A DNA stretch of 64,000 bases from Candidatus Omnitrophota bacterium (lineage in GTDB: Bacteria; Omnitrophota; Gorgyraeia; Zapsychrales; Zapsychraceae). The stretch lies in contig JANQMA010000012.1 of NCBI GenBank assembly GCA_028280285.1, positions 24,817 through 88,816 on the forward strand, in the 5' to 3' direction. The notes under the pieces are model-generated. The model ran no database searches, was not told the origin of the DNA, and worked only from the letters and a program-made list of their open reading frames with translations. This document shows positions 1-64,000 of this stretch, in pieces (position 1 is the stretch's first letter; every line of letters begins with the position of its first letter). The position numbers and the translations under genes were made by a program.

Positions 1-3000
1 ACCTGCTCGCCCAGGATTATTTGCTCAAACAGCTTACCGCGTCACTGATGTATCCGGAAGGTGAGTTGGGGCAAAAATTCTGGGAACGTATTAGGCAAAC
101 AGATGCTGGATCCTTGATGCTAGATGCTAGATCCGAAATCCAGGATCTAGGATCTAGCATCAAGGATCTAACATCTATGTTCAATAAAGTCTGGATTGTT
201 CCGAGCAAGGCGGTTGTCTATGAACGCGATCAGGTGGCGTATGTGGGGGAAGTTGAGTTTAAAGTGATGTTGGAAAATGACTATTTAGCGTATAGCGAAC
301 AGCGGATAGCGGATAGTAGTGTTCAGCAATCAGCTGATAACTCTCTAAACGCTAACCGCTATACGCCAAACGCTGAAATCATCCGCGAAGTGATCATTCC
401 AGCTCTTGAGCAAGAAGTGAATCAGGGCCAACATTTCGCCAAGCTCCGCCAAATACAACACTCGCTCATTCTTGCCACATGGTATAAACAAAAACTGAAA
501 GACTCACTTTTAACGCAAGTCTACGCTGATCAAAACAAAACCAAAGGCATCGATATTGCTAATCCACAAGAGCAAATCCAAGGTATTTATGACCAATACA
601 CCGAAGCCTTCAAGCAGGGTGTTTATGATTATATTAAGGAAGAATACGATCCGGCTACACAGCAAATTATCCCGCGCAAGTATTTTTCTGGAGGAATCGA
701 TGAAGCGGCTTTAAAGGAAACAATTTCCGTGCAAGATCTTGCTGCGATGACCAATAAAGATGACTTTATGCAGGGTGAACCCTATGGAGCTCAAGTGCGG
801 TTAGATTCGGCGGTGTTGTCAAAAGCAAAGAAACAGCATATTTACGACAGACTGGAGTATTTTATTCATGATATAAAAAGTAAACATGCCGTAGTTGAGG
901 TCAGTATACCACGTATAGCTGAAGATATTATTGCTGGTTTTGACGATGAATATCAAGACTTTAGAGACAGTTACGGGAATCTAATAAGTATTAGAGATGG
1001 CATGCACAAAACTATTGAAAAACGGGGAGATGTGAAATTTATATCAGATAGAAGATATACCAACTTAGAAAAAACATACAAAGAACTGCTTGCGAATTTA
1101 GAACTGATTAGAAGCCAGTCATTAAAAAATCTGGTTAATCAAAAGAAGATTCAACTACAATCAAAACAAAATATTATACGCATCAAAAAAATGGTGGATG
1201 AGATATATTTTATATTAGGCTCTGTTTTAAACGATGAACTAATCATTAGATCGTTTATGGCCGAAGATCTTTTCCCTTCCAGCCAGAACATTCTACCGCA
1301 ACAAAGAGAAGGGCTTAAGATTTATAAGAAGATAAAGGGCGATAATTTTGAAGTGCAGGGGGATAAGGTCTATTTGAAAAGGGTTTTGGATAATTTGCTC
1401 AAAAATGCGGCCCAGGCGATCTATGATAATGATAGTAAAGAGAGAAATATTACAATTACAATGCGGAAAATGGGACGGCGTTATTATGAAATACGTATGA
1501 AAGACACGGGGGCAGGAATTGTGAACACAAGGCTTTCTAAAATATTTAACCGCGGAGAGTCTAGTAATGGAGTTGGTCATGGGCTGGGTTTGCCTTTTGT
1601 TGCGGATGTTGTTAAAAAACATAATGGCCAGATTCGTGTGCGCAGTAGTTTAGGCAAGGGTGCGGAATTTATCATCACACTGCCAAGGAAAAAAGAGGAT
1701 ATTGAAAGGAATGGTGCGGATTTTAAAATTACGTATGAATCTATGGACGCGGCGGGTTTATCGGAGGCAGTAGAGGAGGATGTTTCTGATAGCTGGATGT
1801 TGACAGAAGATAGGGAAAGAATGGCAGCTCTTGAAAGAGACTTGGAAAAAAGGACTGGTGATGTCGAAGAGAAAAAAGAAGCTGTTGCACAGTTTAGGCG
1901 ATTTTTAAAAGATGTGCATGAAGGTCAAGCAGTTGTCGATGGAGAGGGGCGCCTTATTGGTCAAAACATGATGGCATTATTACATGAGGATATGACAGAA
2001 ACCCATATGCAGCAATGGGCACTTGCCCACTATAAAGATGATGTTTACGCAAATCGCTTACGGGCGCTTATCATTTTGACATCATTTTTTCATGATGATG
2101 TCCTGGGTAATACATTAACGGCTTTCGGTCAAAGTCTGGTTTTTGTTAATGGGGTTACAGAGCAACAGACTAAAGAATTTAAGCAGTTGTCAAGTAAGGT
2201 TAATAACAGTCTTAGTCAACTAACGTACAATCGATTTTCCACGGTGAATTTAAAGGATGGGTTTCAAAAATTACAGGCGTTGATTGAAGAAGTACACGCA
2301 GTCGACTTACCGCAATTACGTGAAACGTTTGGCGAAGAATTTTTTAACATAAATAAAATTTTTGACGAATACTTTTTAAAAATCGAGAATGTTTTTACAG
2401 AATTTAACGAGCAGCTGTCGCATCTAGATCCGGCGAGTTTGAGCGATGAGGATGTGCAGCGGATTTTAGGGATGGATGATCCTGTGATTAACGGGCTTCA
2501 AAAACATTTGGATAGCCCCGTGCGTAAGGCAACTAATGAAGGGTTGATTGTCCCGAAAGTATGGAGCGGGCTGGATAAACAGATTAATATTGTTCAAGAG
2601 ATTAGAGGCGTCATTGCAGAGGCTATAAAAGATGTTCAAGATCCGTCGGGGGCTGATCTCGATCCACGGAAAGTTATCATTCAGATTCCTTCCAGTTTAG
2701 AGCAGTTGCGCTACGATAACGGAAAAGTTTTTTGGCGGGCAGTAAGAGATATTGATATCGATTTATTTTTACCGTATGGATGGCAAGGAGTAAGTATCAC
2801 AAGAGGTAATAAATCTGTAAGATTGCCTGCATATCTCAAAGAACGGTTAGTAGATTATGAGAATAAGCTTGGGATGTCGGAAGGCAAAAAGCTTGATTTA
2901 AATATCATCGAGTTAACACCGTCGACTTTTTTAGAGTATATTGAGGATGGCAAGTTGAAATTTCATTGGGCTTATTTATTCCTTCCGCAAAATCTATATT

Positions 3001-6000
3001 ACGGTGATGTTGAGCATTTAGAAAATTACATTAAGCAAAGGGTAAAAGATGTCGGTATTAATGATTATTGGAAAGCTGTTTTAAAGGGCTACGCTATGGT
3101 CTACAGCGAGGCTGAAGATTATTTTGAAGAACGTGATTATGATAAGGTGCTTAAACGTTTGCTTATCGCGGCCCATTTTCGTCAGGATAAAGAGGCAATC
3201 AAGGATATACGCAACCGTATGATGCAACGTTATGGAGAAGCTAAGCATGTCCGTTTTTCCAGAGAATTTGTCCGAAAGTACTTGGACCATGCCAAACCGC
3301 CTTATGATATACAATGGACCACAGAACAGGCAGATTCCGCAAATCTAAAAAAAGAAGACGTGGATCAAGTTACATGGAGTGTTTGGCAGGAAATATTAGA
3401 TTTATTTGAACATGGACATTTTAAAGCACAACAATTAGACCGAAACTGGTATGAGGAAAAGTTGAAAAATAAAAAAGTGACTGTAAGTTTATTGAGAAAA
3501 ATCAAACGGGAAATAGATGAAGATATTAATTGGGTGGATGAAAAAAATAGAATTAAAGAAGGTCTGATTAAATATAAAGGAGATATTCATAAAATTAAAA
3601 TGGAGTTTTCTGATGTTTATATGCATAGCACACGAATTGCAAATTTTATTAAACAAAATGAGGAGTTATACGAATTATTTATGAAATATTGGAAGACTGC
3701 GATGTTAGAAGAGAAGAGCGCTTTTCTAAAAGCAATAGAAAAAACTATTCCAAAATATAGGCAATGGGATAAGTACGGGAGGCAGTATTATTTTAATGTA
3801 TCTGAAATTACCGCCAAATTTGAAAGATGGTTTGAAGATTGGGACACCCCGAAAACAAGACCGCTAAAGGATTTGGTAAAAAATGAGATAAAAGAAAGAA
3901 CCAACTGGTTAATAGCTATTCGTTATATAACTAAAACTATTAATGGGGAACAGATTGACTTTCAAGGTGAATACGGGATAGAAGGAACTTCAATAAAGGC
4001 ATTTGCACGTACTTTAATTAAACGAGATAAAGAATTAAGCGATAAGATTAAAGGCAAAATATTATGGTATATAGGACGTAGTGCTAGAGATGCGGCTTCT
4101 TTTTCGGATAAAGATTTGAAAAAATATGATATTAAAGTGTTAAAAGGCGGACAGGATCGTCTGGTAGATGACCCGTGGCCTAACTCTATTTTTTTCCATG
4201 AAGTGATTGTATACATTTATGATACAGAGGGCAGACTTCTTTTGACAAGAAATAATGATGCGACAGAACAGGACGATTTGGAAATTTTTATTAGGATTAA
4301 AGATAATTTACTTGATGACAACAAGTTGTCAGCTGAAGATATTGCAGAGAGGATACTTTACGAAGATTTTCGATTGCAAGCCAATAGGGATTCTTTTGTT
4401 CAATTAGATACTGAGTATCTAAAAGATCCAGTGAATAATAGACGTAATAGGTTTCATAAAAGAACGCAGCTTATTTATCCAGCTGCCTCCGATGAGTTGC
4501 GACGAATGCAAGAATATTATAATAAACGGAAGTTTGATGCGTTGTGGTTAATATCTGTGGATCATCTCGATGATTTTAAAAGGGACCATGGGGATGTTTT
4601 GGGCGGCTCTAAGGACATTTATGAGTCGGTTAAGTCCAAGGTATTCAAACAGATTGATAAAAATGTTTTTGAACCTAAACGTAAACAGCAGGAAGCAGAT
4701 GAATTAGAACAGTATAGACAAAAATTATTTCCTGAGTGGGAGATTCGAGAGTCAATAATTCAGGATATTAAGGCAAAAGTTGCCGTGTCATTAACTCCAG
4801 ATGACACTATAAAAGGAAAAGGGGCAAAAATAAAATCTTGGTTGCTTAATCGAATAAGAGAAGATGCTTCATTGTTGGATATTTTGAATCCTTTTTCGAA
4901 TAAAAATTTGGCAGAAATATGGGAAGTTAGTGAGCAATCAGTTAGAGCTATTATGAGTCAGTTGTTCCTAAGTTATCCATCTAAACGAGATTTAGGGTGG
5001 AAGAGGCATGCTTTTCCTGACCAAGTTTATACATTTGATGATTATGTAAAGAGCAAAGGAGATAATCGACAGTATGATTATTTAATTTCTTATTATGCAG
5101 AGAAATTTGGCGTCGAACCAATGTCTTATGAAGAAGCTAAAGCGGTTTATGAAAAAGCAGATGAAGAACAGAAAGAGGGAAATAAAAAGAGTAAGAAAAC
5201 TTTAGAAGAAATTGATCAGACACATCCGGCAATTAGAGAATACATTGCGCCACGCGTGGCCCGCCAATTGAGGCTAGGATCGGATGTAATCGAGCCCCTT
5301 GTGGATGCTTTGGTTTATGAGACCTATCATGGGGTATATGATCTTGATGAGATCTTCAAATTATTAAATATGGGATCACAGGATAGAAAATTTGTTAGGG
5401 CAAGGTGGTTTACGCAGTTACCAATTAATCCAGACGAAGTAAGAAGTAAGTTTATTAAAGAGGGTATTATTAAAGACGATGAGGCCGCGCTGATTTCACT
5501 TGAGGATTTTAAAGACTTATTACCTGAGTATTTTGTTGAAAATAGTGATAATCCTTATGAGCTTAACCGTAATTTTTATCATACTTACGGTGTAAGAAGT
5601 CTTAGGGGCCAATTTTATCAAGGTGTTTATCAGTTGCGTAAAACGTTAATAAATGAAAAGACGCATAGTTTATCGCGTTATTTAGAACTGAACGCTCCAG
5701 AGCAAAACTTTGAGGATTTTGGTTTTGATGAATCAGATATTTTAAGAATTAAATTAATAGGACGAAAATTAGGTTTATGGACATTTTATTTCGATCAAGA
5801 ATCTCTTGCTATCACTGAATTTAGAATTAGTGAAGACATGTATAATAAGCACATAGTCATGTATGAAGATATGGATCAGTTTATGATGCAGATAGCTAAA
5901 AGCATATTTAATGTTTTTTCTATAGATACAGCCGGAGATGAATTAATTCCTTTTGCGAATTTTGTTTATGAGACAAGCCCTATTGATCAATTGTGGTATG

Positions 6001-6569
6001 CTCTTGAAGAGGATGGGCATATTAGGGATAAATCCAATTGGAAATTTAACTTCGCTGCTTTAATTCTTGCGGTGAGAATAGCCATTAAGCATCGTATTAC
6101 GTCTGTAGAGGCGATTATAGAGTTACAAAAATATTTGGAGACCACTAATGAGGAAGACCTCGATGCAGATACACTTATTACATTAGGAACTTTAGGCTTA
6201 AGTGAGTATGCAAAAAATGTGAAATATGATGAAACAAATAGAAAAGTGTTAAAACAATTTTCTTATGCTGATGCTGCAGCGTTAGAAGAAGCACCTGGAG
6301 GGATTGATTTGACGCCGCAGGCGTGGGATTTGGATACAGTTGGTGCCGAGGGACAGAATTGCGCCGATGATGAGCCTGATTCAGGGTGTATCCGGCTCAA
6401 CTTTCCACCTGAGCAGATTGAGCAGATGAGAAACAGTATTGACGGCTTTGTGCCGGTGATTATCAACTTCCAACCTATCACCAACCTGCCGCTCTTTTTA
6501 GGGCTTAAAGATACCGAAATGCCACAACCAGTTGAAATAAAAGAAGAATTAGCTGTTTTACGGGAATGA
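1..6569 (+). CDS. Giant multidomain protein (C-terminal 2182 aa visible; 5' end lies upstream of the window) with an embedded HATPase_c/GHKL ATPase domain
   Basis: The frame is open from nt 3 to the stop at 6567-6569, so the first in-window TTG at 21 is not the true start. An internal segment has the N-box (DNLLKNAAQA), G1 (KDTGAGI), G2 (GHGLGLPF) and G3 (GKGAEFIITLP) motifs of histidine-kinase-type ATPases. The remainder has no family I can name from sequence. Confidence 0.7.
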   Translation, partial: LLAQDYLLKQLTASLMYPEGELGQKFWERIRQTDAGSLMLDARSEIQDLGSSIKDLTSMFNKVWIVPSKAVVYERDQVAYVGEVEFKVMLENDYLAYSEQRIADSSVQQSADNSLNANRYTPNAEIIREVIIPALEQEVNQGQHFAKLRQIQHSLILATWYKQKLKDSLLTQVYADQNKTKGIDIANPQEQIQGIYDQYTEAFKQGVYDYIKEEYDPATQQIIPRKYFSGGIDEAALKETISVQDLAAMTNKDDFMQGEPYGAQVRLDSAVLSKAKKQHIYDRLEYFIHDIKSKHAVVEVSIPRIAEDIIAGFDDEYQDFRDSYGNLISIRDGMHKTIEKRGDVKFISDRRYTNLEKTYKELLANLELIRSQSLKNLVNQKKIQLQSKQNIIRIKKMVDEIYFILGSVLNDELIIRSFMAEDLFPSSQNILPQQREGLKIYKKIKGDNFEVQGDKVYLKRVLDNLLKNAAQAIYDNDSKERNITITMRKMGRRYYEIRMKDTGAGIVNTRLSKIFNRGESSNGVGHGLGLPFVADVVKKHNGQIRVRSSLGKGAEFIITLPRKKEDIERNGADFKITYESMDAAGLSEAVEEDVSDSWMLTEDRERMAALERDLEKRTGDVEEKKEAVAQFRRFLKDVHEGQAVVDGEGRLIGQNMMALLHEDMTETHMQQWALAHYKDDVYANRLRALIILTSFFHDDVLGNTLTAFGQSLVFVNGVTEQQTKEFKQLSSKVNNSLSQLTYNRFSTVNLKDGFQKLQALIEEVHAVDLPQLRETFGEEFFNINKIFDEYFLKIENVFTEFNEQLSHLDPASLSDEDVQRILGMDDPVINGLQKHLDSPVRKATNEGLIVPKVWSGLDKQINIVQEIRGVIAEAIKDVQDPSGADLDPRKVIIQIPSSLEQLRYDNGKVFWRAVRDIDIDLFLPYGWQGVSITRGNKSVRLPAYLKERLVDYENKLGMSEGKKLDLNIIELTPSTFLEYIEDGKLKFHWAYLFLPQNLYYGDVEHLENYIKQRVKDVGINDYWKAVLKGYAMVYSEAEDYFEERDYDKVLKRLLIAAHFRQDKEAIKDIRNRMMQRYGEAKHVRFSREFVRKYLDHAKPPYDIQWTTEQADSANLKKEDVDQVTWSVWQEILDLFEHGHFKAQQLDRNWYEEKLKNKKVTVSLLRKIKREIDEDINWVDEKNRIKEGLIKYKGDIHKIKMEFSDVYMHSTRIANFIKQNEELYELFMKYWKTAMLEEKSAFLKAIEKTIPKYRQWDKYGRQYYFNVSEITAKFERWFEDWDTPKTRPLKDLVKNEIKERTNWLIAIRYITKTINGEQIDFQGEYGIEGTSIKAFARTLIKRDKELSDKIKGKILWYIGRSARDAASFSDKDLKKYDIKVLKGGQDRLVDDPWPNSIFFHEVIVYIYDTEGRLLLTRNNDATEQDDLEIFIRIKDNLLDDNKLSAEDIAERILYEDFRLQANRDSFVQLDTEYLKDPVNNRRNRFHKRTQLIYPAASDELRRMQEYYNKRKFDALWLISVDHLDDFKRDHGDVLGGSKDIYESVKSKVFKQIDKNVFEPKRKQQEADELEQYRQKLFPEWEIRESIIQDIKAKVAVSLTPDDTIKGKGAKIKSWLLNRIREDASLLDILNPFSNKNLAEIWEVSEQSVRAIMSQLFLSYPSKRDLGWKRHAFPDQVYTFDDYVKSKGDNRQYDYLISYYAEKFGVEPMSYEEAKAVYEKADEEQKEGNKKSKKTLEEIDQTHPAIREYIAPRVARQLRLGSDVIEPLVDALVYETYHGVYDLDEIFKLLNMGSQDRKFVRARWFTQLPINPDEVRSKFIKEGIIKDDEAALISLEDFKDLLPEYFVENSDNPYELNRNFYHTYGVRSLRGQFYQGVYQLRKTLINEKTHSLSRYLELNAPEQNFEDFGFDESDILRIKLIGRKLGLWTFYFDQESLAITEFRISEDMYNKHIVMYEDMDQFMMQIAKSIFNVFSIDTAGDELIPFANFVYETSPIDQLWYALEEDGHIRDKSNWKFNFAALILAVRIAIKHRITSVEAIIELQKYLETTNEEDLDADTLITLGTLGLSEYAKNVKYDETNRKVLKQFSYADAAALEEAPGGIDLTPQAWDLDTVGAEGQNCADDEPDSGCIRLNFPPEQIEQMRNSIDGFVPVIINFQPITNLPLFLGLKDTEMPQPVEIKEELAVLRE
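1340..1690 (+). other. HATPase_c (histidine kinase-like ATPase) domain inside the giant ORF
   Basis: The peptide runs GDKVYLKRVLDNLLKNAAQAI...MKDTGAGI...GVGHGLGLPFVADVVKKHNGQIRVRSSLGKGAEFIITLP. No recognisable H-box/DHp dimerisation segment lies immediately upstream. Confidence 0.6.
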
Positions 6570-6777
6570 TAGCGGTGATTTTAGGTTTAAGGCGTTAGGT
6601 GTTGGGTGTAAGATGAAAACAATATGTTCAACCTAAAACCTAATCCCTACAACCCTTTTTAACTTTTATATGATAAGAAAGCGTTTTCTTAAAACCCTCC
6701 GATCCAACACCTTAGCCTAAGAAAATGTGGCATACTTGTTATATGGGATGCATTGTGTGTCCGAAAGGAGGTGCGCT

Positions 6778-7059
6778 ATGAAACGAGTACTTACACTAAC
6801 AGTAGCGTTGGCCTTTGTTTTTGCATGTGCAGTTCCGGCGTTTGCCTATGATATGGAGCGCCCAGTGAAGAAAATCACTGAAGGAACAGTAGATGTAATC
6901 AAATCACCACTTCACCTTGTTGAAAAGCCAATTGATGGCTTAAAAAACCATGACTATCCTGTCATTGGTTTCATGAAAGGTCTTCTTAAAGGACCATTTC
7001 ATACACTGAAAAAAGCAGGTGGTGGCGTGGTAGATATAGCTACTTTCCCAATTAAGTAG
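6778..7059 (+). CDS. Small secreted hypothetical protein (~93 aa)
   Basis: A strong SD (AAAGGAGG) precedes ATG 6778. The N-terminal signal peptide is MKRVLTLTVALAFVFACAVPAFA. No domain was recognised. The longer ORF-track start at 6727 lacks an RBS. Confidence 0.5.
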   Translation: MKRVLTLTVALAFVFACAVPAFAYDMERPVKKITEGTVDVIKSPLHLVEKPIDGLKNHDYPVIGFMKGLLKGPFHTLKKAGGGVVDIATFPIK

Positions 7060-7105
7060 TTATGTCTTAAACATTTGCGAGTACGTTGATTTGATATAAC
7101 GTACG

Positions 7106-7140
7106 CCCGGGCCGGCTCCCTAGGGAGCCGGTCCTTTTTT
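7106..7140 (+). terminator. Rho-independent terminator
   Basis: A GC-rich hairpin CCGGCTCCC-TAGG-GAGCCGG is followed by TTTTTT, downstream of the small secreted ORF. Confidence 0.7.
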
Positions 7141-7305
7141 GTCCATTTCTTCAGTGTTTACCATAATTAAACTTTGTGCTATGATACCGCCCTGAAATTC
7201 AAGAGCCCTTTGCAAACCTATGGGGTTACGATGGGAAAGTCCCTATTAAACCTCATAGGTTGTGATGGCATTCTAATATATATTACTTAAAAAATAGAGG
7301 GACGT

Positions 7306-7926
7306 ATGATGGACGACAGAGATAGAGTTTTGGACTTTTGGTTCGAAGGCCTGGAAGAAGGCACGGTTGTGACAACCGATAGTGATCTTCATAAATGGTG
7401 GTTCGCCAGAACCGATGAGATGAATAAAAAGATTGCTGATGGGTTTAAAGCTGATCTTAAACATGCCGCTTTCGGGGATTATGACAGCTGGCGCGACCCT
7501 AAGGGGCGCTTGGCCCTTGTGATTATCTGTGATCAGTTTTCGCGGTGCGCAGGCAAAGGCACAGCCCGTGCGTATGACAATGATCTTAAGGCGCTCGAGC
7601 AAGCCTTGTATTGTGTCAAAAAAGGGGAGGACAAAGAATTGTCATTCATTGAAAGAATCTTTCTTTATCTGCCGCTTATGCATTCTGAGACCATGGAAAT
7701 TCAGGAGATTTCGCTTAAGTGTTATCGTGATTTGGTAACCGAGGCCGAAGAAGCAGAGGACATCAATACAGAGTATTTTAAGTATGTGTTAGGTCTTGCT
7801 CAAAATTGTTATACCATCATCAATGAGTTTAAACGTTTTCCGCAACGCAACAAACTACTCAAACGCAAGGCCACATCGACGGAAATAAACTTCGTTCAGA
7901 ATCCAGATAATTTAATTGAAACATAA
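7306..7926 (+). CDS. DUF924 family protein
   Basis: The N-terminal VLDFWF...WF signature and ~200 aa size are typical of DUF924. An AG-rich RBS precedes the start. Confidence 0.55.
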   Translation: MMDDRDRVLDFWFEGLEEGTVVTTDSDLHKWWFARTDEMNKKIADGFKADLKHAAFGDYDSWRDPKGRLALVIICDQFSRCAGKGTARAYDNDLKALEQALYCVKKGEDKELSFIERIFLYLPLMHSETMEIQEISLKCYRDLVTEAEEAEDINTEYFKYVLGLAQNCYTIINEFKRFPQRNKLLKRKATSTEINFVQNPDNLIET

Positions 7927-7941
7927 ACTAAGGGGGGGAAT

Positions 7942-8169
7942 ATGGGAGACGATAAATGCAATTGTGGTAAATTTGGTTTATGGATTATTATTTTACTTTT
8001 GATTAATACTTTTTTTATTGGAAGTATTTGGTGCAAAATGGTTATGCAGTGCAAAACGAGCAAATGTTCTTGGTCTAAAAGCGGTTCAAAAATCTGTCCT
8101 TTAACTGGCAAAAATCTTGATGGCGCTAAGGGCTCGGCCATGGATGCTAAAGGTTCAAAGGCCGAATAA
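7942..8169 (+). CDS. Small Cys-rich membrane protein (75 aa), hypothetical
   Basis: A very strong SD (AAGGGGGGG, 5-nt spacer) precedes the start. There is one predicted TM helix (GLWIIILLLINTFFIGSIW) flanked by Cys clusters (CNC...C...C...C...C). Confidence 0.45.
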   Translation: MGDDKCNCGKFGLWIIILLLINTFFIGSIWCKMVMQCKTSKCSWSKSGSKICPLTGKNLDGAKGSAMDAKGSKAE

Positions 8170-8170
8170 G

Positions 8171-8266
8171 TTTATCGGTCACGGTCACGGTGACGATGCC
8201 CGTATCGTCTACCGTTAACGTCCAACGTTACCGATACGGGCATCGTAATCGAAAAACGTTACCGAG
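8171..8266. repeat. Conserved palindromic leader element, copy A (upstream of ptsP-like gene)
   Basis: A 13-bp perfect stem GATGCCCGTATCG/CGATACGGGCATC encloses nested palindromes (CGTTAACG, AACGTT). It is about 80% identical to the element at 46770-46850. Confidence 0.6.
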
Positions 8267-10531
8267 TTGTTAAATATGGAACAAGCACGGATCAAAAATC
8301 ATACACAGCTTCTTTGTGATGTCGGAGAGCTTGCGGGACTGTTTCATGATTCAACCAGCCTCGAGGGCTTTCTGCAGCGCATCGTCGAGATGGTTGCCGA
8401 GCATATCAAGGCCGAGGTGTGTTCGATTTATCTTTTTTATGAAGATACACAAGAATTGGAATTAAGAGCGACTAAAGGTCTTAACAAGGATCTTATCGGT
8501 AATGTTAAGTTGAAACTCGGTGAAGGGTTAACCGGTTTGGCTCTTAAAGAGTTACGTCCTGTTAGAGAAGAAAATGCGAGTAAAAATGAAAACTTCAAAT
8601 TTTTTCCGGGGTTGGGGGAAGAGCAGTATGAATCATTTCTAGCCGTGCCTATTCTGCGTGGACGCTCGCGCATCGGCGTTATGGTTGTGCAAAAAATAAC
8701 TAAACACTATTTTTCCGAGGAAGATGCAACTGTCCTGCGGGCGATTACCTCGCAATTGGCTAATACCATTGAAATGACCCGCGTTATTCTCGGAGTGGAT
8801 GAAGAGCATGATCTGCGCAAGGAATCTTTTCAAGAAGAGCAGGCCGACATTATTTATGGCCAGGTCGGTTCCTCCGGTTTTGCATTGGCTGAAGGTTTGG
8901 TTATTAAGGATGATGTGGAAAAGTTGATTGTTGAAGATAATAAAACGTATTCCTATGATGATCTTGAACGTGCATTTGCCGAGACCGAAGAACAACTTGA
9001 GAGTATGCAGACCCAAATTGAAGAGAGGCTCGCCGATGTCGCCTCGCTTATTTTTTCCGCTCAAATTCTTATGCTTAAAGATAAAAGTTTTGTGGATCAT
9101 ATCCGCAATGGTGTCAGCAATGGCGAAAACCCTCCGCAGGCCGTACTACGCGTTGTTAATCAATACATAGATAAATTCAGCAATATCCCCAATCCTTATA
9201 TTCGCGAAAAGGCAAATGATGTGCGTGATATCGGTAAACGTCTTCTTAATAACCTGACGGACAAAAAGGATGTGTATTCCGATACGCAAGATAAAATTAT
9301 TATTGCTAAGGAGCTTTTGCCGTCGGATGCGCTCAAATTTAGCTCCCAGGGGGTTAAGGGAATCATTGTTTTACGCGGTGGGGCAACGGGCCATTTAGCG
9401 ATTTTGGCTCAGTCGCTTCAGATACCGCTGATCATCGCAGATGTCAAAAGTCTTCTTAACACACCTTTAGCTACGCCGATTTTGATGGATGGTAATCAAG
9501 GCCTTATTCATATCAATCCGTCGGATGAGATTATTAAATCTTATGAGAGTTTTGTCACGCATGCTGTAGATCTTGAGGTGCTTAAACAAGAGGTGAAAGA
9601 CACAACCCAAACGGTTGACGGGACATCTATTGATTTATACGCCAACATTAATTTATTAAATGATCTTGACCACGCAATTGCCTTTAAAGCACAAGGGGTC
9701 GGGCTTTATCGCACGGAGTTTCCATTTATTGTGCGCAGTAATTTTCCTAATGAAGAAGAGCAACTGCTTGTTTACCGGAAATTATTATCCCAGATGGAAG
9801 GCAAGGAGGTGACGATCCGTACCCTTGATATCGGTGGAGATAAGGTGCTCAATTACTTTCAGGAAAACGCGAATGAAACCAATCCTTTTCTGGGGTTGCG
9901 TTCCATCCGTTTCTCTCTTAAATATCAGGATATTTTCCGGAATCAAATCCGGGCGATTTTACGTGCCGCGGCTGACAGGGAGTCTATTCGCATTATGTTT
10001 CCTATGATCTCATCGCTTGATGAATTTATCGATTCCAGGGCTGTTGTGTATGAATGCATTGAAGAGCTAAAGTCCTATAATCTTGATTTTTGTGCAAATG
10101 TGCAAATCGGTATGATGGTTGAAATCCCATCTGTCGTTGGGATTATTTATGATTTAGCCAAAGAGGTGGATTTTTTCTCAATCGGTAGTAATGATTTTGT
10201 GCAGTACATGTTGGCGGTTGACCGCACGAATGAAAAGGTGTCTTATCTTTATATGCCACATCATCCGGCCGTGTTAAGAGGTCTTAATAAGATTGTTACT
10301 AAGGCCTGCGAAATGGATAAGCCTGTTTCGCTTTGCGGAGACATGGCACATGATGAAAGGTATTTGGAGTTTCTTATCGGTATTGGACTAACAAATTTTA
10401 GTATTAACCCGCTTTATATTCCACGTGTACAAAAATTTATCGAGGGCCTTGATGCCAAGCAAGCTAAAGAAAAAGCGTATGAGGTGCTTAAGATGAATAG
10501 TCTTACGGAGCTGGGTAAGGTATTTGAATAA
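8267..10531 (+). CDS. ptsP: GAF domain-containing phosphoenolpyruvate-protein phosphotransferase (enzyme I-Ntr type)
   Basis: An N-terminal GAF-like region is followed by EI signatures: GGATGHLAILAQSLQIPLI (phosphohistidine mobile domain), LYRTEF and SIGSNDFVQYMLAVDRTNE (PEP-utilising TIM barrel). The likely true start is ATG 8276 (MEQARIK). Confidence 0.8.
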   Translation: MLNMEQARIKNHTQLLCDVGELAGLFHDSTSLEGFLQRIVEMVAEHIKAEVCSIYLFYEDTQELELRATKGLNKDLIGNVKLKLGEGLTGLALKELRPVREENASKNENFKFFPGLGEEQYESFLAVPILRGRSRIGVMVVQKITKHYFSEEDATVLRAITSQLANTIEMTRVILGVDEEHDLRKESFQEEQADIIYGQVGSSGFALAEGLVIKDDVEKLIVEDNKTYSYDDLERAFAETEEQLESMQTQIEERLADVASLIFSAQILMLKDKSFVDHIRNGVSNGENPPQAVLRVVNQYIDKFSNIPNPYIREKANDVRDIGKRLLNNLTDKKDVYSDTQDKIIIAKELLPSDALKFSSQGVKGIIVLRGGATGHLAILAQSLQIPLIIADVKSLLNTPLATPILMDGNQGLIHINPSDEIIKSYESFVTHAVDLEVLKQEVKDTTQTVDGTSIDLYANINLLNDLDHAIAFKAQGVGLYRTEFPFIVRSNFPNEEEQLLVYRKLLSQMEGKEVTIRTLDIGGDKVLNYFQENANETNPFLGLRSIRFSLKYQDIFRNQIRAILRAAADRESIRIMFPMISSLDEFIDSRAVVYECIEELKSYNLDFCANVQIGMMVEIPSVVGIIYDLAKEVDFFSIGSNDFVQYMLAVDRTNEKVSYLYMPHHPAVLRGLNKIVTKACEMDKPVSLCGDMAHDERYLEFLIGIGLTNFSINPLYIPRVQKFIEGLDAKQAKEKAYEVLKMNSLTELGKVFE

Positions 10532-10537
10532 TAAATT

Positions 10538-10605
10538 TGTGTAATGTGTCATGTGTTATGTGTAATAAAAATTTTAATTACACGTTACACTTTACACATT
10601 ACACA
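10538..10605. repeat. Unique imperfect inverted repeat (heptamer-word arms) in the ptsP-ychF spacer
   Basis: Left arm tgtgtaatgtgtcatgtgttatgtgtaat and right arm attacacgttacactttacacattacaca match at about 24 of 29 positions as a reverse complement. Confidence 0.6.
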
Positions 10606-10624
10606 GTAGAAGCAAGGAGCAAGA

Positions 10625-11698
10625 ATGGAAATTGGAATCGTTGGCCTGCCTAACGTCGGTAAATCAACTTTGTTTAATGCCCTAACGGGGGCTTCAGCAG
10701 CATCGGAAAACTTTCCGTTTACAACGATTGAACCGAATGTCGGTATTGTACCGCTTCCTGATATACGTTTGGGTGAACTTGTTAAGCGTAACAATTCACA
10801 AAAGGAAGTACCGGCCGGGATCCGGTTTGTGGATATTGCAGGGCTTGTCAAAGGCGCCTCTGCCGGCGAAGGTTTAGGCAATAAATTCTTGTCGAACATA
10901 AGATCCTGCGAAGCGATTGCGCATGTGGTGCGGTGTTTTGAAGATGATGATGTGGTTAATGTTATGGGGGCACTTGATCCGGATGGAGCCGCTGAAATTA
11001 TTGAAACGGAACTCATGATTGCCGATATGCAGCAGATTGAAAAAACCATTGATCGTTTACGTAAGATCGCTAAAACAGGGGATAAAGAGGCCCAAGCCAA
11101 GCTGCCTCATTTAGAGACAGCGCTTAAAGGCCTAGAGGAGGGCAAGTCGGTCAGAACACTCGGAATTCCGGAAGATATTGTGCAGGAGTATCAATTTCTT
11201 TCTGGTAAACCGATTCTTTATGTTGCCAATATTGATGAAAACAATTCAGCCCCCGAGGCGATTGAAAAATTAAAAGCGCGTGCCAAGCGCGAAGGCGCCG
11301 AGATCGTTGTATTATGTGCGAAGATGGAGGCCGAAATTGTGCAACTACCCGAGGAGGACCGCTCCGATTATTATGAAGCGGCCGATATCGATAAACCAGG
11401 TTTGCATACCCTCGCTGAAGCGGGATGTCGCCTTTTAAAGCTTGTTTGTTTTTTTACCTCTGGGGAAAAAGAAACCCGTGCTTGGTTGATTCCTGAAGGC
11501 ACCAAAGCCCCCCGTGCCGCTGGGAAAATTCATACCGACATCGAACGCGGATTTATCCGGGCCGAAACATATACCTACGACGATTTAATCAAACATGAAT
11601 CAGAGTCTGCCCTGCGCTCAGAAGGTCTTATGCGCTTAGAAGGCAAAGAGTATGTGATGCAGGATGGGGATGTGGTTCACTTCAGGTTCAGTGTGTAA
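10625..11698 (+). CDS. ychF: Redox-regulated ribosome-binding ATPase YchF
   Basis: The N-terminus MEIGIVGLPNVGKSTLFNALT is the Obg-like GTPase G1 motif. Length is 357 aa with a C-terminal TGS-like domain. SD AAGGAG precedes the start. Confidence 0.9.
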   Translation: MEIGIVGLPNVGKSTLFNALTGASAASENFPFTTIEPNVGIVPLPDIRLGELVKRNNSQKEVPAGIRFVDIAGLVKGASAGEGLGNKFLSNIRSCEAIAHVVRCFEDDDVVNVMGALDPDGAAEIIETELMIADMQQIEKTIDRLRKIAKTGDKEAQAKLPHLETALKGLEEGKSVRTLGIPEDIVQEYQFLSGKPILYVANIDENNSAPEAIEKLKARAKREGAEIVVLCAKMEAEIVQLPEEDRSDYYEAADIDKPGLHTLAEAGCRLLKLVCFFTSGEKETRAWLIPEGTKAPRAAGKIHTDIERGFIRAETYTYDDLIKHESESALRSEGLMRLEGKEYVMQDGDVVHFRFSV

Positions 11699-11702
11699 AG
11701 GG

Positions 11703-11882
11703 AATAAAGATAAAAAGTGGTAAAGTGATAGAGTGGCAGAGTGGTAAAAAGGTTAAAGGTTGAAATTAAATTGTTAATCTTAAACCTATAATATTACTTT
11801 TATCTTTATTATTTCTTGATTGTTTTACTATCACTCTACCACCAATTATCACTTTACTTATGCTTATCACTTTTTACCTTTG
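11703..11882. repeat. Strand-asymmetric word-repeat region in the ychF-dinB spacer
   Basis: The left ~60 nt is almost C-free and built from gtggtaaa / gtgataga / gtggcaga words. The right ~95 nt is almost G-free and built from the complementary words ttatcactt / ctctaccacc / ttacttt. Confidence 0.5.
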
Positions 11883-11898
11883 ACACGGAGCTCATAAA

Positions 11899-13101
11899 TT
11901 GCTAACGCGCAAGATCGCCCACCTCGACATGGATGCCTTTTTTGCGGCCGTTGAACAGCGGGATAATCCTTCTCTTAAAGGAAAACCTGTTGTCATCGGT
12001 GCTGACCCGAAGGGAGGGCAAGGGCGCGGCGTTGTGTCTACCTGCTCTTATGAGGCGCGTCCCTTTGGCATTCATTCGGCCATGCCAATAACGCGTGCGT
12101 ATCGTTTATGTCCACATGCTGTTTATTTGCGGGGTAATTCCCGTAAATACCGTCATGCTTCCAATCAAATTTTTGATATTCTTAAAAATTATACACCGGA
12201 CATTCAACCAATATCCATTGATGAGGCCTTTATGGACATCTCGGGATGTTTTCATGGATCAGAGACAGCAACTGATCTTTGTTGTCGGATTAAAGATCAC
12301 ATTAAAAGAGAGGTACAGCTTAATGCCTCTATTGGCATTGCGCCCAACAAAATGATCGCCAAAATTGCCTCGGATTATTGCAAGCCTGATGGCTTGCTTG
12401 AGATAAAGCCGGAGGACATGCTCAACTTTTTATGGCCGCTGCCGATTGGTAAGATTTGGGGCGTTGGTGCTAAAACGCAAGAAGCGCTCGTCGCGATGAA
12501 TATTAATAATGTCGGAGATCTTGCCAAGTATCCGGTAGACAAACTGCACGCACGTTTTGGGGAATATGGAATTAAGCTTTCGAAATTAGCTAATGGGATT
12601 GATGAGCGTCCGGTCGAGGATGATGATGAAGTTAAATCAGTCTCTAATGAACATACCTTTGATACCGATACACGTAATCTCGATGAAATTTATGATAAGC
12701 TGCTTTTTCTAAGCCAAAAGGTTGCCCGTCGCCTGCGTCGCCATGGACTTAAAGGAAAGACGATAGGTATTAAAATCCGTACCGCGGATTTTCGTACCAT
12801 TACCCGTGCGCATACTATTGGTCAACGTATTCATTTTGATGATATTATTTACAAGGAAGTTAAACAGATGTTTGAGGCTAATTATAAGCCTAACACGCGT
12901 ATTCGCTTGATCGGTGTGCGGGTATCTAATTTCGAAGATCCGTATGTTCAGGAAAGCTTGTTTGAATCACCGGAAGATAGTAAGAGAGAAAGTATGTACA
13001 AAGCAATCGATCAGATTAAAGATAAATACGGAGAAAAGGCCATTAAGAGCGGTCATGTGAAAACGCATGAAAACAAAGAAGTACGGGACAGGAATTTGTA
13101 A
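11899..13101 (+). CDS. dinB: DNA polymerase IV
   Basis: The N-terminus has the HLDMDAFFAAVE motif of Y-family polymerases. Length is 400 aa with little-finger-domain conservation. Confidence 0.9.
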   Translation: MLTRKIAHLDMDAFFAAVEQRDNPSLKGKPVVIGADPKGGQGRGVVSTCSYEARPFGIHSAMPITRAYRLCPHAVYLRGNSRKYRHASNQIFDILKNYTPDIQPISIDEAFMDISGCFHGSETATDLCCRIKDHIKREVQLNASIGIAPNKMIAKIASDYCKPDGLLEIKPEDMLNFLWPLPIGKIWGVGAKTQEALVAMNINNVGDLAKYPVDKLHARFGEYGIKLSKLANGIDERPVEDDDEVKSVSNEHTFDTDTRNLDEIYDKLLFLSQKVARRLRRHGLKGKTIGIKIRTADFRTITRAHTIGQRIHFDDIIYKEVKQMFEANYKPNTRIRLIGVRVSNFEDPYVQESLFESPEDSKRESMYKAIDQIKDKYGEKAIKSGHVKTHENKEVRDRNL

Positions 13102-13418
13102 CTGGTAAAAACCACGTATTAACTTGTCTAATATACCAAATATGGTATAAATATAATATCCGGCTCGAGGCCGGTTGTATTGCATTGTGCAGCGACTTAA
13201 ATCGTTTGCGAGACCGTGAACGATTCTCCGGAGCGAAACAATGCAATACAGAACCCCGAGAGCTTTATTTATAGTTCTCGTTGGGCTTCTGCATTGGTTG
13301 CTTCGTTCCGTGCGCCGTTTGCCTCTGCTAAACGGCTTAAGTCACTCAGCAATCCAATGCAAACGGCCAACTCGAACCAATAAATATGCATTCACAAAAA
13401 ATTTGGAGGCAATTAATT

Positions 13419-13763
13419 ATGAAGGAAAAAATAATAAAAGGGAGTGACAATGTTTTTAAAGACATTGAGGCAAAAAATCCTAAACAATCTTTGGCACGTT
13501 CGGTTATTATGTCTTTGATTACCAAGGAAATCCAGGAGCGAGGTTTGACTCAAATTCAGGCGGGAAAAATCCTTGATTTACCGCAGTCAAAAGTGTCCGG
13601 TCTGATCAATGGTAAGTTGAGCCTTTTTTCTCTTGAGCATTTATGTAAAATGTTGGCTGCACTAGGCAACACAGTCTATATTTCGATTAGAAAAAAATCT
13701 CAAACATCCAAAGTGCACAAGCCAAGGAAAAGAGTAAAGGAAGTATTGGTTAAAGTGCAGTAA
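13419..13763 (+). CDS. XRE-family HTH protein, HigA-like antitoxin-type
   Basis: SD GGAGG lies 9 nt before ATG 13419. The N-terminal GSDNVFKDI motif and an HTH (TQIQAGKILDLPQSKVSGLINGK) are typical of HigA-type XRE antitoxins. No toxin partner ORF was found. Confidence 0.55.
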   Translation: MKEKIIKGSDNVFKDIEAKNPKQSLARSVIMSLITKEIQERGLTQIQAGKILDLPQSKVSGLINGKLSLFSLEHLCKMLAALGNTVYISIRKKSQTSKVHKPRKRVKEVLVKVQ

Positions 13764-13775
13764 CTGCCCGTAGAT

Positions 13776-14615
13776 TTATCTCTTGCTGAAGTACCTTTTC
13801 TGCAATTCCTTCTTTAAAAATTTAAATGCCTCGTCGACATCATCATAGATGTGGAACAAATTAAGGTCACTTTTAGAAATGACACCCCATTTATCCAGGG
13901 CCTTGAAGTTAATCACATCATTCCAAAATTCACGTCCGAACAGAATAACTGGCATATACTTTTTTGTTTTCTGTGTTTGAATGATGGTGAGTAGTTCAAA
14001 GAGCTCATCAAATGTACCAAAACCGCCAGGGAAAACGACCAGCGCCTTGGCCAGGTAGAAAAACCAGAATTTGCGGATGAAAAAATAATGAAATTCAAAA
14101 GAAATGTCAGACGTTTGATAGGGATTGGGATCTTGTTCAAACGGAAGGCTAATATTAAGGCCGACTGATTTGCCGCCTGCTTTTTTGGCGCCGAGATTAG
14201 CCGCTTCCATCATGCCCGGACCACCACCGGAGCAAATATAAAAATGCTGCTTTTTATGATTGGCCTGGTTGAACCAGTGTGTTAATTTTTTCGCTAAGTC
14301 AACGGCCTGTTCATGATAATGGGCCAGTTTGACGGCATGCTCAGCTTTTTCGATAAGATGTGCGTAGTCTGCGTCTTTTTTATGACAACGTTTAGCGTAG
14401 GTTAGCTTTTTCTGAGCCTCTTTTAAAGAAGTAGATCTGGCTGATCCAAAAAAGACAACGGTGTTATGCACATCATTAACCCGCAAACGGTGGGCTGGCT
14501 CAATGAGCTCGCACATGATGCGAATATTACGCGCCGTAGGAGAGGCGAGAAAGTTTGGGTTTTTATAGGCCTTGATGATGGAGGCTTTTTTTGTTTTTTT
14601 GCGAGATTTAGTCAT
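13776..14615 (-). CDS. LOG family protein (TIGR00730 Rossmann-fold nucleotide-binding / cytokinin riboside 5'-monophosphate phosphoribohydrolase-like)
   Basis: Carries the GGGPGMMEA motif and the PGGFGTFDELFE motif (PGGxGTxxE). Confidence 0.75.
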   Translation of the reverse strand: MTKSRKKTKKASIIKAYKNPNFLASPTARNIRIMCELIEPAHRLRVNDVHNTVVFFGSARSTSLKEAQKKLTYAKRCHKKDADYAHLIEKAEHAVKLAHYHEQAVDLAKKLTHWFNQANHKKQHFYICSGGGPGMMEAANLGAKKAGGKSVGLNISLPFEQDPNPYQTSDISFEFHYFFIRKFWFFYLAKALVVFPGGFGTFDELFELLTIIQTQKTKKYMPVILFGREFWNDVINFKALDKWGVISKSDLNLFHIYDDVDEAFKFLKKELQKRYFSKR

Positions 14616-14640
14616 TTCGTGTCCTTCGAAATAGATAAAT

Positions 14641-14712
14641 TTGTTTAATGTTTATAGTTTAATGTTTATTAAGTTTACTTAAACTTTAAACAGTAAACAT
14701 TAAACTGTTTGT
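14641..14712. repeat. AT-rich intergenic inverted-repeat family, copy 1
   Basis: Sequence is ttgtttaatgtttatagtttaatgtttatt...aaactttaaacagtaaacattaaactgttt. Related copies lie at 17451, 37117, 40656 and 43750. Confidence 0.6.
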
Positions 14713-14713
14713 A

Positions 14714-15562
14714 TTATTTTAACTTCAGTTCCGCCCAAATCGGAATATGATCGCTGGCTGATTTATCAATCACTTTGCCTTTATCAATGATGTCAAAGTT
14801 ACGTGTGTAAAAATGGTCTAATGTCGGTTTTTTATGCGCGAGAAACCAGGCGTGGTTGGTCCAGCCAATGTCATCTGTGACCCAGTCATAGTTATTGCGT
14901 TTAAATGCAGTAAATATTTCATTCTGATCTTTTTTGGTGAATGTATTAAAATCACCGCCGACAATCACATGCGTTATCTCTTCAGGGATAGTCGCGAGGA
15001 TTTTATCAATCCGTTGACGCCGTTCTGTCGGCCGGTTAAATATTCCTAAGTGAAGAGAGATCGCCGCTATGTTTGTCCCGCGGTAATCCAGTATTGTGAC
15101 AACTGCGATGCGCTGACGTTTATTAATATTTTTGTTGGGTAAAATGACTTTATAATCACTCGTAATTTTCCATTTAGACAAAACGGCATTGCCAAAGTCT
15201 TTTCCGTTAATGGGATGCAACACAGCCGGATAATAAACGTAATTATATTGAAGGGCCTGTGCAATACGCTCAACACCGTCTTGATCCATTTCCTGCAGCA
15301 AGATAATGTCGGCATCATTCAGTTCTGCGTGTGAGGACAGCACGTTCGTTGCCTTGGTTATTTTTTTTGCGTATTTGATATTATAGGAGACAACTTTGAT
15401 ATTTTTGTCAGGGTTAACCCACCCCTTGACAATGTTGTCAGATGCATAGCGTGGTTTTTCTGTAGATGTATAATTTCTCAAATAATCCTCTATCTGACTA
15501 CATCCGTTTAGAATTAAGCCTGCTAGAAGGCATATCAGAAGGTGTTTTGATTTAGAAATCAT
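14714..15562 (-). CDS. Endonuclease/exonuclease/phosphatase (EEP) family lipoprotein
   Basis: A lipobox (LNGCSQ) follows the signal peptide. EEP-like motifs are present (LQEMDQ, GGDFNTF, SDHIPIWAEL). Confidence 0.6.
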   Translation of the reverse strand: MISKSKHLLICLLAGLILNGCSQIEDYLRNYTSTEKPRYASDNIVKGWVNPDKNIKVVSYNIKYAKKITKATNVLSSHAELNDADIILLQEMDQDGVERIAQALQYNYVYYPAVLHPINGKDFGNAVLSKWKITSDYKVILPNKNINKRQRIAVVTILDYRGTNIAAISLHLGIFNRPTERRQRIDKILATIPEEITHVIVGGDFNTFTKKDQNEIFTAFKRNNYDWVTDDIGWTNHAWFLAHKKPTLDHFYTRNFDIIDKGKVIDKSASDHIPIWAELKLK

Positions 15563-15673
15563 GCATAACCGTCATAATATTTTCATATCACCAGCACGCC
15601 AAAAGTATAGCACATTTTTACTGTAATTTTATATTTTCCCTTTAAAATATAATTGTCTTTCAACAGGTATTAT

Positions 15674-16333
15674 ATGAAAAACTGGATACTGACATTTTTA
15701 TTGCTTATTATACCTTTGTCTGCCGAAGCGGCGGAGAAATTCATCTATCAATCGTATGACAAAAATAATGAGCTTCTGGATCATTGGTTTTCACTAGAAT
15801 TTATTGAACGTAATGCGCAAGGATGGCGCATGCGCTCGCATCGTAAAATTGATGGGCTTGATATTTATGAAGAATATCAACTGGATGAGAATTATGCCAC
15901 ATTGTGGTGGAATGTCGATTGCAAAGAGCACGGCACCTCTTATAAGGGAAGACGTGTGGGTAATAAGTTGATTATGCAGGGCAGGCTCAATGGCAAGGAA
16001 TTGACACGGGAGATTAAAATCGATGACAAGCCCTTTTATTATAATCCTAAGGTCGGGTTGATTCCTTTTGCTAAATCCGATGAGACGAAACATGAATTTT
16101 GGGGTATTCATAACCTTGTTTTGGCGCGGTATAATTTAATTGCCAAAAAGATCGGTAAACAAAAGCTTTTAATTGACGGAGTTGAAGAGGAGGTCGTTGG
16201 GATTGAATGGAAGGCCCGACGTGTTCCGGCGCTCATATTTAACCGGACCTATTGGTTTCGCACATCGGATTATATGTATGTCCGTCAGGATGAAAAACGC
16301 GGTGTTAGGCGGGAGCTTGTGGGAGTAGAATAA
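15674..16333 (+). CDS. Secreted hypothetical protein
   Basis: Signal peptide MKNWILTFLLLIIPLSAEA. No domain was recognised. The start was moved from the ORF-track 15653 to the Met that begins the signal peptide. Confidence 0.45.
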   Translation: MKNWILTFLLLIIPLSAEAAEKFIYQSYDKNNELLDHWFSLEFIERNAQGWRMRSHRKIDGLDIYEEYQLDENYATLWWNVDCKEHGTSYKGRRVGNKLIMQGRLNGKELTREIKIDDKPFYYNPKVGLIPFAKSDETKHEFWGIHNLVLARYNLIAKKIGKQKLLIDGVEEEVVGIEWKARRVPALIFNRTYWFRTSDYMYVRQDEKRGVRRELVGVE

Positions 16334-16436
16334 TTTATCTAAAGAGTGATCAGAGTTCAGTGATCAGTGGTCAGTTTCCATGGTCTATGATTACTGAGCA
16401 CTGGTCACTGATCACTTGTAAAAAAAGGAGCAAGGC

Positions 16437-16718
16437 ATGACAAAAGCAACAGCAAGGCATATTTTAGTCGAAACAGAAGATGAATGTCTAAAATTAAAAC
16501 AAGAGATTGAAGGCGGGGCTGACTTTGCAGATTTGGCAGCTCAGCATTCTAAATGCCCATCAGGTCAGCAAGGCGGTGATCTAGGTGAATTTGCCCCAGG
16601 CGCAATGGTTCCGGAATTTGACAAGGTTGTATTTTCCGCAGATATCGGGACAGTCCAGGGGCCGGTTGAGACGCAGTTTGGCTATCACTTGCTTGAGGTG
16701 ACGAGTAGGGAGGATTAA
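16437..16718 (+). CDS. ppiC: PpiC-type (parvulin) peptidyl-prolyl cis-trans isomerase
   Basis: Near full-length similarity to E. coli PpiC (ARHILV...GADFADLAAQHSKCPSGQQGGDLGEF...MVPEFDKVVFS...QFGYHLLEV). SD AAAGGAG precedes the start. Confidence 0.85.
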   Translation: MTKATARHILVETEDECLKLKQEIEGGADFADLAAQHSKCPSGQQGGDLGEFAPGAMVPEFDKVVFSADIGTVQGPVETQFGYHLLEVTSRED

Positions 16719-16720
16719 TA

Positions 16721-16788
16721 AATAGTGCCAGGTACTATTTTTTGTATTTCTATTTTTAAAAATGGTAAAAATAGTACCTGGCACTATT
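16721..16788 (+). terminator. Perfect 22-bp inverted-repeat hairpin after ppiC
   Basis: AATAGTGCCAGGTACTATTTTT ... AAAAATAGTACCTGGCACTATT, followed by a T-rich tract. It overlaps the ORF-track start of the next gene, which argues that gene starts further downstream. Confidence 0.55.
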
Positions 16789-16904
16789 TATTTGTAATCA
16801 TCTTTGCCTGCACATTGGCTCACGCTGACATCGAATGGGAAGATGAGGATGAAGGGAAATTTATTTTTGGCGCCCCATCCGTCGTGGAGGAGCAAAAGCC
16901 CAGA

Positions 16905-17441
16905 ATGCCCCGTAAAAACGGTACAATTATCCGTTATTACGGGGATGGAGGGCTTAAGAGTAAAGCCACATACAAAGACGGCGTCAAAGAAGGCCCCGTC
17001 AATGAGTATTACCCTAACGGTAAATTAAAAAAAGCATTTAATTACAAGAACGGCAAAATAGACGGAAAAGTGAGCATCTATTCGCCGCAAGGGGTTCTTG
17101 TATCGCGTGAAGAATACAAAAACGAGGTTAAAGATGGCGTGGCGCTACAGTATTACCCGGATGGGACCGTTAAGATTGAAAGCACCTATCTGAATGGAGA
17201 GCGTGTTGGTGTTTCGCGCAGTTTTTATCCGGATGGTCGTCTTTGGGAAGAGGTTAATTTTGACTCAGGCCGTCAACATGGCCCCACGAAAATATTTCAT
17301 AAAAACGGTAACTTAAGGATCAATAAGATATATAATCAGGGAAGATGCGAAACGATGACAAAGTATAAAAATGGTGAAGCGGTATCGGAGGAATCTTGCG
17401 GATCTAATGTTAAGGTTCAAAGTGATTTAGATAGTGAATGA
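16905..17441 (+). CDS. MORN-repeat protein (YwqK-like)
   Basis: Repeated YxxGxxxG units (YYPNGKLKKAFNYKNGKIDGKVSIYSPQG; YYPDGTVKIESTYLNGERVG). The start is uncertain (ATG 16905 or TTG 16816), because the ORF-track start at 16725 lies inside the ppiC terminator hairpin. Confidence 0.5.
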   Translation: MPRKNGTIIRYYGDGGLKSKATYKDGVKEGPVNEYYPNGKLKKAFNYKNGKIDGKVSIYSPQGVLVSREEYKNEVKDGVALQYYPDGTVKIESTYLNGERVGVSRSFYPDGRLWEEVNFDSGRQHGPTKIFHKNGNLRINKIYNQGRCETMTKYKNGEAVSEESCGSNVKVQSDLDSE

Positions 17442-17450
17442 TAGGTTTGT

Positions 17451-17517
17451 TCAATGTTTAGAGTTTATTGTTTTAAAATCGTGGTTAAACATTAAACAGT
17501 AAACTTTAAACTGTTTG
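17451..17517. repeat. AT-rich intergenic inverted-repeat family, copy 2
   Basis: Sequence is tcaatgtttagagtttattgtttt...aaacattaaacagtaaactttaaactgtttg. Confidence 0.55.
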
Positions 17518-17557
17518 ATGATAATGATTGTTTTCTAAAGAAAGGTTAAGCTACACA

Positions 17558-17974
17558 ATGTTCAAAGCCGAGATCAACCGACAATTGATGATAAGGGCTG
17601 ATAATGAAGTGGGTTCTTTATCTGAATTGACTTCCATTATGACACGTGCGCAGATTAATTTGCTTGCTCTGTGTGCATATGAGGTCGAGGGTAATGTTGC
17701 GATTATGTTTGTAACGGATGATAATAATGATGCCCGGAAATTATTACAGGAAAAAGGGTATCATGTTGAAGAGGAGGAAGTTATTCTTGTTGATGTGCCC
17801 AATCAGCCGGGAGCGCTTCAAGTTATAGTCGACAAATTCCGTGAATCGGGGATAAACATGCGGCTGCTTTACGGCAGTACCGGACAAAATGCGAAACATA
17901 GCACAGTTGTTATCATTGCAGAAGATAATCTCGATGCAATGATGATGATTAAAACAGAGCTTGAGCGTGGCTAG
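17558..17974 (+). CDS. ACT domain-containing protein
   Basis: Two ACT-like beta-alpha-beta-beta-alpha-beta segments are visible. An AG-rich RBS lies before ATG 17558. Confidence 0.5.
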   Translation: MFKAEINRQLMIRADNEVGSLSELTSIMTRAQINLLALCAYEVEGNVAIMFVTDDNNDARKLLQEKGYHVEEEEVILVDVPNQPGALQVIVDKFRESGINMRLLYGSTGQNAKHSTVVIIAEDNLDAMMMIKTELERG

Positions 17975-17995
17975 AGGATGTTTTAGCATTAATAT

Positions 17996-19018
17996 ATGAA
18001 TTCTCTTACCCAAAAAATCTCCTTTTCTCTTCTGGCAGCGCTTCTTATTTATTTAGCATTTTTTTCTATCCTTAATACACAAGTATTTACTAAAGCCATC
18101 ATATTTATTGCATTTCATCGAGCCGATAAGTCTGTTGAAGTATTAGATATTTCTTTCAGAGACCATATTCTGGATATTCCTGATTTTTTACAACTGAGTG
18201 ACTTTTCCATTTCTATTAGAGATAAAGATAAGATCACATGGGATTTGACTGCCAATGAGGCGAGCATCGAATGCCGTAATTGCCTTGATGAGGATAAAAG
18301 ACAGTTGGACATTCGTGTGGTGGATATGCAGATCAAAAATAATGAAGAAATCTATGTCGGTCATCTAGATTTGCAATTGGTGCTGGATTTAAAAGGCAAA
18401 GCGATTTGGAAAACCAATGGTGATATCCGGATTAAGTATATTGAGGATAGTGGGTTAGAGATCAAAAATTTTAAGGCATTGATTGCTGGGTATAAAAATG
18501 AGGTTGTTGTAAAGGATGTTTGGGCGGAGTTGGCCAAGGGGATTATAAAGGGCGAAATATTTCTGGAATATGCTAAAAATCTGCCCTATAGTATTAGCAT
18601 GCAATTTGTGGATATTGATGCGGATGAAATAGGTAATGATGGGCGACCTTTAAAAGAACATGTGCGTGGTCTATTTGACGGTTTTGTTGAAGTTTCCGGG
18701 AATGCAAAACGTATTAAACGTTTTAATGGAAGGATTTATGCCCCGAGCCAAAGCCGGGTGCATTCCAGGTTAATTGGTTTTTTGATGGGCTACCTGCCAA
18801 AAGAGGCCATTACAGAGCAATTTAAAGCGATTGTTAAATCTGATGATTTTGTTAACCTTGATGAATTTGATGTGACGTTTGTTAATAGTTCAGCGACATC
18901 TATTTTTACAAAAATACATATGCTTAGTCGTGAAAATAGTTTTGATTTAAACCCGGATATTGATATAAGACTGGGGACAAATATTATTAATCTTAAATCT
19001 TTACTAAAAGGTGACTAG
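17996..19018 (+). CDS. Membrane-anchored hypothetical protein, possibly a short YdbH-like (AsmA-family) protein
   Basis: It has an N-terminal TM helix and sits immediately upstream of the YnbE-like and YdbL-like genes, which follow ydbH in the E. coli ydbH-ynbE-ydbL operon. It is only 340 aa against ~880 aa for E. coli YdbH, and I cannot verify the homology from sequence alone. Confidence 0.35.
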   Translation: MNSLTQKISFSLLAALLIYLAFFSILNTQVFTKAIIFIAFHRADKSVEVLDISFRDHILDIPDFLQLSDFSISIRDKDKITWDLTANEASIECRNCLDEDKRQLDIRVVDMQIKNNEEIYVGHLDLQLVLDLKGKAIWKTNGDIRIKYIEDSGLEIKNFKALIAGYKNEVVVKDVWAELAKGIIKGEIFLEYAKNLPYSISMQFVDIDADEIGNDGRPLKEHVRGLFDGFVEVSGNAKRIKRFNGRIYAPSQSRVHSRLIGFLMGYLPKEAITEQFKAIVKSDDFVNLDEFDVTFVNSSATSIFTKIHMLSRENSFDLNPDIDIRLGTNIINLKSLLKGD

Positions 19019-19021
19019 ATA

Positions 19022-19237
19022 ATGTTACGCAATGCATTTTTTGTGAGCGGGCTTCTTTGTGTTTTATTTTTGGTGTCGGGTTGTACAGTTAAAGCTGTCG
19101 GGGATCCACAAAGACCAATTACCATTAACGCGCATATTACGCTTGATATTAAAGGTTTGGAAAAAACAGCACTAAACATTGAAGATTATGTAAGCGGAGA
19201 AAGTCAGCTTGAAACCCAAAGCACACCGGGAGAATAA
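19022..19237 (+). CDS. ynbE: YnbE-like lipoprotein
   Basis: Lipobox LVSGC, then the PITIN hallmark (QRPITINAHITLDIKGLEK). The ~70 aa size matches YnbE. Confidence 0.6.
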   Translation: MLRNAFFVSGLLCVLFLVSGCTVKAVGDPQRPITINAHITLDIKGLEKTALNIEDYVSGESQLETQSTPGE

Positions 19238-19241
19238 AACT

Positions 19242-19649
19242 ATGAAAATAGGTTTAGTTATATTATTTATTTTTTCTTTATCGGTTGTGACAACACAACC
19301 GCTTGAGGCTGCCGGCTATAGTCTTAAAGAAGTAACGCCGGCTGTACAAAATGCCCTTGATGCACGCAAAAAGCGTTTTGATCGTTTGGCAGATCTTAAG
19401 GTTAAGGGCATGATCGGTGAAAATAATAATGGCTATGTTTCGGCGCTTGAGAAAAATAATGCCGCTGAGCAATTAGCCGATGAGGAGAATCAGAACCGTC
19501 GTGTTATTTATAAAGCCATTGCGCAGCAAAATGGTCTGGGTAAATCTGTTGATATTATAGAGAAGGTTTTTGCCCAGGTGAGGCGTGATAAAGCGCAATC
19601 AGGTGAAATGATCCAGCTTGAAACAGGTGACTGGGTTCAAAAACAATAA
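19242..19649 (+). CDS. ydbL: YdbL-like (DUF1318) periplasmic protein
   Basis: Signal peptide plus strong similarity to E. coli YdbL (GENNNGYVSALEKNN...RRVIYKAIAQQNGLGKSVDIIEKVFAQ...QSGEMIQLETGDWVQK). Confidence 0.65.
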   Translation: MKIGLVILFIFSLSVVTTQPLEAAGYSLKEVTPAVQNALDARKKRFDRLADLKVKGMIGENNNGYVSALEKNNAAEQLADEENQNRRVIYKAIAQQNGLGKSVDIIEKVFAQVRRDKAQSGEMIQLETGDWVQKQ

Positions 19650-19664
19650 ACCGAGGAGGTTTAT

Positions 19665-20135
19665 ATGGTGAAGGCCACTGAGAAAAGACAGCGCAAGCGA
19701 TATGTACCTAAGAAAAATGTCAGGGTTGATTTCTATTATCCTGTTAAAACAAAGGTTGAGTTTGAACAGGATGAAAAATCTACAGAAGAACATTCAAAAC
19801 ATCAGGGAATGAGTAAAAATTTTAGCACTCATGGGATGTGTTTTAATTCGGATGTCTGCCTCAATCGAGGGGAACATTTAAACCTTGAAGTTTACATCCC
19901 GCTTCGGGAAGAGCCTATCTGTATGGAAGGGCGTGTCTGCTGGTCGGATGAGGAGCAAAAAGATTCATTTGATACAGGTGTTGAGATTCTTTCTGTTGAA
20001 GGAAAGAACGTGGATGATACGGTTTATCATGATGAAGTCTATGATGTCGATTGGAGTGAGGTTTTGGAATCTGTTTTAGGTCAATTTCGTATTTTGGCGC
20101 AGAAGGAGAGAGAAAAAAATGATGCTCAAAAATAA
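19665..20135 (+). CDS. PilZ domain protein (c-di-GMP-binding type)
   Basis: Carries the RxxxR motif (RQRKRYVPKK) and a (D/N)xSxxG-like motif (NFSTHGMCF), followed by a beta-barrel region. Confidence 0.55.
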   Translation: MVKATEKRQRKRYVPKKNVRVDFYYPVKTKVEFEQDEKSTEEHSKHQGMSKNFSTHGMCFNSDVCLNRGEHLNLEVYIPLREEPICMEGRVCWSDEEQKDSFDTGVEILSVEGKNVDDTVYHDEVYDVDWSEVLESVLGQFRILAQKEREKNDAQK

Positions 20136-20766
20136 AATACATCTGCTGAGTGTATTGATGCTTTTTGTATTTGCGGGAGGATGTTCATCGGCTAACAAAG
20201 GGATGTCGTACTCAGGGTTTTTAGGCGACTATTCACGTATACGCCCAAGTAACATTATTGAGGATGTTTATGTGGATAAAAGTGATACCAAGACACTGGG
20301 CGATTATGATAAATTTATTATTACTCCGATTGTTATGTTTTTTCATAATGATGCGAAGGGGATCGGTGTTGAGCCCGGTAAACTTAAAGAGCTGACGGAT
20401 ATTTTTTATGATAAAGCGGTTGAAGCGTTATCTGAGCACTATGAGATTGTGGATGAACCTGGTGAGGGTGTTATGCTTATTCGCATTGCTGTGACCGATG
20501 TTGTCGCAAACAAAGTGGCGCTTAATTTGCATTGGTCAACGACAGCAAGTGGGGTTGGTATCGGTGGAGCGGCGATTGAGGCGGAGTTTCTTGATTCGGT
20601 AACACAGGAAAGAGTGTTGGCTTTTATTGATTCGCGTAAGGGCAAACGTTACAAATACAATAAGGGTTTGACAAAATGGGGGCACACCAAAGATGTCTTC
20701 GAACAATGGGCGACTATGTTTGTTGAACGTTTGGATGAATTGCATGGGTATACGGAGGAAGGATAG
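20119..20766 (+). CDS. Lipoprotein, hypothetical
   Basis: Signal peptide with lipobox (FAGGCSS). No confident family assignment. Confidence 0.45.
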   Translation: MMLKNKIHLLSVLMLFVFAGGCSSANKGMSYSGFLGDYSRIRPSNIIEDVYVDKSDTKTLGDYDKFIITPIVMFFHNDAKGIGVEPGKLKELTDIFYDKAVEALSEHYEIVDEPGEGVMLIRIAVTDVVANKVALNLHWSTTASGVGIGGAAIEAEFLDSVTQERVLAFIDSRKGKRYKYNKGLTKWGHTKDVFEQWATMFVERLDELHGYTEEG

Positions 20767-20769
20767 GGT

Positions 20770-21300
20770 ATGAATACAGCAACTCAGCCGGATGATTATT
20801 ATGCAGCCAGGTTATTTATCGGTTTAACAGTGGGTGATATTATGCGCAGGGACCTTGTTTTAATTTATAGTGATGAAAATTTAAGCAAGGCATTGCAGTT
20901 GTTTGTGAAAGAACATATTTTTTATCTGCCGGTTGTCAATCGCTCGCAAAAATTAATGGGGATTTTAACGCAAAAGTATCTATATAAAATTCGCTCACCG
21001 CGCCGGATTATTGATCCGGACATGGAATTTAATAAAGAAGTATTGCGTGATGGCGATAGTTTTTATGAGAAAGAGACATTGGATAGTTATATTCTTTCTA
21101 ATATTATGTTTAAAACACCATTTACCATGAACCCGGAGCAAACCGCAGCAGAAGCTGTTTTACATATGGCGGATAAACATTTGGGCTGCATTCCCATTGT
21201 CGAGAATAATGGTAAAATATGCGGTGTGTTGACGGCCGATGAAATTATGAATTTTATCGGGCGAGTAATTCGGCAAAACGGAAATATTATCGGTGAATAA
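20770..21300 (+). CDS. CBS-pair domain protein
   Basis: Two CBS motifs are visible (IMRRDLVLIYSDENLSKALQLFVKEHIFYLPVV ... GCIPIVENNGKICGVLTADEIMNFI). Confidence 0.6.
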   Translation: MNTATQPDDYYAARLFIGLTVGDIMRRDLVLIYSDENLSKALQLFVKEHIFYLPVVNRSQKLMGILTQKYLYKIRSPRRIIDPDMEFNKEVLRDGDSFYEKETLDSYILSNIMFKTPFTMNPEQTAAEAVLHMADKHLGCIPIVENNGKICGVLTADEIMNFIGRVIRQNGNIIGE

Positions 21301-21318
21301 AATTTGAAGTTGTTGAAT

Positions 21319-23298
21319 GTGAAACAATATTGGCCGACCATAGTTTTGTTTTTGGTCGGCTTTCTTATTTATGCCAACACGTTAAACGGCGAGTTTCAGT
21401 TTGATGATTTTGGTTACATTGTCTATAATAAAGCGATTCACAATATCAATGATATTCCGGCGATTTGGAATGCGCTATCCCATCCTAGCCGTTTTGTTGC
21501 TTTTTTTACCTTTGCGTTAAACTATCACTATCACGGTCTTAATGTTTTTGGATATCATTTGGTCAATGTTATTATTCATTGTGCTAATGGGCTTTTGATT
21601 TTTTATTTTCTGCAGTTATTTCTAACCAAACTTCAGCAGCAAAATAAATTCCGTCGGGGTGAAGTAAAATATTTTGCTTTTTTTGTCGCTTTGCTTTTTC
21701 TTATTCATCCTGTTCAAACACAAGCTGTCAGTTATATTGTGCAGCGTTTCACATCGCTCGCCACATTATTTTACCTTGCAAGTTTATGTTTGTTTTTAAT
21801 GGCGATGAAAGCTGAAACAAAGAAAGATAAGCTTCGGCTGTGGATTAGGCTTATTGTTACGTGTGCTTTGGGCATGTTGACCAAACCTATTGTCTTCACA
21901 TTGCCGTTTATGCTTATTTTTATTTACCGTGTTTGTTTCGGGCGTATCGCTTATAGCAAAGTAATTATGCTTTGTTTGCCGCTTTTCATTATTCCGGCGT
22001 GCTTTGCTTTTAATGTCCAAAATATATTTTTTAAACAGATCCCATCGGGCTCGCATGTGGGTGATATGATTACGATGGGCAATTATGCACTGACACAGTT
22101 CAGTGTTCTTTTGCAGTATTTCAAAATTTTAATGCTTCCGCTTGGGCAGGTGCTCGACTATGATTTTCCGGTTGTGAACAGCATTCTCAATCTGCGTGTA
22201 TTAGGCGGCATGGGATTAATTGGAATTTTAGGGTGCGTGGCTGTCCGTACGTATAGAAAAAATTTTATTGTGTCATTTGGCATTATCTGGTTCTTTTTAA
22301 CCATTGCAGTCAGCTCAAGTATTATCCCGATTCGTCATGTGATTTTTGAGCATCGTCTGTATTTACCGTCGATCGGTTTTTTTATTGTGCTCGTTGCGCT
22401 TATAGATCGTAGCCTGCGCATGCCCTTTAAAGCATGGGTTATTGTCATTTTAACGTTGTGTTTGGGTGTGGCTACGTATGAACGTAACAAGGTATGGCAG
22501 ACACAGGTATCTTTATGGCAAGATGTCATCGAAAAATCACCTAATAAGTTCCGTGGGTATGAGCATCTTGGTAATATTGCACTTGATCATCATCAGTATG
22601 CAGCGGCGTTAAATTACTATGATCGTGTGCACAAGCTTAATCCTGACTATACAATGATATTGCTGAATTATGCCATTGCCCTTAAAGGGTTGGGGCAATA
22701 TGCGCAAGCGCTTGAACTTTTTGAAAGAATCGAATTTGATTTTGATCGTAATCCACGTTTGTATTTTAACCGGGCTGTACTTTGGGAGCAGCTGGGTCAA
22801 ACAGATAAGGCGCTTGCCGATTACAGCTGGGCGATTACCTTGAATGATCGGTATTTAGCTGCGTATATCAATAGGGCCAATTTATGGGCCGAGTTAAAAG
22901 AATATGAGCGGGCTCAAATAGACTTTATTCAGGCTAAAAAGATTAATGATCAGGTGAAAGAGGTGTATATCGGCTTGGGTAATTTATATGGGAAGCAGGA
23001 AAAGTACGGCCTGGCCATTATTCATTTTAGTCAGGCCATTGCTGTGGATCCTGCATTCGCCCAAAGCTATCATAATCGCGGCAATGCCTATTTTTTTAAT
23101 AATAATCTCTACGAGGCTCTTCAGGACTACAATTTAGCGATAAAACTTGAACCGGCACAAGGATTAGTGTATTATCATCGTTCAGTAGTGCATGAGCGTT
23201 TAGGTCATATTCGCAAGGCCTTGGAGGATGCGCTCAAGGCACGGTCATTAGGGGCCAAGCTACCCAAAGGCTATATCGATAAACTTCAAAAGCGTTAA
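21319..23298 (+). CDS. TMTC-like integral membrane protein with C-terminal TPR repeats (DUF1736-type), paralog 1
   Basis: About 10 TM segments, the FQFDD and HxxRF motifs, and at least 6 C-terminal TPR units. The N-terminus aligns with the paralog at 23311 (MKQ...GEFQFDDFGYI), which supports the GTG 21319 start. Confidence 0.6.
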   Translation: MKQYWPTIVLFLVGFLIYANTLNGEFQFDDFGYIVYNKAIHNINDIPAIWNALSHPSRFVAFFTFALNYHYHGLNVFGYHLVNVIIHCANGLLIFYFLQLFLTKLQQQNKFRRGEVKYFAFFVALLFLIHPVQTQAVSYIVQRFTSLATLFYLASLCLFLMAMKAETKKDKLRLWIRLIVTCALGMLTKPIVFTLPFMLIFIYRVCFGRIAYSKVIMLCLPLFIIPACFAFNVQNIFFKQIPSGSHVGDMITMGNYALTQFSVLLQYFKILMLPLGQVLDYDFPVVNSILNLRVLGGMGLIGILGCVAVRTYRKNFIVSFGIIWFFLTIAVSSSIIPIRHVIFEHRLYLPSIGFFIVLVALIDRSLRMPFKAWVIVILTLCLGVATYERNKVWQTQVSLWQDVIEKSPNKFRGYEHLGNIALDHHQYAAALNYYDRVHKLNPDYTMILLNYAIALKGLGQYAQALELFERIEFDFDRNPRLYFNRAVLWEQLGQTDKALADYSWAITLNDRYLAAYINRANLWAELKEYERAQIDFIQAKKINDQVKEVYIGLGNLYGKQEKYGLAIIHFSQAIAVDPAFAQSYHNRGNAYFFNNNLYEALQDYNLAIKLEPAQGLVYYHRSVVHERLGHIRKALEDALKARSLGAKLPKGYIDKLQKR

Positions 23299-23310
23299 AT
23301 CAAAATACAT

Positions 23311-25860
23311 ATGAAACAGATCCTTATTAAACTGCTGGCTGTTGGGCTTATTTGCGGTGTAGGTTGGGGTATTTATTCTAACTCTTTGCATGGTAAGTTT
23401 CAATTTGATGATATGGGTTATATCGCTCGCAATGATTCGATTCGCGATATTACTAATATTAAAGCGATTTGGAATGCTTTGGCCCATCCAAGCCGGTTTA
23501 TCGGTTTTCTTACATTCGCTGTCAATTTTCATTTTTCCAAGAGCGATGTCTACGGGTATCATGTCACCAATGTGATCATTCATATTCTCGTCGCGTTAAG
23601 TGTATGGTGGTTTGTCAGGAATTTGTTTAGGACCCCGCGTATCGTTAATCTCAATGGTATATCTAAAGAAATATATGAGGGAAGGGAATGGATTGCCTTT
23701 TTTGTGGCGGCTGTATTTTTAACCCATCCGATTGAAACGCAAGCAGTATCCTATATTGCGCAACGTCTTGCCTCTTTGGCCACGCTGTTTTATATTTTGA
23801 CGCTAAATTTTTATGTTAAGGCACGCTTAAATAAAGTGCGTTGGCAAAGTATTGGGCTTTTTATTTGTGCGTTTCTGACAGCGATTTTGGGGATGTTTAC
23901 CAAGCAGATCACATTTACACTTCCCTTTATGGTGGTGATCATTGAGTTGTATTTTCTCAATAAGGACGGCAACCTGTCTTGGATTAAAAGAATTTTTAAA
24001 CCGCAGTATGTGGCGCTTTTTATCGGATTTTTATTAATTATCCCGTGGATGTTTGATTTCGATCCTAAAAATGTTTTCAAATGGAATATTGCCTCAGGTT
24101 CGCATATTGGGGATATTATCAATCCGGTTAATTACTTTTGGACGCAGATGGAGGTGGTCCCGCATTATATCCGTTTACTATTCATTCCTATAGGACAGAA
24201 TCTCGACTATGACTGGCAGGTGGTTAATACTTTTTGGGATCCTCAGGCATTATTTGGTTTTATTTTTTTAATCGCTTTGTTTATTTTCGGTCTGCGTTGT
24301 TATAAAAAACATGTGTTTGTGTCTTTCGGTATTCTCTGGTTTTTTGTGACCGCCAGTATTGAATCAAGTATTATTCCGATTCGCCATGTGATTTTTGAGC
24401 ATCGGGTTTACTTGCCGTCATTCGGTTGTTTTATTGCTGTTCTTCCTTTTCTTTATGGGTTTATGCGTAACCGCAATGCTTATTTAACTGTCGTGACGGT
24501 TATTGTGGTGATATTATCTGTTCTAACCTATAAACGCAATGAGGTGTGGGCGAATCATTTTTCTATGTGGAATGATGTTAAAAAAGGTTCTCCTAATAAA
24601 GCACGGCCTTATAACAATTTGGCGATCGGTTATTTGGAGTTACGCCAAAATGATGAAGCACTCGTCGAGCTTAATGAGTCGCTCAGGATTGATCCAAATT
24701 TTGCTGAGGCGCTTAATAACCGTGGTGTTGTTTGGAAGCGCAAAAGGCTCTATGATCTGGCACTTAAGGATTTAAACAAAGCTATTGAAATTAATCCGAG
24801 TTATATTGATGCCTATTATAATCGCGGTAATGCGTTTCATTATAGTGGCCGGTATCAGGAGGCCCTTGCGAGTTTTGCCAAGGTGCTTGAGATTAATCCA
24901 AATTTTACCGAAGCATACAATGAGTTGGGGATCGTTTACAAAAAGATGCGCCAATATGATAAATCGCTTCAAATGTATAATGAGGCGCTTAAACGTGTGC
25001 CGACGTATGGTGATGCGATTTACAACCGGGGCAATGTGCATTATTTAAAAAAGGATTATCAAAAAGCATTAAGTGATTTTACTAAGGCAATAGCCTATAA
25101 AAAGAATTTTATTGAAGCCTTTAATCAGCGTGGCGTCGTGAACCGGCAGTTGGGACGTAATCAAGAAGCGCTGAATGATTTTTCCAGCGCTCTAAGAATT
25201 AATCCGAAGAATGTCACATCCTACTATAATCGGGCCAAGGTGTATATTGCTATGGAAAAACTCGATGAAGCGGTTATTGATTTAACTAAAGCCATTTCGA
25301 TTAATGCTAATTTAAAAGAGGCTTATAATGAGCGCGGGATTGTTTATAAGAAGCAGCAAAAATACCAAAGGGCCATAGAAGACTTCACGAAGGCGATAAG
25401 TCTGGATACTAAATATGTTGATGCCTACAACAACCGCGGTAATGCCTATACGGGACTTAAACAATATGACTTGGCCCTTAATGATTATAATACAGCGATT
25501 GGGATCAATCCGAATTTTGCGACGTCGTATTATAACAAGGGTCTTATCATGGATTACAAGGGGGCGTTTAAGGAGTCACTTGCGCTTTATGATAGGGCGA
25601 TCACACTGAATCCGAATATAGCCATTATGTATTGGAAGCGAGGTAATGCGTACCGCAATGTTGAGGAGTATGAAAAGGCAATGGAAGATGTGCTTAAGGC
25701 GCAAAGCATGGGGTTTCAGGTTCATCATGTCTATTTGAAAAAACTTGAGAATGATATTACGCGGGCCCAAAAGGCCGCTGAGGAATTAGCCGGCGACAGT
25801 CAGGATGAGATTGAAATTATGGATAAAAAGAAGAGAAAGAAAAAACGTAAGAAGAAGTGA
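23311..25860 (+). CDS. TMTC-like integral membrane protein with C-terminal TPR repeats, paralog 2 (849 aa, Lys-rich tail)
   Basis: Same architecture as 21319-23298, with about 10 TPR units. The C-terminus is DKKKRKKKRKKK. Confidence 0.6.
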   Translation: MKQILIKLLAVGLICGVGWGIYSNSLHGKFQFDDMGYIARNDSIRDITNIKAIWNALAHPSRFIGFLTFAVNFHFSKSDVYGYHVTNVIIHILVALSVWWFVRNLFRTPRIVNLNGISKEIYEGREWIAFFVAAVFLTHPIETQAVSYIAQRLASLATLFYILTLNFYVKARLNKVRWQSIGLFICAFLTAILGMFTKQITFTLPFMVVIIELYFLNKDGNLSWIKRIFKPQYVALFIGFLLIIPWMFDFDPKNVFKWNIASGSHIGDIINPVNYFWTQMEVVPHYIRLLFIPIGQNLDYDWQVVNTFWDPQALFGFIFLIALFIFGLRCYKKHVFVSFGILWFFVTASIESSIIPIRHVIFEHRVYLPSFGCFIAVLPFLYGFMRNRNAYLTVVTVIVVILSVLTYKRNEVWANHFSMWNDVKKGSPNKARPYNNLAIGYLELRQNDEALVELNESLRIDPNFAEALNNRGVVWKRKRLYDLALKDLNKAIEINPSYIDAYYNRGNAFHYSGRYQEALASFAKVLEINPNFTEAYNELGIVYKKMRQYDKSLQMYNEALKRVPTYGDAIYNRGNVHYLKKDYQKALSDFTKAIAYKKNFIEAFNQRGVVNRQLGRNQEALNDFSSALRINPKNVTSYYNRAKVYIAMEKLDEAVIDLTKAISINANLKEAYNERGIVYKKQQKYQRAIEDFTKAISLDTKYVDAYNNRGNAYTGLKQYDLALNDYNTAIGINPNFATSYYNKGLIMDYKGAFKESLALYDRAITLNPNIAIMYWKRGNAYRNVEEYEKAMEDVLKAQSMGFQVHHVYLKKLENDITRAQKAAEELAGDSQDEIEIMDKKKRKKKRKKK

Positions 25861-25906
25861 TAAGAGTTTCACAAATTTAGTGTTTTTCTGAACAAGTATC
25901 CTGCCG

Positions 25907-27277
25907 ATGAAAACAATCCCCCAATGGGCGAATAATAAAGATAACTTGGACTTTAATGAAGAATTCACCCGCGCCTATGATCTTTTAGAAAATAGCAGTA
26001 AGCATGTTTTTATTACCGGTAAAGCCGGTACAGGTAAATCAACCCTCCTTAAATATTTCCGTTCTAACACGATCAAAAATGCCGCGGTTGTTGCTCCGAC
26101 TGGAGTTGCTGCCATTAATGTTCAGGGCCAGACGATTCATTCCTTTTTTGGGTTTAAGCCCGACATTACGCCACAGACAGTAGTCGATTTGCGTGTTTCT
26201 AAACAAAAACGTGAAATGTTTGCTGCACTTAACATGGTTATTATTGATGAAATATCCATGGTGCGTGCGGATTTGCTTGATTGTGTAAATAAGTTTTTGC
26301 GTATGTATGGACCTGACCCGACGCTTAATTTCGGGGGTGTACAGATGGTGTTTTTTGGTGATATGTTTCAACTCCCGCCGATTGTTACTTACCAGGACCG
26401 TGCGCTTTTTGCCGAGCATTACCGCAGTCCTTATTTTTTCAATGCCCATGTGATGGAGGATTTGGGGCGTGATGGCTTTGAAGGTTTGGAGTTTGTTGAA
26501 CTTAAGAAAGTCTACCGGCAAACCGATCAAGATTTTGTCGATATCCTAAATGCGATTCGGGATAATACGGTTAATTCTGAGCAGCTAGCGGCTTTAAACG
26601 CGCGGTGCGATCCAGGTTTTGAGTCGGATGATGATGACTTTTATATTTACTTAACGACGACCAATAAACAAGCGGATGAAATTAATCAAAATCATTTAAG
26701 CGGTATATCGGCGATTGCCCAAACATTTGGGGGAGAGAGGACAGGACAGTTTGATTTGAAGAGTCTGCCCACCCAAGAAGAATTGACCCTTAAATTAGGG
26801 GCGCAGATCATGTTGCTTAATAATGACCCAATGGGCCGCTGGATCAATGGGAGTATTGGCAAAGTGCTTTCTTTTCATGGGGATGAGACCAATGCATCGA
26901 TTCGGATTGAGCTGGCTGATGGGAAGGTTGTCAATGTAACGCCCTTTACTTGGGAGATGTTTAAGTTTTCCTATGACGCGAAATCTGGTATGCTAGTCTC
27001 AGAAAGTGTTGGGTCGTTTACTCAGCTGCCGATCAGACTTGCCTGGGCGGTGACTATTCATAAAGCGCAAGGCAAAACCTTTGAACGGGTTATTGTTGAT
27101 GTGGGGCGCGGCACTTTCGCGCACGGTCAGATGTATGTGGCACTTACGCGTTGTACATCTTTAGATGGGCTTATTTTAAGTAAGCCAATTAGCAAACGCG
27201 ATATCATTGTAGATCGCAATATTGTTGCGTTTAGTAAATTTCATAAAATGGTGCAGGCAAAAGGACGGTTTGAATGA
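25907..27277 (+). CDS. Pif1/RecD-like superfamily 1 helicase (AAA_30-type)
   Basis: Walker A (GKAGTGKST), Walker B/DE (VIIDEISMV) and motif VI (TIHKAQGKTF) are present. The ~456 aa size is typical of bacterial Pif1-like proteins. Confidence 0.7.
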   Translation: MKTIPQWANNKDNLDFNEEFTRAYDLLENSSKHVFITGKAGTGKSTLLKYFRSNTIKNAAVVAPTGVAAINVQGQTIHSFFGFKPDITPQTVVDLRVSKQKREMFAALNMVIIDEISMVRADLLDCVNKFLRMYGPDPTLNFGGVQMVFFGDMFQLPPIVTYQDRALFAEHYRSPYFFNAHVMEDLGRDGFEGLEFVELKKVYRQTDQDFVDILNAIRDNTVNSEQLAALNARCDPGFESDDDDFYIYLTTTNKQADEINQNHLSGISAIAQTFGGERTGQFDLKSLPTQEELTLKLGAQIMLLNNDPMGRWINGSIGKVLSFHGDETNASIRIELADGKVVNVTPFTWEMFKFSYDAKSGMLVSESVGSFTQLPIRLAWAVTIHKAQGKTFERVIVDVGRGTFAHGQMYVALTRCTSLDGLILSKPISKRDIIVDRNIVAFSKFHKMVQAKGRFE

Positions 27278-27834
27278 AGATAGCGATCTGTATTATTTTT
27301 CTCATTATTGGTTTTACATTTATAGGTATGAAGTATGGAAAACTAAGTACAGCCAACGCGCGTCAGGAGAAAACAATGACAAACGCAGATGGATCAATCG
27401 ATATTTATGATTACGCAACAAAGCAAATCAAAAAAATGAAACCAATCGTTAAAAGTAAAGATGAGTGGCGCAAAGTATTAACGCCGGAACAATATTATAT
27501 TTTGCGTGAAGAAGGAACAGAACGGCCGTTTACGCATCCTTTAAATGACAATAAGAAAAAAGGGGTCTATAAGTCGGCAGCATCCGGTGTTGTCTTATTT
27601 CATTCTGATCAAAAGTTTGAGTCGGGAACGGGTTGGCCGTCTTTTTTCGATGTTGTGGCGAAAGAAAATATCGAACTTAGAGAAGACAATTCACTTTTTA
27701 TGACGCGCATAGAGGTTGTCGATAAAATTAGCGGTTCCCATTTAGGGCATGTGTTTAATGACGGACCGCCGCCAACAGGTTTGCGTTATTGCATTAACGG
27801 GGCGGCGCTTGTCTTTGAAGAAACCACTGAATAA
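27274..27834 (+). CDS. msrB: Peptide-methionine (R)-S-oxide reductase MsrB with an N-terminal membrane anchor
   Basis: The catalytic RYCINGAAL motif and the HLGHVFNDGP motif are present. An N-terminal TM helix precedes the domain. Confidence 0.85.
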   Translation: MKIAICIIFLIIGFTFIGMKYGKLSTANARQEKTMTNADGSIDIYDYATKQIKKMKPIVKSKDEWRKVLTPEQYYILREEGTERPFTHPLNDNKKKGVYKSAASGVVLFHSDQKFESGTGWPSFFDVVAKENIELREDNSLFMTRIEVVDKISGSHLGHVFNDGPPPTGLRYCINGAALVFEETTE

Positions 27835-27836
27835 TA

Positions 27837-29000
27837 ATGGGCGAACAAAGAGCACCGAAGCTCAAAATCAATATTCATCCTGTCGTCGGGCGACACGCTA
27901 CCTGGCTTGAACTTTTCTACGATCTTGTCTACGTTGCCGTTTTGGCTCAACTGACCCATATGTTCATCGAGGATTTTACCTTTGATGGGCTCATGCGTCT
28001 TGTATTTTTATTGGTTGTTGTTTTATGGGCTTGGGCCGGACACACGATGTATTCTAACCGCTTTGACATGGATGATAGTGTCCATCGGATTTTAACATTT
28101 TTGCAGATGTTTCTTGCACTTCTTTTGGCTGTGTTTATTACGCATGCCTTCGATGAGACAGCGAACGCATTTGCCATGACCTATTTCGGTATTCGTTTTT
28201 TGTATGTTCTGAGTTATCTACGAATTATTTCTTACCATAAAAATTTAGCTAAACCGCTTATGCCGGTGATTCTTGGCTTTGGTTTCGAGTGCTTACTCTG
28301 GATTATTTCTATTTATGTCCCAACGCCATTTAAATTTCTTGTTTGGGCGGAAGCTATTATTATTTCTCTATATGTGCCGCGTTTAGGTATTAAAGGGTTT
28401 GAAAAGGCTCCGGTTCATCCCGAACATTTACCGGAACGTCTCGGATTATTCGTTATTGTTGTTTTGGGAGAGTCGATTGTTGCGGTGGTTACGGGTATTT
28501 CCCATATTCAATGGCATGTGGTCGAGTTAGTGACGGCGGTTTCTGGTTTTGTACTGGCTGTCAGTATTTGGTGGTTATACTTTGAGTTTTTAGAGCGGTT
28601 TATTGTCGGGGAGAAGATGCGTACCGGGCATATGTATTTGTACGGGCACATTCCTCTTTATATAGGACTCACTCTTCTGGCGGTAGGGATCGGACAGATT
28701 ATTTTAAGTGAACCATGGGTTCCCCAACAGGAGATTCGCTCGACGATTTGTGTAGGGCTTTTGCTTTTTCTCGCTCCCCTTGCTTATTGGCGGTCTACCC
28801 GCATACCTTTTCACGAGATGTTTAAAGTTATGTTGCCCGACTTTATCATGCTGGTGGGTATTGTGGTTATCTTTTTTTGTAATGAGTTTTGGACACCTTC
28901 GGTATTTTCGGCTGTCTGTGCGACAATATTCCTGATTTATGTTGTGCAAAAACATAACTGTTGTTACTCTAAAGAGCGATTAAAGCGTAAAAGAATGTGA
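27837..29000 (+). CDS. Low temperature requirement protein A (LtrA) family membrane protein
   Basis: N-terminal WLELFYDLVYVAVLAQL signature and about 10 TM helices. Confidence 0.65.
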   Translation: MGEQRAPKLKINIHPVVGRHATWLELFYDLVYVAVLAQLTHMFIEDFTFDGLMRLVFLLVVVLWAWAGHTMYSNRFDMDDSVHRILTFLQMFLALLLAVFITHAFDETANAFAMTYFGIRFLYVLSYLRIISYHKNLAKPLMPVILGFGFECLLWIISIYVPTPFKFLVWAEAIIISLYVPRLGIKGFEKAPVHPEHLPERLGLFVIVVLGESIVAVVTGISHIQWHVVELVTAVSGFVLAVSIWWLYFEFLERFIVGEKMRTGHMYLYGHIPLYIGLTLLAVGIGQIILSEPWVPQQEIRSTICVGLLLFLAPLAYWRSTRIPFHEMFKVMLPDFIMLVGIVVIFFCNEFWTPSVFSAVCATIFLIYVVQKHNCCYSKERLKRKRM

Positions 29001-29095
29001 TTATCGTTTATCGGTTTTGAGGCGCGTTACGTCCTTCGACCTTTGTCTGTTGAATCGTGTCTTTAAACTGGCTGTGGAACATAAAATTTTAATAT

Positions 29096-30073
29096 ATGAG
29101 AATAAAACAGTCGTTTTTGATTAAATTTATGTGCATCATCAGTATGGTGCTGTGTCTGCCGCGGTTAAGCGTCGCCGAAATATTCGTTCCGCAAAGAGAA
29201 GAGACGCTTTTGGTTATCGGTCAGGATAAGGATAATCTTATCGCTTATATTGATGAGATGAGAACGATCCCGGCGGGGTTTATGTTTTATACATCAATCC
29301 AGGTTACCGATGGTCTTTTTGAGCCGGCACCGGACAGAGGGGCGGGCATTCAGCATGCCCAGTATTTTATCGAGAATTATCCCAACACGGTTGTGCAGTT
29401 GGGGCTTTATATGGTCGGGGCATTGGACGATACTGTGCGAGGTGTTTATGATGCAAACATTGATAAGTTAGCCAAGTGGATTAAACAGACGCAAAGGCCG
29501 GTTTATTTGCGCATCGGCTATGAGTTTGATTTGTCGGAAAATGGGTATGATTCAGAAAAATATATTAAGGCGTTCCGGTATGTTGTTGACTATTTAAGAG
29601 AAAACAATGTAACTAATGCCAATTATGTCTGGCATTCGTATGGGTATATTAATCCTGGCAAATTGCCGCAGCAGTGGTATCCAGGAGATGAATATGTTGA
29701 TTGGATTGGCGTGTCTTATTTTAATGCATTTAATAAGTGGAATATAGATTATGTGCAACGGTTTGCGACTGGACGGCAAAAACCGTTTATGATTGCTGAG
29801 GCAACGCCTTATCGCATCGGCGTTGAAGGGGGTAAGGACTCTTGGAAAAGATGGTACCGGCACTTTTTTGCATTTATCGAAGAAAATAATGTGAGAATGG
29901 TTTCTTACATTAGTGCGGACTGGAATAAATTGTCTATGTTCCGTGAAGAACAGTGGGGGGATTCGCGTGTCTATATGGACCGTAGCGTTAAGAAAAGCTG
30001 GCGTAAAGAAATTAAAAAGAAACGTTATTTACTTTCGTCCGAGGAGTTGTTTCAAAAACTGAACTATGAATGA
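29096..30073 (+). CDS. Secreted putative glycoside hydrolase (TIM-barrel, GH26/GH113-like)
   Basis: Signal peptide present. A YLRIGYEFD segment resembles the catalytic-acid region of mannanase-like GH families. The family assignment is tentative. Confidence 0.4.
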   Translation: MRIKQSFLIKFMCIISMVLCLPRLSVAEIFVPQREETLLVIGQDKDNLIAYIDEMRTIPAGFMFYTSIQVTDGLFEPAPDRGAGIQHAQYFIENYPNTVVQLGLYMVGALDDTVRGVYDANIDKLAKWIKQTQRPVYLRIGYEFDLSENGYDSEKYIKAFRYVVDYLRENNVTNANYVWHSYGYINPGKLPQQWYPGDEYVDWIGVSYFNAFNKWNIDYVQRFATGRQKPFMIAEATPYRIGVEGGKDSWKRWYRHFFAFIEENNVRMVSYISADWNKLSMFREEQWGDSRVYMDRSVKKSWRKEIKKKRYLLSSEELFQKLNYE

Positions 30074-30746
30074 GCCGATCGGGGTCACCCAAATTTTTAA
30101 AACTGCTGTAGAATTATACAAAAGAAACTTCAAGATTTTTATTTCTATTAGTCTGCTTTTTGCGGTTACAACAGTTGGTTTGTCTAAAGTTCTCAATGTT
30201 CAGAATAATGGTGGTCCTGCGGAATTTATATTTTTTCTTTTATCTACCATTGTCTCTAGTTGGTTCTCCATGGCGCTTATGTACACGAGTGTTTTTTTAC
30301 TTCAGGGTAAGAAAGTTGACTTTACACAGGTACTGAGGCTTCCGCAAGAGAGATATTTTTACTATTTGATTGTTAACGGCATTTTGGTGGTTATGGTCAT
30401 GTGCGGGTTATTTTTGTTTATTGTGCCTGGCATTTATTTGGCTATTATTTATAATTTTTCGTCTACGTTATGTGTTCTTGAAAAAACAGATCTTAGGACA
30501 TCATTTCTTAAAAGCACGTTTCTTGTGAAAGGCTATTTTTTTAATATACTCGGATTTTTTATGATCATTGCTGCCTTGGTTTTTACACCCGAGATGCTGA
30601 TTATGCCGCTTAAAGAAAACAATCCTTCCATTGCGCTTGCCATAGGACGGATTTTAGCGACGCTTGTCTTACCGGTTGTGATGATCAGCCAGGTCGGTCT
30701 TTATTTGAGAATGACTGAACTTAAAAAACATATGTTAGGGGCCTAA
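30066..30746 (+). CDS. Integral membrane protein, hypothetical
   Basis: About 6 TM helices. No motif recognised. Confidence 0.45.
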   Translation: MNEPIGVTQIFKTAVELYKRNFKIFISISLLFAVTTVGLSKVLNVQNNGGPAEFIFFLLSTIVSSWFSMALMYTSVFLLQGKKVDFTQVLRLPQERYFYYLIVNGILVVMVMCGLFLFIVPGIYLAIIYNFSSTLCVLEKTDLRTSFLKSTFLVKGYFFNILGFFMIIAALVFTPEMLIMPLKENNPSIALAIGRILATLVLPVVMISQVGLYLRMTELKKHMLGA

Positions 30747-32050
30747 TGGGCGAACAATCTTTCAGTGTTTCACAACTTAATTATTTGATCAAAGATTCGA
30801 TCAACGGGTGTTTTCCGCATCTTGTGTGGGTGACGGGGGAAATCCAGGGATTTGACCGCAATAAAAATAAAAGCCATGTTTTCTTTGAACTTGTCGAGAA
30901 AGACAAGGGTTCGCATGAAATAAAGGCCAAGATTGGTTTGGTTATCTTTGCCGGGAAGAAGGCTGTGATTGCCGATACTTTAAGAAGAAGCGAGAATGCC
31001 TTTGTCCTTAAAGATGATATTGAAGTGAAGTTTGCCTGCAAGGTCGATTTTTATCCGCCCCACGGAGCGATGCGTTTGATTGTTGAGAGCATTGATCCGG
31101 TACATACGCTTGGTAAAGTTGCACAACAGCGTCAGAAGCTGATTGCTGATTTGAAAAAAGCAGGAACACTTGAGAAAAACAAACAATTGAGTCTGCCACG
31201 GGTGCCGCTTAAAATCGGTCTTGTGACATCGCATGACTCGGCGGCGTATAATGATTTTGTTGACGAGATTGAGGATAGTGGGCTGAGCTTTTCTATTATT
31301 GTGCGCAATACCTTGATGCAGGGGGCTAAAACAGAAAGTGATGTGTGTCAGGCGATCGATGAGCTGCAAAAGATTAAAGGGCTTGATGTGATTGTCATTA
31401 CACGCGGGGGCGGATCGATTGCTGATTTAAGCTGGTTTGATTCGAAAAAAATAGCTGAGAAAATAGCTGTCGCAAGGGTGCCTGTTTTCAGCGGCATTGG
31501 TCATGAAATCAATTCGACTATTGTTGATTTAGCCGGCCACACGTATGCTAAGACCCCGACAGCGATTGCGCAAGTTTTGGTTGACCGTGTAAATATATTT
31601 TTAGAACGACTTGATGAGTTGCAAGAACGCCTGGTAGAGTTGACCGAAGATTATTTTGATCGTCAGCGCACCCGCTTAAAGGATAGAGCGGAACGTTTAA
31701 AATATGGAACCCAAACGTTTCTTAAAGATCACAATGAATTCTTAGTTAAAGTCCGGGAGAATTTGCGTCTGCGTCCAATGGCAGTACTTAAACAGCAGCG
31801 ATTAGCTGTTGCATTGCTTACGCGAGGAGTGAAAAAAAATGCTTTGGATTTTACACAAGATACTCGTCGTCGACTTAGAAATATTGAAAAGGTGATGCAG
31901 GCGTATTCACTGGAAAAAACGTTAAAGCGGGGTTTTAGTATTACGCGAAGTAAAGACGGTAAGGTGGTGCGGGAGACGAAGGCTGTTAAAAAGGGGGATG
32001 AGTTGAGAACGCAGGTGGCGGTGGGAGAGATAATAAGTGAGGTGAAATAA
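30746..32050 (+). CDS. xseA: Exodeoxyribonuclease VII large subunit
   Basis: N-terminal OB fold (VSQLNYLIKDSINGCFPHLVWVTGEIQGF) and a catalytic core with a coiled-coil tail. It is followed by xseB. Confidence 0.85.
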   Translation: MGEQSFSVSQLNYLIKDSINGCFPHLVWVTGEIQGFDRNKNKSHVFFELVEKDKGSHEIKAKIGLVIFAGKKAVIADTLRRSENAFVLKDDIEVKFACKVDFYPPHGAMRLIVESIDPVHTLGKVAQQRQKLIADLKKAGTLEKNKQLSLPRVPLKIGLVTSHDSAAYNDFVDEIEDSGLSFSIIVRNTLMQGAKTESDVCQAIDELQKIKGLDVIVITRGGGSIADLSWFDSKKIAEKIAVARVPVFSGIGHEINSTIVDLAGHTYAKTPTAIAQVLVDRVNIFLERLDELQERLVELTEDYFDRQRTRLKDRAERLKYGTQTFLKDHNEFLVKVRENLRLRPMAVLKQQRLAVALLTRGVKKNALDFTQDTRRRLRNIEKVMQAYSLEKTLKRGFSITRSKDGKVVRETKAVKKGDELRTQVAVGEIISEVK

Positions 32051-32142
32051 TAAAGTGATTTGGGATTGGTGCTTGATGGTTGGTTTTAAAACCAATCACA
32101 AACCACCAGCCGCCGATCACGCAATCAATAAAGGAGTCGTAA

Positions 32143-32340
32143 GTGCCAGAAATCAAATATTCAAAATCTATCGAGAAGCTTGAGAAAATTATCGAAAATA
32201 TTGAAAACGAAGAGATTGATGTCGATGAGTTAGCCAAACAAGTCAAAGAAGCGGTGGGTTTGATCAAAACCTGTAAAGATAAAATTACCAAGGCGGAAAC
32301 GGAGGTCAAGAATGTGGTCGATGCTTTGGAGGATGAATAA
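32143..32340 (+). CDS. xseB: Exodeoxyribonuclease VII small subunit
   Basis: A 65-aa helical protein (SIEKLEKIIENIENEEIDVDEL). SD AAAGGAG lies 7 nt before GTG 32143. Confidence 0.8.
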   Translation: MPEIKYSKSIEKLEKIIENIENEEIDVDELAKQVKEAVGLIKTCKDKITKAETEVKNVVDALEDE

Positions 32341-32343
32341 GTT

Positions 32344-33591
32344 TTGAACTTATCTAATTTCCTCAAGACATTAGGCCCAGGCCTAATCTTCGCCGGGACC
32401 TGTATTGGTGTTTCTCACCTCGTGCAATCCACAAGGGCCGGGGCGAATTACGGTTTTATCATGCTGTGGTTTGTCATTGCCGCCAACATCTTTAAATTTC
32501 CTTTTTTTGAATTTGCCCCGCGTTATGTTCAGGCGACGGATAATAACTTGCTCGTCGGGTACAAAAAGGTTGGGAACTGGGCGTTTTATTTATTTTTTAT
32601 TCTTTCGCTTTTGACCATGTTTCCGATTCAGGCAGCGGTAACGCTTATTTGCACAGGGCTGTTTGTCAATTTGTTTGGTTGGCCGTTTGATCATGTTTAC
32701 ATGGTGGCGTTGATTCTTGCGATTTGTTGTACGATTCTTCTTTTAGGTCGATATCCGCTGCTGGATAAATTAATGAAGGCGATGATTTTGTTCCTCGGTA
32801 TTTCAACGATTATTGCGCTCGGGGCAGCGATCATTAAAGGTGGTGCGGCGCAGCCAGAATTCAGTAATAAATTTGTCTGGGATGGTGTCGGTGTGGCTTT
32901 TCTTGTTGCTCTTATGGGTTGGATGCCGACGACCATGGAGATCGGTGTCTGGCATTCGTTCTGGACGGCCGAGCGCGCTAAACAAACCGGTTACAAACCA
33001 ACACTTAAAGAAGTGCTTCTCGATTTTCATATCGGTTATTGGGGAACAATGGTGATGGCGGTGTTTTTTGTTTCTCTGGGCGCACTGGTTATGTATGGGA
33101 CTGGCGCGACATTTAGTAATTCGGCAGCGGGCTTTACGGGGCAAGTGATTGAACTTTATACTAAGTCACTCGGCAGTTGGAGCCATTGGGTGATTGGTAT
33201 TGCGGCCGCGACCACGATGTTTTCAACGACGATTTGTTGTTTGGATGCCTTCCCGCGTGTGTTTCGCGAGGCTGTGATCATCATTAATCCGCAAATGGTA
33301 AAAAAAAAGGATATGTTATATTTGGTCTGGATATTACTCGTGGCGGCTGTTTCGGTTCTTATTATTGGAAAGTTTTTGTATCGCATTAAGGTGCTTGTTG
33401 ATTTTGCCACTATTCTTGCCTTTTTGGCAACACCGGTTTTTGCTTTTATTAATTTAAGAACAGTGACGGATCAACATGTTCCAGAAGACAAACGTCCATC
33501 TAAAGGACTCATTGCTTTTAGTTGGCTGTGCATTTTGCTTTTAGCCGGCTTCGGTCTGTTTTTCCTCTATTGGCGATTTGTACTAACATAA
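32344..33591 (+). CDS. Nramp-related divalent metal cation transporter family protein
   Basis: The GPGLIFAGTCIGVSHLVQSTRAGANYGF N-terminal motif resembles the Nramp GPG/DPGN region. There are 11-12 TM helices. Confidence 0.5.
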   Translation: MNLSNFLKTLGPGLIFAGTCIGVSHLVQSTRAGANYGFIMLWFVIAANIFKFPFFEFAPRYVQATDNNLLVGYKKVGNWAFYLFFILSLLTMFPIQAAVTLICTGLFVNLFGWPFDHVYMVALILAICCTILLLGRYPLLDKLMKAMILFLGISTIIALGAAIIKGGAAQPEFSNKFVWDGVGVAFLVALMGWMPTTMEIGVWHSFWTAERAKQTGYKPTLKEVLLDFHIGYWGTMVMAVFFVSLGALVMYGTGATFSNSAAGFTGQVIELYTKSLGSWSHWVIGIAAATTMFSTTICCLDAFPRVFREAVIIINPQMVKKKDMLYLVWILLVAAVSVLIIGKFLYRIKVLVDFATILAFLATPVFAFINLRTVTDQHVPEDKRPSKGLIAFSWLCILLLAGFGLFFLYWRFVLT

Positions 33592-33683
33592 TTTCGCTTT
33601 GAACTCTGCCTATTTGAAACGGACATTGGTCGAGAACATAAAATGAAGGTTTTAAAAATTTTTATTAAACGTAAGGATATGCA

Positions 33684-34691
33684 ATGGAAAAACAGACAAT
33701 AATAGTTATTCCCGGCGACGGAATTGGACCAAGTATTGTTGAGGCAACGGTTAATGTGCTTGATGCACTCGGGTGCGCATTTGAATACGTGCATTGTGAT
33801 GCCGGACTTGCGGCGGTTGAAAAAGGCGAAGACCTTATCCCGCAAAACACATTGGATTTAATTGCCGCACACAAAGTGGCACTCAAAGGACCGATCACAA
33901 CTCCCGTGGGAGAGGGTTTTAGTTCGATCAATGTTGCGTTGCGTAAGACCTTTGAGTTGTATGCAAACGTGCGTCCGGTGATTACGTTTGTCGGGACAAA
34001 ATCACGTTTTGAGGACATTGATATCATTACGATTCGTGAGAACACAGAGGGTATGTATTCGGGCGAAGGCCAGACGCTCAGTGACGGGGGGGAATATGCC
34101 GAGGCCATGAGTGTTGTAACCAGAGAAGGCTCCGCGCGTGTGCTCAAGTTTGCCTACGAATTGGCCCGCAAAAAGGGGCGTAAAAAAATCACGGTGGTCC
34201 ACAAAGCAAATATCCTTAAAACAACCTCCGGCCTTTTTCTTGATACGGCACGTGAGGTTGCCAAGGAGTATACGGATATTGAATCAACGGAGATGATTGT
34301 GGATAATTGCTGCATGCAGTTGGTGATGAATCCGCATCAGTTTGATATGATTGTCACCACGAATCTTTTTGGGGATATTATTTCTGATTTATGTGCTGGC
34401 CTTGTCGGTGGGCTTGGGATGGCGCCGGGGGCCAATATCGGGGATAAGGCGGCCATTTTTGAAGCGGTGCACGGCAGCGCGCCGGACATTGCCGGGCAAA
34501 ATATTGCCAATCCCACGTCGATCATGCTGGCTGCGGCATTAATGCTCGATTATTTGGGGATGCCGGATAAGGCGGATAAGCTGCGCACGGCACTGCGTCT
34601 GACGATTGAAGATGAGCGCTCACGCACGCGGGATTTGGGAGGCACGTCTGGCACAACGGAATTTACCGAGGCCGTGATCGCGCATTTTTAA
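33684..34691 (+). CDS. Isocitrate/isopropylmalate dehydrogenase family enzyme (335 aa; NAD-IDH / homoisocitrate DH-like)
   Basis: The family signature [27 protein letters not shown] is present. SD AAGGA precedes ATG 33684. Confidence 0.75.
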
Positions 34692-34762
34692 TGCCGTGTA
34701 TGATTTATTCTGCTCAAATTTTTCTTTTAAATATGGAATAGGAATGCTATCATTTGGACTCT

Positions 34763-34836
34763 GCGCCCGTAGATCAACTGGATAGATCATCAGTCTTCGG
34801 AACTGAGGGTTGGGGGTTCGAATCCCTCCGGGCGCG
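34763..34836 (+). tRNA. tRNA-Arg (anticodon TCG)
   Basis: It folds by hand into a cloverleaf: acceptor GCGCCCG/CGGGCGC, D stem GATC/GATC, anticodon stem TCAGT/ACTGA with loop CTTCGGA, and T stem GGGGG/CCCTC with loop TTCGAAT. CCA is not encoded. Confidence 0.8.
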
Positions 34837-34845
34837 TTTTCTATT

Positions 34846-36426
34846 ATGAATTTTATTAAATTACAAAAAGAGCAGATATTTTTTTGTCTTGTTTTTTTCT
34901 TCATCGCTGCGATCAATTTGCTCATCTATTATCCGTCCTTCTTTCATATCCCGCGGTCTGATCAGCTTATTTACCTTGCCAACACCGCCGACCAAAAGGA
35001 TTGGTTGAGTTTGGCTTTTTCCCATTATGGATATGATCGCGTTGAACATTATTTCTGGGGATGGGATGCGCGCCTTTTCCGTCCCATGTTCTTTTTTATT
35101 TTAGGGACGATGAAGTATTTGTTTCACTATGACTTTGTTCTCTGGCAGGTGACTGTCTTTGTTTTTCATTTATTTGTGCAGTGGCATTTGCTTAAGCTGC
35201 TTGCACGTTTTGGGTCATTGGTTCTTGGCGGCTGCTTAACGCTTTGGTTTTCTTCTTTGATTGCCGGTATTGAAATGGTGACATGGCACCACATCGGTCC
35301 ATATCTGATTTTTGTAAGCCTTATTTTAATGGCACTCGACTGCATTTTTGAAATCATACAATCACAAAAAATAACGTCCAAAAAGCTTATCAAACTCACA
35401 CTATTTTTATTGATTGCCTGTTTTATTTATGAAATTGGGTGTATCTTGGGTGGAATATTTTTTCTTTCAATTATGGCCCTTTATTTTAGATTTAAAAAAG
35501 AGGGTAAAGAGCTGCCGCCGGTCATGATGGCCTTTTGTGTTTTGCTGCCAAGCATCTTTTATGTATTTACGTATTTTTTCGATTTATACATACGCAAAAC
35601 GGATTTTATTCAGGCGGTGGACACGGCCGATGCGTTTGATATTTTAAAAACAATGAAAGCATTCTTTTTCACTTTATGGTGGATGATTTATACAGGTAAT
35701 TTTGCTGCATTTGTCGATATTAAAGTTCTTCAGCGCACCATTTTTAAAGTGACCGGCTTTCATCAGTTTCAATATTTTATGAATCTGACGACTCTTTTAA
35801 AGGTCTACATGATTGCTGTTCTTAGTTTGTGGGTGAGTGGATTATGGATGATTGTGGGCAGTATTGTGAAGGGGGCCTTGAAGAAAAGATGGTTATTTTT
35901 GCTTATCCTGTTTTCTGCGGTTTTTATTCAGATATTCATTATTATTATTGGACGCACCAATTTAAGCGGGCTTCTACCGACACTGATTAATAATTCCTAT
36001 TATGGGTATTTTGTGTGGATTTATTTGGTTGTCTTGATTGGTTTTTTAACGGCAGAATATTGGAGGACCTTAAACAAATTTAATCCAGCCAAAATTATTA
36101 CTGCTTTTTTGATTTTTGGTATTGTTGGGGTCAATGGTAAAATAGTCTATGATGCTAATAAACAGCGTGCACACAATGAGAAAATCAGGTATCATTTGAT
36201 AAAACAGGTAAGGGTTCTTGAAAAGGAGTTTGGGGAGAACTTTTCTTTTGGGATTCAACCGATTATGTCGCCACCCATGACATGGGTTAAACCCAAGACA
36301 GGTAAAGGAGAAAAAGAGTTTAAATACCTGGAGCTGCTTTATCCGCGTCAATTTGATTTTTTTAATCCTCAATATGTTTTTGTTTTGACTCCAGATGGAA
36401 CCATTATGAGAGGAAAGCGGTATTAA
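34846..36426 (+). CDS. Polytopic membrane protein (~526 aa), hypothetical
   Basis: At least 12 TM helices. The start is set at MNFIKLQ because the ORF-track start at 34810 overlaps the tRNA. Confidence 0.45.
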   Translation: MNFIKLQKEQIFFCLVFFFIAAINLLIYYPSFFHIPRSDQLIYLANTADQKDWLSLAFSHYGYDRVEHYFWGWDARLFRPMFFFILGTMKYLFHYDFVLWQVTVFVFHLFVQWHLLKLLARFGSLVLGGCLTLWFSSLIAGIEMVTWHHIGPYLIFVSLILMALDCIFEIIQSQKITSKKLIKLTLFLLIACFIYEIGCILGGIFFLSIMALYFRFKKEGKELPPVMMAFCVLLPSIFYVFTYFFDLYIRKTDFIQAVDTADAFDILKTMKAFFFTLWWMIYTGNFAAFVDIKVLQRTIFKVTGFHQFQYFMNLTTLLKVYMIAVLSLWVSGLWMIVGSIVKGALKKRWLFLLILFSAVFIQIFIIIIGRTNLSGLLPTLINNSYYGYFVWIYLVVLIGFLTAEYWRTLNKFNPAKIITAFLIFGIVGVNGKIVYDANKQRAHNEKIRYHLIKQVRVLEKEFGENFSFGIQPIMSPPMTWVKPKTGKGEKEFKYLELLYPRQFDFFNPQYVFVLTPDGTIMRGKRY

Positions 36427-36530
36427 TTTTTTAATTTCTTGCTTCAGACTTTTTTAGAAATATGCGATACTAATAAAAATAATAACCGATTCTTTTTTGT
36501 ATCTTTAGTGGGTGTTGTGTAAGTAAAAAT

Positions 36531-37103
36531 ATGGCTATTGAGAAATTCGACAATGAACTGGTTGAAAAGGCCATCGTTGAAACAGCTAAAGAAATGTTTC
36601 AGGTGATGCCAAACCCTCCGATGACTAATGATCCTGTTACTGAGATTTGTGATGTTATTGAATACAAGGGACGGATGCGTATTACCAGTTTTGATAAATT
36701 CCAGGCATCGAGTTTTGTTACGGCCGTCAGCTTTTATGGCGATGAGGACAACCTTAAGGAAGAGAAAAACGCACGGGCCACATTAACTGTCAGTGTTAAA
36801 GAAGAGGAGGCGGTGCGGCTACTCACCGGGATTGGTCAGAAAGATTTTGATGAAGAAGACGCAGAGGCTGTGCTTGAGGAGTGCGGCAAGCTCTCTGTGG
36901 CTTTTGCAGAAAAATTTCAGACACATCTAAGTAAATCCGGTTATATGAAATTTGTTATGTCGGAGCCGATCAAAACAAAAAACTCTATTCCCCAAGGTGT
37001 TAACTTTCCATTTAAGATGTATAAGTATTTAGAGGTTCAATTCGAACTTTGGCGTAATATCTGCTTTATTGTCAGCGCTGTTGTTGATCCCACGGCGAAG
37101 TAA
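36531..37103 (+). CDS. Hypothetical protein (190 aa)
   Basis: An intact ORF with good coding potential. A weak resemblance to CheX-like folds cannot be supported from sequence alone. Confidence 0.4.
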   Translation: MAIEKFDNELVEKAIVETAKEMFQVMPNPPMTNDPVTEICDVIEYKGRMRITSFDKFQASSFVTAVSFYGDEDNLKEEKNARATLTVSVKEEEAVRLLTGIGQKDFDEEDAEAVLEECGKLSVAFAEKFQTHLSKSGYMKFVMSEPIKTKNSIPQGVNFPFKMYKYLEVQFELWRNICFIVSAVVDPTAK

Positions 37104-37116
37104 AGACCTCCATAGG

Positions 37117-37182
37117 GTTTAATGTTTAATGTGCAATGTTTAATCAGGTTTTTTAAACGTTAAACTTTAAACATTAAACAGA
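37117..37182. repeat. AT-rich intergenic inverted-repeat family, copy 3
   Basis: Sequence is gtttaatgtttaatgtgcaatgtttaatc...aaacgttaaactttaaacattaaacag. Confidence 0.55.
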
Positions 37183-37191
37183 TTTTGTCTT

Positions 37192-38010
37192 TTATTTCAA
37201 CATCATCTCACTCCCACACTGATGGGCGATGTTTTCATCAATGGTGAATGTTTGCAGGCTATAGCCGGCCAAGAGCATGCGGCTGGCAATCAGGTTGATT
37301 ATGCGCGGGATGCCTCCTGTTAGACGGTGCACGGCATCTAGGGCATCATCTGTGAACTGCGGGAAGTCTTCATGTGTTTGGATTGAACGTGCGGTTTGAA
37401 TGCGGTGATTGATGTAGGCCTTTGTATTTTCAAGGTTAAAAGCCGACAGGTAAAATCTGAGGGTAATCCGTTGATCAATTTGGCGTAATGCTGTGCCTTG
37501 TAATTTATCAAATAAATCGGCCTGTCCACATAAAATAATTTGTATCAGCTTATCCTTTTCGGTTTCAAGGTTGGATAAAAGACGCAGCTGCTCAAGTTTC
37601 TGAGTATGCAGTTTTTGTGCTTCATCCACAATGAGAAGAATATTACGTCCTTTTTTGCTTTCATTCAGGAAAAAGTAGTTGAGGTGCTCGATGGCATCAT
37701 ATTTATTGTGACAGGGCTCCTCAATACCGAGTTTTTGCGCAATTGTCTTCAAGAGTTCAAGGTCTGACAAATCCGGGTTTAATATTAATATAGTTTCAGT
37801 TGAGTCATCGCACTTGTCTATCAACAGCTTGCATAAGGTTGTTTTGCCCGAACCCACATCACCGGTTAGAAGCATAAGCCCTTTGCGCTCTTTAATGCCG
37901 TAGCTTAGGTGAGAGAGGGCCTTTTCATGTTGTTCGCTGGGGTAGTAAAATTTTTTATCGGCGGTTTCTCTAAATGGATCTATTGTTAAATGGTAGAAGT
38001 CTGTGTACAT
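37192..38010 (-). CDS. ExeA/GspA-like AAA ATPase
   Basis: N-terminal DPF motif (FYHLTIDPF), Walker A LTGDVGSGKTTL and Walker B LLIVDEAQ. Size and order match COG3267 ExeA-type proteins. It lacks a peptidoglycan-binding domain. Confidence 0.65.
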   Translation of the reverse strand: MYTDFYHLTIDPFRETADKKFYYPSEQHEKALSHLSYGIKERKGLMLLTGDVGSGKTTLCKLLIDKCDDSTETILILNPDLSDLELLKTIAQKLGIEEPCHNKYDAIEHLNYFFLNESKKGRNILLIVDEAQKLHTQKLEQLRLLSNLETEKDKLIQIILCGQADLFDKLQGTALRQIDQRITLRFYLSAFNLENTKAYINHRIQTARSIQTHEDFPQFTDDALDAVHRLTGGIPRIINLIASRMLLAGYSLQTFTIDENIAHQCGSEMMLK

Positions 38011-38152
38011 GGTGTGTATTTTAGCACAGATAAAAGGCGACGGGCACTTTTTTCAAAAAAGTGACCGTCGCCCTTTATCCTATTGACTTAGCTTCTCTGC
38101 GCGATATAATGACACTATACTATAACCCTTTTATTTTCATTAACTTTCACAC

Positions 38153-39781
38153 ATGTTGAAGAATTTGACTGTCTTTTATCTAACCTTTCTGCTTTCCATT
38201 TTGACCGGGACAGGCGCACTGGCCCAGGTAAACATTCAAGGGGAAATCATTAATATGGATGCCATTAACGGCTACGCTTTTAGTGATTTAACTCAAGATT
38301 ACCTGTCTAAAGGAGACATTGTCCAAATCCTTGATGGGAGAGACTTGATCACTTATCTAGAGGTTGTAGAGGTTAAGTCCACATTTAGTCGCTTGGGATT
38401 TGCCGGTCAGATGACTCAAAAAGAAGATTTTCAAACGATTGATATTGGGAATCGTGTGGTGATCGCAGACAAGGCAAAGGAAGTAGCACGCATTGATCAA
38501 GACAATCAACAGTATCAAAAGAAAGTTGATAGTCTTAATCAAATCATTACGGCACTTACGCAAGAATTGGATAATATGAAGAGTTTAGGTTCTGCCTCAA
38601 AGCTCAAAAAAGACCTGGATGAAGTGCAAAAATCAAACGAAAAACTCAATACCAAACTATTATCATTTCAAAAACTTCTGCAAGATAAGACGGCGGATGT
38701 GGCGCAGATAAAAGAAGAAAATACTGTTTTAAGAGATAAGGCAAAGCGGTTAGAAAAGAAGTTGCAAGAAAAAGATCAATTTGATCGTACATCATTGGAA
38801 GCTAAACTTTCTGAAGCTCAGAAAGATCTTCAGACCATCGATCAATTGTCCCGTCAAAAGATTGCTCTTTCGGATAGCTTGGCGCTTGCGAATAAAAAAA
38901 TTGTTGAACAAGAAAAGATTATTGATGAACTTAAGGGGCGTTTGGCCAAACAAGATGAGGAAGTAAAGCTTTTCAATGACAAGCTTTCCAAATATAAAGC
39001 TCAAAGAGATGCGGCTCAATTGGAGCTGCTTGAAGGGATGCGGCAGGTTAAAGAAATAGAATCATCGATTCCTGGTTTAATCAAGGCTGTGCGTCAACCT
39101 TTAGAAGACAGACTTGCGCTTTTAACAGAAGAACTTGATGTTGCCCGGTTGAATATTAAAGAGGCCAATCTCCGGTTGTCGAAAGTTTCGGGTGAAAAAA
39201 ACAATTTACGCAATCAACTGGTCTCCATTGAAGAGAATCGAGGTAGTTTACATAAACAGTTTGAACAGGTAACTACGGAGCTGAATGAGAAGACAGATAG
39301 TTTGCAAAAAATGCAGGACCGCCTTACTGCTATGAAAAAAGAAAAAGCGCTTGTAATGGCCTATACGGCCCAGTTGGAGGACAGGAATAAAGGTTTGGAG
39401 AATAAAATTGGTAAAAAAGGTAACATGGAATCTGATTTACGGGAAATGGAGGAGAAAAGGGACTTTTTAAAGCAGCAATTGGCTATTTTAAATGACCGGA
39501 CGAATAATATTGATGCGATTACCAGTAAGTTAAAAGAAGTGCAGGAGCCATTTACCGACGAAATTGCGCGGCTGGAAGCAGATGTGGGACGCCTGAAAAA
39601 AGAGTTAGATGAAAAAAATATCGTTATTCAGTCTCTACGTAAAAGCCGTGGGGCAGAGACGATTATGCTTGATATGGATGCTGTTAATGTGGCCTTTCAA
39701 GAAGATCAGGTTGATATGAAAAAGTTATTATCCATTAAAGAAAGAATTGAAAAATCCTTTGATGGTTTATCTAATCCATAA
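38153..39781 (+). CDS. Secreted protein with an N-terminal beta-rich domain and a ~430-aa coiled-coil
   Basis: Signal peptide, then heptad-rich sequence (QELDNMKSL...LEKKLQEKD...) over more than 400 aa. Confidence 0.5.
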   Translation: MLKNLTVFYLTFLLSILTGTGALAQVNIQGEIINMDAINGYAFSDLTQDYLSKGDIVQILDGRDLITYLEVVEVKSTFSRLGFAGQMTQKEDFQTIDIGNRVVIADKAKEVARIDQDNQQYQKKVDSLNQIITALTQELDNMKSLGSASKLKKDLDEVQKSNEKLNTKLLSFQKLLQDKTADVAQIKEENTVLRDKAKRLEKKLQEKDQFDRTSLEAKLSEAQKDLQTIDQLSRQKIALSDSLALANKKIVEQEKIIDELKGRLAKQDEEVKLFNDKLSKYKAQRDAAQLELLEGMRQVKEIESSIPGLIKAVRQPLEDRLALLTEELDVARLNIKEANLRLSKVSGEKNNLRNQLVSIEENRGSLHKQFEQVTTELNEKTDSLQKMQDRLTAMKKEKALVMAYTAQLEDRNKGLENKIGKKGNMESDLREMEEKRDFLKQQLAILNDRTNNIDAITSKLKEVQEPFTDEIARLEADVGRLKKELDEKNIVIQSLRKSRGAETIMLDMDAVNVAFQEDQVDMKKLLSIKERIEKSFDGLSNP

Positions 39782-39782
39782 C

Positions 39783-40646
39783 ATGGCAATGACAGAGAAG
39801 CGTTTTAAAAATTCCGATATTATTTCAAGAGCGCAAGAAAAGCAAAGCATAGAGCGTAGAGAGTCAGAGACCGAAATGGATGCGCCTGCTTCTGATTTTT
39901 CTTTTATTGAAAAGGAAAATACACTAGAAGAAAATGAATCTACCTTAAACGCAGAGATACAAAATCTACAAGTTCAAAAAAAGCAGCTTAAAGAAGAAAT
40001 CGAAGTCTTGCGTCGTTTGAAGGAAAAAGTCAAAAACGATGCGCGCCCAATTAGTCTGACGGTTTTCAACGAAAAAACAGTGCTGCCACTTACAATTCTA
40101 GTCGTTGCGGTTTTAACTACAGCAGGGGTTTATTTTTTACAAAATTTAGATGCCGGAAAAGATAAGGCTGTCAATGTTATCAAACATCCGCTTTTATCGG
40201 TTTTTACAGTTGAGGAGCATACTGAGTTGGCGCAAATTTATATGGCCCAAAAAGATGTGTTTGATCGCGAATATGATAAATTGAGCTTAAGGGTTGCACT
40301 GATTAATCAGCTGCTACAGAGTGATGAAGCACAAAAAGACAATGTTTTAAGTCAAGGGGACGTCCTTTTAAAAAATGAAGTTTTTATTGAATATCAACAT
40401 CGTCTAGGGATAATGGAATTGCAGAAAATTCTCTTTGAGCCGGATAGTAGAGATGTGGCAGAGGAGCTTAAAAAAGGCATTAACGGTGTCAAAAATGAAA
40501 TGGTGATGCGTCTTAAGAAGTCTATTCCTAGTGGGTTTTCGGCCCAAACACAGGAAGGTATTACGACTTTGGCGAATAAAATGTTTTTGGATGTGCGTCT
40601 TAGTGCGATCGATGCTATACGGGGGGCGGCAAGGATATTGAAGTAA
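39783..40646 (+). CDS. Coiled-coil protein with a central TM helix
   Basis: Starts 2 nt after the previous stop (MAMTEKRF). It has a coiled-coil N-terminus, a TM helix (LPLTILVVAVLTTAGVYFL) and a C-terminal globular region. Confidence 0.45.
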   Translation: MAMTEKRFKNSDIISRAQEKQSIERRESETEMDAPASDFSFIEKENTLEENESTLNAEIQNLQVQKKQLKEEIEVLRRLKEKVKNDARPISLTVFNEKTVLPLTILVVAVLTTAGVYFLQNLDAGKDKAVNVIKHPLLSVFTVEEHTELAQIYMAQKDVFDREYDKLSLRVALINQLLQSDEAQKDNVLSQGDVLLKNEVFIEYQHRLGIMELQKILFEPDSRDVAEELKKGINGVKNEMVMRLKKSIPSGFSAQTQEGITTLANKMFLDVRLSAIDAIRGAARILK

Positions 40647-40655
40647 GAATAAGGG

Positions 40656-40728
40656 TTAACTTGTTTAAAGTTTATTGTTTAAAAATATTTAATAACACAT
40701 TAAACAATCAACATTAAACATTAAACTT
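40656..40728. repeat. AT-rich intergenic inverted-repeat family, copy 4
   Basis: Sequence is gtttaaagtttattgtttaaaaa...cacattaaacaatcaacattaaacattaaac. Confidence 0.5.
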
Positions 40729-40744
40729 CTAATGAGGAGACTTG

Positions 40745-41110
40745 ATGAGCGAGATCGATCCGAATTTACAAGCACAAGTGAAAGAAAAACTAAGTGCGGC
40801 AGCAGCCGAAATGGAACTTCCACTGGAAGTATTTATGGAAATTGTAGGTGAATCGATGGGGCCGACGGCAGAGGATATGGTTAAGCTTGGCGAGGTTGTT
40901 GAATCGGGAAATTATGAAGATATTCAGGCCATTTCACACAAAATGAAGGGGACCTTTGGTAATCTACGGCTTGACAGTTTGGTGGGCAATGCCGGGCGCA
41001 TTAATGATCTATCAAAGAATGCTGAAGGTATTGATGAAATTAAACAATTATACTCCGCGCTTCAAAAAGATTTTGATGAATTTATTGCCATAATCAAAAC
41101 ATTGTCATAA
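40745..41110 (+). CDS. Hpt (histidine phosphotransfer) domain protein
   Basis: Carries the ISHKMKGTFGNL motif (HxxKG with phospho-acceptor His) in a ~120-aa helical protein. Confidence 0.55.
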   Translation: MSEIDPNLQAQVKEKLSAAAAEMELPLEVFMEIVGESMGPTAEDMVKLGEVVESGNYEDIQAISHKMKGTFGNLRLDSLVGNAGRINDLSKNAEGIDEIKQLYSALQKDFDEFIAIIKTLS

Positions 41111-41141
41111 GATCTGCGTTTTTTCTTACATTAACCAATTC

Positions 41142-42971
41142 ATGTCACAAAAAAATACATATATTCTAGGGATTTCTGCGTTTTATCACGACAGTGCTGC
41201 GGCGCTTGTGAAAGACGGTGTAGTTATCGCGGCTGCTCAAGAAGAGCGTTTTACACGCATTAAGCACGATCAGTCCTTCCCGATTAATGCGATTAACTAT
41301 TGTTTGCGTGAAGCTGACATTGATGCCAATCAACTAAGCTATGTTGGTTATTACGAAAAACCGTTTATTAAATTTGAGCGTTTGCTTAAGACCTATTTTG
41401 CGTATGTTCCGTGTGGACTTTTTTCTTTTCTCAAAGCCATGCCGGTGTGGCTTAAACATAAACTGTTTCTTAAAAGCTTTATCCAGGATGAATTAAATTA
41501 TACCGGTGATATTGTTTTTTGTGAGCACCATGAGTCGCATGCCGCTTCTGCCTTTTATCCATCACCGTTTAAACAGGCGGCTGTGCTTACTATGGATGGG
41601 GTTGGGGAGTGGACGACAACGAGTTTCGGTCAAGGCGATGGTAACCAATTAACGCTGTCTGGTGAGATGCATTTTCCTCACTCACTTGGCCTGTTGTATT
41701 CGGCGTTTACCTACTACACGGGTTTTCGTGTTAATTCTGGGGAGTATAAATTAATGGGGCTTGCACCTTATGGTGAGCCTAAGTATGTTGATTTAATCCG
41801 TGATAGTTTGCTTGATTTAAAAGAAGATGGTTCGTTTAAACTCGATATGCGTTATTTTAACTATTGCGCCGGGTTGACGATGACGTCCAAGAAGTTTCAT
41901 AATTTATTTGGCGGCCCACCGCGTAAACCCGAAGCACCGATTAGTCAAAAAGACATGGATATCGCCCGTTCTATCCAAGCGGTGACCGAGGAGATTATGC
42001 TTAAAATGGCGGATCATGCGCATAAAACAACAGGGATGGACAATTTGTGTCTGGCCGGGGGTGTTGCGCTTAATTGTGTCGGTAATGGCAAAATACTTAA
42101 GCAAAGTAAGTTTAAAAATATTTGGATTCAGCCGGCCGCCGGAGATGCGGGAGGAGCGCTGGGTGTCGCGCTTTACACATGGCATCAATATTTAGGGCGT
42201 GAGCGTGTGGTGGATGATGTGCATGATTTGCAAAAAGGCTCATACTTGGGGCCTCAGTATGACGAGCCATACATTGAGCAATTTTTAAATAGTACGGAAA
42301 CACATTATGAAAAAGTTGATCACAGTGATTTGCCTAAACGTATAGCTCAGTTAATTAATGATCAGAATGTGGTCGGACTGTTTCAAGGGCGTGCCGAGTT
42401 TGGGCCGCGTGCATTGGGCGGACGTTCTATTTTGGGTGATGCGCAAAGCGCAAAAATGCAGGAGATTATTAATTTGAAAATTAAATTCCGTGAATCCTTT
42501 AGGCCTTTTGCGCCCAGTGTTTTGCGTGAGCGTGTCAGCAGGTATTTTGATTTGGATCGCGAAAGTCCTTATATGCTTTTGGTAGCTCCTGTTAAGGAAA
42601 GTCAGATTAATCCGGAGTCGCTTTATACAGATAAACAGGGACTTGAACGTTTAAAAATTAAACGTTCTAATATTCCGGCGATCACGCATGTTGATTATTC
42701 GGCACGGGTGCAAACGGTGGAAGAAAGGACCAATCCGCTGTATTACAATATTATCCGTGAGTTCGAAAATCTGTCGGGTTGTCCTGTCGTGATTAATACG
42801 TCATTTAATGTGCGTGGCGAGCCGATTGTCGGCACACCGGAAGACGCCTACAGGTGTTTTATGTGCACCAATATGGATTATCTGGTGATTGAAAATTATA
42901 TTTTTGAAAAAGTCAAACAACCGAATAAAGATAACTATAAATTATCGGATATCTCGACATTGGTGGATTAA
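41142..42971 (+). CDS. NodU/CmcH-family carbamoyltransferase
   Basis: The N-terminus YILGISAFYHDSAAALVKDGVVIAAAQEERFTR belongs to the Kae1/YgjD-like carbamoyltransferase N domain. A C-terminal carbamoyltransferase domain follows. Length is 609 aa. Confidence 0.85.
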   Translation: MSQKNTYILGISAFYHDSAAALVKDGVVIAAAQEERFTRIKHDQSFPINAINYCLREADIDANQLSYVGYYEKPFIKFERLLKTYFAYVPCGLFSFLKAMPVWLKHKLFLKSFIQDELNYTGDIVFCEHHESHAASAFYPSPFKQAAVLTMDGVGEWTTTSFGQGDGNQLTLSGEMHFPHSLGLLYSAFTYYTGFRVNSGEYKLMGLAPYGEPKYVDLIRDSLLDLKEDGSFKLDMRYFNYCAGLTMTSKKFHNLFGGPPRKPEAPISQKDMDIARSIQAVTEEIMLKMADHAHKTTGMDNLCLAGGVALNCVGNGKILKQSKFKNIWIQPAAGDAGGALGVALYTWHQYLGRERVVDDVHDLQKGSYLGPQYDEPYIEQFLNSTETHYEKVDHSDLPKRIAQLINDQNVVGLFQGRAEFGPRALGGRSILGDAQSAKMQEIINLKIKFRESFRPFAPSVLRERVSRYFDLDRESPYMLLVAPVKESQINPESLYTDKQGLERLKIKRSNIPAITHVDYSARVQTVEERTNPLYYNIIREFENLSGCPVVINTSFNVRGEPIVGTPEDAYRCFMCTNMDYLVIENYIFEKVKQPNKDNYKLSDISTLVD

Positions 42972-43014
42972 GATAAGCCCATTCAACTGCGTCAGTTGAA
43001 TGGGCGGTATTGTC

Positions 43015-43569
43015 ATGAAACAAGAAGAAACAAACAATTTAAAAATTTTTGGCTTCGGTGTGGCGCTTATACCTTCGTATCTCTTTTTTATGGATATATT
43101 CAAAGAGATATTTGCGCCTGGTTTTGGGATGTTTCTTCTTTATTTTTTTGTGTTTTTAATTTTTGCTCTTTGGATAATCAGTTTATCCGTTAAATACCAT
43201 ATTGTTTATCTTATTGTTTTGTCAGGTCTTTTGATATTTGATATTAGGTTCCAGTTAGCTCATGGGTCGGGTCTTTTTACGATTATATTTTACGCTGTTT
43301 CATTAGTTTTTTATTCTTGGGCCTGGATTCACCCGCCGAGTTTAAAACCGGTTTATGACAAATGGATGGGGGCAGCACATTTTATTGGTTTTATTATTTC
43401 TAATGTTATTTTGAGTATTTTGTATATAATAGCTTTTGTTCCGGCAGGGATTGTTATCCGTTTACTTCAGAAAGATTTGCTTAATCAAAAAATTGATCAT
43501 AAAGCGTCAAGTTATTGGATTATACGAGAGGATAAATTTGATAAAGATTCATGCCTGCGTCAATTTTAA
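43015..43569 (+). CDS. SxtJ-like membrane protein
   Basis: A 4-TM small membrane protein directly downstream of the carbamoyltransferase, as in sxtI-sxtJ-sxtK-type triads. The true start is probably MKQEE at 43015. Confidence 0.5.
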   Translation: MKQEETNNLKIFGFGVALIPSYLFFMDIFKEIFAPGFGMFLLYFFVFLIFALWIISLSVKYHIVYLIVLSGLLIFDIRFQLAHGSGLFTIIFYAVSLVFYSWAWIHPPSLKPVYDKWMGAAHFIGFIISNVILSILYIIAFVPAGIVIRLLQKDLLNQKIDHKASSYWIIREDKFDKDSCLRQF

Positions 43570-43591
43570 AGAAAGACACTGAATGGGGAAG

Positions 43592-43741
43592 ATGTCGATT
43601 ATCAAAGAGTTTTGGGAGTTTATTAAAATCAAAAAGAAGTTTTGGTTGGCCCCCATTATTTTCTTTCTTTTATTGCTTAGTTTATTTATTATTTTTGCAC
43701 AATCTTCGACTGTTGCGCCGTTTGTGTATACTCTGTTTTAA
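43592..43741 (+). CDS. DUF5989 (SxtK-like) small membrane protein, 49 aa
   Basis: Translates to MSIIKEFWEFIKIKKKFWLAPIIFFLLLLSLFIIFAQSSTVAPFVYTLF. It is missing from the ORF track because it is under 60 aa, and the overlapping 65-aa ORF at 43551 is in a different frame. Confidence 0.6.
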   Translation: MSIIKEFWEFIKIKKKFWLAPIIFFLLLLSLFIIFAQSSTVAPFVYTLF

Positions 43742-43749
43742 ACGATAAA

Positions 43750-43866
43750 ATTGTTTATTGTTTAATGTTTATAGTTTAAACAAGAGTAAAAAAGTGGAAT
43801 AACGATACTTTTAATGTATTTTTTAAATTTTTTTTAAACATTAAACTTTAAACAGTAAACAAATTT
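43750..43866. repeat. AT-rich intergenic inverted-repeat family, copy 5 (longest)
   Basis: Left arm ttgtttattgtttaatgtttatagtttaaac, a ~60-nt centre, then aaacattaaactttaaacagtaaac. It shares an exact 22-mer (ttgtttaatgtttatagtttaa) with copy 1. Confidence 0.55.
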
Positions 43867-43874
43867 AGAAAACC

Positions 43875-44981
43875 ATGTCTATTACGGAACAAAATTTACT
43901 CCGCACCCCACTCTACAACGCTCACGTAGCGCTTAATGCGCGCATGGTTCCTTTTGGCGGGTGGGAAATGCCCGTGCAATACGAAGGTATTCTCACTGAG
44001 TATGAGCACACACGTAACGGTGCTGCTGTGTTTGATATTTCCCATATGGGTGAGTTTATTGTTGAGGGGGATTTAAAAGAAAGTAGTTTGGATAAAATAG
44101 TGACCATGCGTTTGGATGATCTGCCGGTTAAGTCTAGCCGGTATGGCTGCATTTGTAATGAAGACGGTGGCGTGATCGATGACTGCATTATCTTCCGCTT
44201 AGAAGAGCGCAAATGGTTTGTTGTGGTGAACGGAGCGACGATTGACAAAGATGCCGCGCATTTTCAAAAGCATTTAACCGACAAAGCTGTTTTTACAAAT
44301 GTTTCAATGGATTTAGGCAAAATAGATATTCAAGGGCCGCAGTCTCGTGATGCACTGATGCACCTGGTGCCGGAGATTAAAAGTTTAGAATATTTCAAGT
44401 TTGATTATTTTACACTGTGCGATGAGGAAAATATTTTGATCAGTCGCACCGGGTATACCGGAGAATTAGGTTTTGAAATATTTTTTCCATGGGATAAAAC
44501 AGAAAAATTGTGGCAAAAATTGCTTAACAATGATACTGTAAAGCCAGCTGGATTAGGCGCGCGTGATATCCTCCGTTTGGAGGCAGGCTACAGCCTTTAT
44601 GGCCATGAGCTTAATGATCAATTATCCCCGCTTGAATCCGGGCTTAGCCGGTTTGTTGATTTAGATAAAGATTTTATCGGCCGCGATTATCTGCTTAAAC
44701 AAAGACAAGAAGGTTTACCGCAAAAAATAGTTGGTTTTATTTCTGAGTCGCGACGCTCTCCGCGCGCTGAGCAGAAAATTTTAAGCGAAAATGAAGAAGA
44801 GATCGGGTGGGTGACAAGCGGTTGCTTTTCCCCTCAGCTAGGTAAAGGCATTGGTCTAGGGATGGTGAAAACAGACTTTGCCAAAAGAGATACAAAAATA
44901 TTTTTTGGGGCTGACAAAACAAAAGTCCCCGCTATAATAAGTTCAAGAATATTTTATAAGAGTGAATCCATTAAGAGTTAA
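43875..44981 (+). CDS. gcvT: Glycine cleavage system T protein (aminomethyltransferase)
   Basis: N-terminal TPLYNAHVALNARMVPFGGWEMPVQY signature, 368 aa, and position upstream of gcvH. Confidence 0.9.
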   Translation: MSITEQNLLRTPLYNAHVALNARMVPFGGWEMPVQYEGILTEYEHTRNGAAVFDISHMGEFIVEGDLKESSLDKIVTMRLDDLPVKSSRYGCICNEDGGVIDDCIIFRLEERKWFVVVNGATIDKDAAHFQKHLTDKAVFTNVSMDLGKIDIQGPQSRDALMHLVPEIKSLEYFKFDYFTLCDEENILISRTGYTGELGFEIFFPWDKTEKLWQKLLNNDTVKPAGLGARDILRLEAGYSLYGHELNDQLSPLESGLSRFVDLDKDFIGRDYLLKQRQEGLPQKIVGFISESRRSPRAEQKILSENEEEIGWVTSGCFSPQLGKGIGLGMVKTDFAKRDTKIFFGADKTKVPAIISSRIFYKSESIKS

Positions 44982-44995
44982 AGGAGAAAGAGGCA

Positions 44996-45391
44996 ATGGA
45001 AGAAGTTGAATTGGTTGATCACTATTTGTATACCAAGGATCATGAATGGGTAGAGATTGACGGTGAGACAGCGACGGTAGGTATTACAGAATATGCACAA
45101 GCTTCTTTAGGTGATATCACATTTATTGAACTGCCCAGTATTGATGATGAAGTTGAACAGTTTGGTGATTTTGCTTCGGTTGAATCGGTTAAGGCGGCAA
45201 GTGATATCTTTGCTCCGGTTTCAGGTTCTGTGGCGGAAGTCAACACGGAGCTCGAAGAAGAGCCGGGCCTTATCAATAAATCCTGCTACGAAAAGGGGTG
45301 GATTGCCAAGATTGCAATCGCCGACATCGAAGAAAAAAATAGCTTAATGACAGCTGATGAATATCAGAATTTTTTAGTTAGCTCCGGTTAG
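44996..45391 (+). CDS. gcvH: Glycine cleavage system H protein
   Basis: Lipoyl-lysine motif (FASVESVKAASDIFAPVSG), 131 aa, SD GGAGAAAGAGG. Confidence 0.9.
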   Translation: MEEVELVDHYLYTKDHEWVEIDGETATVGITEYAQASLGDITFIELPSIDDEVEQFGDFASVESVKAASDIFAPVSGSVAEVNTELEEEPGLINKSCYEKGWIAKIAIADIEEKNSLMTADEYQNFLVSSG

Positions 45392-45412
45392 AACTAACCT
45401 AGAAGGACCGTT

Positions 45413-46768
45413 TTGATTCCCTATATTCCCAATACAGAAGTTGATGTTCAAGAAATGTTAAAGGCCATCGGAGTTAAGTCCATTGATGATCTTTTTATCG
45501 ACATCAAACCGCAGCATAAACCTAAATCTTTTAATCTTCCGGAAAGCAAATCCGAATTTGAAGTTTTAGAGTACATTAAAGAGCTGGCCGCGAAAAATGT
45601 TCAGGATTTAAAATATTTTATCGGTGGCGGGTATTATGATCATTATGTGCCGTCTGCCGTATCGGCTCTTATTTCTCGTGGTGAATTTTATACAGCTTAT
45701 ACTCCTTATCAGCCGGAATGTTCCCAAGGTACCTTGCAAGCACTTTATGAATTTCAAAGTTCGATCTGCACTTTAACCGGTATGGAAGCGGCGAATGCAT
45801 CGCTTTATGACGGCGGCACGGCTCTTTTTGAAGCGATTATGATGGCGATCCGCATAACAAAGCGTAAAAAAATTGTGATGGACGGAGGGGTAAGTCCCAT
45901 TTATCGGAAGATTATTGATACTTATACCTCCAATCTTGATTATGAATTTTGTGAAACGCCGGTTGAGCACGGTCACAGCAGCCGTTCTGAGATTAAAAAA
46001 CTTCTCGATAAAGATACGGCCGCAATTATTCTGCAAAATCCGAACTTTTTCGGAGCCATTGATGATTTTACCGATATTGTCGAAGAGGCGCATGCACAAG
46101 GCGTACTTGTCATTGAAAGTGTTTATCCGATTTCGCTCGGTCTTATTAAACCGCCGGGCGAAATGGATGTCGATATTGTAACAGGGGAAGGTCAAAGTTT
46201 GGGTCTTTCGCTTAACTTCGGCGGGCCGTATCTTGGGTTTATGGCAACCAAGAAAAAATATATTCGCAAACTCCCGGGGCGTATTGTCGGTGAAACAGTG
46301 GATAAAAACGGTCAGCGTTGTTTTGTCAATACTCTGCAGGCGCGTGAGCAACACATCCGGCGTGAGAAGGCAACCTCTAATATTTGCACGAATGTTTCAC
46401 TCTGTGCGGTGCAATCCTTAATTTATATGTCGCTTCTCGGACGTGAAGGATTAAAGGAATTAGCGCAAACGAATTTAAATAAAGCTGAGTTTATGAAACA
46501 AACGCTTGAAAAAATTGACGGGGTTCAGGTGAAGCGTTCCTCTCCGTCATTTAATGAGTTTACCGTATGCCTGCCGATTGATGCGTCGATTGTGGTTGAA
46601 AAAATGATCCCCATGGGCTTTGCGGCCGGATTTCCGCTGGGGCGGTACTATGAAGGTATGGATAATTATATGATTATTGCGGTGACAGAAAAGCGTACGA
46701 AGGATGAGATATTGGAATATGCCGAGGCGTTGCGTAATGTTTTGGCTTCGGAACTAGCAAAAACGTAA
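45413..46768 (+). CDS. gcvPA: Glycine dehydrogenase (decarboxylating) subunit 1
   Basis: 451 aa with the N-terminal half of the P-protein (PYIPNTEVDVQEMLKAIG; YTPYQPECSQGTLQALYEFQS). Confidence 0.85.
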   Translation: MIPYIPNTEVDVQEMLKAIGVKSIDDLFIDIKPQHKPKSFNLPESKSEFEVLEYIKELAAKNVQDLKYFIGGGYYDHYVPSAVSALISRGEFYTAYTPYQPECSQGTLQALYEFQSSICTLTGMEAANASLYDGGTALFEAIMMAIRITKRKKIVMDGGVSPIYRKIIDTYTSNLDYEFCETPVEHGHSSRSEIKKLLDKDTAAIILQNPNFFGAIDDFTDIVEEAHAQGVLVIESVYPISLGLIKPPGEMDVDIVTGEGQSLGLSLNFGGPYLGFMATKKKYIRKLPGRIVGETVDKNGQRCFVNTLQAREQHIRREKATSNICTNVSLCAVQSLIYMSLLGREGLKELAQTNLNKAEFMKQTLEKIDGVQVKRSSPSFNEFTVCLPIDASIVVEKMIPMGFAAGFPLGRYYEGMDNYMIIAVTEKRTKDEILEYAEALRNVLASELAKT

Positions 46769-46769
46769 A

Positions 46770-46850
46770 TCGTTGTACGGTTTCGAGACCCGTATCGTAT
46801 AACGGTAACGTTAACGTAACCGATACGGGCATCGATAACGAATACCGAGA
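46770..46850. repeat. Conserved palindromic leader element, copy B (upstream of gcvPB)
   Basis: Sequence is gagaCCCGTATCGtataacggtaacgttaacgtaaccGATACGGGCATCGataacgaataccgag. It is about 80% identical to 8201-8266 and ends ~12 nt before the ATG. Confidence 0.6.
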
Positions 46851-46862
46851 TAAAATTAAAAT

Positions 46863-48329
46863 ATGGATCTAATCTTCGAAAAATCAGTCAAGGGGCGTCG
46901 CGGCTATGAAAATCCAGCATGTGACGTTGATGTTGTGGCAGAGGTTCCGGTTAATTTAAAGCGCAAAGAGGACTGTGCGTGGCCGGAGCTTTCCGAGCTT
47001 GATGTTGTGCGTCACTTTACATCGCTTTCGCAGCGGAACTATGCGATTGACACGCAGTTTTATCCGCTTGGCTCATGCACCATGAAGTACAATCCTAAGT
47101 TTACCGAAACCGCTTGTCAGACACCAGGACTGGCAGACTTGCATCCATTATTACCACAGCTCAAACAGGGTGAGAAGCACGCGCAAGGGGCGTTGGAACT
47201 CATGTATGAGTTGGAACAGTGGCTTGCCGAGATTACCGGGCTTGATTATTTTACGATGCAGCCGTTGGCCGGCGCACACGGCGAGTTAACCGGCGTTATG
47301 ATGATGGCGGCGTATCACAAGGCCCGTGGTAACAAAAAAAAGTATATTATCGTGCCTGATTCAGCTCATGGGACTAATCCGGCGACAGCATCAATCGCCG
47401 GGTACGATATTATTTCTATCCCGTCCGATCGCGACGGTTCGATGGATATGGAGATTTTAAAACAGCATGTGACCGATGAGGTGGCCGGACTAATGCTTAC
47501 GTGTCCTAATACGCATGGTGTTTTTAATTCTAATGTCGATGAGATTGCGAAGTTGATTCATAGCGTTGATGGCATTATGTATTATGACGGGGCTAATTTA
47601 AATGCGATTCTCGGCCGTTGCCGTCCTGGGGATCTTGGTTTTGATGTGATGCACATTAACACGCATAAAACATTTACCACGCCACATGGCGGAGGGGGGC
47701 CTGGCGCTGGGCCTGTCGGTGTGAATAAAAAGCTTGAACCATTTTTACCGATTTCGCGTGTTGTTAAAAAAGAGGATGGCACCTTTGCGCTTAATTATAA
47801 TTATCCGGATTCCATTGGCTACATTTCTTCCTTTTATGGCAATTTCGGTTTGCTGGTCCGTGCCTTTGCCTACATTGTTATGGCGGGTCAAGAGGGCCTT
47901 AAAGCGGTCAGCGATCATGCGGTCCTTAATGCGAATTATATTCGGGCCAAACTCAAGGATACATTTCATCTAGAGTTCGATCGCATTTGTATGCATGAGT
48001 CTGTTTTTTCGGCCAAACACCAAGCCGCATGCGGCGTGCATGCGGTGGATATTGCCAAATATTTAATTGATCAAGGCATGCATCCACCAACCGTTTATTT
48101 TCCACTCACCGTTAAAGAAGCGGTGATGATTGAGCCGACCGAAACAGAATCAAAGCAAACAATGGACCTGTTTGTTAAGGCGATGAAAGAGGTTGATCAT
48201 CTGAGTCAGGAAGGCCAAACCGATTTTTCCAACCTGCCGCAAACAACACCTGTGACCAGGCCTGATGAAGTAAGGGCTGCACGTGAGTTGAATACGAATT
48301 TTTTTGAATTAAGGGGACACATTACTTAA
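46863..48329 (+). CDS. gcvPB: Glycine dehydrogenase (decarboxylating) subunit 2
   Basis: 488 aa with the PLP-binding C-terminal half of the P-protein (MHINTHKTFTTPHGGGGPGAGP). Confidence 0.85.
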   Translation: MDLIFEKSVKGRRGYENPACDVDVVAEVPVNLKRKEDCAWPELSELDVVRHFTSLSQRNYAIDTQFYPLGSCTMKYNPKFTETACQTPGLADLHPLLPQLKQGEKHAQGALELMYELEQWLAEITGLDYFTMQPLAGAHGELTGVMMMAAYHKARGNKKKYIIVPDSAHGTNPATASIAGYDIISIPSDRDGSMDMEILKQHVTDEVAGLMLTCPNTHGVFNSNVDEIAKLIHSVDGIMYYDGANLNAILGRCRPGDLGFDVMHINTHKTFTTPHGGGGPGAGPVGVNKKLEPFLPISRVVKKEDGTFALNYNYPDSIGYISSFYGNFGLLVRAFAYIVMAGQEGLKAVSDHAVLNANYIRAKLKDTFHLEFDRICMHESVFSAKHQAACGVHAVDIAKYLIDQGMHPPTVYFPLTVKEAVMIEPTETESKQTMDLFVKAMKEVDHLSQEGQTDFSNLPQTTPVTRPDEVRAARELNTNFFELRGHIT

Positions 48330-48376
48330 TTCGATATGTAATAATTAAACTAATTAAGTAATGTGTCCCCTTAATT
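48307..48376 (+). terminator. Perfect 25-bp inverted repeat overlapping the gcvPB stop codon
   Basis: AATTAAGGGGACACATTACTTAATT ... AATTAAGTAATGTGTCCCCTTAATT. The left arm encodes the last residues (LRGHIT*) of gcvPB. Confidence 0.55.
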
Positions 48377-48379
48377 CAC

Positions 48380-49102
48380 ATGATTCTTAAAGATATCTCA
48401 TTCGATATTCCAGAAGAAAATTTATTGTTTGACGATGTTCTTTTACATCTTGCCGATAAAGTAAATGAACAAGAATATTTACGTTTTTGGCAGTCTTCCG
48501 TTTATTTTGTGGTGATGGGGCGTATTAGCCGTGAAGAGGAAGATGTTAACTTTGATGCGATTAAAGCAGATGGTGTGCCTTTGTTGCGTCGCTCATCCGG
48601 TGGCGGAACGGTGATTCAGGGGAAAGGTTGCCTTAATTTTGCCCTTGTCTTGGATAAAAGAAAAAACAGAGAACTGGACGATTTAAAAAAATCATACACA
48701 ATTATTCTGGATCAAATTTGTGCAGCCCTTAAACAATGCGGGATTAAGGCTAAAGTTATGCCGATTTCCGATATTGCGCTTATGAACGATCAAAAAATTT
48801 CCGGTAATGCACAGAAAAGAGGACGTAACTTTATTTTGCATCATGGAACGATTTTGTGTGACTTTGATTTAAGTGTGATTGAGAAATATTTATTTATGCC
48901 GAAAGACATGCCGGATTATCGCAATGGGCGCACACATTTGGCTTTTGTTGGCAATATTGGTGTTGGTGTGGATCAAGTTAAAGAAGCTATACGGTCAGTT
49001 TTTTCTATTAAAGAGGAAGAAAGTGATCTAACAGATCAAGAAAACAATCTTTTAAAAAAATTTATTAAAAGCCATCGTGAAAAAATATGTTTAAACTATT
49101 AA
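48380..49102 (+). CDS. Lipoate-protein ligase / octanoyltransferase family protein (BPL/LplA/LipB catalytic domain)
   Basis: Conserved region RRSSGGGTVIQGKGCLNFALV...ISGNAQKRGRNFILHHGTI. Placement after the gcv operon is consistent with lipoylation of GcvH. Confidence 0.6.
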   Translation: MILKDISFDIPEENLLFDDVLLHLADKVNEQEYLRFWQSSVYFVVMGRISREEEDVNFDAIKADGVPLLRRSSGGGTVIQGKGCLNFALVLDKRKNRELDDLKKSYTIILDQICAALKQCGIKAKVMPISDIALMNDQKISGNAQKRGRNFILHHGTILCDFDLSVIEKYLFMPKDMPDYRNGRTHLAFVGNIGVGVDQVKEAIRSVFSIKEEESDLTDQENNLLKKFIKSHREKICLNY

Positions 49103-50415
49103 ATGCCTGTTGTTTGATGCTATGTGTTATTTGCGCGGGGTGTAATAATAACCAGGATGTTGAAGAGAAAAAAATGACGGTGAGTGTTAACAAAGCACCA
49201 ATCCAATCCTCACAAAAAAAATCAGATTCAGCAGCTCCACTACAAGACGCAGCCTATCAGACCTACATCGATTTTTTTGAAGAAGTGTATGACACGATGG
49301 CTGAAAATTATTATCAGCCTGTTTCCCGCGAAAATTTCGATCGTTTCATTGATTTATTCAATGATAAAATTTACGGACAGCTTTCCGAAACGGGCAAATC
49401 TATTGATTTTATCCGTTGGCGTTCTACCGCTTTTTTAATTGATCATCTCAAAGGCTCCGAAGATGTTTTCTCGGCCTTTTATCCGCCCAAACCGGCCAAA
49501 GAATATGAAGCAACGGCTCTCGGTAAACGCATTGATTTGGGTGTGGAAGGTAATCTTACAGATCAAGGATTCGCCGTGCGCAATGTTGAGATAAGGGCGG
49601 ATGCTTATGAAAAGGGCTTACGCAAAAATGATGTTATTGTTCAAATTGATGATAAAGATGTTGCCAGCCTTGATCAGTCGACCATTATCGATATGTTAAC
49701 ACCTTTGGAAGGAGAGGTGGTGAAACTTAACTATTTTGCGTCTGACGGCACTATTAAAACCATTGAGGTTGTCAGTCGTGAATATTTTAAGCAGATGACA
49801 TTTGTTGTTCCAACAAAACTTCCGGGTGTTTATGGTCTTAGGATTAAGCGGTTTAATCGTAAAACATCGGAAGATATGCTCAGATTTCTTCAAACATTTA
49901 AAAATCTCAAGCCGAATGGAGAAATGATCGGTTTGATTTTGGATTTGCGTGATAATCCCGGTGGCCCGCCTTTGGCGGCGCGTGAGATATCATCGTTCTT
50001 TTTAACACCGGGAGAAATTCTCACTTATTTCAAAAAACACAACACAGACAAAATTGAGTTGGATATCCCGCGTATTCCTGAACAATTTCATGTGCGCGTA
50101 CCAATGGTTATTCTCATCGATGAAAATACCGGTAGTGCAGCGGAAATGTTTTCCGGTGTCATGCAGAGAAAGGGACGCGCCATACTGATGGGAGAAAACT
50201 CTGCCGGACAGGTTATGCTTAAAAGTATGTTTCATTTTGATGATGAATCCATGCTTCTTTTAATTACGCAGCGTGGTCATTATCCCGATGGCGGTGTTTT
50301 TAGTTTTTCTGGATTGACGCCTGAGCGTTTTAATGATCAGATGGATGGGGATGACATTGTTGATTATGCGTCGAAATACTTGCTGTATATTCATAAGAAA
50401 AGTGAAAAAGAATGA
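49087..50415 (+). CDS. S41 family C-terminal processing peptidase lipoprotein
   Basis: Lipobox (CAGCNN), PDZ-like segment and the S41 motif GLILDLRDNPGGPPLAAREISSFF. Confidence 0.65.
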   Translation: MFKLLNACCLMLCVICAGCNNNQDVEEKKMTVSVNKAPIQSSQKKSDSAAPLQDAAYQTYIDFFEEVYDTMAENYYQPVSRENFDRFIDLFNDKIYGQLSETGKSIDFIRWRSTAFLIDHLKGSEDVFSAFYPPKPAKEYEATALGKRIDLGVEGNLTDQGFAVRNVEIRADAYEKGLRKNDVIVQIDDKDVASLDQSTIIDMLTPLEGEVVKLNYFASDGTIKTIEVVSREYFKQMTFVVPTKLPGVYGLRIKRFNRKTSEDMLRFLQTFKNLKPNGEMIGLILDLRDNPGGPPLAAREISSFFLTPGEILTYFKKHNTDKIELDIPRIPEQFHVRVPMVILIDENTGSAAEMFSGVMQRKGRAILMGENSAGQVMLKSMFHFDDESMLLLITQRGHYPDGGVFSFSGLTPERFNDQMDGDDIVDYASKYLLYIHKKSEKE

Positions 50416-50419
50416 TTAA

Positions 50420-50500
50420 TGTTGTTAGTTGCTCGTTGTTAGTTGTTGGATCACAACAACCAACAACCAACAACCAACAACGATTGAAACCTTGCTAACT
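50420..50500. repeat. Unique imperfect inverted repeat (GTTGTTAG words / CAACAACC words)
   Basis: Left arm gttgttagttgctcgttgttagttgttgg and right arm cacaacaaccaacaaccaacaacg have a C-free versus G-free strand asymmetry. Confidence 0.55.
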
Positions 50501-50501
50501 A

Positions 50502-51197
50502 ATGACAGATAAAATTCTCATCATAATCCCCGCTTATAACGAAGAAGAAAGTATTGCGGGTATTATCAAGGAAGTCTTGGCGCTTAATTTGTCTGTTTCT
50601 GTTTTAGTTATTGATGATGGTTCAACAGATAATACAACATCGGTTGCCAAAGATTTGGGAGTTGACGTTATATCGCTTCCGATTAATCTAGGTATTGGTG
50701 GTGCAGTCCAAACAGGATACAAGTTTGCCCAAAAAAATGGTTTTGATATTGCTGTGCAAGTAGATGGGGATGGGCAGCATGATGTGACTTATTTAAATGC
50801 ATTGCTTGAGCCTATTATTAAGGAAGAAGCGGATATGGCCATCGGTAGCCGGTTTATTCCGCCTTATTTAGGTTATCAATCTTCTTTTATTAGAAGAATT
50901 GGTATTAATTTTTTTGCTTATCTGATTAGTTTTTTAACGGAATATAAGGTCACAGATCCAACATCGGGGTTTAGGGCGGTGAATAAAACATTAATTGATG
51001 TATTTGCGGACTATTATCCGGCGGATTATCCCGAACCAGAGGCCATTGTTGTTGCCGGGCGTGTTAAAAGTCGTATTCAAGAAGTTCCTGTTGAAATGCG
51101 TGCACGAAAAACAGGAAACAGTTCTATCCGTTATTTAAAAACATTGTATTATATGATAAAAGTAACATTTGCGATTGTTATGGAGAAATTCAAATAA
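50502..51197 (+). CDS. Family 2 glycosyltransferase (DPM1/GtrB-like polyprenyl-phosphate glycosyltransferase)
   Basis: ILIIIPAYNEEESI...VLVIDDGSTDNT, DxD region (VQVDGDGQHD), 231 aa. Confidence 0.7.
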   Translation: MTDKILIIIPAYNEEESIAGIIKEVLALNLSVSVLVIDDGSTDNTTSVAKDLGVDVISLPINLGIGGAVQTGYKFAQKNGFDIAVQVDGDGQHDVTYLNALLEPIIKEEADMAIGSRFIPPYLGYQSSFIRRIGINFFAYLISFLTEYKVTDPTSGFRAVNKTLIDVFADYYPADYPEPEAIVVAGRVKSRIQEVPVEMRARKTGNSSIRYLKTLYYMIKVTFAIVMEKFK

Positions 51198-51589
51198 TGG
51201 GTATGGCCAATATTATTGCACTTTTAGTTTCTGTTTGTCTTCTTTTATTAATATTTGAATTGTTGCGTGAAGAACGTTTAACATTTAAATATGCCGTAGG
51301 ATGGATTATCCTTGTGGTGCTTGCTATCCTTGGAGCGCTATTTGATGAAAAACTGTTTGAACTGGCGCATTTTTTTGGTTTTGAACTAGCCAGCAACTTT
51401 GTTTTTTTTGCCGTGCTAGCTTTTTTTGTATTTTTAAGCCTGTTTATGACAATATTTTTATGCCAGCAGAATAAAAACAATGATATTATGATTCAAAAAA
51501 TTGGGATGCTTGAGCATGAGGTCAATCAATTAAAGAAAAAGAAAGATTTTCAAGCTAATGGTAAAGATAACAACACCGCAAGCGAATGA
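51197..51589 (+). CDS. DUF2304-type small membrane protein
   Basis: Three TM helices and the LLREERLTFKYAVGW motif. It follows a GT2 gene, which is typical for this family. Confidence 0.5.
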   Translation: MGMANIIALLVSVCLLLLIFELLREERLTFKYAVGWIILVVLAILGALFDEKLFELAHFFGFELASNFVFFAVLAFFVFLSLFMTIFLCQQNKNNDIMIQKIGMLEHEVNQLKKKKDFQANGKDNNTASE

Positions 51590-52220
51590 TTGGGACAATT
51601 ACTGGAGTCTTGATCAGACAAAACGTTTTACTAAGATAAGTTGGTCGAAAAGACGTATTATACATATATTAGACCAGTATTGTGTTAAGGATGGTTTTGC
51701 GCTGGATGCTGGTTGTGGTAGTGGATTTTTTTCTAAATATTTTTGTGATAAGAATATGCAAACAACTGCGCTGGACTATTCACAGGAAGCGCTTGATATT
51801 GCCTTAAAGATGACCAATAATCACGTCGAGACTTTTCAAACTGACTTAACTCAACCAGGCCTTGATAAAAAAGTCAGACACCATTTTGATATTATTTTTA
51901 CAGATGGTCTGTTTGAACATTTTTCTGATGAGCAGCAAGATGTGATTATGCAAAACTTTAAAAGCGTTTTAAAGGATAGTGGTTACATTATAACGTTTGT
52001 TCCTAATAAATGGTCGCCCTGGGAATTAATACGTCCATTTTTTATGCCAGGTATTGAAGAAGATCCTTTTATTATGTCGCGTTTAATTCATTTAAATCAA
52101 CGCAATGAATTAACAGTTGTTGAAAAAAATGGTATTAATACGCTTCCGTTTGCTTTATCGCCTGATAAGCTTTTCGGTTCTGCCTTTGGAATGCTTTTAT
52201 TTACTATTGCGAAAAAATGA
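51558..52220 (+). CDS. Class I SAM-dependent methyltransferase
   Basis: Motif I LDAGCGSGFFSKYF plus post-I and II regions. The start is uncertain, since it overlaps the previous ORF by 32 nt. Confidence 0.6.
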   Translation: MVKITTPQANDWDNYWSLDQTKRFTKISWSKRRIIHILDQYCVKDGFALDAGCGSGFFSKYFCDKNMQTTALDYSQEALDIALKMTNNHVETFQTDLTQPGLDKKVRHHFDIIFTDGLFEHFSDEQQDVIMQNFKSVLKDSGYIITFVPNKWSPWELIRPFFMPGIEEDPFIMSRLIHLNQRNELTVVEKNGINTLPFALSPDKLFGSAFGMLLFTIAKK

Positions 52221-53233
52221 TGAATCAATCTGTCAGTGTTGTTGTTCCTGCCTATAATTGTAGTCAAACAATAGCGGAAGTGATTAAAGCGTTACTTAAT
52301 CAAACCATTAAACCTCAACAAATCATCATTGTTGATGACGGTTCTTCCGACGATACAGCAAGTATTATTAAATCGTTTGATAAAATCACATATATTTATC
52401 AAGACAATGGTGGTCCGGCCACGGCGCGTAATAACGGTGCAAAACACGCCACAAGCGATTACATTTTTTTTACTGATTCCGATTGTGTTGCCCGTAAAGA
52501 TTGGTTAGAAAAGGCGATTATTCATTTTAACCGCGATGATATTGCTGTTGTTTGCGGCAGTTATGACATTGTTAATAGCGAAAGTATTCTTGCCCGTTGT
52601 ATCCACAAAGAAATTTTGTTTCGTCACAATACTTTGATGCCCGATTATCCAAAAGCTTTTGGTAGTTATAATTTTGGTATTCAAAAAGGAGTTTTTGATC
52701 AATTGGGTGGTTTCAATGAACAGTACCGGTTTGCCAGCGGTGAAGACAATGATTTAAGTTATAAAGTTTTAAAGGCCGGCTATAAAATCTATTTTGCTAA
52801 GGATAGTTTGGTTGCACACGTTCATACCCATGTTTTGGCTAAGTATCTGAAAGAACAATTTCGTCATGGGTTTTGGCGTGTCAAAATGTATTTAACGCAT
52901 CCAGAAATGATGCGTGGCGATGATTATACATTTTGGAAAGATATTGTTGAGGTCGGTTTGTGCGAATTGGTCCTTTTTCTGGGATTTCTAGTCATTTTTT
53001 TTCCTCATTTGGTTTTTTACTCTGCTTCAGGGTTGGTTCTATTGGTTTTACTAGAGTTATGGTTTGGGCTTAAAACCGCTGGAAATTACAAAGACGGCAT
53101 TTATTTCGCCTATGTGCTTTTTTTAAGGTCATTTGCACGGTTTTTTGGGTTTTTAACGGGGACAATATGTCTTTTCCCTGTGTTTTTTTTCGTTTTTGTC
53201 CGCAATCGGAATTTGAGCCGCAAGGCCTCCTAA
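52217..53233 (+). CDS. Family 2 glycosyltransferase with C-terminal transmembrane region
   Basis: VSVVVPAYNCSQTI...IIIVDDGSSDDT, DSD motif (FTDSDCV), and 3-4 C-terminal TM helices. Confidence 0.7.
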   Translation: MMNQSVSVVVPAYNCSQTIAEVIKALLNQTIKPQQIIIVDDGSSDDTASIIKSFDKITYIYQDNGGPATARNNGAKHATSDYIFFTDSDCVARKDWLEKAIIHFNRDDIAVVCGSYDIVNSESILARCIHKEILFRHNTLMPDYPKAFGSYNFGIQKGVFDQLGGFNEQYRFASGEDNDLSYKVLKAGYKIYFAKDSLVAHVHTHVLAKYLKEQFRHGFWRVKMYLTHPEMMRGDDYTFWKDIVEVGLCELVLFLGFLVIFFPHLVFYSASGLVLLVLLELWFGLKTAGNYKDGIYFAYVLFLRSFARFFGFLTGTICLFPVFFFVFVRNRNLSRKAS

Positions 53234-53590
53234 AATGCTTATCTTCCCTATTATTGTATTTAGATCAAAATAATGATGTTTTGCGGTGTCCAGTCTGATT
53301 ATTGTTAGTTTTTTGATGTATATCTCCTGAAAGTCCGTGTCACTTATTTTTTCATTTGAATATTTTTTAACAACTGTAATGGCGATATTTTGCGTTTGTT
53401 GCTAAAGACTGATTGTGCAGTATTTTACGCATTTGCTCATATGGAATGATAGTTTTTTACCAGAAATGAAGAAATTTTTATATTTATTCATTTTCTTTAT
53501 ATCCAAATAAAAAATTCCTCCTTGTTTCTCGACGGGTAAGGGGGGTGGCTCAGAAATGTGATTTCTGTGTGAAAATTTTTTATTTTTAGC

Positions 53591-53625
53591 TTGCACACTA
53601 TTTATTACTTTATAACATTATATAT
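53591..53625 (+). promoter_or_regulatory. Candidate sigma70-type promoter giving a leaderless or near-leaderless transcript for the secretin operon
   Basis: TTGCAC (53591-53596), a 16-nt spacer, TAACAT (53613-53618), then ATG at 53626 with no SD. This is pattern match only. Confidence 0.3.
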
Positions 53626-54300
53626 ATGGCCGATAAAGAAAGCGCACAAGATAAGCTAGCTAAGATGATACAGGCATCTGCCAAAAGTGCGGATGCACCT
53701 GCAGATGATCCCGCGGCGGCATTAGCAGCTGCAACAGGAGCCCAACCTGTTGGAGCGGGAGCAAAATCAAAAAAGGGCGCCAAAAAGAATCCTGCTGAGC
53801 TTATTAAACTATTGAACGTCGTTTTGATTGTGGCTGTTGTGGGCTGTTTGGGGCTTTTATTTAATCAGTTTGCGGTAGGCAATAGCTTGATCAATTCAAG
53901 CAGCGAATTTGGGGCGGACATCACGGTTAAAAAAGGACTACGTCCTAATTTAGCCCTACCAACGGTTCAGAGACTTTCGTACTATCTTGCCGATATTAAT
54001 AGCAGAAATATTTTTCAGCCGTTTCAAAGAGAGGTTGAAGAAACGGTGACAAAGGTTTCCGATACAACGCGGGCAGTCGCCCGTAAAACACGCGATTTTC
54101 GTCTTGTTGGGGTGGCTTGGTTTGACTCGGTTGATTCCGCCTCAGCAATGATTGAAGATACAAATAAAAAAGTCACTTATTTTCTTCGCAGAGGCGAAAA
54201 AATAGGGGATGTTTCTGTAAAAACCATTTATGCCGACGGTGTAGAGCTAGGCTATCAAAATGAGGAGATAATAATACAATATGACAAATCTCAACTATAA
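53626..54300 (+). CDS. Membrane-anchored protein, possible secretin-associated PilP/GspC-like component
   Basis: An Ala/Pro/Lys-rich low-complexity N-terminus, one TM helix (LLNVVLIVAVVGCLGLLF) and a periplasmic beta-rich domain. It overlaps the secretin gene start by 20 nt. The functional assignment rests on context only. Confidence 0.3.
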   Translation: MADKESAQDKLAKMIQASAKSADAPADDPAAALAAATGAQPVGAGAKSKKGAKKNPAELIKLLNVVLIVAVVGCLGLLFNQFAVGNSLINSSSEFGADITVKKGLRPNLALPTVQRLSYYLADINSRNIFQPFQREVEETVTKVSDTTRAVARKTRDFRLVGVAWFDSVDSASAMIEDTNKKVTYFLRRGEKIGDVSVKTIYADGVELGYQNEEIIIQYDKSQL

Positions 54301-55864
54301 AATCAAAATGGTTGTTGCAATGGTTGTGTTTTTTGGTTTTGCAACGGCACTCTTGGCGCCTACAGTGTCGCAGGCCAGATCGCCTAAACCCATTGTGATA
54401 AAAAGTATGAACGAAGCAATCTCCCGGCGTATGCAAAGAGAGATCACATTGGATGTTCGCGATATGAATATCGTTGATGTTATCAAATTTCTTGCGCTGA
54501 AAGGAGATTTCAACGTTGTTATCAGTCCAACCGTAGAAGGCCGTGTAACGGTTCTTTTGAATAATGTCAGCATTGAAGATGCGATGGATATTGTCATTAT
54601 TTCTAACCGTTTGGCGTATAAGGTTGAGAATAATATTGTCCAGGTTTTTACAGATGCTGAGTATGAAGCCATTTACGGCAAACGGTTCTCTGATAAAACT
54701 CAGGTGCATATTGTGCGTTTACAATATTCCAAACCAAGCTATGTGTTAGCGGCGCTCGACAATATCAAAAGTAATGTCGGTAAAATCATTATTGACGAGG
54801 ATACGGGTTCTGTTGTGATGATTGATACGGCCGAAGCCATTGGGTTAATGAAAAATGCCCTTAAAGAGATTGAAAGGCCCTTGGAAACAATTACCTATAC
54901 GCTGCAGTATGCCGAAGCCGATATTGTTGCAGAGAAGCTGCGTGCACGGATTGATGCCAAAGCGGTTGGGTCTATCACGCCGGATGAGCGAAGTAATAGT
55001 TTAATTGTGCGTGCTTATCCTGAACGGACAAAAGAGGTGCTTGATATCATTAAAAAGCTTGATACCGAGACTAAAGAAGTCATGGTTGATGCGCGTATTC
55101 TGCAAATTGTTCTTAAGCCGGAATATGATGTTGGTGTTGACTGGGAAGTTGATTTTGATGGTTCTGATAATGCGTTGCGTTTTAGTAATCTCTATTTGGA
55201 TACAGCGAATATATCAAGTACGGATAACCTTGCGTCTACTTTTGGATCGATTGCTGTCGGGGATATCAGCGCAGATGACTTTACAGTCAAAATTCGTTCC
55301 CTTGAGCAAGTCAGTGATACGAAAATTTTATCTAATCCTAAAATTCTTGTAACCAATAATGAAGAAGCTAAAATTCATATTGGCGACACAGTTCCTTATA
55401 TTATCTCGACGACATCAGGGACGGGGGATAATGCGATTACCAGTGAAGATGTGCGTTTTGTCGATGTGGGACTTAAGCTTAATGTCACCCCTAAAATAAA
55501 CGATGAGGGCATGGTGACTATGCGTCTACGACCGGAAATTTCGACAGTTGTTGCTCAAATTACTTCTGAAGGCGGCGGAATTCCGCAGGTTAACAAAACT
55601 GAAGTTGAAACAACTGTTATGGTGCAGGACGGCAATACAATTATCATGGGTGGCCTTAAAAAAGATGATAAGGTGCATGTGAAAAAAGGTTTTCCTGTCC
55701 TCATGGATTTGCCGTGGTTTGGCCCGGTTTTTGGCCGCACAGATGATGAAATCACAGAAACAGAAATCGTTATCTTTATCACACCAACGGTTGTATCAGG
55801 TTATGATACATACGTTGATTATGAAGGAGATATAAAACCGTTTAAAGAGTATAGCATTAAATAA
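54281..55864 (+). CDS. Secretin (type II secretion / type IV pilus GspD/PilQ family)
   Basis: Signal peptide, N-terminal secretin_N-type domains, and the conserved C-terminal secretin domain (GGIPQVNKTEVETTVMVQDGNTIIMGGL...VPVLMDLPWFGPVFGRTDDEITETEIVIFITP). Confidence 0.8.
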   Translation: MTNLNYKIKMVVAMVVFFGFATALLAPTVSQARSPKPIVIKSMNEAISRRMQREITLDVRDMNIVDVIKFLALKGDFNVVISPTVEGRVTVLLNNVSIEDAMDIVIISNRLAYKVENNIVQVFTDAEYEAIYGKRFSDKTQVHIVRLQYSKPSYVLAALDNIKSNVGKIIIDEDTGSVVMIDTAEAIGLMKNALKEIERPLETITYTLQYAEADIVAEKLRARIDAKAVGSITPDERSNSLIVRAYPERTKEVLDIIKKLDTETKEVMVDARILQIVLKPEYDVGVDWEVDFDGSDNALRFSNLYLDTANISSTDNLASTFGSIAVGDISADDFTVKIRSLEQVSDTKILSNPKILVTNNEEAKIHIGDTVPYIISTTSGTGDNAITSEDVRFVDVGLKLNVTPKINDEGMVTMRLRPEISTVVAQITSEGGGIPQVNKTEVETTVMVQDGNTIIMGGLKKDDKVHVKKGFPVLMDLPWFGPVFGRTDDEITETEIVIFITPTVVSGYDTYVDYEGDIKPFKEYSIK

Positions 55865-55889
55865 AACCCAAACCCACAAGAGGTGACCT

Positions 55890-56375
55890 ATGAAATATCT
55901 ATCAGTCAAGCTGACAGCTGTTTTGGCTGTTCTGACGTTTTTGGCCTTTTTTACCGTCGATGTATTTGCCACTCCGGAATCGGTACGTAAGGAGACGCAA
56001 ACATTAAATATTCTAACGCGTATTGATGCCTTTGCTGAAACGGATCCTGTGCTGCGTAGTGATGCGGCCAAGGCGCATTATAACATGGGCAATATTTATT
56101 ATCGCAAAGGGGAATATGAAATTGCGGCCCGTGAGTACTATCAAGCATCAACTTTAATGCCAGATGATCCTGATGTGCACTATAATTTGGCATTTGTGAG
56201 CTCTCAGCACCTATTTGACTATAGAACGGCACTCAAGCATTACAAAATGTACTTATATCTCAAGCCTGGCGCGCGCGATGCCAAGTTTGTTAAAAGAAAG
56301 ATCAATGAAGCGGAGCTTTACATAAGATCTTTGGTTGATTCACCATTGGAAAAATCGATAGAGCGCAGCAGATAA
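55890..56375 (+). CDS. TPR-repeat protein (PilF/PilW-like secretin partner), secreted
   Basis: Signal peptide plus 3 TPR units (AHYNMGNIYYRKGEYEIAAREYYQASTLMPDDPDVHYNLAFV). It lies immediately downstream of the secretin. Confidence 0.5.
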   Translation: MKYLSVKLTAVLAVLTFLAFFTVDVFATPESVRKETQTLNILTRIDAFAETDPVLRSDAAKAHYNMGNIYYRKGEYEIAAREYYQASTLMPDDPDVHYNLAFVSSQHLFDYRTALKHYKMYLYLKPGARDAKFVKRKINEAELYIRSLVDSPLEKSIERSR

Positions 56376-56470
56376 AGCATATTGCTCTCAACAAAAAAAG
56401 TTACAAAAATTTGATCGGTTGGCGTAACTACTTGCTGCAAAATTACTTTTGAAAAAAAACGATTTTTATC

Positions 56471-56499
56471 TTGTAGACGAATTGTGCGATGCATATAAT
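56471..56499 (+). promoter_or_regulatory. Near-consensus sigma70 promoter upstream of the first FGE-domain gene
   Basis: TTGTAG (56471-56476), a 17-nt spacer, TATAAT (56494-56499), about 50 nt upstream of ATG 56552. Confidence 0.45.
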
Positions 56500-56551
56500 A
56501 TCTATAATTAGATATTAGATAATTTCAATCTATATTATTATTTCTTATACT

Positions 56552-58138
56552 ATGAATATAAATAAAAGGTTTGTTCTTTTACTAATTATCCTCGTCGAGA
56601 TATTTATTCTTACCGTTTCTAATGTTCACGCCAATAACTTATTCTTATCAAATGTCAGCCTAGAATCAAGAGATCCAGCCAGTGATACCGTGGTTGTTGA
56701 GTTTGATTTATCCTGGAATAACGCATGGTATACAAAAATTAATCATGATGCTGTGTGGCTTACTTTTCGTTTAGACAATGGGGCAAGTCCAACCGATAAA
56801 CGTCTTTGTGCAATTACATTCAGTGGTGTTAATCCTGTTGGTTCATCGACCGGTACAAATACAGCGATCGAAGTGTATGTGCCCAATGATAAGCTTGGGG
56901 TCTTTGTCCGTTTGGCAGACTTTGGTAGCGAAGCACAGGTCAGTTCTCAAAATCTTCAAGTCACAGTTGATTATGCCAGCTGCGGTTTTACCGAAAACGA
57001 TCAAGTTGAAGCAACGGTTTTTGGTCTAGAAATGGTTTTTGTGCCACAAGGGGCCTTTTATGCGGGTGATTTTGACACAAGTGCTGCAGCCTTTAACCAA
57101 GGATCATCGGATACGGATGCTTGGTATATTTCCAACAGCGCAGCTATCAGCGTGGCCAACCCTTCATCCAACGGGTATCGTTATGTATCTAATAACAACA
57201 CGAACGAGGCGGCAACCGGCGCTTCATTTACCATCGATTCGGATTTTCCGAACGGCTACGATGCTTTTTATGCCATGAAGTACGAGATCACAGAAGGACA
57301 ATGGGTTGAGTTTGTTAATTCACTACCGACGGATGCTGCCAGATCAAACCGTGATTTGACCAACGGCAGCCATAAAAATTCGGATGCGGTTAAATCACGC
57401 AATACAGTCAGCTGTTCTGGAACACCCACAGTTTGTTCAACTTCTCGTCCTTACCGGGCAGCGACATATTTAACCTGGATGGATTTACTAGCATTTTTGG
57501 ATTGGGCGGCCTTAAGGCCAATGACGGAACTTGAATTTGAAAAAATGGCACGTGGTGCCGTTTTACCTGTTGCTGGTGAATTTGCCTGGGGTACGACGGA
57601 TATTACAGCTGCTGCGGCGATCAGTGTCGGCGATGAAGATGGCACCGAGACAATCACAACGGCCAGCGCCAATGCCAATTACAATAACACTGTTTTTACC
57701 GGAGGTGATGCGGACAACGGCGGCGAGCATACACAGGGAGCGCTTCGTTCCGGGATCTTTGCCGGTTCTGTGTCGAACAAAGTATCTGCCGGAGCAAGCT
57801 ATTACGGTGTTATGGAGCTTTCGGGTAATGTGATTGAACGTGCGGTGACCGTTGGCAATGCGAGTGGAAGAAGTTTTACAGGAACACACGGTGACGGTGT
57901 TTTAACGACAACATCATCGTTTGAAGGCAATGCCACCAATTCTGATTGGCCCGGCATTGATGCCACACCGGCCAATGGAGTGACCGGTGCTGATGGTTCC
58001 GGTTTTAGAGGCGGGGCTTTTAGTGAGGTATCAAGCAATCGACTAAGGGTTTCCGATCGCTATGATGCGGCAAATGCTTCGACAGTTGCGTTTAACGATG
58101 CAGGCGGCCGAGGCGTACGCACTTATGACGGAAACTAA
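56552..58138 (+). CDS. Secreted FGE (formylglycine-generating enzyme/SUMF1)-domain protein with a novel N-terminal domain, paralog 1
   Basis: Signal peptide and an ~150-aa N-terminal beta-rich domain. The FGE-domain hallmarks are LEMVFVPQGAFYAGD, RPYRAATYLTWMDLLAFLDWAALRPMTELEFEKMARG and GFRGGAF. The C-terminal Cys pair of catalytic FGEs is not evident. Confidence 0.55.
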   Translation: MNINKRFVLLLIILVEIFILTVSNVHANNLFLSNVSLESRDPASDTVVVEFDLSWNNAWYTKINHDAVWLTFRLDNGASPTDKRLCAITFSGVNPVGSSTGTNTAIEVYVPNDKLGVFVRLADFGSEAQVSSQNLQVTVDYASCGFTENDQVEATVFGLEMVFVPQGAFYAGDFDTSAAAFNQGSSDTDAWYISNSAAISVANPSSNGYRYVSNNNTNEAATGASFTIDSDFPNGYDAFYAMKYEITEGQWVEFVNSLPTDAARSNRDLTNGSHKNSDAVKSRNTVSCSGTPTVCSTSRPYRAATYLTWMDLLAFLDWAALRPMTELEFEKMARGAVLPVAGEFAWGTTDITAAAAISVGDEDGTETITTASANANYNNTVFTGGDADNGGEHTQGALRSGIFAGSVSNKVSAGASYYGVMELSGNVIERAVTVGNASGRSFTGTHGDGVLTTTSSFEGNATNSDWPGIDATPANGVTGADGSGFRGGAFSEVSSNRLRVSDRYDAANASTVAFNDAGGRGVRTYDGN

Positions 58139-58157
58139 TACAAAACAGTTGGGGGAG

Positions 58158-59813
58158 ATGAAAAAAGAATATAACATGCCAAGCAGGTCTCTTTTTATTT
58201 TAACAGCAGTGGTAGCGCTTTCCTTCTTTACTGCGCAATCTGTTTTTGCCAATAATCTTTCTATCGAAAGTTTTTCTGTTTATTCGACGAGCGAAGCAGC
58301 CAACACGATTACCTATGCGGCTGATATAACATGGGAAAACAGCTGGCGGACGACAACGAATTATGATGCTGTTTGGGTTTTCCTTAAATATTCAACCGAT
58401 GCAGGCATGACATGGAATCACGCCAGTATGGCCAATAATGGGGTGAATCCAAATGGATTCAGTGCGCCTACCGGGTTTGAGATTGTTGTTCCGGATGACG
58501 AAAAAGGATTCTTTTTACAGAGAACGGATTTAAGTTCGGGTAATGTTTCTGCCGAGGATGTAAAGTTTATTTGGGATTACGGGCAAGATGGATTGACAGA
58601 TGATCAAGCCATGGCAGCTAATACGATCAATAAAGTTTTTGGAATCGAAATGGTTTATATCCCTGAGGGACCTTTTTATGCCGGTGATGATAACAGCTCG
58701 TCGGAATACCGATTTAAACAAGGCTCCTCTGATAATGACCCTTGGTATATTCAGAGTGAAAATGCGATTACTACGACGAACTCTACCGCCGATGGGTTCT
58801 ATTATCAAAGTTCTTCCGCCTCTTCGGAAAGTGCCAGCGGGGCGGTATTTATTATTCAAACTTCTTTTCCAAAAGGCTACAACGACCATTATCAAATGAA
58901 GTATGAGTTGACCGAAGGGCAGTGGGTTGACTTTTTTAACACACTCTCGAATGCGCAAAAAACGAATAGAGATATTACAGCGTCGACGAATGGCGGTAAA
59001 AATTCAGATAGTGTCGTGACACGCAATACCATTGCCTGGGATTCATCCAGTCCGGCATCCGATGCCACAACCGACCGCGCTGATCGTCCGGTGACCTATG
59101 TGTCCTGGCCGGATGTGTTAGCGTACGCGGATTGGGCCGCCTTAAGACCGATTACCGAACTTGAGTATGAGAAAGCTGCACGTGGAATCGATATTACTCC
59201 TCTATCCGATGAACTCGCTTGGAGCAAGACAACATATAATCAAGCCGAAGCCAGTGAGATATTTCCTGATGCCGATGAAGACGGCGAAGAGCAAATTTTT
59301 GACGGAGCTGCCAATTTAAATCGTAATTCCCTTGGTTGGTCGTCCGGTGATGGACGCGCAGGCGGTAGTGCGGCCGGTCAGGCAGGTCCTTTACGTGCAG
59401 GTATTTTTGCAGAAAGTTCAACTAACCGCACGACGAGCGGATCAGGATATTATGGATCAAAAGAATTGTCCGGTAATTTATCTGAGATGGTGGTTACAGT
59501 CGGTAACGCGTCGGGACGTGGTTTTCTCGGAACACATGGAGACGGCAGCCTCTCGACCATCAGCAGTTATGAAGGTAATGCAACAAATTCTGATTGGCCG
59601 GGGATTAATGCCACAGATAGTGCACGTGGTGTGACAGGCACATCAGGTTCTGGATATCGTGGAGGAAATTTTAATTCGTCGAATGTCAGACATTTTCAAG
59701 TTTCAAACCGAACAAACGCAGCCAAAGACGCAGACGGAGCCAGCTATAGTCAGCGTTATGATGCTTCATTTGGTATGTTTGGTTCAGGCCGTTTAGGAAG
59801 GACGGCCCCGTAG
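58158..59813 (+). CDS. Secreted FGE-domain protein, paralog 2
   Basis: Same architecture (IEMVYIPEGPFYAGD; RPVTYVSWPDVLAYADWAALRPITELEYEKAARG; GYRGGNF). The mature protein is essentially Cys-free. The start is ATG 58158 or 58176. Confidence 0.55.
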   Translation: MKKEYNMPSRSLFILTAVVALSFFTAQSVFANNLSIESFSVYSTSEAANTITYAADITWENSWRTTTNYDAVWVFLKYSTDAGMTWNHASMANNGVNPNGFSAPTGFEIVVPDDEKGFFLQRTDLSSGNVSAEDVKFIWDYGQDGLTDDQAMAANTINKVFGIEMVYIPEGPFYAGDDNSSSEYRFKQGSSDNDPWYIQSENAITTTNSTADGFYYQSSSASSESASGAVFIIQTSFPKGYNDHYQMKYELTEGQWVDFFNTLSNAQKTNRDITASTNGGKNSDSVVTRNTIAWDSSSPASDATTDRADRPVTYVSWPDVLAYADWAALRPITELEYEKAARGIDITPLSDELAWSKTTYNQAEASEIFPDADEDGEEQIFDGAANLNRNSLGWSSGDGRAGGSAAGQAGPLRAGIFAESSTNRTTSGSGYYGSKELSGNLSEMVVTVGNASGRGFLGTHGDGSLSTISSYEGNATNSDWPGINATDSARGVTGTSGSGYRGGNFNSSNVRHFQVSNRTNAAKDADGASYSQRYDASFGMFGSGRLGRTAP

Positions 59814-59834
59814 TTTTGCTTTAAGTAATCCTAC

Positions 59835-62800
59835 ATGAGCAACCATAGAACAAAAGAAAATTTATTTCACGCGTGTTTGACGTGGTTTGTGATATTTACA
59901 TTCCTGCTCGCGCAAACGCCTTCGACTGTCTATGCACAGTTTACAGGAGGTAGTTTCGGCGGGGATGGCACGTCATCCCTCGGTGAAGGTATATATAAAG
60001 GTGGATCCGAAGAAGGCTCTTCAAGTAGTTCAACGTCAAGCACCGCTTCATTAGCTCATGGTGAGGCGACGCAACTTGTATTCACACAAAGTCCTTCCAC
60101 AAGCAAACACTTGCACAAATTCGAACGCCAACCGATCATAGAAGTTCGAGATGCAAATGGTAATGTGATTACAACAGATAATACTACTGCCGTTTCTTTG
60201 GATCTATTTAATAACCCTGGTGCCGCCAAACTTGGCGGCACCACGACGGTGACAGTATCCTCCGGGGTTGCTGTTTTCACCGATCTTTCCGTTAATAATC
60301 CTGCCGAAATGTACACGCTGATCGCATCCGCACCAGGACTGACATCCGCGTTTTCAGATCCGTTTGATATTTTAACCGGTACAGGTCCACGGGCCATGGC
60401 ACTCTGGGATGAAACAGGGGGCGGCGGCTTCACTATTTATGTATGGTTAGAGTCAGACAATGACCGTGAAGAATTATCTGATAATGGAGGTAGTCCTGAC
60501 GACGCAGCGACCATTACGATCCTTGATGCGCAAGGCAACACGGAGTTGTCACCAGCTTTAACACTTGATACCACCAATGATTGGTTTAAATCAGCGGACC
60601 GTGTTTGGACGTTGACCGAAGCGGATGAAAAAGATGATTACTTTGCCAAGGTTCAAATTACACAAGATCCGGGCGGAGCTAATACAACCACCGATGCTAT
60701 CGTTCCTCTTGAAGTCATCAAACCGATTTTAGCGGAAATAGCCGATGTTAATTGGGATCTGCTTGCCGCTATTAAAGCCAAGACCGATACAATTAATTGG
60801 GATGATATTACAGAAATTAAGGCCAAAACCGATACGATTAATTGGGATGATATTAGTGTCTTGAGAACAGATGTAACAACAATTAAAGGTTATCTTGATG
60901 ATGTGAATTGGTCTGATGTCGAGAGGATGAGCGAAGCCGGTATTAATTGGGAAAATATTATGGTCATGACCAGTTTTGAAATTAACTGGACTGATATTGA
61001 CCGATTAAGTAAGGAAGGTGTGAATTGGACGGAAATAGCTGATTTGGCTGCGCGCGATATTAATTGGGATGACATTGAAGTTTTCAGTCAGGCGGGGGTT
61101 AATTGGGACGATTTAGTTGCCTTGAGTGAAGCGGGGGTTAATTGGGATGATCTTGCTGTCATGACGGCACAAGGAGTGAATTGGGCAGATATTAAAGTGC
61201 TGCATGATAAAGGAATGAACTGGGATGCCCTTGTTTTTCTAGGTACGGCCGATGTGAATTGGGATGATATTTCAGCGATGAGTAATGCCGGCGTTATTTG
61301 GAGTGAATATATCAATTGGTCTGACCTTGCTGTCTTATCTAATGCCGGTGTTAACTGGGATGATCTTGATGAGATGAGTGACGCCGGTATCAATTGGGAT
61401 GATTTAACCGTGATGAGTGAAGCGGGGGTTAATTGGGATGATTTACAGGAGTTATCAACGGCAGGTATTAATTGGTCTGACCTGACGGTAATGACTGAAG
61501 CCGGCATTAATTGGGCCGATATTGAAGTTTTATCGACGCAAGGTGTTAACTGGACGGATATTGGTGTTATGACAGCCCAAGGTATTAATTGGGCCGATAT
61601 TGATGTGCTTTCAAAAGCGGGTGTTAATTGGTCAGGCATTCAAGACTTAAGTACCGCCGGAGTGAATTGGGATGGGATTCAACATTTAAGTGTATCTAGT
61701 ATTAACTGGGATGATATTGAACAGTTAAGTAAAAAAGGTGTCAACTGGGATGACTTACAACAAATGACCACCGCCGGTGTTAACTGGAATGACATTGAAC
61801 AGTTGAGTACGACAGGTATCAATTGGGATGGCATCCAGCATTTAAGCACCTCAGGTGTTAACTGGTCAGATATTGGTGTTATGACAAAGGCCGGGGTGAA
61901 TTGGGCTGATATTGATGTATTGAGTAGGACGGGAGTGAACTGGAATGATATTCAGGTTATGACGGTCGCGGGCATAAACTGGGATGATATCGGACAAATG
62001 ACAACAGCGGGTGTTAACTGGGATGATATTGAGCAATTAAGTAAGACGGGTGTGAACTGGGATGACTTACAACAAATGACCACCGCCGGTGTGAACTGGG
62101 ATGATATTGAACAGTTAAGTAAGGCCGGTGTGAACTGGGATGATATCCAAGTCATGTCGACAACAGGAGTCAATTGGAGCGGCATTCAGCACCTCAGTGT
62201 TTCCGGTGTTAACTGGTCGGATATCGGGGTCATGTCGGAGGCTGGTGTCAACTGGGATGGCATCCAGCATTTAAGTGTGTCTGGTGTGAATTGGTCAGAT
62301 ATCGGGGCGATGACAACAGCCGGCGTCAATTGGGATGACATTGAACAGTTAACAAAAAAAGGTGTGAACTGGGATGATATTCAGGTTATGACGGTCGCGG
62401 GCATAAACTGGGATGATATTGGACAAATGACAATCGCTGGTGTGAACTGGGATGATATTGAACAGTTGAGTAAAAAAGGTGTCAACTGGGATGGGATTCA
62501 AGATTTAAGTACTGCCGGCGTGAACTGGGATGACTTACAACAAATGACCACCGCCGGTGTGAACTGGACCGATATTGAAGTTTTATCAAAGACGGGTGTT
62601 AACTGGGATGATCTGCAAGTGATGACGGTCGCCGGCGTTAACTGGTCGGATATCGGGGTTATGTCAAAAGCCGGTGTTAACTGGGATGGCATCCAGCATT
62701 TAAGTACATCCGGTGTTAATTGGGATGATTTACAAGCGTTATCCACCGCCGGTGTGAACTGGGATGATATTGAACAGTTGAGTAAAAAAGGTGTCAACTG

Positions 62801-64000
62801 GGATGACTTACAACAAATGACCACCGCCGGTGTGAATTGGGATGATATCGGTGCTCTGACGACAGCTGGTGTAAACTGGGATGATATTAAGGCATTAAGT
62901 GAGACGGGTGTGAATTGGGATGACTTACAACAAATGACAACAGCGGGTGTGAATTGGTCGGATATCGGCGTCTTATCAACGACCGGTGTGAACTGGGATG
63001 ATATTAAGGTATTAAGTGAAACAGGCGTCAACTGGGATGGCATTCAGCACCTCAGTGTTTCCGGTGTCAACTGGTCGGATATCGGGGTGATGTCAACGGC
63101 CGGTGTTAACTGGAATGATTTACAACAAATGACCACCGCCGGTGTGAATTGGGATGATATCAAGGTATTAAGTGAAAACGGTGTTAATTGGGATGGTTTA
63201 CAAGACCTTAGTACCTCGGGTGTGAATTGGGCGGATCTTGGTGTAATTTCAGCAACGGGAGTGAATTGGGATGATATTAAGGTATTAAGTGAAACAGGTG
63301 TCAACTGGAATGGTATTCAACACCTCAGTGTTTCCGGCGTTAACTGGTCGGATGTCGGAGTGATGTCGACGGCCGGAGTGAACTGGGATGATATTGAACA
63401 GTTGAGTAAGACAGGCATTAACTGGGATGATATTGAACAGTTAAGTAAGACAGGCATTAACTGGGATGATCTGCAAGCTATGACAACAGCCGGTGTGAAC
63501 TGGGATGATATTGAGCAGTTAAGTAAGGCCGGTGTGAACTGGGATGATATTGAGCAATTAAGTAAGACGGGTGTGAACTGGGATGACTTACAACAAATGA
63601 CCACCGCCGGTGTGAATTGGTCGGATATTGGGGTGATGTCGGTGGCCGGTGTGAACTGGGATGATATTAAGGTCATGAGTGAAGGCGGAGTGAATTGGAG
63701 CGGCATTCAGCACCTCAGTGTTTCCGGTGTTAACTGGTCGGATATCGGGGTGATGTCGACGGCCGGAGTGAATTGGGATGATATTGAACAGTTAAGTAAA
63801 ACAGGTATTAACTGGGATGATATTGAACAATTAAGTAAGACGGGTATTAATTGGGATGATTTTCAGGTGATGACCACCGCTGGAGTGAATTGGACGGATA
63901 TTGGCGTCTTATCAAAAGCTGGTGTTAACTGGACAGATATTCAAGTCTTGTCGGAGGCAGGCGTTAACTGGTCGGATATTGATGTGATGTCAAAAGCCGG
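59835..64000 (+). CDS. Giant secreted tandem-repeat protein (>1388 aa, 3' end beyond the window): signal peptide, Ser/Gly-rich linker, Ig-like domain, then >80 copies of a 13-aa GVNW[DS]DIxxLS unit
   Basis: The frame is open from ATG 59835 to the window end. It is absent from the ORF track because no stop falls inside the window. The signal peptide is MSNHRTKENLFHACLTWFVIFTFLLAQTPSTVYAQ. The repeat consensus is x-x-G-V-N-W-[DS]-[DG]-I-x-x-[LM]-[ST]. Confidence 0.75.
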   Translation, partial: MSNHRTKENLFHACLTWFVIFTFLLAQTPSTVYAQFTGGSFGGDGTSSLGEGIYKGGSEEGSSSSSTSSTASLAHGEATQLVFTQSPSTSKHLHKFERQPIIEVRDANGNVITTDNTTAVSLDLFNNPGAAKLGGTTTVTVSSGVAVFTDLSVNNPAEMYTLIASAPGLTSAFSDPFDILTGTGPRAMALWDETGGGGFTIYVWLESDNDREELSDNGGSPDDAATITILDAQGNTELSPALTLDTTNDWFKSADRVWTLTEADEKDDYFAKVQITQDPGGANTTTDAIVPLEVIKPILAEIADVNWDLLAAIKAKTDTINWDDITEIKAKTDTINWDDISVLRTDVTTIKGYLDDVNWSDVERMSEAGINWENIMVMTSFEINWTDIDRLSKEGVNWTEIADLAARDINWDDIEVFSQAGVNWDDLVALSEAGVNWDDLAVMTAQGVNWADIKVLHDKGMNWDALVFLGTADVNWDDISAMSNAGVIWSEYINWSDLAVLSNAGVNWDDLDEMSDAGINWDDLTVMSEAGVNWDDLQELSTAGINWSDLTVMTEAGINWADIEVLSTQGVNWTDIGVMTAQGINWADIDVLSKAGVNWSGIQDLSTAGVNWDGIQHLSVSSINWDDIEQLSKKGVNWDDLQQMTTAGVNWNDIEQLSTTGINWDGIQHLSTSGVNWSDIGVMTKAGVNWADIDVLSRTGVNWNDIQVMTVAGINWDDIGQMTTAGVNWDDIEQLSKTGVNWDDLQQMTTAGVNWDDIEQLSKAGVNWDDIQVMSTTGVNWSGIQHLSVSGVNWSDIGVMSEAGVNWDGIQHLSVSGVNWSDIGAMTTAGVNWDDIEQLTKKGVNWDDIQVMTVAGINWDDIGQMTIAGVNWDDIEQLSKKGVNWDGIQDLSTAGVNWDDLQQMTTAGVNWTDIEVLSKTGVNWDDLQVMTVAGVNWSDIGVMSKAGVNWDGIQHLSTSGVNWDDLQALSTAGVNWDDIEQLSKKGVNWDDLQQMTTAGVNWDDIGALTTAGVNWDDIKALSETGVNWDDLQQMTTAGVNWSDIGVLSTTGVNWDDIKVLSETGVNWDGIQHLSVSGVNWSDIGVMSTAGVNWNDLQQMTTAGVNWDDIKVLSENGVNWDGLQDLSTSGVNWADLGVISATGVNWDDIKVLSETGVNWNGIQHLSVSGVNWSDVGVMSTAGVNWDDIEQLSKTGINWDDIEQLSKTGINWDDLQAMTTAGVNWDDIEQLSKAGVNWDDIEQLSKTGVNWDDLQQMTTAGVNWSDIGVMSVAGVNWDDIKVMSEGGVNWSGIQHLSVSGVNWSDIGVMSTAGVNWDDIEQLSKTGINWDDIEQLSKTGINWDDFQVMTTAGVNWTDIGVLSKAGVNWTDIQVLSEAGVNWSDIDVMSKA
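60740..64000 (+). repeat. Coding tandem repeat array with 39-nt period (about 83 units in the window)
   Basis: The GGTGTGAACTGGGATGATATTGAACAGTTAAGTAAG-type unit repeats head-to-tail. Higher-order 78/117-nt blocks recur almost identically. Confidence 0.85.

Follow-up and report, generated by a model that had tools for sequence, protein, structure and literature searches.

Cysteine-pair-less FGE-fold proteins encoded in tandem upstream of an Omnitrophota giant protein with N-terminal [FY]xGG motifs

The stretch of Omnitrophota DNA analyzed here (the window, 64 kb in all) encodes two adjacent secreted proteins, FGE-A and FGE-B, that have the fold of formylglycine-generating enzymes (FGEs) and lie immediately upstream of the gene for a giant surface protein. 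As judged by alignment, both lack the copper-binding Cys pair of that enzyme class. Members of their family are almost always encoded directly upstream of a secreted protein with one or more N-terminal [FY]xGG(x)xDG-type motifs, and in Omnitrophota, FGE-like gene number follows the motif count of the giant protein. FGE-A and FGE-B could quite possibly be binding subunits with a lectin fold and no enzymatic role, docking on the N-terminal motifs of the giant protein and acting as its ligand-binding “heads”, a reading that we prefer and hold tentatively. An earlier description of these genes, the sequence-only reading, had singled out the pair; the N-terminal motifs of the partner, the match between motif and gene number, and homologues targeted by diversity-generating retroelements (DGRs) are new here.

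FGE-A (56552..58138, + strand, 528 aa) consists of a signal peptide (56552-56632), an N-terminal beta-sandwich (56633 to ~57025), and an FGE/C-type-lectin-fold domain without the Cys pair (57026-58135). FGE-B (58158..59813, + strand, 551 aa) is built in the same way, with a signal peptide (58158-58250), a beta-sandwich (58251-58643), and an FGE/C-type-lectin-fold domain (58644-59810). The ORF of FGE-B was listed as 58062-59813; a comparison of orthologue N-termini moved its start to 58158, which is most likely the true one. That these are tandem secreted paralogues, as the sequence-only reading had it, is confirmed: both ORFs are real and 44% identical across their full length (BLASTP E 2e-132), and each has a Sec-type signal peptide, cut between VHA and NN in FGE-A and between VFA and NN in FGE-B. 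The mature N-terminus, NN[LI], is conserved. In every family member examined, the junction between A and NN[LI] is of the signal-peptidase-I type and has no Cys. Because of their signal peptides, FGE-A and FGE-B should be at least periplasmic. Neither has a T9SS C-terminal domain or another known outer-membrane export signal.

Both proteins match the Pfam family PF03781 above its gathering score of 23.3 (32.1 bits for FGE-A and 49.5 bits for FGE-B), with partial coverage (profile positions 35-187 and 40-141 of 255). When a profile of the family was compared with solved FGEs, three collinear blocks aligned (HMMER E 2e-8): MVxxPxGxF, the central RPVxxVSW...LRPxTELExEKxxRG, and RGG...R...GxR. These are the fold hallmarks that had been pointed out before. 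An AlphaFold2 model built from 140 sequences (pLDDT 91.3, pTM 0.94) matched FGE, EgtB, and OvsA structures with a Foldseek probability of 1.00, including the FGE structures 6s07, 6muj, and 2q17 (E 2e-6). The best structural and sequence matches are thus FGEs (human SUMF1 and the enzymes of T. curvata and S. coelicolor). However, the TM-score is only ~0.5 because of insertions of ~45 aa and ~40 aa in the FGE-like proteins, and the family differs from FGEs by an added N-terminal domain, by the replacement of both catalytic Cys, and by having no sulfatase partner. The N-terminal domain (mature residues 1 to ~130) was confidently modeled as a beta-sandwich; it matches nothing in Pfam or NCBIfam, and its structural matches in Foldseek are weak. 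It had been noted as a novelty shared by the two proteins. The domain is indeed real in both, but rather than being a local novelty it defines a large, unnamed family that forms at least 1,575 clusters at the 50% identity level and ranges over Omnitrophota, Bacteroidota, Verrucomicrobiota, Lentisphaeria, Calditrichia, Ignavibacteria, and Cloacimonadota. The sulfoxide synthases EgtB, OvoA, and SenA were considered and rejected: the NCBIfam scores were far below the cut-offs (22.4 bits vs. 360 for EgtB, 19.6 vs. 420 for SenA), and the matches to these models span only ~45 residues. EgtB and OvoA carry an N-terminal DinB domain with iron ligands (a His triad), whereas FGE-A and FGE-B have a beta-sandwich in place of this helical domain.

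The 5' part of the giant surface-protein ORF (59835..64000, + strand) encodes at least 1,388 aa and runs off the window. Its signal peptide is followed by two [FY]xGG motifs, after which a Ser-rich linker leads to a conserved ~100-aa domain and then to repeats of 13 aa (39 nt) of the form GVNWxDIxxLSxx. Motif 1, QFTGGSFGGDG (59937..59969, + strand), directly follows the predicted signal-peptide cleavage between VYA and Q, and motif 2, IYKGGSEEG (59991..60017, + strand), lies 18 residues past it. The N-terminal region of the giant protein is conserved across Omnitrophota (E 1e-20 to 1e-106). By eye only, the ~100-aa domain has an Ig-like look.

A motif of this kind is a common property of the genes next to the family. 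The pattern [FYW]xGG occurred in the first 100 aa of 58 of the 75 immediate downstream neighbors, compared with 34 of 744 other genes at the same loci (Fisher p 5e-49). The partner is a secreted protein with [FY]xGG(x)xDG-type motifs at its mature N-terminus; in Omnitrophota it is the giant ORF. Motif-bearing neighbors were seen in Omnitrophota, Bacteroidota, Verrucomicrobiota, Lentisphaeria, Calditrichia, and Cloacimonadota, as well as on two IMG/VR contigs, and were missing at about a quarter of the loci outside Omnitrophota. Partners from the FCB group usually have a T9SS domain at their C-terminus, and small Bacteroidota partners contain little beyond the motif, a beta-sandwich, and that domain. 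Gene and motif counts also go together. Two FGE-like genes are found with two motifs, spaced 18-19 aa apart, at 20 loci (one of which, L018, was scored as having three motifs through an overlapping regex match), and one gene with one motif at five loci; at two loci, four genes go with two or three motifs (two clear ones and a degenerate third). Over the Omnitrophota loci, the Spearman correlation is 0.80 with kinship ignored, and the match comes from few independent lineages (about three single-copy ones and several duplications). The single-copy loci stand at three separate places in a neighbor-joining tree, and L020 shows a separate duplication that comes with two motifs. A 1:1 rule of genes to motifs is not universal: in Bacteroidota, a single FGE-like gene can accompany as many as 10 motif repeats.

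In Omnitrophota, the FGE-like genes belong to a larger cassette. In most loci the order is a T2SSC-like gene, a secretin gene, a TPR gene, one to four copies of the FGE-like gene, and the giant ORF; the earlier description had correctly placed the pair after a secretin and a TPR gene and before a giant repeat ORF. The first cassette gene of the window encodes a GspC/PilP-like (T2SSC-like) protein (53626..54300, + strand), with weak matches to PF11356 and NF041515 under the curated cut-offs, and an orthologue holds the same position in most Omnitrophota loci. The secretin (54281..55864, + strand) has an N0/STN domain, two Secretin_N domains, and a Secretin domain (PF00263 E 1.1e-46, PF03958 E 2.6e-21); it falls short of the cut-offs of the GspD, PilQ, and MshL models and so has no specific assignment. 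A secretin gene lies upstream of the FGE-like genes in ~27-30 of ~34 Omnitrophota loci and is missing from others, among them L019, L025, L028, and L030. The small secreted TPR protein that follows (55890..56375, + strand; TPR_11 E 1.2e-13) is pilotin/PilW-like by position, and its gene is conserved between the secretin and FGE-like genes in Omnitrophota loci. A secretin with N-domains, a GspC/PilP-like protein, and a pilotin-like TPR protein make up an outer-membrane module of the type II secretion/type IV pilus kind. No GspE/F or PilB/C platform, ATPase of these systems, or pseudopilin was found among the window ORFs scanned; there is only an ExeA-like AAA_22 ATPase (37192-38010, - strand). 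Conservation of gspD and other secretion genes just upstream of Omnitrophota giant ORFs has been reported (West-Roberts et al. 2023, bioRxiv 10.1101/2023.11.21.568195). In contrast to the T2SS-like loci of that study, the cassette in the window is an outer-membrane module only, without GspE or GspF. The terms FGE, SUMF, formylglycine, and sulfatase are not mentioned in the text of West-Roberts et al. 2023 or in further Omnitrophota papers.

Some homologues are diversified at one end. At three Omnitrophota loci (L030, L031, and L040), the FGE-like protein is the variable protein of a DGR, in which the C-terminal 45 aa are varied. L030 and L031 have a reverse transcriptase (RT), Avd, and a pair of template repeat and variable region (TR/VR), and L040 has Avd and a TR/VR pair. 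The Avd match reaches 105.8 bits (cut-off 80), and the TR/VR pair covers 136 nt at 87.5% identity, with 16 of its mismatches falling at template adenines. At L030, where the variable region is the last 45 aa of the homologue, a motif-bearing protein of 2,433 aa is retained after the DGR cassette. The segment of FGE-A that aligns to this region (58001..58135, + strand) is a putative ligand-binding face, and its equivalent in FGE-B (59652..59810, + strand) has a 10-aa insertion relative to FGE-A. The most variable positions among the orthologues of both proteins are the DGR-equivalent ones: entropy is 2.04 at these columns vs. 0.51 elsewhere for FGE-A (p 3e-6) and 1.22 vs. 0.59 for FGE-B (p 0.002). 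A known parallel is TvpA of Treponema denticola, which represents the “category b” DGR targets, in which the C-type-lectin domain is part of the FGE-sulfatase domain. It is a lectin-fold binding protein of the FGE subclass without FGE activity (PMC5758913). The window proteins share the C-type-lectin/FGE fold with TvpA-type proteins, in which the C-terminal 40-45 residues are the ligand-binding site, a role that is putative in FGE-A and FGE-B. TvpA itself gave no sequence-level match in PDB searches with the window family. Unlike TvpA, the window genes have no RT or Avd nearby, and no homologue of either was found in the window. The family-specific beta-sandwich and the motif-bearing downstream partner are likewise absent from the DGR survey that covers TvpA-type proteins (PMC5758913).

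In the reading that we prefer, docking would be stoichiometric, with one FGE-like subunit per N-terminal motif of the giant protein; of the two motifs, 18 residues apart, FGE-A would occupy one and FGE-B the other. The docking surface would be a conserved one, and the two candidates, between which any choice is a guess, are the segment at mature residues 401-465 and the NN...NSW...NxDAxW patch of the beta-sandwich. The fast-evolving C-terminal face would stay free for an external target, for example, a host or prey surface. The complex might then cross the outer membrane via the co-encoded secretin in Omnitrophota, while in Bacteroidota and relatives the T9SS C-terminal domain of the partner would replace the secretin in export. 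The case for docking is correlative, consisting of gene adjacency and the copy-number match, and we infer that surface exposure would require piggy-back export. A functional analogy is the cohesin–dockerin scaffolding of cellulosomes, in which a surface scaffold has repeated docking elements that each recruit one separately encoded module. However, there is no homology, the docking element here would be a peptide motif of ~10 residues and not a folded domain, and the binding is inferred. A broader and more doubtful proposal is that this represents an undescribed, multi-phylum form of docking, in which each [FY]xGG(x)xDG motif on a surface scaffold recruits one FGE/C-type-lectin head, the complex is exported folded through a secretin or by T9SS piggy-back, and the C-terminal faces evolve fast, sometimes by DGR, to recognize host or prey. 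Giant ORFs would provide the scaffolds in Omnitrophota, and T9SS cargo would do so in Bacteroidota and their relatives. If true, this would give a first molecular handle on target engagement by the giant proteins of Omnitrophota.

Whether FGE-A and FGE-B could be enzymes turns largely on their cysteines. Catalytic FGEs have two copper-binding Cys after an RGGS[YWF] motif, and a true FGE recognizes CxPxR in unfolded sulfatases. The probable lack of catalytic Cys had been proposed from the letters of the two proteins and is borne out by the alignment, in which Asn/Ser-type residues occupy both columns of the FGE pair (RGGSYxC...YC). FGE-B has no Cys at all, as is the case for 32 of 120 FGE-B orthologues, and the four Cys of FGE-A (residues 86/144 and 288/295) are conserved only within the FGE-A clade, with none at the catalytic position. 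None of 140 aligned family members has a Cys in the catalytic region, and no Cys column is conserved family-wide. Intact Cys together with an adjacent sulfatase would have marked an ordinary maturase, and neither was found in the window: a scan of most large window ORFs detected no sulfatase domain, and no [ST]xCx[PA]xR protein occurs in the 64 kb, where the only CxAxR strings lie in a TPR protein and an antisense ORF. The PF03781 hits, and the annotation of some homologues as [quoted passage not shown], are what an ordinary FGE maturing a sulfatase would give, but with the large insertions, the extra N-terminal domain, and the partial Pfam match added to the missing Cys and substrate, such a function is extremely improbable. 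A Cys-independent enzyme that modifies the [FY]xGG(x)xDG motifs of the partner in the periplasm before export, much as FGE recognizes CxPxR, is a better candidate and is still unlikely. Such an enzyme would suit an FGE fold with its peptide-binding groove, the many invariant charged residues, and the strict adjacency to a protein with a short, repeated, conserved motif directly after the signal peptide; a single gene for as many as 10 motif repeats in Bacteroidota also suits a catalyst. However, a catalyst has no need of gene number equal to motif number, and a C-terminal face hypervaried by DGRs is what one expects of a binding protein, not of an enzyme. In addition to the Cys pair, the DinB domain that supplies the iron ligands in EgtB/OvoA is missing, no alternative metal site (e.g., a His cluster) was recognized on informal inspection of the conserved columns, and the motif core is Gly-rich, with the aromatic as the only obvious conserved modifiable residue.

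Non-catalytic roles other than display were also weighed. The adjacency and motif evidence used for docking would serve equally for periplasmic holdase or targeting chaperones, which would bind the N-terminal motifs transiently, so that the repeat-rich cargo stays export-competent or its N-terminus is retained and anchored in the periplasm; the chaperones themselves would not be displayed. The motifs are at the extreme N-terminus, the first part out of Sec, and the FGE-like proteins have no recognizable outer-membrane export signal, both of which would fit. Nevertheless, DGR diversification and the variable C-terminal face imply a variable and probably external ligand, and the small Bacteroidota partners look like an anchor for a displayed subunit and not like cargo in need of a 500-aa chaperone; we give this reading little weight. 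The sequence-only reading had suggested a non-catalytic role in a surface structure, which is reasonable because the genes keep their place beside those for a secretin and a giant surface protein, and had named GldJ, GldK, and PorK as kin. The kinship finds no support. No NCBIfam GldJ/GldK model, short forms included, matches the window proteins at E <= 0.01 or homologues from Bacteroidota, Lentisphaeria, and Calditrichia at E <= 0.001, there is no lipobox Cys, and no PorK/GldK structure is among the top 50 Foldseek hits. They remain instructive as precedents. Like FGE-A and FGE-B, PorK, GldK, and GldJ have an FGE fold without the catalytic Cys pair and adjoin an outer-membrane secretion machine, and they show that such a fold can build periplasmic rings or tracks (PMC12421860, PMC12635249). 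In PorK, the FGE substrate groove has become a protein-docking surface, and the three proteins reuse it for protein–protein contacts (PMC12421860), whereas docking by FGE-A and FGE-B is suggested by gene context only. They differ in that PorK/GldK/GldJ are lipoproteins of T9SS and gliding motility in Bacteroidota, while FGE-A and FGE-B are predicted signal peptidase I substrates with another domain architecture, and the Omnitrophota genes adjoin a secretin and not a T9SS. With this precedent, the conserved order of secretin, TPR, and FGE-like genes, and signal peptides that lead at least to the periplasm, the pair might be structural subunits of the secretin machine, a PorK/GldK-ring-like scaffold with no specific contact to the N-terminus of the giant protein. 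This too seems improbable. Outside Omnitrophota, the family occurs without any secretin yet keeps its motif-bearing neighbor, and L019 and L030 retain FGE-like and giant genes without one. GldK and PorK work through disulfide-forming Cys, with PorG or SprF/PorP-type outer-membrane partners (PMC12635249), a link that is impossible for Cys-free FGE-B, and a ring subunit would hardly be expected to be a DGR target or to have a fast-evolving C-terminal face.

The near-consensus promoter proposed at 56471 does not hold up: its -35 hexamer matches at 3/6 bases, and the site falls under the scanner threshold; the region has 19 promoter-like sites vs. 16.3 +/- 4.0 in shuffles, which is no excess over chance. 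Terminator-like sites are not enriched either (9 vs. 6.8 +/- 2.4 in shuffles). One of them, identified by pattern match only, is a hairpin at 59787..59807 (+ strand) with eight pairs followed by a T-rich tail; it overlaps the last FGE-B codons and could attenuate read-through into the giant gene.

FGE-A (56552-58138, + strand, 528 aa) and FGE-B are neighbouring paralogues with 44% identity over their whole length (E 2e-132), and the best database matches for the window are proteins from Omnitrophota MAGs. FGE-B (+ strand, ending at 59813) was first given a start at 58062; the N-termini of its orthologues, together with the FGE-A stop at 58138, point to 58158 as the likely start, and so to a protein of 551 aa. 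Both carry a Sec signal peptide with its cleavage site just ahead of NN[LI] (VHA/NNL in FGE-A, VFA/NNL in FGE-B), and this A/NN[LI] junction, which has no lipobox Cys, recurs in all the family members inspected, whatever their phylum.

The sequence-only reading had assigned both proteins to the FGE fold and expected them to lack the catalytic cysteines, and both expectations held. FGE-A and FGE-B score above the Pfam gathering threshold for PF03781, with the profile covered in part only, and a profile of the family aligns with the human, T. curvata and S. coelicolor FGEs in three collinear blocks. The family consensus of the third block, 'yrGGsfan...sserlrvsdRt', aligns with 'RGGSYLChdsYCNRYRVAARS' of FGE, so that both copper-binding Cys are replaced. 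Across an alignment of 140 sequences there is no Cys column common to all three clades and none C-terminal to the RGG motif; FGE-B has no Cys, and FGE-A has four, in two pairs kept in the FGE-A clade only. No sulfatase was found among the window ORFs scanned, most of the large ones, and no [ST]xCx[PA]xR protein in the 64 kb, which, together with the missing Cys pair, rules out an ordinary FGE maturase. As judged from these alignments, the family is one of non-catalytic FGE-fold proteins. The Cys pairs of the FGE-A clade map to 56807-56821, 56978-56992 and 57407-57445 and are absent from FGE-B. One lies in the N-terminal beta-sandwich and the other in a loop of the FGE-like domain (VSCSGTPTVCSTS); they are probably structural disulfides that set the paralogues apart.

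A first AlphaFold2 model, built from 52 close orthologues, had a poor FGE domain (pLDDT 62.9), and Foldseek returned nothing for it at E <= 0.001. It was superseded by a model from the 140-sequence alignment, which comprises both paralogue clades and a Bacteroidota-type clade (pLDDT 91.3, pTM 0.94). Here, mature residues 1 to ~130 form a beta-sandwich that packs against the FGE-like domain. With this deep model, Foldseek retrieved FGE, EgtB and OvsA at probability 1.00, with TM-scores near 0.5 because of large insertions in the family proteins. The N-terminal domain gave weak matches to Ig-like adhesin and pilin domains.

That N-terminal domain had been described as novel and shared by the pair. 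It is real, but not local: used as the sole query, it matches at least 1,575 clusters (50% identity, E <= 1e-3) across phyla, and in nearly all cases it opens a protein of ~480-620 aa. Full-length homologues that include it, at 34-39% identity, were found in Bacteroidota both cultured and uncultured (Kordia, Winogradskyella, Polaribacter, Algibacter, Neolewinella, Jiulongibacter) and in Verrucomicrobiota, Lentisphaeria, Calditrichia, Ignavibacteria and Cloacimonadota. In the source records they go only by names like 'SUMF1/EgtB/PvdO family nonheme iron enzyme'. The proposed kinship with GldJ, GldK and PorK was not borne out: in NCBIfam, neither FGE-A and FGE-B nor their homologues in other phyla match GldJ or GldK. 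A test for a resemblance of the Bacteroidota proteins to SprC or GldJ/K likewise drew no NCBIfam match, and nothing here calls for a link to SprC. A phage family was also considered and dropped, since a scan of viral contigs gave only two full-length relatives. Among long representatives there were no fusions of an FGE-like and a motif protein, only insertions and unrelated C-terminal extensions. Three proteins of 1,000-1,470 aa (P0375, P0405, P0466) contain two or three stretches that match the N-terminal domain, in part at internal positions (about residue 640), and the family may include fusions or multi-unit forms.

Genomic context was read from orthologous loci. In Omnitrophota the order is S41 peptidase, GT2, DUF2304, (methyltransferase), GT2, (ExeA-like AAA_22), T2SSC-like, secretin, TPR, one to four FGE-like copies and a giant ORF whose N-terminal ~300 aa are conserved. 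The window matches this arrangement, and the reported placement of the pair between secretin/TPR genes and the giant ORF (from 59835, + strand) thus recurs across orthologous loci. The near-consensus promoter proposed at 56471 fared less well: it fails a promoter scanner, and sites of this kind show no enrichment. Loci outside Omnitrophota lack the secretin, and the next gene downstream on the same strand encodes a secreted protein with Q[FY]xGGxGDG[FY] directly after the signal peptide. GGxGDG[FY] often recurs at intervals of 25-29 aa, with up to about 10 copies, and most of these proteins finish with a T9SS C-terminal domain. Giant ORFs of Omnitrophota start likewise with an [FY]xGG motif; in the window, VYA/QFTGGSFGGDG is followed 18 residues on by IYKGGSEEG. 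Over all loci, [FYW]xGG occurs in the first 100 aa of 58 of 75 downstream neighbours vs 34 of 744 other genes (Fisher p 5e-49). From Omnitrophota to Bacteroidota, an FGE-like gene and a following gene for a motif-bearing secreted protein make up a conserved unit of two genes. The partner motif is absent from the Pfam and NCBIfam libraries checked.

FGE-like copy number also matches motif number in Omnitrophota. Two genes accompany two motifs spaced 18-19 aa at 20 loci (L018 scored three through an overlapping regex match), one gene accompanies one motif at five, and four genes accompany two motifs and a degenerate third at two; these counts ignore kinship and represent few independent events. 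In a rough neighbour-joining tree, however, single-copy loci fall at three separate places and one locus, L020, shows an independent FGE-like duplication alongside two motifs, so the match is not one inherited event.

Three Omnitrophota homologues bear on the other end of the protein. At L030 (5517-9176), L031 (336-3830) and L040 (2464-4937), a diversity-generating retroelement (DGR) follows the FGE-like gene and targets its C-terminal 45 aa. All three have Avd (NF033474, 105.8 bits vs a cut-off of 80), and L030 and L031 also have the reverse transcriptase. The template repeat is 87.5% identical to the 3'-terminal 136 nt of the FGE-like gene, with mismatches almost only at template adenines. 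At L030 the cassette separates the FGE-like gene from an ORF of 2,433 aa whose N-terminal region reads ...FTGGSYDGYG. TvpA and other DGR targets of the FGE/C-type-lectin class serve in binding and lack FGE activity (PMC5758913). The window has neither reverse transcriptase nor Avd. Even so, the DGR-equivalent columns have raised entropy among orthologues of FGE-A (2.04 vs 0.51 for neighbouring columns, p 3e-6) and FGE-B (1.22 vs 0.59, p 0.002), which indicates a variable, fast-evolving C-terminal face even without a DGR. In contrast, an N-domain patch (NN...NSW...NxDAxW), with the family-invariant residues N1, N2, N30, S31, W32, N37, D39 and W42, and segment 401-465 are conserved.

We tentatively favor, at somewhat below even odds, a reading in which the pair are non-enzymatic binding subunits that dock on the N-terminal motifs of the giant protein. 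Each FGE-like subunit would dock on one motif through a conserved surface, and the variable face would bind an external target. The complex would leave the periplasm through the secretin in Omnitrophota and with the partner's T9SS signal in the FCB group. PorK, in which the FGE groove has become a protein-docking surface (PMC12421860), is a precedent for such use of the fold. Several observations count against docking. The FGE-like proteins have no outer-membrane export signal of known type, one FGE-like gene serves many motif repeats in Bacteroidota, and some loci have no motif neighbour or no secretin.

The same pairing with a motif could reflect an enzyme that modifies it, a reading we consider unlikely for a family with the catalytic positions replaced. 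No more probable is a holdase or anchor for the partner protein, which would share the pairing and would leave the variable face to be accounted for. A role in a periplasmic ring of the secretin would suit the Omnitrophota gene order and not the secretin-free loci of other phyla, and is slightly less likely still.

The pair is best placed in the known class of non-catalytic FGE/C-type-lectin-fold binding proteins, to which it adds a partner motif and a module found in several phyla. Omnitrophota are ultra-small, probably predatory or epibiotic bacteria whose giant genes are conspicuous but opaque in function. The pairing, the copy-number match and the DGR-bearing members give a testable hypothesis for how giant adhesins gain target-binding heads, and the 'hypothetical SUMF1-like' label now misleads in thousands of database entries. 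Because cultured marine Bacteroidota carry the module, pull-downs, and genetics where tools exist, could proceed without an Omnitrophota culture. Secretion genes are known to adjoin Omnitrophota giant genes (bioRxiv 10.1101/2023.11.21.568195); in the text checked of papers on these genes, neither FGE nor formylglycine nor sulfatase comes up.

Some features of the partner loci deserve mention. In eight Flavobacteriaceae loci (L055, L056, L061, L065, L066, L071, L073, L086), the pair is flanked by a TPR-histidine kinase (PF06580) in divergent orientation and by a LytTR response regulator, with a second small T9SS-CTD protein after it, which suggests a regulated operon. Many partners (L043, L046, L047, L053, L072, L083, L085, L087, L088) have a conserved domain of ~100 aa just after the motif(s), with the pattern 'LPVEL.SF....V.L.W.T..E.N...F.VERS.DG..F......G.G.....Y...D......YYRLKQ.D.DG'; the smallest consist of little beyond motif, this domain and the C-terminal T9SS domain.

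Within the window, a terminator-like hairpin with a T-rich tail (59787-59807) overlies the last FGE-B codons just 5' of the giant ORF and could lower its transcription relative to the FGE-like genes. The first 422 aa of that ORF (59835-61100) have no Pfam match; 39-nt (13-aa) repeats, GVNWxDIxxLSxx, occupy 60750-64000, in higher-order units of 78, 117, 273 and ~390-430 nt. No GspE/F platform was found among the window ORFs scanned. An ExeA/GspA-like AAA_22 ATPase (37192-38010, minus strand) lies 16 kb from the cassette on the opposite strand; at L003 and L006 such a gene is directly upstream of the T2SSC-like gene. The remaining genes are housekeeping (glycine cleavage, lipoate ligase, helicases, TPR proteins), and a PilZ-domain gene lies at 19665-20135. 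A 2,182-aa ORF (21-6569), with GHKL/HATPase_c at residues 447-557 and otherwise no Pfam domains, starts within 21 nt of the 5' edge and could be the 3' portion of a second very long gene. The full Omnitrophota-type cassette also appears under 'uncultured Planctomycetales/Planctomycetia bacterium' names (L008, L010, L012-L015, L017, L018, L020-L022, L029, L034), which suggests that these bins are Omnitrophota or mislabelled.
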